The notes below the pieces were generated by a model. The model saw nothing but the letters and a program-made list of their open reading frames with translations, searched no databases and was not told the origin of the DNA. The position numbers were made by a program, and so were the translations under genes. 64,000 nt of DNA from Macrostomum lignano (Eukaryota), in NCBI GenBank assembly GCA_002269645.1, contig NIVC01001750.1, positions 62,001-126,000 on the forward strand, in the 5' to 3' direction. Position 1 is the first letter of the stretch, and each line of letters starts with the position of its first letter. Positions 1-64,000 of this stretch are shown piece by piece.

Positions 1-1459
1 TTTAAAAAATTACATTCGCAACGCAATTCGAAATTTGAATACTAGAGTGACATACTCGTATTTGCAGCCTGAAGCAATGCGTGATGCGCTTTTAAGTGCA
101 CCATTTTAAACTATGTTTTTAGCATAGACAAGCATTTCGCTACCCATTAACACGCACGCGGGATGCGTGCTATTGTCCATAGACAAAAACATTAGTTTAA
201 CGAGTTTTTTCGATAACCCAAATATTAATTATTAAATGATTAATTTTTAATTTATAATTATAAATTATAAACAACAACTACACTAGCATGAACATGAGGG
301 GAAAATGTCTAAAGCCATGGTTTCTCTCGAAGAATTAGTCTTTTTGATAGATACGCCTTACTCAAACACAATGTTAATCAAATTGTTGTTGCCGTCAATG
401 CTAACATGAATATTCTTGGTCGGACAGGCATCGATATGAACTGGCCGAGGAACCGGCTCGTCAATTGATTGTGGGGTGGCATTGCAAGTGGTGATCGTCA
501 TCACTTGCGAGCAGACAGTAGAACTGATAGAGCCGCTCGCATTAGCAGAGAAAGACGCCTCATTGGACGGCATTGTGCTTGTGCTTGGAATATGCCGGCT
601 TAGTGCACAGTTCACTGCCTTGGAACTACCGGCGCTCGCGTGTTATACCGATATCATGCATCCCGACTGCAGAAGAATATACCATTGACAGCACGTAGCT
701 AATCACTGACAACAATGAAGCAAACTAATAAGGTATATTTTTATTTACTGCAGTAGCCAATACGTCATATCAAGTAGAAATCGTGCACAAAATAGCAGAT
801 AAACAGTACGAATTCTGTTTTACGCGATGCTATTTTGATACCAGGAGTATTTTATCATTTACGTTTTAGCAGCGCTACTCCAAGTTTGACTGCTGTAAGC
901 ATTATGTAAGCATTATTGACCGCCATTAGGCTTAATCCTATGTACATATGACATGAAACTGTTACACTTCTCTCTGATAGAATCAAACCAACGGTTGCAA
1001 GAAGGAGCCGATTTTGGTTTACTGGAAACTGGTTCAGACCTGCTTGCAGCACAGTTTGTTAAAACATGACTGAATTGACAGAGAGTGATCTTACTGAGAG
1101 AAATGAGAAACACAAAAAATACTTTTTAATAGCTAGGATCATATATCTTACATCTTTTCAAATAGAAAGTCATTTCCAATGGTAACAAATGCATCATACG
1201 ACCGTAGAACACTTGTCGAACTCAGTGTCGCTGGGAATTTTCTGGGAGTTAAAAATATTATTCTATGTTTTCGCTAGTATATTGAGAACTGTAACTCTAT
1301 TTCTGATCACTAAGTTTGCTGCGATTTGAATTCCTCCCTAGCAGAAGTATAGCTCTTATCAGCAGCTGTCGAAAATGCACTGCTCACGCCCACTGGCCGT
1401 TCAGCTTAGAAACTGCGATTCTGGTCTGATCTGCCAATTCAAGTGGATTTAAATTTCGA

Positions 1460-1471
1460 CTATTTAAAAGC
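1460..1471 (+). promoter_or_regulatory. Putative TATA box CTATTTAAAAGC of peptide paralog 1
   Basis: Identical 12-mer at 3810..3821 upstream of paralog 2, in both cases ~100 nt before a conserved gaagtttg|gtaag donor. Confidence 0.5.
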
Positions 1472-1741
1472 CAAATTCTTACTGTAATTAGGAGCGCGTA
1501 AGTCACAATAGTGAAAAAAGACGTTACTTTTGAGGTTGCTGCAGTATCGAGTCGAACTGAAGTTTGGTAAGCGCATTTTTAATGAATCAGTTGTTTCGTG
1601 GTGTCCATGTCAACCACCGTATGAGAGTAAAAAGCGTATGAGTCGACAGTTACGAGTATAAACGCGCGCAAATCTTTCGGTCGCTAATAAAATTTATAAA
1701 CAGTCCGTGTCTCTAAAAATACAATCTTTCATTTCAGAACA

Positions 1742-2041
1742 ATGTCGCCTTCCAGTTTCAAACTGGTGTCAAGCCTGCTGTTTCTCGGCCTCCTGTGCGT
1801 GTCAGTGTCCAAAGTCACTGCGAAATGTTCCAGCAAAATCTACACAGCCGACGATTGCCCGGAGTTTTCTAACGAAGGCGCCGAATATCTGGCCTACATG
1901 TGCAAAATTTGGAGATACCGCTGCCTAAGGAGAGGGAAATATGTGCTCGATGCCAGTTGCTCCGACTGCGTCCAGAGCGCCTACACAGCCTGCGATCGGG
2001 GCCAGGCGCCGGACTCCAGCAGATTCGAATACTGCTGGTAA
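1742..2041 (+). CDS. Secreted cysteine-rich peptide, paralog 1 (99 aa, signal peptide + 8 Cys mature domain), single coding exon
   Basis: ATG-to-TAA ORF with hydrophobic N-terminus (LVSSLLFLGLLCVSVSKVTA). Clearly homologous to 4519..4824 (CSSK..DCP...GAE.LA..C..WRYRCL...CSDCVQ.AY.AC.RG.APDSSR.EYCW). Splice acceptor tttcag ends at 1737. Confidence 0.85.
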   Translation: MSPSSFKLVSSLLFLGLLCVSVSKVTAKCSSKIYTADDCPEFSNEGAEYLAYMCKIWRYRCLRRGKYVLDASCSDCVQSAYTACDRGQAPDSSRFEYCW

Positions 2042-3329
2042 ACGCGCACTTGTATTTGATGAGATCCGCGTTAAGCTTATGAAATTGTAAACTGTATTTG
2101 GACTGACGGTGTGGGTTAACAATATTAATATTTGCGTGAATTAAAACAATACCGAAGCAGTTGGTTTGAAGACAAGAAAATAGAAAATCTTTTGGAAAAA
2201 AAGAACTTTTTTGCTGAACACACATCTACGATTTATGTAGCTCGTACGTTCAATTATTTACACTAATTCATCACTTGGATATTTCCCGAAGAATGCTTAC
2301 AGATTTTTGTCATTCTTAATTATTATTACATTTTAATTAGCAAGTAATAGGACTCAATGGACTTATATTTATTTTATGTAGAAATATTCTCAGCAGAAGA
2401 CTCTTCCACTACGAGCTAAATAATTCTTCAGAGAATCATGGGAGCATACAAAAAAGAAAGATAAAAATGCAACCATAAAATGCGCTATCGCTGAGGTCCT
2501 AAACACTACAACTGAGTCACAGGACTTTTCTCAGGACAGCCAACAGGCAGTCGACGAAAAGCCGAGTGCGCGCCTGTCCTCGCCGCGGTAGGCTGCCTGC
2601 AGCTTCAGCAGCAGCACCTGCACCAGTATGACTGTCAGATGAAGACGCTTGGACGCACCAGTCTGGTGCAGTGAGAGTGCCGCGTTGGTGACTCGCTTGT
2701 CGCCGATCTTGAAGGCAACGCGCAGCAGTCCAGTGTGCGTCGCGTCATTCGGCTGATTGAGCGAATCTTTAAACATTCAAGTCTCTCTACTCGTATAGCA
2801 GCTTGGACACAAACCACCGCGTTCGCTCATGAAGCATTACTGTATTGTCATTCAAGACTCACTTTGACTGCACCAACGAATGTTTTCGGCCATGAATTTC
2901 GATTTGCTAGTGCATCCTCCCAACACCCATGGCGTAAAGCAAGATGAGTTAACGCCGTTGCTTGGTTCGGGTCGGTGGGTGATTTGACTCAGACTCGACT
3001 CTTAGCTTAAGCAACACCTGAGCATTCTGCACCGCCCTCGACGCACCACTCGAAGGTACGAGTGACGAAATGAGTTGACCAAAAAATCCTTCGTAGTTTG
3101 GTCTAAGGAGATTCAACGTCATTTTATCATGTTTAGTGATATCATGTGATATCATAATATCATATCATTTATCGTGTTTTGTGACCATGACCAGGTGACT
3201 TCAAATCATTAATAAATTTAAGCAAACGCGTTCTAATTTTATGAAAATGTACAGCGAAATAAAATACAGTTGATAGTTCATATGTTGCAACAAGGACTAC
3301 TTATGTCGTCCTTGTGTTGCAAGTTTCAG

Positions 3330-3378
3330 CCAAGGACTACTTAACAACTGTTGTTAACAGTTGTTAAGTAGTCCTTGG
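3330..3378. mobile_element. 49-bp fold-back mini-element (perfect 21-bp inverted arms) with 6-bp TTTCAG direct repeats
   Basis: ccaaggactacttaacaactg (3330-3350) and its exact reverse complement (3358-3378). tttcag at 3324-3329 and 3379-3384. Related hairpin immediately upstream (3285-3322). Confidence 0.55.
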
Positions 3379-3809
3379 TTTCAGCCTAATCCAACAAAAT
3401 TTTTACTTTTGGCAAGCAATAGTCCCGACACTTTTGCAGAATCCCTCATTAGCTGCTATCACTTCTCACACTTTTGACTGGTCCAGTCACAGTCATTTTG
3501 ACATCTCTGACATCACTGACTATCCATATACTAAAAATCAAATCTAATCATAGAGTAAAAAAACTAAGCTTCAAAACTAATCTACCGTGAGTCAAAGGCA
3601 ATTAATTCTTTTATTAAAAAAGAAACTAGAGATCGAACTTTGGAGTAATATTACATTCACTAAATAGATTATTTTCACTAAGGTTGACTCAATTATTTGG
3701 CACTCACACCTTCAGCAAGACGTAGCTCTTGTCAACAGCTGTCAGTTTTGGAACGGATGTCATTACTGATTGCTGTCATTGCTGTCATTACTGAATTGGC
3801 TCAAATTTG

Positions 3810-3821
3810 CTATTTAAAAGC
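3810..3821 (+). promoter_or_regulatory. Putative TATA box CTATTTAAAAGC of peptide paralog 2
   Basis: Same motif and similar spacing to the donor (3916) as in paralog 1. Confidence 0.5.
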
Positions 3822-3951
3822 GCAATAGCAGACTGCAAGTTTGAGTACGTGCGGTAGTGGCTTTAAGATTTAGAGTGCTCGCATCAGCGCATCAGTGCCA
3901 TCCATCCGAAGTTTGGTAAGTGCGTTGCATACATGAGCTGTGGGATGCTAC

Positions 3952-4430
3952 GTCAGGATAGACCACACCTGGATAGACCGCATCAGGATCGACCGCATCA
4001 GGATCGACCACATCAGGATAGACCACACCTGGATGGACCGCATCAGGATCGACCGCATCAGGATCGACCACATCAGGATAGACTGCATCAGAAAAAATCA
4101 CACCAGGGTAGACCGCTTCAAAATAGACACATCAGGATAGACCACATCAGGATAGAACACATCAGGATAGACCACATCAGGATAGACCACATCAGGATAG
4201 ACCACATCAGGATAGAACACATCAGGATAGACCACATCAGGATAGACCACATCAGGATAGAACACATCAGGATAGACAACATCAGAATAGAACACACCAT
4301 GCAGGATAGACCACATCAGAAAGGACCACATCAGGATAGACCACATCAGACTAAACCGCATCAGGATAGACCACATCAGACTAAACCGCATCAGGATAGA
4401 CCACATCAGGATAGACCACATCAGGATAGA
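3952..4430 (+). repeat. 15-bp minisatellite (accacatcaggatag)n inside the putative 5'-UTR intron of peptide paralog 2
   Basis: Direct reading; period 15. Confidence 0.95.
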
Positions 4431-4518
4431 AGCAGCAGACGCTTGAAAGACTATTGTCTGTGTTGTCTATGTATGTTCTGTTCCAAGTCTTTTTTGCAAA
4501 ATATTACCGTTACAGAAA

Positions 4519-4824
4519 ATGTTGGGGCTATCTAATTGCAAACTGCTGTCCAGCCTGCTAGTTCTAATTTGGTTAGTCTGCGCTTCTACCTACGTCGGCG
4601 CGAACTGCTCAAGCAAGTGCTTCTCGCGATCCGATTGTCCCGATCGGTCGGACGAAGGCGCCGAAAAGCTGGCCAAATCGTGCAGGACTTGGAGATACCG
4701 ATGCCTAATTAATGAGGGGGAGTACGTTTCGGATTCTGCGTGCTCGGATTGCGTCCAGTGCGCCTACGCAGCCTGCGGCCGGGGAACGGCTCCGGACTCG
4801 AGTAGATACGAGTACTGCTGGTAG
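4519..4824 (+). CDS. Secreted cysteine-rich peptide, paralog 2 (101 aa, signal peptide + 10 Cys)
   Basis: ORF with signal-peptide-like leader and framework C-x3-C-x5-C-x14-C-x6-C-x12-C-x2-C-x2-C-x4-C-x13-C-W. Acceptor ttacag ends at 4515. Confidence 0.87.
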   Translation: MLGLSNCKLLSSLLVLIWLVCASTYVGANCSSKCFSRSDCPDRSDEGAEKLAKSCRTWRYRCLINEGEYVSDSACSDCVQCAYAACGRGTAPDSSRYEYCW

Positions 4825-6340
4825 TCGGACGCATGGACGTTAAATATCATTATTGGAAGGCAGTTTCGATAAGATTGTACGCGCCTATGGTGTCAGTTAA
4901 TAACTTATTCATACTACATATATCGTGCAACATGCTGGCGTCCCCTGACGTCAGATTGCTGAACAGGATATTTGCTACAACACGACCATCAGAAAATAAA
5001 TCACTAAAATAGTTGGAGCAAGGATTTGAAAACAATTGATAACGGTTAGCGTTGCGATTATGTCATAAAGTACGAGCATCCGACTGTTTTTGTTGTAAAT
5101 AACTCAAGAAAGCTTGAAAAAAGTGTAGTTGGTGGCTTCCGATCTAGGCTACTGGTAGATTAATTAATTTTAAGTGAATTATTTGTAATTCTTGGCTTCA
5201 ACCGCCAGTTTTCCTGTTATCCTCCCTACTAATCCTAATATAATCGATAAAAAACGAAGACAGGAATCCCAAAAAAATTAATTTGTTCAAACAAAGACGT
5301 CACAATCAATAAAATAGTTAAAGTTTAATCGAGGCACCGTCGTGAAGTTGTACGCGAGGACTTTCGCTACCTCGGTAGTCCTCAGTTCCTTTGCATCGAG
5401 CGCTGACACCATTGGCTTCGACAGAAAGACTCTGAAGACTCTGAGTCATCTGAAGATACGCTTCTGAAGCGCTGCTACGAGTAGCTGGGCATAGCTGGGT
5501 AGCTGGGTAATTCCTGCTGGGCATACACTATCCGGAAAAGCTGTCGACCTGATATGGCGTCGCCATACAGATGCTGCTTGAACACTGTCTTGAACACGAT
5601 CGTGACGAAGAAAACGCCTGGAGCATGCAGGTCCACATGCATCAGCCTACAAAGCAGTTGCGCCACGGCCAAATCGGTACTGCAAATCAACAGTGAAACT
5701 TGATTTTATAACTTCATCACTACATCAATGAGCCCGTCAATCAAGTAAGAAAATTTCAGTAAAAATGTTTTCATGTTTTAGTTAGAGCAGCCTAATTTTT
5801 AGGTATTATCCCCTGTCCTCTTGGTGTCGCCAACAGAATTTCGCACTATTGCACACTGCTCTGCCAGGGTAGGCCAGAGTAAGTTGAAGCCAGGAATTTT
5901 TACTAAGCACGTATCAAATTAAAGCTGCCCCCATGTGCACATAAGGAGAGACACTTGAGTGATTTTTCGACTGCAGGGTGTAGCTCATGGCTCGTGCTCC
6001 AGTTTTAGCAACTGTCGAGAGCTCCCACTCTTTCTGGCTCGCGCTTTTTTGGCATTCCAGGTGCACTTGGGTTATTGAGTCGTTCTGAGAGTCTAGAATG
6101 GTTATATAGAAAATTTTGAGGGTTTAAACACCAAGTGAAAAAAGGATATAAAGTTCCCTGACAACTGGCGTTAAATTGACAGGCAGTTAGACAAATTTTG
6201 ATACAGTCAACGTACGGTTAAAACAATTCGAAACAACTCCCTGATTTGCATCAGTGTCGTAAACGGAATAGCAACTATCAAAACGTAAGTTAAAGTGAAG
6301 TCTATGGCTAGACCTACCACTATTGCAATTCATAGCTGAA

Positions 6341-6728
6341 GGCTCGAGGGATTTAATCACATACCGACCTCAAACACATAGAATATCTTATTTAAACTAC
6401 TTTAATTTAGCGGGATGTATTCAGATAAATCCCGGAGCCATACTTGTATGTCTATGGTTGAAGTTGAGGATGGGGGTGTGGGGGCGAAGCCCCTGCTGGG
6501 GGTGAGGGGACGAAGCCCCCACATTCTTACCATAGACAAAATTTCATTAAGAAATTTCTCGAGTCACGAAGGAAGAGAAGAGAGAAGCTCGTTTATTTAG
6601 ATACATACAATAATCCTTGCAATATGTCCGGGAAAGTGATCGATTAAATCCCGCAAAATAAAATCTATGTCAATAACCTCCCTGAAAGTGAGCTTTAAAG
6701 TGGTTTAAGAGATTAAATCCCGAGAGCC
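6341..6728. mobile_element. MITE with 18-bp TIRs and 3-bp flanking repeat (PIF/Harbinger-like)
   Basis: ggctcgagggatttaatc (6341-6358) vs gattaaatcccgagagcc (6711-6728), 16/18 inverted match. GAA on both flanks. Internal GGGGCGAAGCCCC hairpins similar to 24060-24140. Confidence 0.55.
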
Positions 6729-7259
6729 GAAGGCATAGAATAAACCCATAGAACATCTTATACTTATTATCTATGCATTGTAACGTATTTCCAAATCGAC
6801 AAGTGTCTATGGCCAAGACTATCGATTCAATTTACAAAGCCAGAGGGGCAGGCCATAGACATCTATGTCTTCTGGAAGTGAAAGCTTGAGTAGGTTTTTA
6901 CAAAACGGGGCTTACTTGAAGTCTATGCTCTTTCTTTGTCCAGTCGGTTTGGTTCCGAAGGGACAGCATTACGGTGCATCTGTTCTATTTTGACGCTTGG
7001 CCCATACATCTATTCGACGTGTAACAACGTCGCTGGCAAATATGTACCTTTACAATGCATTGAGCAAGTATCAAATGTCATGCGTCGAAGTTCATCCGAC
7101 GCATGACATCGTTATCCGTCGATGCAATAATGTAAAGGTACGTATTTGTCAAGGACGTTGTTAGACGTCGAATTTCTGTACGGATAAGTTGAAGTCTCCT
7201 AAGGCACGCTGCGTAGACTTGTATCTCAATTTTCAACAATCATATAATATTTCAACAGG

Positions 7260-7541
7260 ATGAAACCTACCGCCGGTCTTCTGGCTCCACTGCTAATCCT
7301 TCTCTGCTTGGCTATTGTCTGCTTCTCGTCGGCAAGCGGAAAAGTTGACTGCGACAGTGCAGAATACTCCTGCCCAAGCAGTTGCAAGTCTCTAGCCAGC
7401 ACGGCCAATATGTGCAAAAGGATAAGGAGACACTGCGGCAAATCGCCAGACTGGTGCGCTGACTGTCTGAAATGCGCCTTCTCAGCCTGTAAAGTCGGCT
7501 CTGATCCGCAGGACTACGACATCTTCACCTATTGCTACTAG
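7260..7541 (+). CDS. Secreted cysteine-rich peptide, paralog 3 (93 aa, signal peptide + 10 Cys)
   Basis: Leader MKPTAGLLAPLLILLCLAIVCFSSASG, framework C-x6-C-x3-C-x9-C-x6-C-x6-C-x2-C-x2-C-x4-C-x14-C-Y. Acceptor caacag ends at 7258. AATAAA downstream. Confidence 0.87.
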   Translation: MKPTAGLLAPLLILLCLAIVCFSSASGKVDCDSAEYSCPSSCKSLASTANMCKRIRRHCGKSPDWCADCLKCAFSACKVGSDPQDYDIFTYCY

Positions 7542-8080
7542 GAGAAGAAACTTTTAATTGAGATCAGGTGGTCAGTGGACGAGTTGAATAAACAGCTGTG
7601 GTGCTTGGGATCTCTTTTCTGATTGTTTAATTTCAAAAAGACAATTAAAACGACTTTATGCTTCGAATTATTATTCCCCGAAAAATAAAATATTTGTGAG
7701 CAAACACTGAACACGGCATGAATCAAAAAGCCAAAAAATAGATTGTTTTTTAAGTTTTTTAATTACGGTCAAATAGGCCAAGGCGACTATTGGTTTTACT
7801 CGTAGTGCGACGCATGTTTTAGTTCTTAGTACTTCTACACGTCTTGAGATGGCGGCACCCTGTGTGAATTGATGTTGATACTTTTAATTCATAAAGGATG
7901 ATACTAACTCTATCTTGATTCTGGCACAGTGGTGCACAAAATCAAAGGTGACACCTTTAGATTTCCGCAAGCATGAAAGTGTCGGTACGAGATCTTTGTC
8001 ACATTTCATTGCGGACGAATTCACAGCAATTTGTAAATTATCTACTGGCGTACGAAAAGGACTCAAATTTTAGGGGGGGG

Positions 8081-8148
8081 GGGCGTAGTCTAGCGGTCCC
8101 GGGGCGGCGCTCTGATGTGCCAGCGGTCCAGGCTCGATTCCAAGTACA
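8081..8148 (+). mobile_element. Degenerate tRNA-like sequence (possible SINE head or tRNA pseudogene)
   Basis: A-box-like gggcgtagtctagcggt and B-box-like ggctcgattcc at tRNA-like spacing; no clean cloverleaf. Confidence 0.3.
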
Positions 8149-8369
8149 AGTCACATTAATTTGGGGCCAAATTGTGGAATCTCGGCTTGGCTCTGCTTGT
8201 TCAATTAACGCTCTTGAAGGCTGACCCACAAGGCACAGGGAAGTGTATATGTAAGAATACATCAAACGAAATTTGTAGCTTGTACAGGAAACAGGCAACC
8301 TGACAGAGAAAACGTTCTTATCAGTACATAGTACATCACTTAAGGTCCAGTCATCAACAAACACTTGCT

Positions 8370-9150
8370 TTTAAAAATGGTATACATGGCACTGGCACTC
8401 GACTCGAGCACTGGCCGTGGACAGAAGTTGCCTATACATGTAAAAAAGAGACAGTACCTTTCCTGATACAATCCAATCTGGAAGATGCTCTCCATGCAGC
8501 CTTCCTCTTTCTGTATGCAATTGTTTGTTTTTACCTATTTCAAGGGCTGTATGTATAGCTCCTGCGTGCATGTGATCAAATCCAATGCTTTTTTAAACTG
8601 ATTAAATTTCCAGATGCGTTTGATATACAGTACGTATGGCAATATGTATCAAATGCAGTTTGCACCACAGATTATATTTACCTAGATGTGTCACTCCAAC
8701 ACTCGCTAGTGCATTTAGCGGCCGCTTGGCCGCAGCGAGAAAACCCAGGGGTTAGGGACACAGACAATAGCTGTATTGAATTTAATCCAAGATACGTTTG
8801 CCAACCAATGTGATTGAGCTTTTGTCTATGGTAGCAATGCATCGAGTAGCAGTTGGACCTGATGCTCTCGAGCAACTTGCATTGGCGATTGCCACCCTTT
8901 CGCAGGCAATCTCTGCCGGTAGAGTTTCAACGTGCTGATGGATGTTTTAAAACATATTTTCTTTTACATTCAGCAACCTTGCAATGTCCTTTGGGTGTTC
9001 ACCTCTGTCGAGTGCTTCGATCACAAGTGAATGGCATTGGTTTGACAGCCTATAGCATCTGGTCCACAATTCTGGGGCTGATCTTGCTCTTCCGCAACAG
9101 TTGCAAATGGGCCACAAAAAGCTATACCCGTTTGCACCACGTCATATTCG
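8370..9150 (-). mobile_element. Possible decayed transposase fragments
   Basis: Broken minus-strand frames include an HTH-like segment (SLVIEALDRGEHPKDIARLLNV) and Cys/His-rich pieces; many stops. Family not assignable. Confidence 0.25.
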
Positions 9151-10004
9151 TGATCAGATTTTTTTGTATAAATTTATTTATCTCAATTACTACCTTAGTT
9201 CTATATAAAAGTACTGACCCTCTATTGACGCCTGTTTGAGCAGAGATTGTGTGACATTTGTATGTCAAGTGAACTTTAGAAGTGCTGCTTGCTGCATGAT
9301 TGCCAGAAGTTTCGTATGACACCATGCAAAAAAGTATTGAATTTCGTTCACAGCTCAAATTTCGGATAGAAGTTTTTGTTAACCACTACAGTTGCAGCGG
9401 ACACGCGAAAGTATTGAATTTCAAAATGTCAAAGTTTTAAATTTCCAATTTAAATCCGTAGAAACTTTTTAAAACCTAACCATTTTGATCCATCCAAAAT
9501 CTTCAGATTTTGAATTAGCTGAGAGCTAAAAAATTGAGCAAAATTCAATCTACGATTTTCAAGAGGCTCGTTCGATCTACTTTTCAAAGTCAAACACTTT
9601 GAGCTAATTCTAGCTATTTCTCCAAAACTTGTGTTTTCGAGCGTAGTTGTGACGAAAGAATTTTTTTGTATAAAATCCTTCTACAAAGACCTCAAAAATA
9701 ATAATTGTGGGTTTATATTTGCAGTGTAACTTTAAAAAATAGATCGGAGCCAACAGCCAATCAAGGTAAGAAAACCTATTAATTTTTAATAAAAATATTC
9801 GGATACTCGACCTCTCTCACTGACCATGCATGGGCAACAGACGTAGAAGTATTCCTTCTTTTTCTGTTTTTATCAAGCACTACTATATAATAACTTGAGT
9901 TGGCAATTAATATTGCATTGGGATGACATGCCAATGCTTTGTCCCGCCACCCCATCTTGTGAGTCGTGGTAATCAATTTTCTTCAGAGCGCCAAAATATA
10001 GCGC

Positions 10005-10266
10005 TTTCGGCGCCAAAATGTGTGCCTGCGGCGCCAAAATGAGTGCCTGCGGCGCTAAAATGAGTGCCTGCGGCGCTAAAATGGGTGCCTGTGGCGCTAA
10101 AATGAGTGCCTGTGGCGCTAAAATGAGTGCCTGTGGCGCTAAAATGAGTGCCTGCGGCGCCAAAATGAGTGCCTGCGGCGCCAAAGCAGTGCCAAAATTT
10201 AGTCATGTACATGTTGAATTCTTGGCTTTGTCCCCCCCCACCATAAAATCCACGGCGACGCCCTTG
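10005..10266 (-). mobile_element. Non-autonomous element remnant: ~9 copies of the 21-bp unit (aaaatgagtgcctgcggcgct) plus terminal CAAGGGCGTCGCC
   Basis: Segment 10205-10266 matches 42833-42893. Terminus resembles the TIR of the MITE at 28133. Confidence 0.6.
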
Positions 10267-10761
10267 TGTACAGGGCATGATGCTTTTTTCGAAAAGATAA
10301 CGGAAATTACTGATAGTTAAATACAATACAGCGACGGTGTGGGGAAATTTCTTTTGTTCACATGTCCTTATGCGTAGTGTATTTTTCATAGATGTATTTC
10401 CCTAGCACGATTTGTACTGCATACTGTGTTTTCTAGTGGGGTACTTACTAAGATTCTCGTTGTCAATTCGTCAATTTTAGCTAGCTAAAAAAAGTTACGC
10501 AAACATCATAAATTCGTTCAGAGAAAGCACCTTGAGTAACCATCTCCATCTCAACTTCGGACAAAACTTCACAGGTAAATTATTTTCTTATTTTTCAGTG
10601 CTAAAAATCTGTACACTTTAAATATATTGACAAATGTATTTACATGTGGCAACTAAAAGTCTAAAACCCAACTGCATCAGGTGAAGTTCGCACAATTTTC
10701 AATTTTGTTTATATCCACAATATTTAACAGAAAATTTCCGCTGAATTTCCACAGTTCATTC

Positions 10762-11034
10762 ATGCCTGCTACGCTGCAACCGCTGCTCCTGATGAGCATC
10801 TTTCTGTTCACAATCGGCGCGTCACTCAATAATATAGACTGCAACAGCCCTAAAGTGACCTGCCCGAGATCGTGCAGCAGTTCACTGGACAGCCTGATCT
10901 CCGGCTGCAGGTTCAGCGCCTACGTTTGCAGAGAATCGCTGGACTGGTGCGCCAACTGTTTGAGCTGCGCGTTCAACGCTTGCGGCAGAGGAGCGCCGCA
11001 GGATTATGAAATATTTTCCTATTGCTACTACTAA
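10762..11034 (+). CDS. Secreted cysteine-rich peptide, paralog 4 (90 aa; likely true start MPATLQ at 10762, not 10681)
   Basis: ATG at 10762 follows acceptor ccacag (10754). Signal-like leader, framework C-x6-C-x3-C-x10-C-x6-C-x6-C-x2-C-x2-C-x4-C-x13-C-YY. Shares DWCA.CL.CAF.AC..G..PQDY.IF.YC with paralog 3. AATAAA near 11145. Confidence 0.87.
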   Translation: MPATLQPLLLMSIFLFTIGASLNNIDCNSPKVTCPRSCSSSLDSLISGCRFSAYVCRESLDWCANCLSCAFNACGRGAPQDYEIFSYCYY

Positions 11035-12306
11035 TAATAGCAACTGCAAATTGTGCTGAAGGGGGTGAATGGAGAAAGGTTAATTAAACAAAAAATGTTA
11101 TAAAGATCACGATTTCTTATAAATTGAAACAATTTTACACTTCCAATAAAAACCTATATATATATAATTGATGGATACTTTATTGAGATATACACTCGTA
11201 ATGATCTCTAATCTCTAATTTTTGTATTCTCACTGAAAGGAAACAGAATTTGGAAAAAAAGCTTACATTAAGTAGCCGCGGTGACTATTGATTGTACTTG
11301 ATAATGGAAGGAACATAGAAGAATATCACACCTTGATATCTAGGACTTTTGTATCATTTCCTACTAGTCATCTGGCCTTTTCTTGAAAAATACCGAAAAC
11401 AATTCTCTCCTACTTATATAAGGTGAGTTGAATCGAATACGCGCACTTAAAACGACGAATTAGAAGCTAAAACAGATTAATAAAAAAGTAGGAAAAAATC
11501 CGCTCGTATTATTGGCACAGTTGTTGTTGTACTCAGTGCATACGTGAAGCCACAAACGTATATGAGAGACAAAATAGGCTGTGAGATTTTATAAACAGCT
11601 AGACTGTTACATACATAAACCTCAATTCACAGGAGTCATTTTTTATAAAGAAAGAATTTACAGATTGGTAAGGCAACTTTCAATTAATAACAGTCAAACA
11701 TAAATGTAAAATAAAAAATAGTTTTGTAAAAATTTTCTACACGGTTTCATCTTGGCGTTGAGATAAAAAACACTACCTAAAAACACATGAGATAAAAAAT
11801 AGCTATCATCTTCCATCTTCCATCTTCAAAACTTGTCCATCTTCAAAACCATAGACACAATCTACCATTGTTTAGCAATTTGACGATCATTTTTCGCATT
11901 TTTTATGCAGAACAATACATTACTACAAACAATGCATTGTTTTTAGGATCGTCAAACAGAAAAACAATGCAAAGAATCAGCGGTCGCAGCACGTGACAAC
12001 GATTTGTCTATGGCTCGCTTGCTTATTTTGCAGCCTAGAACCACAGAATGGCTTGAACAGCGGGCAGTGAAATTCGGCAACAGAAACGCCTCGTCGCTCG
12101 CGGACATTTTACGAGTAGCTTGCAGAAGCCTTCCAAGGATAATGAATATGGGTACATGATAATTTTTTAACAATATGTAAACACGGAACGTAACGATCAG
12201 CTCGTTAAAAGTTCAGTTTGATGCAACGTTTGCTTTAATTAGCACCGTTCGCATTTTCCACCGTTGCATATTAGGAGTTTGTATAAGTGAAGAAAAAGTG
12301 CAAAAT

Positions 12307-13815
12307 TTAGCTTCGATTGAAAGGACGCAGAGTTAGACAATTTGGCAACAGTTGATGCCTGCAGAACAACTGTAGGCTGAGCAAATTATACAGCAGTGTG
12401 GCAAAAGTCTGACTGGACAAGAACGCAACTAACTCATCGTTGAAAATCGAATTGTAGACGTTAGTTGCGTCTCGCGAGATCAAGCAGAGTTTGATGCGGC
12501 TACCGTGATGGTCGATATTGTTGGCATTATTACACACGCGAAACTGAACGAACAGCCGGCTGGCGTCAACTGGATTCAGGCTGGCACCCGCGGATAGACA
12601 TTGAATTACTTTGTCCACTTGTTCATTAAGGACAACGCTTGAATCGTTGAGCTGTTCAGCAGTCAACGGACCATTGTCGTAACCAAGGCAAAATTCTTGT
12701 AGATCATGCACAGTGGCCAACAATTCTTCGGGCAGACTCGGAGCCTGCACCCGTGCACCGGTCGACATTGACAAAGATAGTTGCGATCCGGTGTCCGTGC
12801 AGTCATCAACAGGAATCGACACGCAATCCAATGACGGTGCGCGTTCAGAACCGCCAAGCTCTATTAGTCGATTGACAATCGTTTGGATGTCGGGCCTATC
12901 AGCTGGGTTGTGATTGACAGCTTGTGCCTGAAGCTCCCTCAGTCTAATCGCAGTTTCTGTCTGCGATTGTGTCGGCCATTCGGCTTGTAGAATACTATTT
13001 TCCCAATTTATTTGCGAATCAAGCAGTGGAGGCAGATCTCTTAATAGTACGAGCTAGTTCCAAAATCACCCTACCGAATGAGTAACAGTCGGCCGGTTTG
13101 CCGTACTCGGCAAGCGGTTTTCCACGCTGCTGGCTGGTAGAAATTTCTACGCGTACGACGACTTTCACTTCGGGCGCCTGCCACAGCTCCGTGCCCTGCT
13201 CGGCAGTCATATTGATTTGACAATCGCGACCGATCTCCAAGTCGCAGAGTTTGAGAGTAGCCCCGCGATCATACAGCAGCATATTTAGAGCCTTCACGTC
13301 GCGATGAACGATTTGCCGAGAGTGCAAAAACTCCAGACCCCTTGCCGCCTGCAACAGCCAACAGGTCACGTGATCAAGTGTGTAGCTAATAACAGTCGGA
13401 AACACATCGGCCCGGCTGATGGCGTATCTCAGACTAAAGTCGGCCAGCTCCATGTAGAACCGAGGAAGGTGCCGATCGGCAAGTGCACACTGTCTGGCTG
13501 CGATATTTCTAAACTGCGAGCAATCACCGACACCAAGTTGGAGTGCCGATTTTCGAGTAAGATATTGTATTCATTTCTGGCTCTCTCGTTGTACTTGGCA
13601 ATTCTATCGACATTCATTTCGTTCTGATTGCCGAATACTTTTCTAACAATGTACTGGCCAAAGCGCTGTCTAGCTTCGCTATTCTCATCAAGTTTAACAC
13701 GTTCGACTTTGTTTATGCTGGAGCCGCATGAACGACCGACAGTGAAACTGGAGATAACAAAACGACTCAGCTTCTCTTCATCATTGTTTTCGACACCTGG
13801 ATTATCCTGATCCAT
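12307..13815 (-). pseudogene. Intronless TAK1/MAP3K7-like protein kinase with two compensating frameshifts (pseudogene or assembly indels); ~502 aa if repaired
   Basis: N-lobe (GRSCGSSINKV, IVRK, RNEYNIL..RHSNLVSV) in frame from ATG 13815. C-lobe (FYMELAD, WLLQAARGLEFLH, HRDVKALN, LKLCDLE, GTELWQAPEV, DCYSFG) in a second frame. Subdomain XI (HNPADRPDIQTIVNRL) returns to the first frame and runs to the stop at 12307. Span 1509 nt = 503 codons. Confidence 0.75.
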
Positions 13816-14485
13816 TGCTGTCAGAAAGCGCAAAATCAAGACAAATTGATATCAATTCAAAAAGAAATTTTGAAATATTTCTGTTTCATAAGCGCCAAGA
13901 AACGCCCTAGACCAGGCTCAATTCTATTTTTCCATGATAAATTTTCGGTCATAGTTCGCCCCCCTACGAACTAACTAACTAACTAAACTAAGCGTTGAGA
14001 AACATGTAAGTGAAATAAAAGCATACAATTCACCTCTCTCAATTAAAGCAAATAGTAAATTTTTTGAAGTCGTAAATTTTGTTTGAAATTTTTCCAAAGT
14101 TCAAATCAATACACATGGGAGGAGGGACACAAGAGTCACTCTTCGTAGAATTGAAGGGGATTATTGATCAAACATTCACGTGGACTGGCCAATCAAAATA
14201 TTTGCTCATATATTATAAGTTGCATGAAAGACGGAATTTATAGAATCAAATTTTAAATTAGGAAACAAACAATGATAATCATAATTAAGTAGTTAATTAT
14301 ATGCGCATCAAAGTTCCTTGATACTTTTTTCATTTTTCCACCACCGCTGGATTTTTAATGAAAATAGGCCCTGGACAAAAAATGGAGAACATTATTAGAA
14401 AAGCCCCACTGCGTGAAATCAAGAAAATAGTACAATGTGTACTTTGGTTTGACTTCTAATCAAACTAAGACAGACAGAGACACTA

Positions 14486-14486
<1 letters not shown>

Positions 14487-14564
<78 letters not shown>
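14487..14564 (+). repeat. (GACA)n microsatellite just downstream of the ACOX stop
   Basis: Direct reading. Confidence 0.95.
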
Positions 14565-14633
14565 TCCCGACAATCAAGCAGTGACTCAGCAATCATCAGT
14601 CCTGAGTCGGTCCGAGCCCACAGGCGGCAGAAG

Positions 14634-17600
14634 TCACAGCTTAGCCAGGCTCCTGCCAGCCAGGAACTGTCTAGTGTAGAGCTCGTAGGACTCGTGCACA
14701 TCAGTGGCATTGAGCGGCGACTGGCGGGCCCACTGCAGCATGGCCTCGTACACCTGGCCGTCGTAGCGGCCGATCACAGAGCACAGCATGCGATCTGGCA
14801 GGTCGAAGGCCTCCACCAAGGCCACGGCGTTAGGCCGAAGCTCCGTCAGAAGCGAGTCGATGGCGTCCTGGCAGCGGGCCAGATCGCTGCGACTCAACTG
14901 GACGTCGCCGGCGCCGGAGACGACTTCGTTGAGCAGGAACAGCCGGCACAGGGAGGTGAGGACACCGCAAATTTTTGGATTCTCGGCCGCCTTAGCTGAG
15001 TCTAGGAAGGCCTGACCAACGTACAGGATGCAGTGAGCCTCTGCGCACCTGCGGAAATGGGGATGATGCTAATGTTGCAAATGAGCCATCCAGATGGTCA
15101 TTTAATAACCACTCATCACGGCCAGCTCATCGCACCATCTGTCACTCCTGAAGTCACTTCGCCCGTCACTTTGACTATCAAGCGAGTCAAATTTGAGATT
15201 ACCAACAAAATAACGAGTGTTTGAGCTCTAAAAGAATATATTCTAAACATTTGGAGTCGGACAAGACCAACAAAATCTGCTGCTTTTGTGTCGCAAAAGT
15301 GCGAGAGACTACAGAACCTTGTCAGCACTTTGGCGCAAGCTCTAGCTCTTTTTAACGGTTTTGATACAAGTCCCGTTTAAAGCGTCATCAACGCACGGCC
15401 AAATCTGCTTTTGGAATGAATCTTGACGATGTTTGTCACTAACAGCATTCTCAGGCTTCCAGTGTCGTACCTGAAGGCAAAGAAGATAGGGGATGGGTAT
15501 CACTACCGAGCAGTTGCGGATGGGCCGTGGATTTCGTCTGTTCATCGATCGCAGCTTCATCGAGAGTCGCTGTCAGTGCACCCACAGGACTGAACGCAAG
15601 TCATGCATATTTTCGGAGCAACGAGAAGCTTAAAAGTCTCTGGCAGCGGAGGTGTGAAAACGAAGTTTTGGTAACCTTTGGTGACGGATTTGCCTGAAGT
15701 TCGTGTGAGAAAGTAGCAATTGGAGGACTTAGAAAGTTAAAAACCAAAAACGATGGCTGTTTGGCGAAACCGAAGGATAGAAATCTGATAAGTAAGTTTG
15801 AACTCCGAACCTCATCATCTCGGACTGGCTGCACGGGCAGTGAAGTCGGCAAGAGTTAGAAACCGCCCTGCATCGTGCGCTAGGAAGAGTAATACAGTGT
15901 AGACTTTCTCTAACTTGGTAGGAGTCGTTACTAATAGGCTTTGATTCGCTAGGCTACAGAACTGCTACAGAAGCGGAGAGTGACGTAAGACTGACACGGT
16001 AGCGCCTCACGGACGGAGAGAGACGAAGACGTTGCCTGACTACTAAGCAATCGGTAATGTTGAATTGAATGTGTTTTTGCTTTATCAAGCAACAGCGACA
16101 TAATCCGGTATTGGCAGCGGGTTTTATTACCCGAGTTTTTAGTGACCTTTTGTAGCGAGTTTTTGACCTTGGATGTCTACCGAGTACGCACATAACCGAG
16201 CATTGATTTGAACAGAAAAGCGCCCCTTATCTGTGCTTGGTCCGGAGTGATTTATTAATAAGACTTTTATGAAAAATCGAAGAATATCTCCTGACTCGCT
16301 AGTGAGCCTTTTTATAAGCGATTTTATCATTATTTTTCAACCAGGATTATTCCGTAACCGTGCCCTTGATCTCCCATCCCTCACCTAGTCAGCCGCCGGG
16401 ACACGGCCTGGAAGGCGTCCGCCCAAGCCTGTCGCTGTTCAATGAAGGAGTTGAACCGGCCGCTGACTTCCAGCAGCATGCTGAGCGATCGCCAGCGCAG
16501 CCAACAGAGCAGCAGGTCGGCGGTAAGCGGGCCGCCAGCGAGTTTGGGCTGCGGTGTCGGCCTCGAGCGGATGTAGGCGTCGCTAGGGGCCAGCTGTTCG
16601 CCACGACGAGCCCGTTCAACGCATTTAAGCAGATGCCGGCCGGTCTGCAGCAGCATGACGGTGTTCTCGCCTTCGTAGGTGCAGGCCGGATTGATATCAT
16701 TGTAGATTTTTGGCAGGCCGCTGGCCTCGCTAAAACCGAAGCCGCCGCAGCAGCGACGGCATTCTTCCACGCAGGCAGCGCCGCGGTTGCTGCCCACGGC
16801 TTTGAGACCAGCCGAGAGGGCGTGCGTCTCCGGCAGGCGCTCGGTCCGGCCTGCGGGTGAAATTTTCTTACATGTAATTACTGGAGTGGGATTTGTGTAT
16901 GCGGGTGTGTCTGCGGCAAACCTGTGATCGGACTGATTGGTCCAGCAACATTGGATCTGGGAGTCAGTGGTACAGCAACTTTGGATCTGGGAGTCAGTGG
17001 CACAGCAACAGAGGATCTGGGAGTCAGTGGCACAGCAACAGAGGATCTGGGAGTCAGTGGCACAGCAACAGAGGATCTGGGAGTCAGTGGCACAGCAACA
17101 GAGGATCTGAGAGTCAGTGGTCCAGCAACAGAGGATCTGGGAGTCAGTGGCACAGCAACAGAGGATCTGAGAGTCAGTGGTCCAGCAACAGAGGATCTGG
17201 GAGTCAGTGGTACAGCAACTTTGGATCTGGGAGTCAGTAGCACAGCAACAGAGGATCTGGGAGTCAGTGGCACAGCAACAGAGGATCTGGGAGTCAGTGG
17301 CACAGCAACAGAGGATCTGAGAGTCAGTGGCACAGCAACAGAGGATCTGGGAGTCAGTGGCACAGCAACAGAGGATCTGGGAGTCAGTGGCACAGCAACA
17401 GAGGATCTGGGAGTCAGTGGCACAGCAACAGAGGATCTGGGAGTCAGTGGCACAGCAACAGAGGATCTGGGAGTCAGTGGCACAGCAACAGAGGATCTGA
17501 GAGTCAGTGGTACAGCAACTTTGGATCTGGAGTCAGTCGCCCAGCAACAGAGGATCTGGGAGTCAGTGGCACAGCAACAGAGGATCTGGGAGTCAGTGGC

Positions 17601-20600
17601 CCAGCAACAGAGGATCTGGGAGTCAGTGGCACAGCAACAGAGGATCTGGGAGTCAGTGGCACAGCAACAGAGGATCTGGGAGTCAGTGGCACAGCAACAG
17701 AGGATCTGGGAGTCAGTGGCACAGCAACAGAGGATCTGAGAGTCAGTGGTACAGCAACTTTGGATCTGGAGTCAGTCGCCCAGCAACAGAGGATCTGGGA
17801 GTCAGTGGCACAGCAACAGAGGATCTGGGAGTCAGTGGCCCAGCAACAGAGGATCTGGGAGTCAGTGGCACAGCAACAGAGGATCTGGGAGTCAGTGGCA
17901 CAGCAACAGAGGATCTGGGAGTCAGTGGCACAGCAACAGAGGATCTGGGAGTCAGTGGCACAGCAACAGAGGATCTGGGAGTCAGTGGCACAGCAACAGA
18001 GGATCTGAGAGTCAGTGGTACAGCAACTTTGGATCTGGAGTCAGTCGCCCAGCAACAGAGGATCTGGGAGTCAGTGGCACAGCAACAGAGGATCTGGGAG
18101 TCAGTGGCCCAGCAACAGAGGATCTGGGAGTCAGTGGCACAGCAACAGAGGATCTGGGAGTCAGTGGCACAGCAATAGAGGATCTGGGAGTCAGTGGCAC
18201 AGCAATAGAGGAACTGGGAGTCAGTGGCCCAGCAATAGAGGAACCGGGAGTCAGTGGCCCAGCAATAGAGGATCTGGGAGTCAGTGGCCCAGCAATAGAG
18301 GATCTGGGAGTCAGTGGCCCAGCAATAGAGGATCTGGGAGTCAGTGGCCCAGCAATAGAGGATCTGGGAGTCAGTGGCCAAGCAACAGAGGATCTGAGTG
18401 GCTGGCCCAGCAACTGACACTCTGGGAGGCTGGCCCAGCAACTGAGGATCTGGGGGGCTGGCCCAGCAATAGAGGATCTGGGAGTCAGTGGCCCAGCAAT
18501 AGAGGATCTGGGAGTCAGTGGCCCAGCAACAGAGGATCTGAGAGGCTGGCCCAGCAACTGACACTGTGAGAGGCTAGCCCAGCAACTGACACTCTGAGAG
18601 GCTAGCCCAGCAACTGAGGATCTGGGGGGCTGGCCCAGCAACTGAGGATCTGGGAGGCTGGCCCAGCAACTGAGGATCTGGTAGGGGATCTTGTCAGGTC
18701 ACCATCCTTCATCATCATCATACTGACCCTCCAGAACATCGGGCTGCACGGTGAAGTACAAATCCCTGAGCACTTCGCTAGCAAACCATAGTCCGTAGCA
18801 ATTGGCCACGCAAGTGAGCAGTCGGTACTGGTGCACCGGATAGTCCAGCAGCCGCGGCTCCGGAGCCCCCGGACTCGACGGTTCGCCCTGCCTTCGAACG
18901 CAAGCGTATCGCACGGCGATCGTGGCGGCCTCCGAGATGCCTCTAGCGGCGTCGCTAACAATCAGCGAACGAACAAAGACCATAGTGCCGTAGGTGAGTT
19001 TCTCGTTGCTAACCCGCCTGACATAGGTACCGTCGGGTTGAACTTCGGCATTTCGCATCAGCATATTCTCGCGAGGGATTCTGACGCTGTTTAGCTGCAG
19101 GAATCCGTTGTCGATGGTGTGGTAGCCCATCTTGGGCCCGATGTCCCCGCAGACAACGCCTGGAAGGCTGCGATGAGTGGACTCGTCGCGCAGTTGAACA
19201 AGGAACATGTGGACACCGTGGCACCGGCCCTGGGTGTGCAGCTGGGCCACCACAACGGCGTAGTTGCAGGTCTTGCCAACTGCAATTTAGTAGAGGAATA
19301 CGAGTTATAATTAATCTTTATATTTCCCACTCTACCCTACATATTTCCCACTCTACCCTACATCTCTCACACTTAAACCTACATCTCTCCCATTCTACCC
19401 TACATCTCTCCCACTCTACCCTACATCTCTTCCACTCTACCCTACACTCTACCACTCTATCCTAAATCTCTACCACGCTACTCTACATCTCTCCCACTCT
19501 ACCCTACATCTCTCCCACTCTACCCTACATTTCTCCCACTCTACCCTACATCTCTACCACTCTACCCTACATCTCTACCACGCTACTCTACATCTCTCCC
19601 ACTCTACCCTACATCTCTCCCACTCTACCCTACATCTCTCCCACTCTACCCTACATCTCTCCCACTCTACCCTACATCTCTCCCACTCTACTCTACATCT
19701 CTCCCACTCTACCCTACATCTCTCCCACTCTATCCTACATCTCTCCCACTTTACCTTTCATCTCTCCCACTCTACCCTACATCTTTCCCACTCTACTCTA
19801 CATCTCTCCCACTCTACCCTACTCTCCCACTCTAGATACATATCTATCCCCCCTCTCTACCCTACAGTCTCACTCTACCCTACATCTCCACACTCTATCC
19901 TGCATCCTCACTTTCCACCTTTGATCCCCACTCTACCCAGTACCCTACATCCCTACTCTCCACTTTACATCTCTCCTCTCTACCCTAGATTTCTCCCACT
20001 CTAGCCTAAATCTCCCCTCTCTACCTTACATCTTCCGTCTCTATCCTACATCTTCCCTCTCTACCCTATTATCTCTTCCACTCTACCCTACGCCTCCCGT
20101 CACCTACCCTGCATATCTCTCCTCTCCCTGCATCTCAATCTCTTATCCACTAGTCTATCTCCAACCCCAACCCCATATAGCGAAGCCGCTTACGTCCTCC
20201 AGGCCACCACTTGATAGACGTAGTGGTGGGCGAATGCAACACGAACTGCTGCGAGCTCGGATCGTACGTGGCGGTAGTCTCGATGCCGCGCAGAAAAGTG
20301 CCATGGCCCATTTCGGTCTGCGCGTAGGTGCCAATAATCTCATAGTTGAGAGCTCGTTGGAGCCATCGCTCGCGCTGCTCGTCGCTGCACTGGCCCATCA
20401 GAGTGGGCACAAACATGACCCAGTGCAGCCCGATTGGCGACACTTCGCGGGGCATAGCAATTCTGCCAATTGTTAGATACTACCGATATGTAGCGTAAGA
20501 AACTTTATTAAGACACAAAAATTGGGTAATTAATTTTTAAGCCTATAGGCAAATATTTTTTCGCCTAATTATTGGCTACAAACATTTCGAGATGCATTTA

Positions 20601-21534
20601 AACTAGCTGTAATAAATTACTATTAGTAAAGTAATTTTTCGAAACATATCGGCTGCATTTATAAGCAACTATATTTTAAGATTAATTTAATTAAACTGTG
20701 AAAACATTACTTTTTATTTTAACTTTTTAGCAAAGAACGTATGTCAATATAAATCACTTTAAATTAAGCAATCTAGGATTTTCAGACTGGTGTTATTTTA
20801 CTTTGAATGCTACTGACTGTCCATCAGTAGCATAATTGGAATAATAAGCAAAAATACAACACAAACTGAAAACTATTTTGCAACGGTGAATGCAACAATT
20901 GCTAGACTAGTATGGCCTCTATAAACCGTACATTAATTTTGTCACCATTTTGACGGGGTAAGGACTTAATGACGATGAAGTACAAGAATGAGTCAGTTTT
21001 AGCAAGTATTTCAAGCACTACTAGTTCAGCAAGACTCCTATAGTTCTGCAATCAACCAAACTCAAGACGCATAAAAAAACTTAAAGTCTAATAACTAAAA
21101 ATAATCTTTATCAAAACGCTAACGAAGCAAAAATCGATAAGAGTAGGCTTTCGCTTACCTGCGAAAAAAATAACTAGCATAGGGGTCGTCTAACATGTCG
21201 AGCTCTTTTAACCTTTGCTGAACTAGCAGAGCCTTTTTCACGGCCAAACTATATTGCTGTTCCCTGGTCATGAATTGTATTGGGGGATGCTCGAAATTCG
21301 GATCCTTGGTCACCAGTTCCTCTGCGGAATTTAGCGGAAATTAGTACATACTCATCAATGCTACTTGCAGTAGTTTTCGGATTCTAAAATCTAAAACTCA
21401 CCGATCTCTCGCCTCTTCTCAGTGTTGAACTTGCCCCCATCGAGTATGTAGGTCAGTTCTTCGACGGGAAACGAAGCTTTAGCCCGTTCCTCGGTCAGCA
21501 TGGGATTCACTTTTTGAACAACTGGATTAGTCAT
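14634..21534 (-). CDS. ACOX1: Peroxisomal acyl-CoA oxidase 1-like, 6 exons: 21402-21534, 21159-21321, 20194-20462, 18728-19279, 16385-16850, 14634-15048 (665 aa)
   Basis: All junctions GT-AG with consistent phases (total 1998 nt). Motifs [73 protein letters not shown]; C-terminal PTS1 -AKL. Confidence 0.96.
16938..18680 (+). repeat. 30-bp minisatellite (gaggatctgggagtcagtggcacagcaaca)n filling ACOX intron 4
   Basis: Direct reading; ~55 copies, diverging toward 18400-18680. Confidence 0.95.
19321..20150 (+). repeat. 21-bp pyrimidine-rich minisatellite (ctctaccctacatctctccca)n filling ACOX intron 3
   Basis: Direct reading. Confidence 0.93.
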
Positions 21535-21650
21535 GCTTGGCTTAGTATTGTAGATGAAAATTTATTTGCTGAAATAAGTCGATTCGATAAATGTCTTAGC
21601 TGCATGTCTTCTTCTTTAACACTTCGTAAATGACCTTAACTGATACTTTA

Positions 21651-21917
21651 AACCAAGGGAGATTAAGACGCCTACAAAGACTGAAAACCAAAGGAGATTA
21701 AGAGGCCTACAAAGACTGAAAACCAAAAGAGATTAAGAGGCCTACAAAGACTGAAAACCAAAAGAGATTAAGAGGCCTACAAAGACTGAAAACCAAAAGA
21801 GATTAAGAGGCCTACAAAGACTGAAAACCAAAGGAGATATGAGGCTTTCAAAGACTAAAAACCAAGGATATTAGGACTACAAAGACTGAAAACCAAGGGA
21901 GATTAAGAGGCCTACAG
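21651..21917 (+). repeat. 35-bp tandem repeat (~7 copies) upstream of the ACOX start
   Basis: gattaag recurs at 21661, 21696 and so on. Confidence 0.9.
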
Positions 21918-22579
21918 AAGAAATCTCTAGAAGCGTAAAAAACTACACTCTGGGATAAAAGATAAGCACATTAAAAATACACAAATAAATGAATCAAGTC
22001 TCAAAAAACTCATTGCAGCTTATAAAACTCTGCTACGCCTACTAAAAGCGCAATTTTACAACTTCCTGTCGAAATATATTGAGTCAGGCTACTTGTTATC
22101 CTACGCAAAATATGAAATATAATAACTTAAAATAAAGAAGTATATTGCTACCTAATATAAGAAAATAAAATAGACCGCGGCGTACAATTTTGTAACCCGC
22201 CGTTTCTATAAAATGTTTTTATCTATCGATTGCTAATTGTCTAGTCAAAGACATCAAGTACTAATAAAAATGTACTCTTAGGGAGCTCTCAGCTCGAAAG
22301 AAATTGCAGATTATATCGGAATAAATGAAAATACGTGTCAAATCAAACTTGCCTAAATACATTCAGACTTCTGCTTTAGAAAGAATTTGTTTAAAAGCAT
22401 TTTCGCCTAGCTCTGCTGTACAGACAGACTACAGTGAAAGAGAATACGTTTAATAAGGCTTCTTTTGGAAAAAAAAAGAGCTGTAAATGCCTGGCCTTAG
22501 ACCGGGTTGTACCATAGGTACGACTGAATAGGATAATATCAGCATATTCCAACAAAAGGACTCGATGCTTTATCACATC

Positions 22580-22880
22580 CGTATAGCAACCAAGCCATTT
22601 GCCATAGATACGGTTGCTATGCAGAGCAACCAAGCTATTTACCATCGATACGGTTGCTATGCAGAGCGACCAAGCTATTTACCTTAGATACGGTTGCTAT
22701 GCAGAGCGACCAAGCTATTTACCTTAGATACGGTTGCTATGCAGAGCAACCAAGCTATTTGCCATAGATACGGTTGCTATGCAGAGCAACCAAGCCATTT
22801 GCCATAGATACGGTTGCTATGCAGAGCAACCATGTTATTCACCATAGAAACACTTGATTAACTTCCGCATAGCAACCAAG
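22580..22880 (+). repeat. 40-bp tandem repeat with an internal GGTTGC...GCAACC inverted repeat (~6-7 copies)
   Basis: gatacggttgc recurs at 22607, 22647 and so on; no unique spacers. Confidence 0.9.
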
Positions 22881-23022
22881 TTTAGTTATAATAATAGTTG
22901 ATTTAAATCCCAAAAAGACTTTTCCATCATCTCTGACGACTTCAGTATCCTTTTGTTGCCAAGGGATGACAAAAATTAAAAAAAGATATAATGCATCTAA
23001 AAGGGCTCTATCTACCCGCCAA

Positions 23023-26000
23023 TCAATTGAAATCCTTCAAGATGAGCTCGTCACCATCCTCCGGCCTGTAGCTGTGAAAGGCTCGGCCAGGCAGATTCAA
23101 CAGTTCAGGGCCCATAGCACCCACCATGCCCTGATCGATATAGTACAAGCCAACCCGACTCGGTTCCACGTTGAATTGAGCGCAAACTTTCTGCTTAACC
23201 TCGCGAATCAGCTGATTAGTGGCTAGCTGGCAGGTTCGACTCTGATTACCGTATCGCAGCACCAGACTGACAGACTGGGTTGGTCGCAAATCAACTTTAG
23301 CCAGTGCGTCTAATCTGCCGTGCTTGGCTAGCAGAGAGTCCAATTGATCAGGAGCTTCTGCTACCGCCAAATCGGTTGGTTCGTTTTTAATCTCCAAGTC
23401 GATCGTGTGAGCTCGGATTAACGACCGCTCAGCTGCTGAGCGCTCTTCATCTGTGACAGCCGTACCGTTGAGATGGGTCACATGAGCCAGACGGGCGATG
23501 GCCTCAGCGCGAAACTCTTTCTTGGGTCGGCCCTGATTGACGAGAGGAAGTGCATGTTTAAGTTTTTGTTTACTTTAGTTCGTTAGTTAGTTTGTTTTTA
23601 GGGTCTCTGGGCACTGCCGTACATGGGAGTCATTTGCATCGCCCCAGATTCGTTGCAGCTTGCAGGTAACACAGGTAAAATTAGGAAAGAATTGACTTTA
23701 AACAACTCCAAAACAACGAGAGAGTACAAGTCGTCCAAGAGCCGCCTTCCTTAGAATCACTGAAGCATTTTATTGTCTGCGACTTTGAAACTACTCTGGG
23801 GCCGTAGAGTCGTATTTGAGGCCTACTACAGTATACCAATATTGATGGGCTGCAGAGGGCAGAAATGAGCTATAACGCCGAGGAGTGTTAGCTCGTTTCT
23901 GCCCGATGCGGCCCATTCATATTAGTGGTATAGTTAGCGGGCGTGAAACCGCGTTTCACGGGCCGCTGAGACTGTCTAAGGTAAAATCTCGTTTACTCCA
24001 ATGCATTCAGTCGGTTTTACGGCCCGCTGAAAATTTCTATGGCAAAGTCAGAAGAAAGCGGGGTCAAGGGGGCGCTGAGCCCCCTTGCGGGGGTGTGGGG
24101 CTGAGCCCCCTTGCGGGGGTGTTGGGCGGAGCCCCCACATTAGCACACCAGCACACAAGACAAAGAAAGAAATAATGAAATCCAAAAATTGTCTATGGCC
24201 AAAACTCCTTATTTTGCGAATTGAAAAAATAGTAACTGATACTAAGGTCTAGACTTGGATTTGGTATGCAGAAACGCAAAGTTAGACCGGTCTTCTATAG
24301 CAGAACTAGGCTAGCTAGACCATAGACCATAGACTGAACTACCCAAGCCCGGACTAGCTAGTCTGGACTAGGCTTTCTGCATACGGCCCTAAGAATTATT
24401 AAGCAGCACTAAGCTTTACTTTTAAAATATACAAGTTGTAGAAACAATTAACTAGATACTTATATGCATACGTGTTTTTTTACTTATTGAAGTTGGCCAT
24501 AGATTATTGCAGCGGGCGGGATGCTGTGCGTTTCTCCCCGTTTCAACACGCCTAGGCTAACTACAGTCGAAGTTGTGGTTGAAGCGCATTTGCGTCGCTT
24601 GGTGAAATTAGAGCCACATCTCTAGCGAAAGTTAAGCGCCAATACGACCTACAAAGATTCTTGGACGACTCTTTTGCGACACTCTTTCACGAATCTGCAA
24701 CTCATGTGGATGCGATTGTGACGCAACAGTCGCCTCTACGTTGCATTAGACGCGTTTGAGTCATTAAAAAGTTACGCTCGATTCTTAAGATCGATTCTTG
24801 AGATTCTTACGCTCGTATTTGTGTGCACCCTGGCGCACTTTAAGCGGCATTGTCACAAAACCGGTGAGAGGCATTACTGAGCAGGCACATACTCTCACAT
24901 GAGTGTACTAGGCATTTACACTTCACTGTTCCTTAGGGGGTTGGTCCTCGAGATAGGACCCCAAGTCAAGATTCTAATTTAGTTCCAAATGAATGTGACT
25001 GCACTTGGAATCGAGCCTGAGCCGCTGGCACGTCAGAGCACCGCGCCAGACCACTGGGCTAATAATATCTAATATAAATAAATGTAATACATACCTTTCC
25101 AAATTTAATATCCAAGATTCGCAGATCAGTCAGGCTTGGACACAGATTCAGCTTCTCCAATTCCGACCAACTGTCAATCTCGCTCTCCGATAGGTTTAAA
25201 GATTTTAAATTGCATAGCAGGGGCAGTATTACTACAGAATCTTTATTCGTATTATTGCTGCCTTCCTCAGTTGCTAAGGAGACGGCGCTGCTAGGCAACT
25301 TGTCAGCCGAGTTGCCAATCAATGTGAGCTTCTCCAGCTTAGGAAACCACTGGCTTAGTTTAGTCCAATCCTCCGACAGCAGCCGATTGCCATTAAAGTA
25401 CAACTGCTGTACTGAGGCATAGCCGCCAATTTTAGGGCAGGGAAAATCTGGCGCTTCCATATCGTTGTTACTCAGGTAGAGTTCCGTCAGGTTGGGAGCG
25501 GAAGACAGGAGGCCGGCCAGCATTGGCCAGCTGAGCTGGGGCAGCTGGTTCAGCGCCAGAGTGGATAGATGAGGCATCGGCTGGGCCACCAGGCATTGGG
25601 AATGACACTCAGAATCCTGCAGTTGCGAGAGCAAATATGCAATTTTTGTGTTCGTGTAAAATGTGCAAGTTTAGCGAATGCAATGGCTCATATCTTCTGT
25701 ATCTTGACCTATTAGATCTCTTATCTATCCCTTAACTCTCCTATCTACTCCTTGACTCTTCTATCTACTCCTTGACTCTTCTATCTACTCATTGACTCTT
25801 CTATCTACTCCTTAACTCGTCTATCTACTCATTGACTCTTCTATCTACTCCTTAACTCGTCTATCTACTCATTGACTCTTCTATCTACTCCTTAACTCGT
25901 CTATCTACTCCTTAACTCGCCTATCTACTCCTTAACTCGTCTATCTACTCATTGACTCTTCTATCTACTCCTTAACTCTCCTATCTACTCCTTAACTCGC

Positions 26001-27468
26001 CTATCTACTCCTTGACTTTTCTATCTACTCCTTACCTTTCCTATCTACTCCTTAACTATTCTGTCTACTCCTTAACTCTTCTATCTACTCCTTGACTCTC
26101 CTATCTACTCCTAAACTCTCGCATTCACCCCTTAACTGCTTTTCTTGGCTACCCTTTCCATCTCTTTTATCCATATAATTTACTTGTCAAATTAAAAAAC
26201 CCACCTTCAGTGGTTTCTCTGGTGCATCAGTCTTCTCTTCATGTGTGACTGAATCAGACTTTGGTCCAAGCATAGGATTAATGCTCAAATTGAGCAGTCT
26301 CAGTTGTGGCAATCGATTTAACAGTTGTAACATGTCAGACCAACTGGCCAAAGAATTGTTAGCTAAGTCGAGTTCCACAATGTGGCCACACATTTTGGCC
26401 AGTTTTTCAATGTCTCCTAGGTAAGTTACATTGCTATTGTCCATCACCAGTACATGTGGGAGCTGTAGTTCTCCAGAGGCTAAAAAAATAGAAATTTACT
26501 ACAAAGTCAAGATGCATAAAAACATTTACTAATAATTTTGCCAATAAAAAGCAAAAATTAACAATAACTTAATCAAATTTTTAGGCAAAAATAAAACAGT
26601 CAAATTTTAACAAAGTATATAAACATTAAAATAATAGAATAATTACCAGTAAAAAACTGCTTCCGCCAAGCTAGTTAATAAAAAAATATTGTTGGCATTT
26701 AATTAAACCATTAAAATTATATATCAAAAGCATAGAGTTCTTAATCAAAAACATTTGATTTCTTTTATAATTAAAATTATTGATTTTTATTTTTACCTGA
26801 AGGAGAACCATATAAGGTAACATGCTGCATGTCACAACTAGATGGGTCAGTAAGCATATCAAACTTGTGCTGTATTGCCTCAACTAGAGTTGTCATTTCT
26901 GAAACAAAAAAGATTATAAATCAAATGAATTAAATATATAATAATATTCCTTGCCTATTCAAAGTTTAATACTACTTAAAAACAGATATGAATAAAGCAA
27001 TCATTACAGAGTAAAAACAAGTACAGAATAATTTAATGACCAAAAGGTAGCCTAACTGTTTAAAAGATTTGGTATGAATAAAAATAGTGTTCTGAATTAC
27101 TCATTAAAAATATTATTATTTTATTATTCAGCTTAGCCTATGGCCAGAATGAATTACTGAACACAAAGTTTTTACACTAAAAAACGAAAATTTCATGCGT
27201 ATTCAGCACGCAAGACAGAAATGTAAAGACAAAGTCACAAAGAGCAAAGAATCGTACCGTAACGGAAAGTATATTCGACAGTATAAAAAATTGCAGAAAT
27301 GGTTAGTTTAAGCAACCATTGAACTTACTCAAAGATTTGTTTGCGTGTCTTGTGTCCAAATCAAAGATGCCGAACAAATGTTGGTACAATAATCGATTTC
27401 TCGTTCTCACACACAACGGAGACCAAAACAAACCGTTTCCTTGCCTGACCTGGCACTGATAAACCCAT
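23023..27468 (-). CDS. TBCEL: Tubulin-specific chaperone cofactor E-like (LRR + C-terminal ubiquitin-like domain); exons 27450-27468 (5' end uncertain, possibly up to ~27518-27543), 26205-26479, 25095-25616, 23023-23532
   Basis: GT-AG phases consistent. Matches TBCEL motifs: GMGLSVP, LPHVLVM, HIVELDLANN, LRLLNLSINP, IARLAHVTHLNGTAVTDEERSAAER, KVDLRP, GPELLNLPGRAFHSY..EDGD. Confidence 0.9.
25731..26120 (+). repeat. 20-bp minisatellite (ctatctactccttaactctt)n in a TBCEL intron
   Basis: Direct reading. Confidence 0.93.
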
Positions 27469-27770
27469 TCCATTAGCTATAAAACTCAACCCCAATCCCA
27501 AGTCAAATTTGTCTTCGACTGTACACAGAAGGTGTTTAAACAAAAATTGTTACATTTAAGACACTAATAAAAAATGCACTGCAAAAAAATACAAACAACT
27601 TAAACATAGAGAACGTCCAAGTTTTAACACCTGTCGTAATTGTGATAATTTTCAATCAAAGGTTGTTGATAAAGACCATTTTTAACTTGGTAATAATGGG
27701 TGGATTTTTAGGCAATTTACTTATTTTTTTTATTTCCAGCTACAAGCAATTCATCGATCCGTTTTTTTCG

Positions 27771-30700
27771 ATGGCAAATCGACAGGAAGGTCGGGAAGTT
27801 GCTGGTTGCAATCAAATTGCTCATGATCAAATTTGGTGAGTACATATATGCACCGCAGTATGTCGGCACATACGCAAATATGGCAAAAAGGGATCCTGGA
27901 CCTGAAGAACTCATTTTGGGAATTTAGATGCAGAAGGACAATTATTATTTCTTTTTAATTATGGCGCGTGGAACTGAAGACAACAGCTTGAAGAGGGGCT
28001 GATTTGTATTTAGGTGAAAATTTGGCTATTAAGCCTCCCGTTATATTTCGTGTCGATCAACCGGTACGTGTCGGACAACTGACAACAATATAGCTACTTC
28101 CTGTCTGGTGGCGAACCTGAATCCCTCCTAGCCAGTGGCGTAGCCCGGGGGGGGGCGGGGGGCCGCGGCCCACTCCCCCTAATCGCCTGGGAGGGTGGGG
28201 TTGGGCGCGGCGGGTACCAAAAACCATGAGGCAAATGATCGAGTGCCTGCGGCGCCAAAACGAGTGCCTGCGGCACCAAAAGTGGCAATGGCATGAGGCA
28301 TGGCCAGCTAGGCCACCCCTCCCCCCTCAATTGAAATTCCTGGCTACGCCACTGCTCCTAGAAAGAACATTTAGACATATCCTACCGGTGGCGGTAACAG
28401 ATTGAAATACGAGACGATACTTAAACAGGTGGCTTTAAAAGACCACTGCATATATAATGCATGCACTTCATTGGATTGCATAATGAATAGGAAATATGCA
28501 ATGCAAAACATATTAAAATCGTCGTCATCGAGTCAGCAAAGGCTTGACTAGTAAAAAAATATTATTGAACGTTCTGTCCGCCTGCGTTTTTTAGAAATTA
28601 ATTTGATTTAGTGAAAAATTACATCGTATATTTGTATACCTATTCTTTATTGATATATAGACTTCTGGTATAGCTTTATATCCATACATTTAAAATCTTA
28701 AATGTATAATGTATATGTATAGAAATGTATAATATATATGTAATATGTAAATGTAAATGAATTAAATGTATAGAAAATACTAAATCGTGTTTTGAGCTTC
28801 TTCTATGTAATGTCTATAAAACAGGTGAAGGTTGAAAAGTATAATACTCAGTCCATCTTTAAATACTTCGTTAGGTTTATGCAAAAAAACATAATTGATG
28901 CAACAGTACGAGCTTGAAATTCCTTCAGAATTATTTTTCTGGAGCGGATATCAAACTATAACGAGCTGAACTTATTGCGTAATTTGCAGGAAGGATCATT
29001 GTACTAAAGAGGCCAGTTCGGCGAAACACTGGCACAAAGACTGGGGCTTTATGGCTCAATCGTACGAGGAGGTAATCCGATGACCACTTCCTTGATTTGA
29101 CCAGTTTGGGGGTTGCTGCTATCTGAGGGATGCTTGCTATTTGGGTGGATGCTTGCTATCTGGGGGATGCTTGCTATCTGGGTGGATGCTAGCTATTTAG
29201 GGGATGCTTGCTATCTGGGTGGATGCTTGCTATCTGGGGGATGCTTGCTATCTGGGTGGATGCTTGCTATTTAGGGGATGCTTGCTATCTGGGTGGATGC
29301 TTGCTATCTGGGGGATGCTTGCTATCTGGGTGGATGCTTGCTATTTAGGGGATGCTTGCTATCTGGGTGGATGCTTGCTATCTGGGGGATGCTTGCTATC
29401 TGGGTGGATGCTTGCTATCTGGGTGGATGCTTGCTATCTGGGTGGATGCTTGCTATTTAGGGGATGCTTGCTATCTGGGTGGATGCTTTCTATCTGGGGG
29501 ATGCTTGCTATCTGGGTGGATGCTTGCTATCTGGGTGGATGCTTGCTATCTGGGTGGATGCTTGCTATCTGGGGGATGCTTGCTATCTGGGGGGGGGATG
29601 CTTGCTATCTGGGGGATGCTTGCTATCTAGGTGGATGCTTGCTATCTGGGTGGATGCTTGCTATTTAGGGGATGCTTGCTATCTGGGTGGATGCTTGCTA
29701 TCTGGGGGATGCTTGCTATCTGGGTGGATGCTTGCTATCTGGGTGGATGCTTGCTATCTGGGTGGATGCTTGCTATTTGGGGGATGCTTGCTATCTGGGT
29801 GGATGCTTTCTATCTGAGGGATGCTTGCTATCTGGGTGGATGCTTGCTATTTAGGGGATGCTTGCTATATGGGGGATGCTTGCTATCTGGGTGGATGCTT
29901 GCTATCTGGGGGATGCTTGCTATCTGGGGGATGCTTGCTATCTGGGCGATGCTTGCTATCTGGGTGGATGCTTGCTATCTGGGTGGATGCTTGCTATTTA
30001 GGGGATGCTTGCTATATGGGGGATGCTTGCTATCTGGGTGGATGCTTGCTATCTGGGGGATGCTTGCTATCTGGGGGATGCTTGCTATCTGAGGGATGCT
30101 TGCTATCTGGGTGGATGCTTGCTATCTGGGGGATGCTTGCTATCTGGGGGATGCTTGCTATTTAGGGGATGCTTGCTATCTGGGTGGATGCTTGCTATCT
30201 GGGGGATGCTTGCTATTTAGGGGATGCTTGCTATCTGGGTGGATGCTTGCTATCTGGGTGGATGCTTGCTATCTGGGGGATGCTTGCTATCTGGGGGGGA
30301 TGCTTGCTATCTGGGCGATGCTTGCTATCTGGGTGGATGCTTGCTATCTGGGTGGATGCTTGCTATTTAGGGGATGCTTGCTATATGGGGGATGCTTGCT
30401 ATCTGGGTGGATGCTTGCTATCTGGGGGATGCTTGCTATCTGGGGGATGCTTGCTATCTGAGGGATGCTTGCTATCTGGGTGGATGCTTGCTATCTGGGG
30501 ATGCTTGCTATCTGGGGGATGCTTGCTATTTAGGGGATGCTTGCTATCTGGGTGGATGCTTGCTATCTGGGGGATGCTTGCTATTTAGGGGATGCTTGCT
30601 ATCTGGGTGGATGCTTGCTATCTGGGTGGATGCTTGCTATCTGGGGGATGCTTGCTATCTGGGGGATGCTTGTTATCTGGGTGGATGCTTGCTATCTGGG

Positions 30701-33101
30701 GGATGCTTGCTATCTGGGAGATGCTTGCTATTTAGGGGATGCTTGCTATCTGGGTGGATGCTTGCTATTTAGGGGATGCTTGCTATCTGGGTGGATGCTT
30801 GCTATCTGGGGATGCTTGCTATCTGGGTGGATGCTTGCTATTTAGGGGATGCTTGCTATCTGGGAGATGCTTGCTATCTGGGGGATGCTTGCTATCTGGG
30901 TGGATGCTTGCTATCTGGGTGGATGCTTGCTATCTGGGTGGATGCTTGCTATTTAGGGGATGCTTGCTATCTGGGTGGATGCTTTCTATCTGGGGGATGC
31001 TTGCTATCTGGGTGGATGCTTGCTATCTGGGTGGATGCTTGCTATCTGGGGGATGCTTGCTATCTGGGGGATGCTTGCTATCTGGGGGGGGATGCTTGCT
31101 ATCTGGGGGATGCTTGCTATTTAGAAGATGCTTGCTATCTGGGTGGATGCTTGCTATCTGGGGGATGCTTGCTATCTGGGTGGATGCTTTCTATCTGGGG
31201 GATGCTTGCTATCTGGGTGGATGCTTGCTATCTGGGTGGATGCTTGCTATCTGGGTGGATGCTTGCCATCTGGGGGATGCTTGCTATCTGGGGGATGCTT
31301 GCTATCTGGGGGGGGGATGCTTGCTATCTGGGTGGATGCTTGCTATCTGGGTGGATGCTTGCTATCTGGGGGATGCTTGCTATCTGGGGGGGATGCTTGC
31401 TATCTGGGTGATGCTTGCTATCTGGGCGATGCTTGCTATCTGGGTGGATGCTTGCTATCTGGGTGGATGCTTGCTATTTAGGGGATGCTTGCTATATGGG
31501 GGATGCTTGCTATCTGGGTGGATGCTTGCTATCTGGGTGGATGCTTGCTATCTGGGGGATGCTTGCTATCTGAGGGATGCTTGCTATCTGGGTGGATGCT
31601 TGCTATCTGGGGGATGCTTGCTATCTGGGGGATGCTTGCTATTTAGGGGATGCTTGCTATCTGGGTGGATGCTTGCTATCTGGGGGATGTTTGCTATTTA
31701 GGGGATGCTTGCTATCTGGGTGGATGCTTGCTATCTGGGTGGATGCTTGCTATCTGGGGGATGCTTGCTATCTGGGGGATGCTTGTTATCTGGGTGGATG
31801 CTTGCTATCTGGGGGATGCTTGCTATCTGGGAGATGCTTGCTATTTAGGGGATGCTTGCTATCAGGGTGGATGCTTGCTATCTGAGGGATGCTTGCTATT
31901 TAGGGGATGCTTGCTATCTGGGTGGATGCTTGCTATCTGGGTGGATGCTTGCTATCTGGGGGATGCTTGCTATCTGGGGGATGCTTGTTATCTGGGTGGA
32001 TGCTTGCTATCTGGGGGATGCTTGCTATCTGGGAGATGCTTGCTATTTAGGGGATGCTTGCTATCTGGGTGGATGCTTGCTATCTGGGGGATGCTTGCTA
32101 TTTAGGGGATGCTTGCTATCTGGGTGGATGCTTGCTATCTGGGTGGATGCTTGCTATCTGGGGGATGCTTGCTATCTGGGGGATGCTTGTTATCTGGGTG
32201 GATGCTTGCTATCTGGGTGGATGCTTGCTATCTGGGGGATGCTTGTCATCTCAGGGATGCTTGTTATATGGGAGATGCTTGCTATCTGAGGGATGCTTGC
32301 TATCTGGGTGGATGCTTGCTATCTGGGTGGATGCTTGCTATCTGGGGGATGCTTGCTATCTGGGGGATGCTTGTCATCTCAGGGATGCTTGTTATATGGG
32401 AGATGCTTGCTATCTGAGGGATGCTTGCTATCCGAGGGATGCTTGCTATCTGAGGGATGCTTGCTGTTTTGGAGATGTCTTCTAAATAGGGGAATGTCTG
32501 TTATCTTTGTAAAGGCTTTATTTCGTTGTATTTTTGTTACTTTTAGAAAAAGATATTCATAGAAGACATCCTTGTGTGATGCAATTTTACTTGAATAAGG
32601 GGCTCTTGTGTATACTCATTAGGAGTCAGCCGAATGAGTAGAATTGACGTCATCGCTGGTCGTGGGATAATGCGCCAGAGAGAAGTAAATTAGGAATAAG
32701 ACGAGCCATTTGATCTGCCAATCGCTATTTTGTGCTTAAAATGTTTAGATTTGTCTACGTAGTGTATTTTTCCAATAAATCTAGCTTTTCCTAAGAAATG
32801 AAGCTTCCCTCGACTCAAACCTGCTCCATCGCAGGTGATCAAAGACGAACTGCCGACTCTGCGCGATTCCAGCCGGCCCAAAGCGGAACTGCCGGCCCAC
32901 ATGCAGGTGCCGCCGGTCACTCCGCTCAGAAACTATTTGCGAGTTGACCCGTCGCCGAAGCCGCCGCCAAGAACCACCAGCCAAGAGATTGGTTGGCGCT
33001 CCGGACAGCGCTCGCTAGCGTTGGACAAGTATGGCCGAGACGGCCGTCCGAGAGGCTCGCTGATTGGCCAGCTGAAGTGGCCGGCAGAGGCTATTAATTA
33101 A
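27771..33101 (+). CDS. CIMIP1: Ciliary microtubule inner protein 1 / C20orf85 homolog; exons 27771-27835, 28990-29071, 32835-33101 (137 aa)
   Basis: Spliced product MANRQEGREVAGCNQIAHDQIW-KDHCTKEASSAKHWHKDWGFMAQSYEE-VIKDELP...PVTPLRNYLRVDPSP.PPRTTSQEIGWRS...LKWP shows C20orf85 family motifs. Canonical GT-AG, total 414 nt. Confidence 0.9.
28133..28354. mobile_element. hAT-type MITE (222 bp), perfect 13-bp TIR CAGTGGCGTAGCC, 8-bp TSD CTCCTAGC/CTCCTAGA, in CIMIP1 intron 1
   Basis: TIRs at 28133-28145 and 28342-28354; TSD 7/8 match; carries two copies of the 21-bp satellite unit (28241-28281). Confidence 0.85.
29113..32466 (+). repeat. 18-19-bp minisatellite (gatgcttgctatctgggtg/gggg)n filling CIMIP1 intron 2 (~3.35 kb)
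   Basis: Direct reading. Confidence 0.96.
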
Positions 33102-34003
33102 CTCGCATGTGGGTAATTGAGATTGTAAAACTCTTCTAACTAATGAACAGGTGCTGACAATTGCTGTCGGATTTGAGTACAACGTGAAATAACAAGGACT
33201 GCTGGTCGTTAGAGAGGGTACGCCGCTTGTACGCTCATCATGCTTGCGATGTTTCGTACGTAGAAACTTCGAATACATGTATAATGCGCCGTAATTACTA
33301 TATTTTTGATGAAGATATTTTAAAACAATCGCAGGTAACACCATAGCCGGTAGAGTCACTGCATGTCCCGCAAAAATCATGTTGTGTTGAAACTGTCCGT
33401 CCTTGAAAATTTCTGATGGCAAAGTCCATCCCTTCAGAGCTTGTCGAGCAAAACGTTTTCTCGCGTTTTGAGTTCATACTCGAAAATTTCCCAGAGCTGA
33501 GTTACGTGTGGCTGGCTTCCAAAAAAGTTTAAAGTTTCTTCCATATAAAATTTTTCTATTTGTGCAGTACTATTAAATGTATCAGAAAAACTGTTATTTA
33601 TGATATATTTAATTCCCAAACCGTTCCGGAAATTTTAATTCCGCTGATTGAAGTTGATTAAAATATATACTGGTATTTATATTTCAAATTTAAACAACGC
33701 ACACACTCGCCTTGTTTGCTTACAATTTGTTTAAATGCACTTAAAGACAGATACGCTATTTTCGTCCCTATTCTGTGTAAATCTTGTGTCGGACTAAAAC
33801 TAAAATAACCATCATTGATTTTGATGATACTAAATCTTCATACTTCGAAGTAATTCAAATCACACGCAAGCCACTTGATTCCCTAGATCGCATGAAATTA
33901 ATTCGTCAATGTACTCTTATATTACTCGTAAGTTGTATTGCATTGTACTCGTAATACATTTTAAATGCAAATTTAGGGCACTGTCCTTCCAACGCATGCA
34001 CTG

Positions 34004-37000
34004 ATGGGAATGTTCTTCCAACACACTGGTGGGAATGTTCTTCCAACACACTAGTGGGAATGTTCTTCCAACACACTGGTGGGAATGTTCTTCCAACACA
34101 CTAGTGGGAATGTTCTTCCAACACACTGGTGGGAATGTTCTTCCAACACACTAGTGGGAATGTTCTTCCAACACACTGATGGGGATGTTCTTCCAACACA
34201 CTGGTGGGAATGTTCTTCCAACACACTGGTGGAAATGTTCTTCCAACACACTGATGGTAATGTTCTTCCAACACACTGATGGTAATGTTCTTCCAACACA
34301 CTGATGGGGATGTTCTTCCAACACACTGATGGTAATGTTCTTCCAACACACTGATGGGGATGTTCTTCCAACACACTGATGGGATGTTCTTCCAACACAC
34401 TGGTGGGAATGTTCTTCCAACACACTGATGGTAATGTTCTTCCAACACACTGATGGGGATGTTCTTCCAACACACTGATGGTAATGTTCTTCCAACACAC
34501 TGGTGGAAATGTTCTTCCAACACACTGATGGTAATGTTCTTCCAACACACTGATGGGATGTTCTTCCAACACACTGGTGGGAATGTTCTTCCAACACACT
34601 GATGGGATGTTCTTCCAACACACTGGTGGGAATGTTCTTCCAACACACTGATGGTAATGTTCTTCCAACACACTGATGGTAATGTTCTTCCAACACACTG
34701 ATGGTAATGTTCTTCCAACACACTGATGGGGATGTTCTTCCAACACACTGATGGTAATGTTCTTCCAACACACTGGTGGAAATGTTCTTCCAACACACTG
34801 ATGGTAATGTTCTTCCAACACACTGATGGGATGTTCTTCCAACACACTGGTGGGAATGTTCTTCCAACACACTAGTGGGAATGTTCTTCCAACACACTGG
34901 TGGGAATGTTCTTCCAACACACTAGTGGGAATGTTCTTCCAACACACTAGTGGGAATGTTCTTCCAACACACTGATTGGGATGTTCTTCCAACACACTGG
35001 TGGGAATGTTCTTCCAACACACTGGTGGAAATGTTCTTCCAACACACTGATGGTAATGTTCTTCCAACACACTGATGGTAATGTTCTTCCAACACACTGA
35101 TGGGGATGTTCTTCCAACACACTGATGGTAATGTTCTTCCAACACACTGATGGGGATGTTCTTCCAACACACTGATGGGATGTTCTTCCAACACACTGGT
35201 GGGAATGTTCTTCCAACACACTGGTGGGAATGTTCTTCCAACACACTGGTGGAAATGTTCTTCCAACACACTGATGGTAATGTTCTTCCAACACACTGAT
35301 GGTAATGTTCTTCCAACACACTGATGGGGATGTTCTTCCAACACACTGATGGTAATGTTCTTCCAACACACTGATGGGATGTTCTTCCAACACACTGGTG
35401 GGAATGTTCTTCCAACACACTGATGGTAATGTTCTTCCAACACACTGATGGTAATGTTCTTCCAACACACTGATGGTAATGTTCTTCCAACACACTGATG
35501 GGGATGTTCTTCCAACACACTGATGGTAATGTTCTTCCAACACACTGGTGGAAATGTTCTTCCAACACACTGATGGTAATGTTCTTCCAACACACTGATG
35601 GGATGTTCTTCCAACACACTGGTGGGAATGTTCTTCCAACACACTGATGGGATGTTCTTCCAACACACTGGTGGGAATGTTCTTCCAACACACTGATGGT
35701 AATGTTCTTCCAACACACTGATGGTAATGTTCTTCCAACACATTGATGGAATGTTCTTCCAACACACTGGTGGGAATGTTCTTCCAACACATTGATGGAA
35801 TGTTCTTCCAACACACTGGTGGGAATGTTCTTCCAACACACTGATGGTAATGTTCTTCCAACACACTGATGGTAATGTTCTTCCAACACACTGATGGTAA
35901 TGTTCTTCCAACACACTGATGGGGATGTTCTTCCAACACACTGATGGTACGAGCTAATGTTCTTCCAACACAATGATAGGGATGTTCTTCCAACACACTG
36001 ACGGGATGTTCTTCCAACACACTGATGGTAATGTTCTTCCAACACATTGATGGAATGTTCTTCCAACACACTGGTGGGAATGTTCTTCCAACACACTGGT
36101 GGGAATGTTCTTCCAACACACTGGTGGGAATGTTCTTCCAACACACTGGTGGGATGTTCTTCCAACACACTGGTGGGAATGTTCTTCCAACACACTGGTG
36201 GGAATGTTCTTCCAACACATTGATGGAATGTTCTTCCAACACACTGGTGGGAATGTTCTTCCAACACACTGGTGGGAATGTTCTTCCAACACACTGATGG
36301 GGATGTTCTTCCAACACACTGATGGTACGAGCTAATGTTCTTCCAACACAATGATAGGGATGTTCTTCCAACACACTGACGGGATGTTCTTCCAACACAC
36401 TGATGGTAATGTTCTTCCAACACATTGATGGAATGTTCTTCCAACACACTGGTGGGAATGTTCTTCCAACACACTGGTGGGAATGTTCTTCCAACACACT
36501 GGTGGGAATGTTCTTCCAACACACTGGTGGGAATGTTCTTCCAACACACTGGTGGGGATGTTCTTCCAACACACTGGTGGGGATGTTCTTCCAACACACT
36601 GGTGGGAATGTTCTTCCAACACACTGGTGGGATGTTCTTCCAACACACTGATGGTAATGTTCTTCCAACACACTGGTGGGAATGTTCTTCCAACACACTG
36701 GTGGGGATGTTCTTCCAACACACTGGTGGGGATGTTCTTCCAACACACTGGTGGGAATGTTCTTCCAACACACTGGTGGGAATGTTCTTCCAACACACTG
36801 GTGGGGATGTTCTTCCAACACACTGGTGGGGATGTTCTTCCAACACACTGGTGGGGATGTTCTTCCAACACACTGGTGGGAATGTTCTTCCAACACACTG
36901 GTGGGATGTTCTTCCAACACACTGATGGTAATGTTCTTCCAACACACTGGTGGGAATGTTCTTCCAACACACTGGTGGGAATGTTCTTCCAACACACTGA

Positions 37001-37409
37001 CGGGATGTTCTTCCAACACACTGGTGGGAATGTTCTTCCAACACACTGATGGTAATGTTCTTCCAACACACTGGTGGGAATGTTCTTCCAACACACTGGT
37101 GGGAATGTTCTTCCAACACACTGGTGGGAATGTTCTTCCAACACACTGGTGGGAATGTTCTTCCAACACACTGGTGGGAATGTTCTTCCAACACACTGGT
37201 GGGAATGTTCTTCCAACACACTGGTGGGAATGTTCTTCCAACACACTGGTGGGAATGTTCTTCCAACACACTGGTGGGAATGTTCTTCCAACACACTGGT
37301 GGGAATGTTCTTCCAACACACTGGTGGGAATGTTCTTCCAACACACTGGTGGGAATGTTCTTCCAACACACTGGTGGGAATGTTCTTCCAACACACTGGT
37401 GGGAATGTT
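34004..37409 (+). repeat. 24-26-bp minisatellite (gggaatgttcttccaacacactggt)n, intergenic (~3.4 kb)
   Basis: Direct reading; stop-free minus strand explains the 1106-aa ORF. Confidence 0.96.
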
Positions 37410-37853
37410 TTTACATCACCTAAAGACAGGACTATGATTGTCTGCAATATTTGAAAATAGTTTCGGGTACTTACTAAAAAAATCTGAATTGGTCAGAGCT
37501 AAACTGCAATATTCCAGCTACACAACCCCGAGTCTCTCCACTCCGTAAACAATCCTACATGAACGCTGAGGCTCTGAGGTCTGTGCCCCTGACAACTTGC
37601 TCAGCTGTTGTCAAAACGGGTTAAAAAAATTGACCGCAGATAAAAATAACTCATAAAAATGAACAAAGGAAGACACAAACTCGTTTCCGCAAGTCACATG
37701 CCGTTCGTTTTATTCCCAAAGATGGAAAATTCGCACTAGCCAACGAAAGTTCGTCGAAATTCCTGACTTACTGTATAATCTGTGTCTGATGCCTCAGCAT
37801 CTCATCTTAACAAATCCAAAGAACAAGACTCGTAAGACCATCTGCCAGAATTA

Positions 37854-38132
37854 TCACAAGCAGTACTCGTATAAGATCATTTGCGGAGTGTTTCCAGCGT
37901 TGCAAGCCTGGTAGCTGCATCGAACACAAGCGGCGCATTCGCTAGCGGTTTTCCCACAAATGCCTTTCCAGCTCCGGCACCTGCTAACCGCTGTACCCAA
38001 GTCTTCACCGCAGTCGGTGGGGCAGGCGGAGCCCGGTTCAGAGCAGATCAAAGGGTATCCATCTACGGACAGGACGCAGACAGCAGTCAGCAGCAGAAGC
38101 GTTGGCAATAGAAGACTCTTTGTTGATGGCAT
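37854..38132 (-). CDS. Secreted cysteine-rich peptide, paralog 5 (92 aa; start MPSTKS at 38132)
   Basis: Leader MPSTKSLLLPTLLLLTAVCVLSVDG. Same spacing as paralog 4 (6,3,10,6,6,2,2,4,13), ends YEYCL. Acceptor cgcag just upstream of the ATG. AATAAA on minus strand near 37710. Confidence 0.85.
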   Translation of the reverse strand: MPSTKSLLLPTLLLLTAVCVLSVDGYPLICSEPGSACPTDCGEDLGTAVSRCRSWKGICGKTASECAACVRCSYQACNAGNTPQMILYEYCL

Positions 38133-38256
38133 GATTGATTCTGCGAGTTTAAACAAAATAAATTGTTTTTTTTTTGTTAAACCGGTTGTTAATTAAATCT
38201 AATGCCATTTGCAGCTTCCGTGTGTACTTGTATGCAAACATTGTTACAGCAATCAG

Positions 38257-38517
38257 ATCCGGTTAGCAAACATCCGGTTAGCAAACACATCCGGTTAGCA
38301 AACACATCCGGTTAGCAAACACATCCGGTTAGCAAACACATCCGGTTAGCAAACACATCCGGTTAGCAAACACATCCGGTTAGCAAACACATCCGGTTAG
38401 CAAACACATCCGGTTAGCAAACACATCCGGTTAGCAAACACATCCGGTTAGCAAACACATCCGGTTAGCAAACACATCCGGTTAGCAAACACATCCGGTT
38501 AGCTAACACTTCCGGTT
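38257..38517 (+). repeat. 17-bp tandem repeat (catccggttagcaaaca)n upstream of peptide paralog 5
   Basis: Direct reading; nearly perfect copies. Confidence 0.95.
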
Positions 38518-40250
38518 GGGAGCCACCTAAAAAACCTACTTTATATCTAGTTTAATCCGCCCCGTGTATTTCGCCTATTGCACTGAAATTGAGAAGACAG
38601 TAAAAGTGTTTAAATTTGGATAACATTGGAAACAATTAGGGGGCACCTAGCAATTGCCTCAGAAGTTTACTTGAGAGAATTTATGATTACAAGGGTCAAG
38701 GTTATAAAACTTGAGCTATTTAAGAGCGGGTTTTATGGTTTGCAATTATCTGCTGACTGCTTGCTGCTTGGGTTGTCATTCTGAGCACCCAACCGGAGCT
38801 AAAGAAATTTTCAATCGATTCGGGGGTGGAACATTCGAAAAGGCTTATGAAATCGTTTTATTGCTCTATAGCTACGGCAACAGGCCACAATGGGGACTGT
38901 GGTAGTTAACTCGCAATGTGAAAAACTTGTGGAGCAAAACCGCCCTGGCCGTAAACCGTCTTGAAGAAGTCACATGACCTGTCCCGCAACAGGTTTCAGA
39001 GCAGGAGTCCGTCTCTATAGGACTTCATGAACTTCTTTAAGCTAATTCAATGTTAAATGATGAGGAAGCTAATTTAGGGGATATGGAAGTTCCAGAATGG
39101 GAAATTTTCTATAGGGGAAGTTTAAGATGCATGCAGAAAACATTGAAGGTAATTTTAAATAGGGAATTTAGAGGATGGGGAATTTCCAGGATAGGACAAG
39201 ATTTTCTATTTTTGACAGGAGATTTCGAAGAACTGGAACATTTCAAGGGGATTTAAAGGATGGGGAATTTATTAAAAAGTATGGGGAATTTTGAGGATGG
39301 GGAATTTCGAGGTTAGGAACTTTTAGGAAGAAAAATTTCAAGAATGGGGAATTTTTAGGACGGAAAATTTTTAAGAAAGGGGAATTTTTAGGACGAAAAA
39401 TTTTAAGAATAGGAAATTCTTACAGTGGGCAACTTCCAGAATGGTGAGTGCTAAGGATGATGAATTTCGAAGGTAATTACAAGCGGAATTTCAGTGGGGA
39501 GTTTTTTAATTTAAGGATTGCACACTGCAGTTATACTGCAATGCAAGGCTCCTGATGTATAAATGGGAAATGGGAAATGGGAAATTTCTCATATAAATCT
39601 CCCCCAAATAAAAAAAGTTGCCACGCCAACGAAAGCAGCTTTTAGATTAAAGTTAAATTCTAGACTTTTAAATTTTACTAAGGCACGAGCTACTTTTTTT
39701 AAGAAACGACCATCGCACTTATCTAACGGTATTTTTGGGCACCGATTTGAATCTCATGAATACTTAGATTATTAAAGTACGAACTATAACAGATTAAATA
39801 AATAAAAAACAAGCCTTACAGCTATAAGATGATTATATTGTGGCTAAAAAGGCATTTGTTAAAATATTTCACTTACCAGTGGCAGAAAGCGCGCAATTGG
39901 ATAAACTTATAAGGCTAAATTAGCTCGAGTCAGGAGCCACGCAAGCTCAATTGCCGGTAGCTTATCTTATATAAGCAGTTAAATTACTATGGTACATTTT
40001 TGCAAGGTTAAAATTTAGTCGCTTGTAAAGTTTAGACAATAGAAATTGAAGGCATTAAATTTAGTTGGCCATAAAAGTTTTGGTCGTAAATTACATGTGT
40101 GCACAATTATAGATTTGTTGGGGTCATTCTGCAATTGATTGGTATTGTAGCGTCTTCGACTGCCCCCCCTCTGGACGGCGTCCCAAGAAGCGTTTTAAGA
40201 TCTGTAATGCAGAGGTCGGCAAATTCCGGCCCGCCAAGCCTCTCTATCCG

Positions 40251-42810
40251 GCTAAATGAGTGCCTGCGGCGCTAAAATGAGTGCCTGCGGCGCTAAAATG
40301 AGTGCCTGCGGCGCTAAAATGAGTGCCTGCGGCGCTAAAATGAGTGCCTGCGGCGCCAAAATGAGTGCCTGCGGCGCTAAAATGAGTGCCTGCGGCGCCA
40401 AAATGAGTGCCTGCGGCGCTAAAATGAGTGCCTGCGGCGCCAAAATGAGTGCCTGCAGCGCTAAAATGAGTGCCTGCAGCGCTAAAATGAGTGCCTGTGG
40501 CCCTAAAATGAGTGCCTGCGGCCCTAAAATGAGTGCCTGCGGCCCTAAAATGAGTGCCTGCGGCCCCAAAACGAGTGTCTGCGGCGCTAAAATGAGTGCC
40601 TGTGGCCCTAAAATGAGTGCCTGCGGCCCTAAAATGAGTGCCTGCGGCCCCAAAACGAGTGCCTGCGGCGCTAAAATGAGTGCCTGCCGCGCTAAAATGA
40701 GTGCCTGCAGCGCTAAAATGAGTGCATGCCTGCGGCGCTAAAATGAGTGCCTGCGGCGCTAAAATGAGTGCCTGTGGCGCTAAAATGAGTGCCTGCGGCG
40801 CTAAAATGAGTGCCTGCGGCGCCAAAATGAGTGCCTGCGGCGCTAAAATGAGTGCCTGCGGCGCTAAAATGATTGCCTGCGGCGCTAAAATGAGTGCCTG
40901 CGGCGCTAAAATGAGTGCCTGCGGCGCCAAAATGAGTGCCTGCAGCGCTAAAATGAGTGCCTGCAGCGCTAAAATGAGTGCCTGTGGCCCTAAAATGAGT
41001 GCCTGCGGCCCTAAAATGAGTGCCTGCGGCCCTAAAATGAGTGCCTGCGGCCCCAAAACGAGTGTCTGCGGCGCTAAAATGAGTGCCTGTGGCCCTAAAA
41101 TGAGTGCCTGCGGCCCTAAAATGAGTGCCTGCGGCCCCAAAACGAGTGCCTGCGGCGCTAAAATGAGTGCCTGCCGCGCTAAAATGAGTGCCTGCAGCGC
41201 TAAAATGAGTGCATGCCTGCGGCGCTAAAATGAGTGCCTGCGGCGCTAAAATGAGTGCCTGTGGCGCTAAAATGAGTGCCTGCGGCGCTAAAATGAGTGC
41301 CTGCGGCGCCAAAATGAGTGCCTGCAGCGCTAAAATGAGTGCCTGCGGCGCTAAAATGATTGCCTGCGGCGCTAAAATGAGTGCCTGCGGCGCTAAAATG
41401 AGTGCCTGCGGCGCCAAAATGAGTGCCTGCAGCGCTAAAATGAGTGCCTGCAGCGCTAAAATGAGTGCATGCCTGCGGCGCTAAAATGAGTGCCTGCGGC
41501 GCTAAAATGAGTGCCTGTGGCGCTAAAATGAGTGCCTGCCGCGCTAAAATGAGTGCCTGCCGCGCTAAAATGAGTGCCTGCGGCGCTAAAATGATTGCCT
41601 GCGGCGCTAAAATGAGTGCCTGCGGCGCTAAAATGAGTGCCTGCGGCGCCAAAATGAGTGCCTGCAGCGCTAAAATGAGTGCATGCCTGCGGCGCTAAAA
41701 TGAGTGCCTGCGGCGCTAAAATGAGTGCCTGTGGCGCTAAAATGAGTGCCTGCCGCGCTAAAATGAGTGCCCGCGGCGCTAAAATGAGTGCCTGCAGCGC
41801 TAAAATGAGTGCCTGCGGCGCTAAAATGAGTGCCTGCAGCGCTAAAATGAGTGCCTGCGGCGCTAAAATGAGTGCCTGCGGCGCTAAAATGAGTGCCTGC
41901 GGCGCCAAAATGAGTGCCTGCAGCGCTAAAATGAGTGCCTGCAGCGCTAAAATGAGTGCATGCCTGCGGCGCTAAAATGAGTGCCTGCGGCGCTAAAATG
42001 AGTGCCTGTGCCGCTAAAATGAGTGCCTGCCGCGCTAAAATGAGTGCCTGCCGCGCTAAAATGAGTGCCTGCGGCGCTAAAATGATTGCCTGCGGCGCTA
42101 AAATGAGTGCCTGCGGCGCTAAAATGAGTGCCTGCGGCGCCAAAATGAGTGCCTGCAGCGCTAAAATGAGTGCCTGCAGCGCTAAAATGAGTGCATGCCT
42201 GCGGCGCTAAAATGAGTGCCTGCGGCGCTAAAATGAGTGCCTGTGGCGCTAAAATGAGTGCCTGCAGCGCTAAAATGAGTGCCTGCGGCGCTAAAATGAG
42301 TGCCTGCAGCGCTAAAATGAGTGCCTGCGGCGCTAAAATGAGTGCCTGCGGCGCTAAAATGAGTGCCTGTGGCGCTAAAATGAGTGCCTGCCGCGCTAAA
42401 ATGAGTGCCCGCGGCGCTAAAATGAGTGCCTGCAGCGCTAAAATGAGTGCATGCCTGCGGCGCTAAAATGAGTGCCTGCAGCGCTAAAATGAGTGCCTGC
42501 AGCGCTAAAATGAGTGCATGCCTGCGGCGCTAAAATGAGTGCCTGCGGCGCTAAAATGAGTGCCTGCGGCGCTAAAATGAGTGCCTGCGGCGCTAAAATG
42601 AGTGCCTGCGGCGCTAAAATGAGTGCCTGCGGCCCTAAAATGAGTGCCTGCAGCGCTAAAATGAGTGCCTGCGGCGCTAAAATGAATGCCTGCGGCGCTA
42701 AAATGAGTGCCTGTGGCGCTAAAATGAGTGCCTGTGGCGCTAAAACGAGTGCCTGCCGCGCTAAAATGAGTGCCTGCCGCGCTAAAATGTGCCTGTGGCG
42801 CTAAAATGAG
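40251..42810 (+). repeat. 21-bp minisatellite (aaaatgagtgcctgcggcgct)n, ~120 copies, adjoining a transposon-like terminus ending at 42893
   Basis: Direct reading; same unit as at 10005-10185 and 28241-28281. Confidence 0.96.
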
Positions 42811-45001
42811 CGCTGACAACACGACTCATAATGTACATGTTGAATTCTTGACTTTGCCCCCCTCCCATCATAAAATTCATGGCGACGCCCCTGCTTTTGA
42901 ATGAAAATAACGAAGACAAAAAAGCATGAAAGTTTTAGATTTGTTTTACTCAATTCTCGAGGCAATCGGATTCTCAGTGTTAATTTACTGAACAAAGGAA
43001 AAGCGAAGAAAGAAGAAGATTGATGCGATTGTGTGCTGGTTAAACTTTATAATAATAGCAATAGTAATAATAAATCTATACGCGTAACTCTTGTGAAAGT
43101 CGGGCAGTTTTACAGAATACGAACACAAGTACAGATATTAAATAAATGAGTATGCATGCTCAGATCCCAGACAGTGGGAGCTCAGAGACTTGCGAATCAG
43201 CAAGTGATGATGAATTAATTCTCCAAGACGCGCATTCGAAATCAGACAGACGTCTTTGCAACCGCAGGAAAGGAAAAAGTTTATAGTCAGATCAGAGGGC
43301 CGAGTTTTTCATGCGCAGATTTAAGTCTCTATAGAATCTACAGAATGGCTACCGGCACACTCTACTAACAAGTAATATATAGATGAATATAGTAATAATT
43401 ACAAATAAAAGACAGTTTCGCACAGCATAGCAAAAGGCAGAATGAATGAACGAACTTAAAATGATTTCTGAGCACGGAGTAGCACAGGATAAAATATAAT
43501 TCCGCTTCAATTAACAAGGTATATATAATAGGTATGATTTAAAAAAACACGCACAAAAATGAATTCATGCGCTACTACTGCCCAAATAATCTGTTACCTT
43601 TGTTTTTAAACGACTGGTACCGATGAATAGGTTATTATTATATATAAAAAGAAGGCGTGTTCTCTTAGTGCAGCAAATTCTGAACATTCATGTATAGATA
43701 TAAATGTAATGCAAATATTAGATAATCCAAGTCTGACACCGCCAAGACAAAACAATGGCTTGAATTTTTTAGTTTCAATCAGCAATAAACAATTTTGCGA
43801 GAAGGAATTTACTAAAAAAAATTCACTACTGGCTAAGGGCCGACCAAGCAAACAAGAAAATCAAGGATCATTTCTTTTATTTGTCAAATCTTAAAATCAA
43901 CAGAGCAAAAAGAGGAAATTATAAGCAAGCAATGTGTAATGCCTGTGCATATAAGTGACAATGAAAGCATTAAGCATAATTCATTTATCATAAATAATTT
44001 CAAAAAAAGGGAATTACGAATTGAAAAAATAACAAGCACAAAAATCATACATATAGAACTAAAATTGCACGCTTAAACTGGCTGAGCTGACAGTACAGGG
44101 AGAGCACACGCTAAATGAATTATCGTTTATTAACGTATGTAATCATTGATTCTATTAATAAATCGGCCACTTTATTTACTACCACGGCGACATACTACTT
44201 TCAGCGACTCGACATTTATAATTCTTTTTTGTTGCAAAAATAAAACTTGATTTAACAATTTTTTCCTTTGAAGCGTTAGCATACTACTTTCAGCGACCGG
44301 AGTCATATAAATAAGCCAAACCCGCTATAACAAAAATTATATCAAATAATAGTTGTATTCCTCTGTTGAAAGCAAATCAACAACAACACAAGATGCAGAT
44401 TGTGATACTAATACTAATAATTAATTAATAATCATTTAAATTAATAAGCAAATCCCGATGAAAACAGTGTCTAGGCCAAGAAGCGTTTCAGAGTTGTTTC
44501 AGGTAACGCAGGTAGAATAGGAAAGGAGTGACTCTAGCAGATTTTAAAACGACGAGATGTCTCTGCGTCGCTTTCTGAACTAATTGCAGTTCGCAGTTAT
44601 AAATAAAAAACTCTATTTAGCCTACTTGACTCAGTAGAAAGTTATGCGCCAATAAAAACGACTCTAGGAAAACTTTTTATCGCGAGTCTCTTTAAGATTC
44701 TGCAACTCACGTGACCTGCAAAGCTGTTTGGCACAGGGAGGTCAAATCCTAACATAGAGAAATAAAATAATTTTATCAGATTATAACTGATAGTGTAGGC
44801 AGCTACAGTCAGTTACATTATTAACAAAGCGGTGAAATTGACCCAGTGTATAAAACAGAAGCACAGCCTCAGTTCTACATCACGCTGCTATGCCCATCCA
44901 TGCCGCTATAATCAAAATATGAAATCAGTCGGAGATAAACGCAAAAAAAACCAAGGCGTTCAACCCAGACCGATGCTCAAAGAAATTGAAGCCAACTAAT
45001 G

Positions 45002-48000
45002 TCAGGAATATTTCACCATCTTTTGCAAGGTCTGCAGAAATTCCTGATACGACTGGCTAGCGCCGCCCTCAGACCGGTCCTCGACTAGATAGCGCGTGAA
45101 CCTGCCGCGCTGGCGCCCGTCCTCGCGCAGCAGGGTGAGCGGCGCCCCGAACGGCCGGTCGCTTTGAAGGCATTCGACAAAACCGCGAACCCGCTCGGAC
45201 AGGGGATTGTCCAGCTCTGGGAGGCCGAGCTGGCCGTCACGAATCTTTAAAGAGAAGGGTGGTCGTGTTCTTTTAAGATGGGATAATGGGGATCTTTCAA
45301 GATGGGAGAATGGGGCTCTTTCAAGATGGGACAATGGGGCTCTTTCAAGATGGGACAATGGGGATCTTTCAAGATGGGATAATGGGGATCTTTCAAGATG
45401 GGAGAATGGGGCTCTTTCAAGATGGGACAATGGGGATCTTTCAAGATGGGAGAATGGGGCTCTTTCAAGAATGGGGCTCTTTCAAGATGGGATAATGGGG
45501 ATCTTTCAAGATGGGAGAATGGGGCTCTTTCAAGATGGGATAATGGGGCTCTTTCAAGATGGGAGAATGGGGATCTTTCAAGATGGGAGAATGGGAATCT
45601 TTCAAGATGGGAGAATGGGGCTCTTTCAAGATGGGAGAATGGGGGTTTTTATTAAGAGAGAATTGAAATATTTATTGAGAGGTAATGGGATCTTTATTGA
45701 GAACAGGGGCCTTTATTACAAGAGAATGGGGATCTCTATGGAGATAGGGGATCTCTATTGAGATAGGGGATCTCTATTAAGAATGGGGATCTCTATTGAG
45801 ATAGGGGATCTCTATTAAGAATGGGGATCTCTATTGAGATAGAGGATCTCTATAAAGACTGAGGAATAAAAAAAGAATGGGGATCTCTATAAAGAACGGG
45901 ATCGCTATAATGAATGGAGATCGCGATTGATAATGTGAGTCCATCAAGAGAGAATGGGGATCTCTATTGAGAATTGGGATCTTTATCAAAAGAAAATGGG
46001 GATCTCTATTGAGAATTGGGATCTTTATCAAAAGAGAATGGGGATCTCTATTGAGAATGGGGATCTCTATTGAGAATTGGGATCTTTATCAAAAGAGAAT
46101 GGGGATCTCTATTGAGAATTGGGATCTTTATCAAAAGAGAATGGGGATCTCTATTGAGAATGGGGATCTCTATTGAGAATGGGGATCTCTATTGAGAATT
46201 GGGATCTTTATCAAAAGAGAATGGGGATCTCTATTGAGAATGGGGATCTCTATTGAGAATTGGGATCTTTATCAAAAGAGAATGGGGATCTCTATTGAGA
46301 ATTGGGATCTTTATCAAAAGAGAATGGGGATCTCTATTGAGAATGGGGATCTCTATTGAGAATTGGGATCTTTATCAAGAGAGAATGGGGATCTCTATTG
46401 AGAATGGGGATATCTATTGAGAATTGGGATCTTTATCAAAAGAGAATGGGGATCTCTATTGAGAATTGGGATCTTTATCAAAAGAGAATGGGGATCTCTA
46501 TTGAGAATTGGGATCTTTATCAAAAGAGAATGGGGATCTCTATTGAGAATGGGGATCTCTATTGAGAATTGGGATCTTTATCAAAAGAGAATGGGGATCT
46601 GAATTAGAACAGAAATGGGAACATTTTGAGAAGGGAGAATTAGAATATTTTACTGCAGAATTTACCTGCTGAAAGGAGTCCACAGCGAACAGCTGTTGAT
46701 AGACAGCCTGAGGCATGCCGGAGAACACAAACAGCAGCAACTCCCTGCCGGCATCAAGCAGATACAATCCGCCGCGTTCAAGAAACTGAGCGCTCAAATG
46801 CAGCCTAGGCGGCTCGTCAATTTCGTCGTCAGATACTGATTGATTGTTTTGCTTCTGATCCTCCTGCTGCTGCTGCTGCTGCTGCTGCGGCGGCGGCGGC
46901 GGCCAAGCCGAAGGATGCAAAGCGTACAGATCCGGATAGGCCCGCATCAGCAGGAAGCGCAGCGGTGTCAGCTTCATAGCGGCCAGAGCGCCCGCCCGTT
47001 CGTCTAATCTGGTGCTGACGCCGAGCCGGAAGGCGGTGCACTTCATCAGGGCCAGCACCAGAGCCGGCAGCAGGCGCAGATGATAGGGCACGCACAGACT
47101 GCCAATTCTCTGGCCAGATGATAGGGCGCAATTGCCGTAGGCTGTGATCAGATCGACTACGGCGTTAACTAGAGCCTCTCTGGCGTCTGTCAGACTGCTG
47201 CCGATCGTCCGGTCTGTGGCCATCAGGGCTAGCAGGCCAGCAACCTGGCGGGCCGGTGGGTGATTGACAGCTGGATTAGCCACGTGAGTCGAGTTGGTGA
47301 AGGCGTTTTGGGTTTGCTGTGGAGGTTGTTTCTTATAAGGCTGGCATTCATGTGTGACGGCCAGTCACTGTCAGTGACATCTAATGTGACCGCCAGTGAC
47401 ATCTAATGTGACTGTCAGTGACATCTAATGTGACTGTCAGTGACATCTAATGTGACCGTCCGTGACATCTAATTTGACTGTCAGCGACATCTAATGTGAC
47501 TGTCAGCGACATCTAATGTGACCGCCAGTGACATCTAATGTGACTGTCAGTGACATCTAATGTGACCGTCCGTGACATCTAATTTGACCGTCAGTGACAT
47601 CTAATGTGACCGTCAGTGACCCCTAATGTGACCGCCAGTGACATCTAATGTGACCGTCAGTGACATCTAATTTGACCGTCAGTGACATCTAATTTGACCG
47701 TCAGTGACATCTAATGTGACTGTCAGTGACATCTAAGCTAATGTGACCGTCCGTGACATCTAATTTGACTGTCAGCGACATCTAATGTGACTGTCAGTGA
47801 CATCTAATGTGACCGTCCGTGACATCTAATTTGACTGTCAGCGACATCTAATGTGACTGTCAGTGACATCTAATGTGACCGTCCGTGACATCTAATTTGA
47901 CTGTCAGCGACATCTAATGTGACTGTCAGCGACATCTAATGTGACCGCCAGTGACATCTAATGTGACTGTCAGTGACATCTAATGTGACCGTCCGTGACA

Positions 48001-51000
48001 TCTAATTTGACTGTCAGCGACATCTAATGTGACTGTCAGTGACATCTAATGTGACCGTCCGTGACATCTAATTTGACTGTCAGCGACATCTAATGTGACT
48101 GTCAGCGACATCTAATGTGACCGCCAGTGACATCTAATGTGACTGTCAGTGACATCTAATGTGACCGTCCGTGACATCTAATTTGACTGTCAGCGACATC
48201 TAATGTGACTGTCAGCGACATCTAATGTGACCGCCAGTGACATCTAATGTGACTGTCAGTGACATCTAATGTGACCGTCCGTGACATCTAATTTGACCGT
48301 CAGTGACATCTAATTTGACCGTCAGTGACATCTAATGTGACTGTCAGTGACATCTAATGTGACCGTCCGTGACATCTAATTTGACCGTCAGTGACATCTA
48401 ATGTGACCGTCAGTGACAGTCTATTGCAACAGTGTATTATTAGCGTGACACCGTCAGGACAAGAGTTGAAGTGAGGATTCGCTTCGGCAGTAACTATTGT
48501 CGGACTGAACATATGAATATGCTACAAAAAGTCTAAAAATTCTAACCGCTCTCTGATCGGCGCCACGAAACACGTCCTCCAACCGGCTGGTGACCGGCAC
48601 AGCCAGGGTGTGCACTCGAATTCGACGCTCGCCTTTAGCCGACGTGTACAGCAGAGCGGCTTGGCACACGGCCAATTGTACATCGGCCAGACTATCCTCC
48701 AGTGCTAGCTGAATGCCAAAGCCTGCGTCAGGATTGACAGTCGGCAGCGACAGCAGGTCGGTGGATCGGACAAAACAGGAGCCGTGGAAAGCCGATATGC
48801 TGATGCCTTTGGTGCACCGCAGTCGCATCACGGCTTCGAAACCGATCTTCCTAGTAACGTAGCGATTGAAATCCGTGGACAGCCTGGCTCGCTCCTCGTC
48901 CGGCCGTTCGGCCATGTCCGGATAGTGAAAGAAATCGCCGGACGAGAACAGACTGGCCGGCAGTAAGGATGGCAGATCTACAGGCTGAGGCGCCAGGCAG
49001 AACAGATCGATGCCAAGTTGAACTCCGCAGCAGTCCAACGCCAGGCGTTTATAAAAATCTGTGCCAGGCTGTAGAATTCCCGAGCTCGGCTTGCCGGCTC
49101 GAGTTGACGGGTCGTCGCGATTTTGTAGAGCGCCCGGGCCCAGGCTGGGCAGGCTGGCTACGAATGCGGTGACGCGGCCGCCGTATGACTGCGGATTGGA
49201 GATGATATGGGTGCCAGGGAGGCTTTGGTGGAGAATATATATATAGTATAGTGCTGCATTGAGAGGATCAATCACTTTGAGGAAACGGCGGCCCTCTAAA
49301 ACGCGTATTTCAGAGGTGTCACGGGTCTTCATCAGAAGCACTGGAAGGGTCAGAGGCCCCTCGTCAGAAGCATTGGGAGGGGTCAGAGGCCCCTCGTCAG
49401 AAGCATTGGAGGGGTCAGAGGCCCCTCATCAGAAGCATTGGGAGGGGTCAGAGGCCCCTCATCAGAAGCATTGGGAGGGGTCAGAGGCCCCTCGTCAGAA
49501 GCACTGGGAGGGGTCAGAGGCCCCTCGTCAGAAACATTGGGAGGGGTCAGAGGCCCCTCGTCAGAAACATTGGGAGGGGTCAGAGGCCCCTCGTCAGAAG
49601 CATTGAGAGGGGTCAGAGGCCCCTCGTCAGAAGCATTGGGAGGGGTCAGAGGCCCCTCGTCAGAAACATTGGGAGGGGTCAGAGGCCCCTCGTCAGAAAC
49701 ATTGGGAGGGGTCAGAGGTCCCTCGTCAGAAACATTGGGAGGGGTCAGAGGTCCCTCGTCAGAAACATTGGGAGGGGTCAGAGGCCCCTCGTCAGAAACA
49801 TTGGGAGGGGTCAGAGGCCCCTCGTCAGAAACATTGTGAGGGGTCAGAGGCCCCTCGTCAGAAACATTGGGAGGGGTCAGAGGCCCCTCGTCAGAAACAT
49901 TGGGAGGGGTCAGAGGTCCCTCGTCAGAAACATTGGGAGGGGTCAGAGGCCCCTCGTCAGAAACATTGGGAGGGGTCAGAGGCCCCTCGTCAGAAACATT
50001 GGGAGGGGTCAGAGGCCCCTCGTCAGAAACATTGTGAGGGGTCAGAGGCCCCTCGTCAGAAACATTGGGAGGGGTCAGAGGTCCCTCGTCAGAAACATTG
50101 GGAGGGGTCAGAGGTCCCTCGTCAGAAACATTGGGAGGGGTCAGAGGTCCCTCGTCAGAAACATTGTGAGGGGTCAGAGGCCCCTCGTCAGAAACATTGG
50201 GAGGGGTCAGAGGTCCCTCGTCAGAAACATTGGGAGGGGTCAGAGGTCCCTCGTCAGAAACATTGGGAGGGGTCAGAGGCCCCTCGTCAGAAACATTGGG
50301 AGGGGTCAGAGGCCCCTCGTCAGAAACATTGGGAGGGGTCAGAGGTCCCTCGTCAGAAACATTGGGAGGGGTCAGAGGTCCCTCGTCAGAAACATTGTGA
50401 GGGGTCAGAGGCCCCTCGTCAGAAACATTGGGAGGGGTCAGAGGTCCCTCGTCAGAAACATTGTGAGGGGTCAGAGGCCCCTCGTCAGAAACATTGTGAG
50501 GGGTCAGAGGCCCCTCGTCAGAAACATTGGGAGGGGTCAGAGGTCCCTCGTCAGAAACATTGTGAGGGGTCAGAGGCCCCTCGTCAGAAACATTGTGAGG
50601 GGTCAGAGGCCCCTCGTCAGAAACATTGTGAGGGGTCAGAGGCCCTTCGTCAGAAGCGCGTCAGCGTCATGCTGAAAGCTAAAAAGTGGTCAATGTCTGT
50701 CGAAACATTTGAGGTGGGGGGTCAATGGCCCACCGAAACCCTTACTTAGGAGGGGTCAAAAGGCCCACCGAAAAGGTCACTCAGGAGGGGTCAATGACCC
50801 TAGGGGCACATTCTAGACACAATTGCTCACCTGCGCTAGTTTATAAGCCATCTGCAGTGCTGTGCCCAGACAAGACCCCGGCGCCTCCGGGAACTCCTGA
50901 ATCGGCAGAGTCTCCAACAGTTCGGCGATGGCGTCACGACACTCCGACACGGTCACGAGCAGACCGTCGTGCAAAGGCGGTGCCGCCTCGTCAAGATCCG

Positions 51001-53039
51001 GCAGTACAAGCATCCTCGGCCTTGGCCCGTCCAGCTGGTACAGATGCAGGAACCCGTTGAATGTCATGATGGCCAGCTGAGTGCGGGCGTCACCGGGCAG
51101 ACGGTCAAGTGAGCGTAGCAACACCTGGCAGACGGTGGACAAGTAGGCGGCGCCGAGAGACACGTCGAAAAGCATCACGTAGGTAGCCGGAGGCGGCGGC
51201 CGGACAGTGTACTCTTGAGGCGCGATAAACTCTACAGTGGCCGAGCGGACCTCCGGACGGCGAGACGGCTCGCCGTACACCTGCAGGTATGAGCATATGA
51301 ATAAGGCGATAAGGCCTATCTTTGATTAGACAATTCTTTAACCCTTCATGACCAACTCTATGACACTAGATGACCAATTCTATGACACTCGATGACCAAC
51401 TCTATGACACTTGATAACCCACTCTATCACACTCGATGACCAACTCTATGACACTGGATGACCAAATCTATGACACTCGATGACCCACTCTGACACTCGA
51501 TGACCAACTCTATGACACTCGATGACCAACTCTATGATAATCAATGACCAACTCTATGACACTCGATGACCAACTCTATGACACTCGATGGACAACTCTA
51601 TGACACTCGATGACCAACTCTATGACACTCGATGACCAACTCTATGACACTCGATGATCCACTCTTTGACACTCGATGACCAACTCTATGACACTCGATG
51701 ACCAACTTGATGACACACGATGATCAATTCTATGATTATTGATGATATCACCAATGAATGATACTCCATGACCCGCCCATGATCTTAAGTCATCCATATA
51801 CTCAAACCACTCTAAAAGTACAATTAAAAAGGCAATAAAACAGGCCAATCTCACCTTGCTAACGGGATCGTATTGGAATTCGTCGGGCAAATCGTTGGTC
51901 CTATAGCACACGTTGCAGCGCCATCTTCGCTGATCGATAAGCTGCACAAACGGATTAATATAAGTCCGGCAGGACCTGCAGCGCACAATGACGCTAGCCT
52001 GTATCACTGGCAGATTACGCAAATCTTTAAACGGATGCAATAGCAAGCCTAACGGCAAGCGAGCCTTCTGCAACAGAGAAGATGTGCTAGGAATGACGTT
52101 TAAAGTGCAGCACATCACCTCCGGATCGCAGTTAGCGTCTCCCGGATAGTGTTTAACAGACGGTTTCAATACTTCAATGCCTTCAGTAGGCGACAGCAGC
52201 TGCCTGTCTTGCAGCAGGTTGACGTGACGCTGAGTGGAGCCGTCCTGCGACGAGCGCAACGAACCGTCAAGTCGAGCCGTTGGAGGAATGCCCGACGGCG
52301 GCATCGGTGCCGGCGGCTGCGGAGGACCCGGAGGGCGAAGAGTCGGCGGGGCCTGCGGTTGGGGAGGCATCGGCGGCCGCTGCTGCTGCGGCTGCGACTG
52401 CGGCTGGTAGGGACCCGGCGGAGGCGGCATCGGCGGTCGAGGCTGCTGTTGAGGCGGCATCGGCGGTCGAGGCGGACCATAAGGTGCACCGCTTGGCGGC
52501 GAAGGAGCCGAAGGTGGCGGCGGTGGCATTGGCGGTCGAAGGGGCTGAGTCTGGTGCTGAGCTGGCTGAGAAGGCGGCGGCCATACAGCTGGCTGAGACT
52601 GATAATGACTGCCTGCACCGTTGGAACCGTTAGGCATTCCCGGGTGGATTTGCTGTTGCTGCTGCTGCTGCTGGGGCGGCATTGGCGGAGCAATCGTACC
52701 GCCCGGCCCGCCGCCTTCCATAGCCTCCATAGCGGCTAATGGCACCGGGGATGGCCTATTAGATATGTCCAATCTGTGCAGGCTGATCTCGGAATTGTTA
52801 CTAGACATCAGATTTGGCGCTTTAACCTGATGAGAATAGGTGGCTTGACCGCCAAATGGTAGCGGCAGGCTGCTCCCTTGTTGCTGCTGTTGCTGTTGTG
52901 GCGGCAACGGCTTCTGAGGCAACGGCTGCTGGTAGTTCTGCTGCATGCCAGGTCGCAAAGGCTGCGGCTGCGGAGGCTGCGGCGGTTGCGGAGGCTGCGG
53001 CGGCCGCTGCTGTCGGTAGCCAGGATACTGTTGTTGCAT
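45002..53039 (-). CDS. SEC24A: COPII cargo adaptor Sec24A/B-like; exons 51855-53039 (alternative ATG 53051), 50831-51280, 48547-49188, 46666-47244, 45002-45244 (~1032 aa)
   Basis: Pro/Gln-rich N-terminus, PLGLLLHPFKDL, zinc finger RCRSCRTYINPF...WRCNVC, YGEP.RRPEV, trunk (GGRVTAF..LPSLGPGAL), RKIGFEAVMRLRC, GERRIRVHT, LVEDR...SYQEFL. All junctions phase 0 GT-AG. A versus B paralog not resolvable. Confidence 0.95.
45272..46600 (+). repeat. 24-bp array (45272-45645) followed by a related 19/23-bp composite array (45720-46600) in the last Sec24 intron
   Basis: Direct reading. Confidence 0.92.
47360..48418 (+). repeat. 22-bp minisatellite (gtgacatctaatgtgactgtca)n in a Sec24 intron
   Basis: Direct reading. 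Confidence 0.95.
49335..50655 (+). repeat. 33-bp minisatellite (gggaggggtcagaggcccctcgtcagaaacatt)n in a Sec24 intron
   Basis: Direct reading; ~40 copies. Confidence 0.95.
51345..51735 (+). repeat. 22-bp minisatellite (gatgaccaactctatgacactc)n in the first Sec24 intron
   Basis: Direct reading. Confidence 0.93.
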
Positions 53040-53429
53040 AGCTTCACGCATAAAAGGAAGTTTATATTTATTATTATTCTCTAAGAGTAAGAGCCTAAAC
53101 GAGACATCGAATCTACATATGTACCAATTGGCTATAAATTGCAGCTGTGTCTCAACGTGCAGTGCAGTATAAGTCACGACGAATTAGCATATTTTAATTG
53201 CATGCCAGGTCGTTATTAGCAAGAAATTAGCTACCAACTAGAACTAGAAACTATAAACCAATTAAGGAATTAAGTCTAAAGTGAATCGAATCTAATCTAA
53301 TATGATTTAGTTTAGATTTTTATAATATAATGAGTTCTAATTTTACTAATTGAAAATAAAGATGCATATTCATTCAATGTAACCCTCAGAGGCATTGATA
53401 TTTTATTTTGATATGGAAGTGAAGATAAG

Positions 53430-54680
53430 GAGTAAAGTATCTTGGTGTAATGGTTCATTTTCTACCAATTTCATCTTTTGCTGTCAACATTGAATGTATT
53501 AACCCCTTAGAGATTACTCCAACAACAGCCAAACATATGGCATCTACCATCTGCCAGACTATTTTGCAGTGCAGACTTGAGAAGATCAAGTGCCTTGCTA
53601 TCATGCCAGACAGCTGCAGCACAATGCAGGGTGCATTGTTTTCCTAATTTGGTCAATCATGGAGCTTGCCGAATCATATTGCAAGTGCTGCAAAAAATAC
53701 CTATGGAGCCTCTGACCAAGGAGAAATTGCAAAATGCTTAGTCAGGGAGCTAAATAGCCATTTCAAGTCATACTATTCTCAAGCAAACTTGTTTTGACCC
53801 CCATGCTAAGAGCTTTACTCAGACCAAGAAGTTTGTATTTTCTGAGCTATGGATATCTACTAGCTCCAGTTGCTACTTATCATAGAGTGAATGTTTCATT
53901 CTTAAAGGTTTTGTAATTTTTGTTTTAATATAAAAAAAACAAACAAATCTTGAATTTTAGGTAATAGTTTAGCAAATATTAGAAAAAACTTTTGTTTACA
54001 CTTGTAAAATAGTTAAAAGTTATTAATAGTTGTAAAGTACAAAAAGTACATTAAACGTATGTTTTCAGGGTTTTCTAGGTTTTTTCATGTTTTTTTCTAA
54101 GTTTTTCTAGGTCATGGATACTCTGATTCTATCCTAAAGAAAAGACAATGGTATTTTAGCTCTTTAATAAGATTTTTCAGAAGATAAAAAAGGGATAGAG
54201 CTTCTTTGTAAGCAGCAAGAGTACATTTGAAAGTTAAAAAAGAGGCAAAGCATATCATTCTAGAGGTTATCAAGAAGAAAGCTATAGAACTGGTTATTAT
54301 CTGCCTTGGGTTTTTCGTGTCATAGGCATGCCATGACATGTTGAAATTAAAAATGGCATAATGATTTTGATGCTATTATGCCAAAATGGCATAACAAATT
54401 TTTGCCATTATGACATTGCCAAATTGCCAATGCTGAAACTCAAGTTCCAAATTTCAGTTTTGCTTTTAAATTTGTTTAAATACCTTGTTTGTTGTGACAG
54501 CTTGGCAGTCAGATGATTGGCCTTATCTATCACTTTTGGCAAAAATCTTATTTGCCTTTAGTGCCAAAAATGCAATAGCAAAGAAAGGATTTTTGTTGCT
54601 AACTCACCTCAAGATGCCAATTCACAACAGGCTATATTGGAACAATAGATATGCTAATGAGACTCCACCTTAATGTTGAT
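53430..54680 (+). mobile_element. Decayed hAT-family transposase remnant
   Basis: Fragments LEKIKCLAIMPDSCSTMQG (resembles the region of the first catalytic Asp) and WPYLSLLAKILFAFSAKNAIAKKGF...HNRL (resembles the hAT C-terminal dimerisation motif), with multiple stops. Confidence 0.6.
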
Positions 54681-55076
54681 TCATATCTAACATTTGACTA
54701 TGCTAGAGCCTTTGAATGCTGGCAGAACTCTACATACCAAAAGTGCTACTTGGTATCAAATCCAAGTTTGTTATGTTCCATTGCTATTGCAAATGCTGCT
54801 ACATGTATGGCTACTAATGAGCTTGCCAAAGCAACCTTTGATGAGCTATAGATTTCAATATTTTATTATAATACACTCAAAAAAATTTCTAAAACTAAAG
54901 GACAACTGATTTCCATATGATGTGAAATATTAATCAATCAAGTATCAATTTACTATTGCCTTAAGTACCAGCATCTGATCTGCAGTACTATATCTTTAGT
55001 TGCCTAAGTTGAAGTCCAAAATAATCATAAATAAGTATATATATACGATTGTACCTTAATAATCATGCTTAGATGA

Positions 55077-55219
55077 AACCTAGGGATTCACCCAGCTGTT
55101 TCTATTGGCAACACACACATGTAAGTTGCTATTGGACGGAATAATAGTGACTGCTCCCAGCCAATAGCAACTTACATGTGTGTGTTGCCATTAGAAATGG
55201 TCGGGTGATTCCCAAGGTT
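55077..55219. mobile_element. 143-bp fold-back element or long hairpin (~60-bp imperfect arms, 29-bp perfect core)
   Basis: ggcaacacacacatgtaagttgctattgg and its exact reverse complement flank a ~25-nt loop; outer arms aacctagggattcaccc / gggtgattcccaaggtt. Confidence 0.6.
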
Positions 55220-56599
55220 GCGCATATATGTTAATAATTAATAATTATATTAGTTCTCTTAGTCTAACTCCTACTAACAAAAAAAGATCTAAAGACAATA
55301 TGTTTGAAAAAATGAAAAGCTACATTTGTTTAGTTTGCCTTTTTATTTCTATAAAATATAAAACATTACTAAGTAGTACAAATTTTTGTGTAGTCACTGT
55401 AGTCATATCCTTGGGCTCAAGTCCTCATATCATGTTGTATATTATATATACCTGTTAGTTGCCAAACTGGCAAGCTATAATCACTTCACTCCCATCTAAA
55501 TCTGAAAGGAAACACTAATATGGGCTCACAAAGTGCTATTTTACATTTTATGCCAATGGCATGTTGAAATTGAATATGACATAACAATTGTGATGCCAAA
55601 TGGCATTCAACAATTTTGACAAAAAACCCAGCATCTTCCAATTGACTAAAGGTATTAGGAAAAATTTACAACAATAAAATGCTATCTACTATAGCTAGGG
55701 ATACTAATTAAAAAGAAATTTGTTATGATATACCTATTATGTATATCTAATAACTTATAACATAAACATATTATATTGAAAATTGAGACAGCATTGGCAG
55801 TTGAGGCATGCCATAGAGTGCATTACTTTGTGGCAAAAGAGCCAAATGTGGCAGCAGCGATGGTCAAAAAGGCATCAATGACTAAGTCTAGTGCTAAGCT
55901 AGCTAAGAATGCAATATATAGTTGCGAGAAACAAAAACATTGTGTCTAAGCTTGCTATTAGAATTATTTTAATAATTTTTATTGTAATTTCTTTTTTTAA
56001 TTCATATCTTACTTAGGCTTATTTTATCAATTAGCAAGGTCAACTATATATATTATATGCAAGATATGCAAAGTGCCTTGTAATTGATAATTGCAATTAA
56101 TTGAAGTTTAATATCAACTAGGATATCCCAACCTAAAAATTTTCACCTAGTAATCAAAAGTTATAGTCTAGTTTAGAGATTAACAATAAACTTTTTAGTT
56201 CATCATATGGAAGAGGATGTTTTTGTAATAGATCTTGATGGACAAATAAGTAGCTTGTACTAAGGTCTCTAGTGAGATTTTGAAAGTTCAAAATTTATTC
56301 TTTTTGAGATATACATCTGATAGGGGACAACAACAGCATTACAAAATAGTTTTACTTATTAATTTTGGTTGAGTAATTAAAAATTTATAGCATTTATGTC
56401 CAAAAAATTGATTTTTAGATAATGAAGCTAGATAGACAACTCATTTTTAGTATATAGGACTAGCAATCTTCGCCCCCTGATGGGGGACATCTGGAAAGAA
56501 TCCTTGTTCTTTACAAATAACAAATAGACAGCAAAATAAAGCCTTTATAAAAAAACAATAGACATCCTATATACTAAAAATTCCCTCTAAAAACAAAAC

Positions 56600-57465
56600 A
56601 TCCCAAGACAGCAAGCATCCCCAGACAGCATTCAAGCATTGATCCCCAAATAGCAAGCATCCCCCAGACTGTAAGTATCCCCCAAATAGCAAGCATCCCC
56701 AAGACTGCAAGTATCCCCCAAAAAGCAAGCATCCTCCCAATAGCAAGCAATGCCAGATAGCAAGCATCCCCTAGACCACAAGCAATCCCAGATAGCAAGC
56801 ATCCCCTAGACCACAAGCAATCCCAGATAGCAAGCATCCCCTAGATAGCAAGCATCCCCCAAATAGCAAGCATCCTCCCAATAGCAAACAACCCTAGATA
56901 GCAAGCATCCCGCAGACCTCAAGCAACCCCAGATAGTAAGCATCTCCCAGATAGCAAGCAACCCCAGATAGCAAGCATCCCCCAGACTGCAAGCAACCCC
57001 AGAAAGCAAGCATCCCCCAGATAGCAAGCAACCCCAGATAGCAAGCATCCCCCCGATAGCAAGCAACCCCAGATAGCAAGCATCTCCCAGACTGCAAACA
57101 ACCCCAGAAAGCAAGCATCCCCCAGATAGCAAGCATCCCCCAGATAGCAAGCATCCCCCAGATAGCAAGCATCCCCCAGACCGCAAGCAACCCCAGATAG
57201 CAAGATAGCAAGCATAACCTGGATACAAAAAGACCTTATAAATATCTAGCAACCCCCTCTAGGATATTAAGTACCCTCCACCCCCCAAGAGCAAGTATCT
57301 CCCAATAGCAAGTTACCCCAGTAGCAAGCATCCTTCTGATAGCAAGCATCCCCCCAATAGCAAGCATCCCTTAGATCGCAAGTATCCCTCAGATAGCAAG
57401 CATCCCTCAGATAGCAAGTATCCATCCTTAAATAGCAACCATCCACCAGAGAACAAGTAGCTAAT
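56600..57465 (-). repeat. Diverged, inverted copy of the 18-19-bp minisatellite family of 29113-32466
   Basis: ccccagatagcaagcatc is the reverse complement of gatgcttgctatctgggg. Confidence 0.9.
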
Positions 57466-57617
57466 GCAACAATTTCCTTAGCTTTATAGTGGTTCTATTT
57501 TGTTTGGCATGACACTTCTTTTATGTATGAAATGGTGGCTCTTTAATGTTTGACATTGTGCATTTTTTGTGTTTAGCATTTTGTGTTTTTAAGGTTTTTG
57601 AATAAAAAAATCTTTTT

Positions 57618-57686
57618 GCACTACTAAGATTCGAACCCAGGTTGCTGCATTAGCAGTCCAGTCTGTTCGCATCTATGCTATCTCTT
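57618..57686 (-). mobile_element. tRNA-Ser(GCT)-like degenerate sequence (SINE head or tRNA pseudogene)
   Basis: Minus strand reads ...TGGACTGCTAATGCA...CCTGGGTTCGAATC: anticodon arm and B-box, but poor acceptor and D stems. Confidence 0.4.
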
Positions 57687-58292
57687 GTCAATTGGAGAAC
57701 TTGAATTGTGGCCTTTATAATTAAATTCTTATAGCAAATCGGTTAGAGTAAAAAGTTATGACATAATCAATTTCTCAGTCAGCCAGTATCAGTCTCAATT
57801 AATGTTAGCAATATTGGTTACGCAATTTCAATCAAGTTTTGTGTGCATTTCTTTGGCACTGTTTTCAACTGGTTGTGATGTAATCCTTATCACAATTGGA
57901 ATTCAGTCAGTCAGTTTTTTCTCTAGTATTCTTACAATGCATTTCAGGTTGAAAGAGCTGCTTGACCTTTGTGAAAAAGCATGTTTTTCAAATATTTAAT
58001 CCCTTTAACATTAAGCAATTTCTTAGCCATGATGCATGTACCGTCACGGAAAAATTTCTGATTGAACAGTGCAAGTTTGAAGAAAATCGATTGAGCCACT
58101 TTTGCTAAAATCGATCACACACACATATACCGACAGACCATTTTTAGTATATGGAATGGATTCAAGCAAGCAAGCAAGCATACAAACCTTAGAGATTTAG
58201 TATATTTAGATTGGATATGATATTAGCCAAGTGCTATAGGACCATCTCCAAGAAGCAAAAGACTATTAGCAAGCTGTAAGGCACAATAAATG

Positions 58293-59069
58293 GGGATAAT
58301 GACCTTTGCCTGCCAGACATTTGCCAGCCAACATTTGCTATCCAATATTTGCTAGCAAGACATTTGCCAACTGATGTTTGCCAGCCAGACATTTGCAGGC
58401 AATAATTAGTTAAAGAATCATGCTCTCTCTAGGCTTACATGTACTTGCATTTAAAAACTGCAAATATAGAACCAATCTAACCCCACCTTGCTTCCTACTA
58501 TACTGCTCTTAAATATACAGATTACTAACAAAAGTGTGGCATAGTGATGTTTGCTAGCCAACATAACATTAGTCAGTGAAAAATTTGATACTAAAATTTA
58601 ATAGTATGGCAAAAACTATTTTTAGTCCAACTTTTTGATGGTTATTCATAGGTATAAAAGTTTGGCCACTAAGATAGAAAGTTGCTAGTTTGGATAGTTT
58701 TGGTTACATCAGTTGCTTTGGCACCTATTACTACGATTAGTAGCAACTTTCTTATAAAATCTACCCAAAATATCAAGAAGACAAGGAGCTTTCTAGTGAG
58801 AGTAGTTTGTTAGTAATAGTAACTTGTACATATATATTTAGTAGCAATATAGTATGAAGTAAGGTGCAGTTAGATTGGTGCTATATCTGCAGTTTTCAAA
58901 TGCAAGTAAATATAAGCTTATAGTGTCAATAGAGGCCAGAGGGCATAATTTTAATTATTTACTGCCTACAAATGTTGGCTGGCAAATGTGGCTAACAAAC
59001 ATTGGCTGGCAAATGTCCCACTGGCAAACTTTGGCTAGCAAATATCTGACAGGCAAATGTTGTAGACCC
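58293..59069. mobile_element. Old non-autonomous DNA element with GGG..CCC termini and inverted sub-terminal (acatttgccagcc)-like repeats
   Basis: Left gggataatgacctttgcctgccagacatttgc vs right reverse complement gggtctacaacatttgcctgtcagatatttgc; tandem sub-terminal motifs at 58310-58400 and 58960-59060. Confidence 0.5.
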
Positions 59070-62000
59070 TAAAAATGAGCTTTGTAGGTGGGTGCGAAAG
59101 TTGACTCAGCAGCAGCAAGGAAATAAGACTATCAGGTAAGCCATTCTTAAACTATAGTTTAAGGTTTATGACTTGCATAGTAGCCTGAAGCTCATATATG
59201 CCCAACCTTAAAATTTCACCCATCTGGTGCAACTTTGTTTTGTCCAGATTTGTGACTTAGTTCCTCCTAATTGCGCCTTGTTCCTCTTGATTACAACTTA
59301 ATTTTCACTTTCTATGACTTTTCTTGCCTTTTTCTCTTTTTTTTCTTTTCTTTCTCTTTTTTCTTTCTTTTCTCTTTTGTTCTTCTTCTTTTCTTTTCCT
59401 TTTCTCTTCCTTTCCTTTTTTTTATTTTCATTTTTCATTTTTTGTGTTTTCGATTTTGGGACTTACTTTGGCTGGCAGCCCTTTTACCCATCTAGTTTAG
59501 ATGGGTCAAACAAGTGTTGGGCATGTATGTTCATTGAAGCTGGCTTCATAGTTGCTGCAAGATGAAGCTACTTTGTTTTACATTGAAACAATGGAGAGCT
59601 TGGCCTATAATTTACTAACAAGGTCATTAAAATGTCTACAAAGCTTGTTTTAGAATGCCAAATACCAGTGGAATGCTTTGGAGGCTCTATTAGATGCATT
59701 CTTCAAGACCTAGTTGGCCTGGATAAACTTGCCTTGCCTGCAATTGCTATCAACCTTGCTGATTAGCAGTTTGTACTACAGCATTAGCAACTGCCTAGCC
59801 AAATCATGCACTATAGAGCACTTTGCAAATGCCACAAATTATAGCCAGCTAATTATACTTATGACCAACATAACTAGCAAATTGACCTGGCACTATTAAA
59901 TACTAGGTAAACCCTCATTAGCACTGTTAGAAATTTCTTTTTAATAGACCAAAGATAAGACAGGCTAGGTTCAGACTTAGCTTGGCTTTAGTAGGCAATA
60001 GCTACCCTTTTCAAAAAATTTAGATAACTATTTATAATGGGGAACTTATTTGCAAATAAAAAACAGCTTAGTTATATATACAAAAGGTTATTATATATGC
60101 TAGCCTACATAACCATTAGGTCTATTTGCCAAGTTATTAGTGATTTTGTCTGCTAGGCCTATTTGATTTGCTACCTTTTTTCTACTAGGCCTTAGGCCTA
60201 GTAATCTTTTAAGAGTTTTTTGCCTTACTGAAACAAAAGGCAATCTTTTATTTTATTGCGTTTAATTATTTTTCACTTTTCTTTCTCATTTCAGCCAACT
60301 TACTGATGGCTGGAAGGCCCTTTGCGCCCACTACGATTGTGCCCAAGGCCAATCTAAGGCTAGCAGCCGAGCTATGCGACATTGACGTCACACTACGCGA
60401 GCTTGTGCTGCTGATGTCTAACAGCCAGTAAACTATTTGCTGGCTGGCCACCTACGGGCTACTGTGAAATTCTCGGGCATGTGAACGATGCCCTGAGGCT
60501 CCAGCCATGCGGCTACAGAGGCAGGATGGAGCCCAATTTGTTGATGGCTATGCCTAGGCATGTCCGACCTGCAGGATGCAGAAAAGCACTTAAAGACACT
60601 TACCTTTTATTCTCTTACTATCTTTATGTTCTGAAATTTAAAAAGAACCATTAAAAAATTAAACACAGTAAAGTAAAAGATTGCCAAACAAAATGCTTTC
60701 TATAGGCCTATCTATAGTCATGTCTTAGCTTTTTTTCTATAGACTATCTATATATCTAGTAAACTTTCTATAACTTCCTTCCTTGCTATAATGTGCTATT
60801 ATAGCATTAGACATTTAGACCTTTTGCTATTGGCTATTACCTACTAGGCCTATAGCAACAGAATGCAACCATGACATAATGTTTTATAGAATAGCCTATA
60901 TCTATAATATTCAATAGGGTCAATGCATATCAATTTGATTCATTTTATTGTTCTTTTTTCTCTTCCTTCTTCTTTCTTCTCTTTCCTTTTCTCTTTTTTC
61001 TTTTTTTACAATTCTCATTTCTAGGCCTACCATCTTTTCTTTCACCATTTTCTTTTTTCTTTTTTCCTACATTGTCCCAGCTAGCATTACTGTATAGGCC
61101 TATGTAATGTAGATGTACAGAGTAGTGTAGTTATGACATGCAGGTAGGCTTCCTTAAGCCTAACCTAAGGCTAAGCCCTAGGCCCTACTAGCCCTAAACT
61201 AAAGTGTATCTATTTTTAATTAAATAGGCCTAATCGTTTATAATTAATTATACTGAGAGTAAATCGTACAAACTTTGCATTTTTTCTTTTAAAGTTAGTT
61301 GCTAGTTAAAAACGATTAATTTAGCAATGAGTGATATCATACCTCACAAATGCAAATCACTAATTCTAAGTAGCTATAACTCAAATGTGATGACGATTGT
61401 CTGCTGAATCAAAATTGTCGACCCGCTAGATCCTGACATTTGCAGAATTATAACAAACAATATATACAATTAGGTATAGAAAGCATTTTCGTACAGTTTT
61501 TTAAGATTAAAAACAAATATCTGTAATAAATATTATTTTTTAATTACTACTGCATTTATTGTGACAGTAAGCAAAAGTTGGAGTCGATTTGGTTTGGAAA
61601 TTCTAGTCGATTTTATCCATTATTAACTGCTATTGCGACTATTGCTTGATCTTCTTATTTCATTTTAATTACGTTTTTTGAATTGGTGGGTGCGAAAAAC
61701 GTTTTATTGTACTTCATGTAGTCTCAGTTAGAACTACAGTAATGAATCAAACCTGGATTAAGATCCAGTCCATTTCTATGGCCAATTCAACAAAAACAGC
61801 TTGACACGTAGGGAATTTGATTGGATCCTGATCATGCATCCAGTAAAAATGGTAATCCAGTTTTAGTGAAATGTTTTATGAATTAATCCATTCGCTTAAA
61901 GGATTGTTAATCGTTCTAAAAAATACTGCATTTCTATTATGTTAATGATCATGATGTATCATTTAACAAAGTATATTATTACAAAAGAGCTCTGCTCAAT

Positions 62001-62364
62001 CATTCAGGAATTTTGCTCATTTTCATGAATTCAATAAATAATTTAAATACTGTTTTAATTTAAGCGATCAATATATTTTATTTAAGGCCTTAATGATGAC
62101 ACAACGGGCTATAGAGAAAATAGAGAAAGTAAACATTGCTTGCAGCTATCGACAGGCTGGAAAAATCTAGAAGCAACTGTACTGTCAGGATAACTAAACG
62201 ATTAGCTGCTTGCAGTCTTATAATATTTTTATAATGTGATTTTTGAGCCTTTAATAGCTAACAAATAATATGCTTTAAAGACAATCAATTTCTTTTCCTC
62301 ATTAAATATATAGAATTATTTTTACACCTTCAGCACCTGAATCAGCACCTCACGTCACCTGGTG

Positions 62365-63851
62365 ATGTCAGAAAAATCTTTCTCTAACAACGAAGTCGAT
62401 GTCGAGGATGAAACGCCACGCTCTAGTCGGCAACGCCGTTCTGGACTGTCTCGCCTCGCCGAAAAACGCGGCCTCATCGCTTCGCCAACGGCATCAAATG
62501 CCAGTCTTCGCAGCGTCGGCGGGACATCCGGCTGTGGCGGCGACGAAGCGTTGAAATCGCCCGGCACCAACCCGGGTGCGAGTTTGCCGCCTCCAGCGCC
62601 GAAGGCTGGTGGCAGCAGGTTGCTCAGTCGTCGCAAAGAGCAGCAGCTCGCAGTCGAGGATGAAGGCGGCACCACCGGCGGCGTTGTTCGACTGGGCAGC
62701 AGCATGAAGCGCAGCATTAGTTCGCAGGTTTGTGCGTTTGTTAAAATCTTTAAGTGCAGTTTCAGCTTGTAGCCACCCTGAATATCAAGCATATTAGCCA
62801 AGCAAACTCCAAGTTTAGAATAGCCTCTAATGATTTCAACGGTTCTACGACAATTTACTGGCACAATTTCACCGCCGACAATTTCACCGAAAAATATTTT
62901 TTATTTTTTGACTGTAATTTTCATTTATATTCGTTGAAATTTGTATACATTAACTACCAGCTACTGCTAGTTCATCACATTTTGTTCTAAGCCCTAAGCC
63001 AAAGCAGCAAAAAAGATCCGATGCTCAGAAAGGGCTAAAAATTATACTTCGTTTTCAGCATTGAAATTTTACAGTCTATTTGTACTTTTTACAGTCTGTA
63101 TACTATACATGTATACTTTACAGTCTGTTCCCAAAAATCCCGGTCAAATTGCGGCGGTGAAAATTTGCAACAAGCTGAATGCTATTTACTCGTAATTTAT
63201 TGCATCATCTATAATTCGTACTACGCTCGTACATTTGAAGAATCAACATTTTATAGTTTTTTTTCGGATCTAAAAACTTCGATTCATTGTTAAATTTGAG
63301 TAATCTGTAAACATGGAGTCGGCAGAGTCTGCAACTTCTGTGGGCCAGAAAGGCTCAGCACTGCATGCAGTATTAAATGAAGGTTAAGAGATGTTGGTAT
63401 TTTACTTGATCTTGAATTTTTAACTGATGCTGACGATTTCACACGCAACCAGGATCTAGCATCGACTAGCGAATCACAAGCCGACATGCTGATGTCGACC
63501 GCAGTCACAAGCGCCGCCGCTGACGACAATAGCCTCGGCTTGGACCGGCTGAACGACTGGGACAACTCGGGTTCGAGTCGCCTGGGCCGGCTGCAGCAGC
63601 GCCGATTTCAATCGTCAACATCGCTGGCCAACGTGCCGACAGACACGCGCGGCTCCATGAGCTCGCTGGCCTCCAATGCGTCGTCAACTATGCGTAAAAT
63701 TCCCGTTAGCGACGTTCGCAACCGGACCTTCCTGCACGGCAGTCTGAGCGCCAACGGCCTGCTGGGTGCTGATCAACTGGATGCATTAATTGCCGATAGA
63801 CGAGTCGATATCATGGCTGTCACCTGGAATATGGCCGGTCTGGACTCGAAA
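62365..63851 (+). CDS. INPP5E: Inositol polyphosphate 5-phosphatase E, 5' part (exons 62365-62727, 63453-63851; continues beyond the window)
   Basis: VRNRTFLHGSLSANGLLGADQLDALIADRRVDIMAVTWNMAG matches the INPP5E-specific segment preceding the 5-phosphatase domain; GT-AG phase 0 junctions. Confidence 0.85.
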
Positions 63852-64000
63852 GTGAGTGTCAGATTGAGTTAAGCAGATCAATTAAAATCTGCTAATTACT
63901 TGGCACAGTAATCAGTATTTTAGTATAGGTGGACTAGCACACTGAGCCCTCCTTGAGGGTGGACTGAATGACCTCTTTACACTGCCTAAAAAGGAGCCAT

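Follow-up and report, generated by a model that had tools for sequence, protein, structure and literature searches.

A lineage-restricted family of predicted secreted disulfide-rich helical proteins, partly in tandem, in Macrostomum lignano

It is probable, at roughly three in four, that the open reading frames (ORFs) described here represent a genuine family of disulfide-rich helical proteins that are secreted, under constraint and restricted to one lineage, the products of six paralogs in the free-living flatworm Macrostomum lignano, all of them functional protein-coding genes. The window, that is, the whole stretch of DNA that was analysed, covers 64,000 nucleotides of contig NIVC01001750.1, from base 62001 to base 126000. 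The four intact same-strand ORFs that a first-pass annotation had placed at 1742, 4519, 7260 and 10762 all lie exactly there, but the family that it had counted as four genes has six, the additional ones being p5 and the off-window p0 (Table 1). The genes p0 and p1 to p4 form a head-to-tail array of five, and p5 is inverted and separate, lying on the strand opposite to p1-p4 at a distance of 27 kb from p4. The five-gene array is also intact on two further contigs of the M. lignano assembly, which is partly duplicated. The p1 protein is identical on three contigs, the counterpart of p3 on another contig is PAA84745.1 (BOX15_Mlig003226g3), and near-identical copies of p5 are PAA87752.1 and PAA84741.1 (BOX15_Mlig033514g2 and g3). 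The mechanical ORF of p4 opens at a GTG (10681), and its coding sequence was counted from the first ATG. For p0, p1, p3, p4 and p5 there are GenBank gene models, and p2 has none in the annotation of NIVC01001750.1. Given that the GenBank annotation of M. lignano was built from a genome-guided RNA-seq transcriptome (PMC5730564), the five modelled genes are transcript-based.

Table 1. Coordinates of the family members and of the signal matches around them, in window positions.
Feature	Position	Strand	Remarks
p0, sixth paralog	277-576 nt upstream of window start		
p1 CDS, 99 aa	1742-2041	+	Predicted signal peptide 1742-1822 (cleaved between VTA and K); 72-aa mature domain; 8 Cys
p2 CDS, 101 aa	4519-4824	+	Predicted 28-aa signal peptide (cleaved between VGA and N); 73-aa mature domain; 10 Cys
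p3 CDS, 93 aa	7260-7541	+	Predicted 27-aa signal peptide (cleaved between ASG and K); 66-aa mature domain; 10 Cys
p4 CDS, 90 aa from first ATG	10762-11034	+	Predicted signal peptide ~20-21 aa; mature domain ~69 aa; 10 Cys; C-terminal YCYY
p5 CDS, 92 aa	37854-38132	-	67-aa mature domain; 10 Cys; beyond interval 1742-11034
Acceptor-like CAG of p1 (TTTCAG)	1735-1737	+	4 nt upstream of ATG
Acceptor-like CAG of p2 (TTACAG)	4513-4515	+	
Acceptor-like CAG of p3	7256-7258	+	
Acceptor-like CAG of p4	10752-10754	+	
Acceptor-like CAG of p5	38143-38141	-	
ATTAAA poly(A)-signal match, p1	2140-2145	+	99 nt past stop; consensus match only
AATAAA match after p2	4995-5000	+	Consensus match only
AATAAA match after p3	7587-7592	+	Consensus match only
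AATAAA match after p4	11145-11150	+	Consensus match only
AATAAA match after p5	37714-37709	-	Consensus match only

Judged from their sequences, the ORFs are mutually homologous, well past chance: tblastn within the window pairs p1 with p2 at an E-value of 1e-32 (58% identity), p3 with p4 at 2e-18 and p3 with p5 at 4e-8. As had been proposed, each of the first four ORFs carries a signal-peptide-like N-terminus and a Cys-rich mature domain. The latter measures 66-73 aa and contains 8-10 Cys, ranges that hold for all six paralogs. The number of Cys is even throughout (10, 8, 10, 10, 10 and 10, with p1 as the one that has 8), eight Cys columns are invariant, and the motif C-x2-C-x2-C-x4-C-x13/14-C, with W, Y or YY after its last Cys, is present as described. 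The fixed scaffold consists of these eight Cys, a C2-Pro, an Ala-Cys/Gly loop and a C-terminal Tyr-Cys; the non-Cys identity between subfamilies is just 17-29%, which bears out the earlier view that the Cys scaffold is kept and the residues between the Cys diverge. Cys occupancy is complementary at columns 36 (CICEKG), 46 (SSSCCC) and 83 (CSCCCC). In p1, the Ser reported in place of the third Cys of the motif (C8) was found, but two Cys are gone, with Ile standing at Cx too. The putative N-terminal partner of C8 sits at the CPxxC position in p3-p5 and at the SKC position in p0 and p2, and p1 lacks both members of this pair. This co-loss and the helix geometry, rather than coordinates, were used for disulfide pairing, from which we infer one disulfide between C8, which falls in the predicted helix 2, and the N-terminal Cys (Cx/C3).

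At the level of sequence, constraint on the family is demonstrated. All 15 copies (five genes at three duplicated loci) are intact, no Cys is altered among the three locus copies, and the variable sites among them are 14 synonymous to 14 nonsynonymous, where the neutral expectation is 78% nonsynonymous (binomial P = 0.0012). Between paralogs, dS goes from 0.8 to saturated and the dN/dS of the mature domain is 0.25-0.47. The paralog duplications are old, and any suggestion of fast divergence in the first-pass annotation is not upheld.

An exhaustive HMM search with the family profile against 1.84e9 (1.84 billion) representative proteins returned four clusters with M. lignano members only, in agreement with the claim of a lineage-specific family. 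The sources name M. lignano for the three clusters that were not masked as window-encoded; the remaining one, p4, is on record solely from NIVC01001750.1. The description of the family as uncharacterised likewise stands: hmmscan of ten family proteins against Pfam (E <= 10) yields no family, the known gene IDs were not found in the paper texts searched or in supplements of M. lignano transcriptome papers, and GenBank names the members hypothetical proteins.

Signal peptides and cleavage sites were called heuristically, from the Kyte-Doolittle core and the -3/-1 residues. All six paralogs have an N-terminal hydrophobic core (10-residue Kyte-Doolittle mean of 2.6-3.65), an n-region charge of 0 to +1 and small-residue -3/-1 sites at residues 20-28, and none has a second hydrophobic segment on this scale. 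The single core, the small residues and the even Cys count agree in 6/6 paralogs with the proposal that these proteins are secreted; the N-termini are signal-peptide-like, and secretion is predicted from them. The mature peptides have a net charge of -1.3 to +0.7 and a pI of 4.9-7.6 in all six. The cationic/aromatic patches that had been pointed out, KIWRYRCLRRGK in p1 and KRIRRH in p3, are indeed present, but they are local only, in mature proteins of this net charge, and are not conserved between paralogs.

The description of single-exon genes holds for the coding sequence, but in every copy an acceptor-like CAG stands 1-8 nt before the ATG. Such a CAG precedes only 9.2% of the ATGs in the window, and those of the family are kept in all three locus copies. 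The trans-splice acceptor motif of M. lignano is [T/C]TNCAG (PMC8629364), and the CAGs may be either the acceptor of a 5'UTR intron or a spliced-leader trans-splice site. If they are spliced-leader sites, the terminal ATG of the leader is out of frame for p1, p3, p4 and p5, which is awkward. The poly(A)-signal matches are consistent with separate short mRNAs.

The AlphaFold2 (AF2) models, built on five sequences only, confidently predict the same helix layout in both subfamilies, a three-helix mini-protein with helices of 14-22 residues. The model of the p2 mature domain has a pLDDT of 92.6 and a pTM of 0.82, and that of p3 a pLDDT of 82.7. Foldseek comparison of these two models with the PDB gave nothing below E = 1, which weakly suggests that the fold may be undescribed, a small three-helix bundle being a generic fold. 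In the predicted structure, paralogs differ strongly on the exposed sides of helix 1 and in the loop between helices 1 and 2.

In the reading that we prefer, each gene would give a short mRNA with the start codon directly behind a splice acceptor, and the product would enter the secretory pathway by means of a cleaved N-terminal signal peptide. Oxidative folding would then lead to a mini-protein of 7-8 kDa with a short N-terminal segment and three helices, in which five disulfides (four in p1) pin the fold. Given the differences between paralogs in helix 1 and in the loop that follows it, the proteins would act extracellularly by binding a partner through this variable surface, and the neutral to acidic character of the mature proteins argues against a membrane-lytic cationic peptide. 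As a prior and not as a result, a plausible role, at clearly less than even odds, is that of an effector in mucus or defence that gland or epidermis secretes. A bolder version, in which the five-disulfide three-helix fold is undescribed and found in macrostomids only and the paralogs are diversified ligands of distinct receptors or channels (pheromones, mating-partner manipulators or channel modulators), is rather doubtful; if true, it would provide a new scaffold for bioactive peptides, and this in an animal that lends itself to genetics.

Among known ligands, some are helical, disulfide-rich and of comparable size, such as the CHH/ITP hormones, Aplysia attractin and the Euplotes pheromones. 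Their existence, together with the compact helical fold predicted by AF2, the neutral to acidic charge and the long-term purifying selection on old paralogs, is compatible with extracellular signalling ligands, either neurosecretory/endocrine hormones or water-borne pheromones, each with its receptor. This is nonetheless unlikely, given that no sequence or Foldseek similarity to such ligands was found in the PDB, and that none of the six paralogs has amidation sites or conserved dibasic processing sites.

UniRef names the proteins of the p0, p3 and p5 types 'ShKT domain-containing protein', a UniProt label that presumably comes from an automatic PROSITE-profile rule. Taken at face value, it would make them highly derived members of the ShKT class that carry additional disulfides, are extended at the C-terminus and act as K+ ion-channel ligands (cf. 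the sea-anemone toxins ShK/BgK, the MMP23 toxin domain and nematode SXC). A six-Cys subset can be threaded by eye onto the ShKT order, with the proposed Cx-C8 pair of p0 and p2 as C1-C6 of ShKT, and the GKY of p1 aligns with the Lys-Tyr dyad of the toxins in a 2.2-bit alignment. However, this threading fails for p3-p5, and the label was not reproduced by Pfam, HMMER, hhalign or Foldseek, in line with the absence of a ShK match noted in the first-pass annotation. PF01549 gives no match at E <= 10 in ten proteins, and a purpose-built ShKT HMM scores at most 2.2 bits on all six paralogs with filters off, while as a control the same profile recovers 18 ShKT-type PDB chains, including BgK, ShK, MMP23, BmK1, aurelin and AcK1. 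The hhalign probability is 0.7%, and ShKT is not among the Foldseek matches of the two AF2 models in the PDB at E <= 10, a comparison that is weak for tiny proteins and here starts from predicted structures. The terminal CxxxCxxC is absent from 6/6 paralogs (regex), with CxxCxxC/S instead, and the size, Cys number and long helices of the family depart from the 35-40 aa and 6 Cys of ShKT. A ShKT origin is, on balance, improbable.

Seminal fluid typically contains small secreted proteins that are lineage-specific and belong to tandem families. The prostate-limited (Mlig-pro) transcripts of M. lignano are reportedly mostly small and unannotated. There are 76 of them, and SignalP finds a signal peptide in 38 of 65 translated products (PMC5977470), so that signal peptides are common in this class. 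That the proteins come from prostate gland cells, are passed at mating and influence the partner is nevertheless quite improbable: the supplements of PMC5977470 contain nothing that matches the family in sequence and no Mlig-pro link was made, the dN/dS of 0.25-0.47 and the old duplications give no hint of the fast evolution that such genes commonly show, and the prior is low, since only tens of the tens of thousands of genes are prostate-limited.

Antimicrobial activity is frequent among Cys-rich secreted peptides, and the local patches of p1 and p3 would suit such a role, but classical cationic antimicrobial or membrane-lytic peptides are very improbable in view of the net charge and pI of all six mature proteins, the variation of the patches between paralogs, and the lack of defensin, macin or saposin matches in Pfam, PDB sequences and Foldseek. 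Finally, spurious ORFs of 50-140 aa are plentiful in the repeat-rich window and profile searching of the PDB turned up weak matches to Gal4/LAC9 over C-x6-C-x6-C-x2-C (E = 0.056-0.08), but chance ORFs or decaying, functionless pseudogenes are effectively refuted by the constraint analysis (with mutual homology, intact copies, synonymous excess, invariant Cys and transcript-based gene models against them), and intracellular Gal4-like Zn2Cys6 modules are scarcely credible with an N-terminal signal peptide, which cannot be reconciled with DNA binding in the nucleus, and with E-values that fall short of significance and stem from the Cys spacing.

Compared with known systems, the family resembles the ShKT/SXC domain (PF01549, PS51670) in being small, secreted, Cys-rich and partly helical, and differs from it in the long predicted helices, the missing terminal CxxxCxxC and the 8-10 rather than six Cys. 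With the crustacean/insect CHH-ITP-MIH hormones, Aplysia attractin and the Euplotes pheromones, which act by receptor binding, it would share a size of 40-75 aa, an all-helical structure, several disulfides and secretion, by analogy only; the Cys frameworks differ and the M. lignano proteins lack processing and amidation signals, and homology is not suggested. Mlig-pro1-76 (PMC5977470) belong to the same species and form a class rich in SignalP signal peptides, but identity with none of them is established and the evolutionary rate of the family is not elevated. Between 35 and 44.5% of M. lignano genes are without homologues in human, Schmidtea and Schistosoma (PMC5816591), and this family falls in that fraction of Macrostomum-specific orphan genes; given so large a lineage-specific share, it is moderately interesting. 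It stands apart from most of these orphan genes as a multi-copy family whose Cys scaffold is strictly conserved and whose fold is predicted with confidence.

The genes p1 to p4 are homologous far above chance level. When the four proteins were compared with the whole window by tblastn, p1 and p2 matched each other with E=1e-32 and 58% identity, and p3 and p4 with E=2e-18; no further relatives beyond p1-p5 were found in the window by this search. A sixth paralog, p0 (PAA64442.1, BOX15_Mlig022385g1), is placed head-to-tail with p1 and directly upstream of it, outside the window, and is itself preceded by a tandem repeat. The locus is composed of a five-gene head-to-tail array, p0-p4, with a spacing of 2.3-3.5 kb, and of p5, which is inverted and sits 27 kb downstream, with a kinase, an acyl-CoA oxidase and other genes between it and the array. 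The first-pass annotation had described a cluster of four same-strand genes, and for p1-p4 this is confirmed, with coordinates in exact agreement with a mechanical ORF list, but the family has six genes when p0 upstream and p5 on the minus strand are included. The motif that it had read in these proteins, C-x2-C-x2-C-x4-C-x13/14-C with a trailing W, Y or YY, is present in the ORFs, as is the Ser in place of the third Cys of this motif in p1. The cationic patches that it had pointed out, KIWRYRCLRRGK and KRIRRH, are also there, but they are local and paralog-specific.

Coordinates of the family genes, repeats and neighbouring genes (positions are those of the window unless a contig or locus is named; L002 is a stretch that includes the contig upstream of the window, and L004 and L005 are loci with their own coordinates)
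Feature	Position	Strand	Product	Source	Acceptor-like hexamer	CAG-to-ATG span
p0	NIVC01001750.1:61425-61724 = L002:10001-10300; 277-576 nt before window position 1		99 aa, 10 Cys		TTTCAG	3 nt before ATG
p1	1742-2041		99 aa	mechanical ORF list	TTTCAG	1735-1744
p2	4519-4824		101 aa	mechanical ORF list	TTACAG	4513-4521
p3	7260-7541		93 aa	mechanical ORF list	CAACAG	7256-7262
p4	10762-11034		90 aa counted from first ATG	mechanical ORF list	CCACAG	10752-10764
p5	37854-38132	minus	92 aa	tblastn, E=4e-8 to p3	TCGCAG	38143-38130
15-nt minisatellite upstream of p2	3953-4430
Further minisatellites (others also present)	16943-18681, 19325-20136, 29107-32465, 33999-37409, 40254-42810, 47370-48423, 49332-50655
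21-nt repeat AAATGAGTGCCTGCGGCGCTA	10008-10185 and 40254-42810
Protein-kinase gene	~12307-13839; L004:15586-16725; L005:15760-16194	minus (window)
Conserved neighbours	~14000-19300, ~23000-25650, ~45000-53200	minus

All paralogs begin with a signal-peptide-like N-terminus, in which the hydrophobic core has a Kyte-Doolittle mean of 2.6-3.65 over 10 residues, and the candidate cleavage sites have small residues at -3 and -1 (VSA/D, VTA/K, VGA/N, ASG/K, GAS/L and VDG/Y), both by heuristic criteria. The mature domains have 66-73 aa and 7.1-8.3 kDa and are neutral to acidic (pI 4.9-7.6, net charge -1.3 to +0.7); conserved dibasic sites are lacking, and the sole N-glycosylation site is the NCS at the N-terminus of p2. 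The six paralogs share, without variation, eight Cys columns, the Pro that follows C2, an Ala-Cys pair, a Gly and the Tyr-Cys at the C-terminus; between subfamilies, 17-29% of the non-Cys positions are identical. The occupancy of three more Cys columns is complementary across the paralogs. C3, the Cys in CPxxC, is found in p3, p4 and p5; p0 and p2 carry in its place Cx, a Cys located four residues after C1; and p1, which has neither of them, is the sole copy without C8. From this complementary occupancy we infer a disulfide between C8 and C3 or Cx; most copies would then have five disulfides, and p1 would have four. The N-terminal partner of C8 would have been shifted between subfamilies and the entire bond lost in p1, making this a clean example of one family in which a disulfide changes position and then disappears.

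The window covers bases 62001-126000 of contig NIVC01001750.1 (GCA_002269645.1), as given by the offsets of p5 and other genes that an exact look-up located there. This contig belongs to Mlig_3_7 (NIVC00000000), an assembly made from the DV1 line, and that assembly is partly duplicated (PMC5730564). The p0-p4 array is also present, with its order unchanged, on NIVC01000363.1 and NIVC01000218.1, and the 15 array gene copies on the three contigs are all intact. The variable sites across the three array copies are 14 synonymous and 14 nonsynonymous, while the nonsynonymous share expected under neutrality is 78% (binomial P=0.0012); half of the nonsynonymous sites (7/14) fall in the signal peptides and none changes a Cys. 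Among p0, p1 and p2, dS lies at 0.8-1.1, and it is saturated in the other paralog pairs; the dN/dS of the mature domains between paralogs is 0.25-0.47, indicating that the duplications are old and that each copy has been under purifying selection. Positive selection was not found in a whole-gene test, with dN/dS below 1 wherever measurable; between subfamilies, dS is saturated.

The annotation in GenBank derives from a genome-guided RNA-seq transcriptome (PMC5730564), and the gene models that it holds for p0, p1, p3, p4 and p5 are indirect evidence of transcripts. The lack of a model for p2 is possibly due to the 15-nt minisatellite directly upstream of this gene, because repeat-overlapping transcripts were filtered out of the annotation. 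A word-indexed protein search with p2 returned p2 alone, and an exact-sequence contig look-up with the same query gave no match because p2 is not a called gene.

No paralog has an interrupted coding sequence. In every copy a CAG preceded by a T-rich stretch ends 1-8 nt 5' of the ATG; these acceptor-like CAGs are conserved across all locus copies, and a comparable CAG is found before just 9.2% of the ATGs in the window. In M. lignano, a spliced leader of 35 nt with an ATG at its end is added to about 30% of the genes at the acceptor [T/C]TNCAG (PMC8629364), a motif matched by the sites of p0-p2. If splicing occurred at the CAGs, the leader ATG would share the frame of the ORF in p0 and p2, where it would add two residues, and would be out of frame for p1, p3, p4 and p5, where it would open an overlapping upstream ORF. 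The CAGs could be used in trans-splicing or could be the acceptors of an intron in the 5'UTR. An AATAAA or ATTAAA is found 46-205 nt 3' of every stop. An operon is not claimed, given that the intergenic distances in the array (2.3-3.2 kb, repeats included) exceed the 1 kb limit by which M. lignano operons have been defined, where repeats are subtracted (PMC8629364), and that a separate poly(A) signal follows each gene. The simplest interpretation is that each gene gives a short mRNA of its own.

Long minisatellite arrays, with units of 15-37 nt and up to 180 copies, extend over a large part of the window, where they give rise to many long spurious ORFs and fill the introns of several neighbouring conserved genes. 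The window is consistent with the simple and tandem repeat content of 15% reported for the M. lignano genome. The 21-nt repeat is located 5' of two family genes, at a distance of about 0.6 kb from p4 and about 2.1 kb from the inverted p5, and could be either the trace of a rearrangement that parted p5 from the array or a dispersed repeat family. The product called for the protein-kinase gene that adjoins p4 has 144 aa on the window's contig and 379 aa on NIVC01000218.1, and the gene is uncalled on NIVC01000363.1; the duplicated loci may have decayed to different degrees or may have been mis-annotated. Among the other neighbours are an acyl-CoA oxidase, whose called product of 665 aa contains Pfam ACOX domains, and a gene of 1029 aa in which zinc-finger and trunk sequences resembling Sec24 were recognised by eye; there are also ORFs in which leucine-rich-repeat and ubiquitin-like stretches, also seen by eye, suggest a tubulin-cofactor-E-like gene.

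Full HMMER, run over 1.84 billion representative proteins with a profile built from five mature domains, retrieved only four clusters, corresponding to p5, p4, a p3 variant and p0. Both p1 and p2, with an identity of about 57% to p0, are presumably represented by the p0 cluster. All of the clusters are from M. lignano, in line with the lineage-specific family proposed from the sequence at first. Pfam gave no meaningful match, only noise from Dicty_CAD (E=0.054) and Nodulin_late (E=0.015), of which the Nodulin_late match extends over the signal peptide. A Gal4/LAC9 zinc cluster, obtained at E=0.056 or worse in a sequence profile search of the PDB, was rejected because it is a sub-significant match to Cys spacing (a C-x6-C-x6-C-x2-C coincidence) in a secreted protein.

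The mature domain of p2 was modelled by AlphaFold2, from an alignment of the five window sequences only, with a pLDDT of 92.6 and a pTM of 0.82, and that of p3 with a pLDDT of 82.7. The two models have a common layout, in which a short N-terminal turn is followed by three helices; helix 1 carries C4 and C5 at a spacing of seven residues, helix 2 carries the CxxCxxCxxxxC block, and the final Cys is at the end of helix 3. Foldseek searches of the PDB with both models gave nothing below E=1 (best E 1.1 and 2.3, TM <0.5), and the top matches are unrelated helical fragments. This is weak evidence for a new fold, since small helical bundles are generic and the power of Foldseek is low at such size.

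UniRef gives the name 'ShKT domain-containing protein' to A0A267GFA8, A0A267GR48, A0A267GFD3, A0A267EUM9 and A0A267GNZ8, attaching it to p0-, p3- and p5-type proteins, which would place the family with the ShK toxin-like domains; the label was presumably triggered by the PROSITE profile. Against it, Pfam ShK has no match in 10 family proteins at E<=10. A ShKT profile of our own, made from seven toxin and MMP23 sequences, is considered valid because it recovers BgK, ShK, MMP23, BmK1, aurelin and AcK1 from the PDB, and it scores at most 2.2 bits on the six paralogs with filters off. The probability given by hhalign for ShKT versus the family is 0.7%, the terminal CxxxCxxC is absent from all six paralogs, and no ShKT structure appears in the Foldseek PDB lists of either model. 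Membership of ShKT is rejected on the evidence of Pfam, HMMER, hhalign, the motif and Foldseek, and a very remote relationship is improbable. The inability of the first-pass annotation to match ShK is borne out by Pfam, HMMER, hhalign and Foldseek, and the label, being irreproducible with these four, is probably the result of a profile that accepts the Cys pattern too readily, which illustrates that an automatic database label can prove unsupported under independent tests.

On the basis of their anatomy, we commit to the reading that these are secreted, disulfide-locked helical mini-proteins that would act extracellularly, and they may bind partners through a variable surface formed by helix 1 and the loop. 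The likelihoods of the different roles are priors from charge, constraint and species biology and not results. A gland or epidermal secretion, for mucus or defence, is placed at about 0.35. A signalling ligand or pheromone is a more doubtful candidate, and a ShKT-like channel ligand is unlikely. A seminal-fluid protein is slightly less likely still; none of the family peptide motifs occurs in the supplements of a prostate in situ screen (PMC5977470). A classical cationic antimicrobial is rated very low because of the charge data. The identifiers Mlig003226, Mlig033514, Mlig022385 and Mlig009623, which do not cover p1 and p4, are absent from the searchable literature and, as a weak negative, from the supplements of PMC5816591, PMC7336406, PMC8662610, PMC5946080 and PMC12896417.

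Proteins of this family are already in GenBank as hypothetical proteins, and by the tests run the family is undescribed and in no curated family. An orphan secreted family is not surprising, given that over a third of M. lignano genes (35-44.5%) are lineage-specific (PMC5816591). What lifts it above routine is a confident fold prediction with no structural match, together with a tidy pattern of disulfide migration in a tractable species. RNAi, in situ hybridisation and transgenesis are established in M. lignano, and therefore the function of the family is directly testable. It is a new family inside a well-known class, that of lineage-restricted secreted Cys-rich mini-proteins, and should the predicted fold be confirmed together with a specific target outside the cell, it would represent a new disulfide-rich helical scaffold among the secreted mini-proteins of animals.
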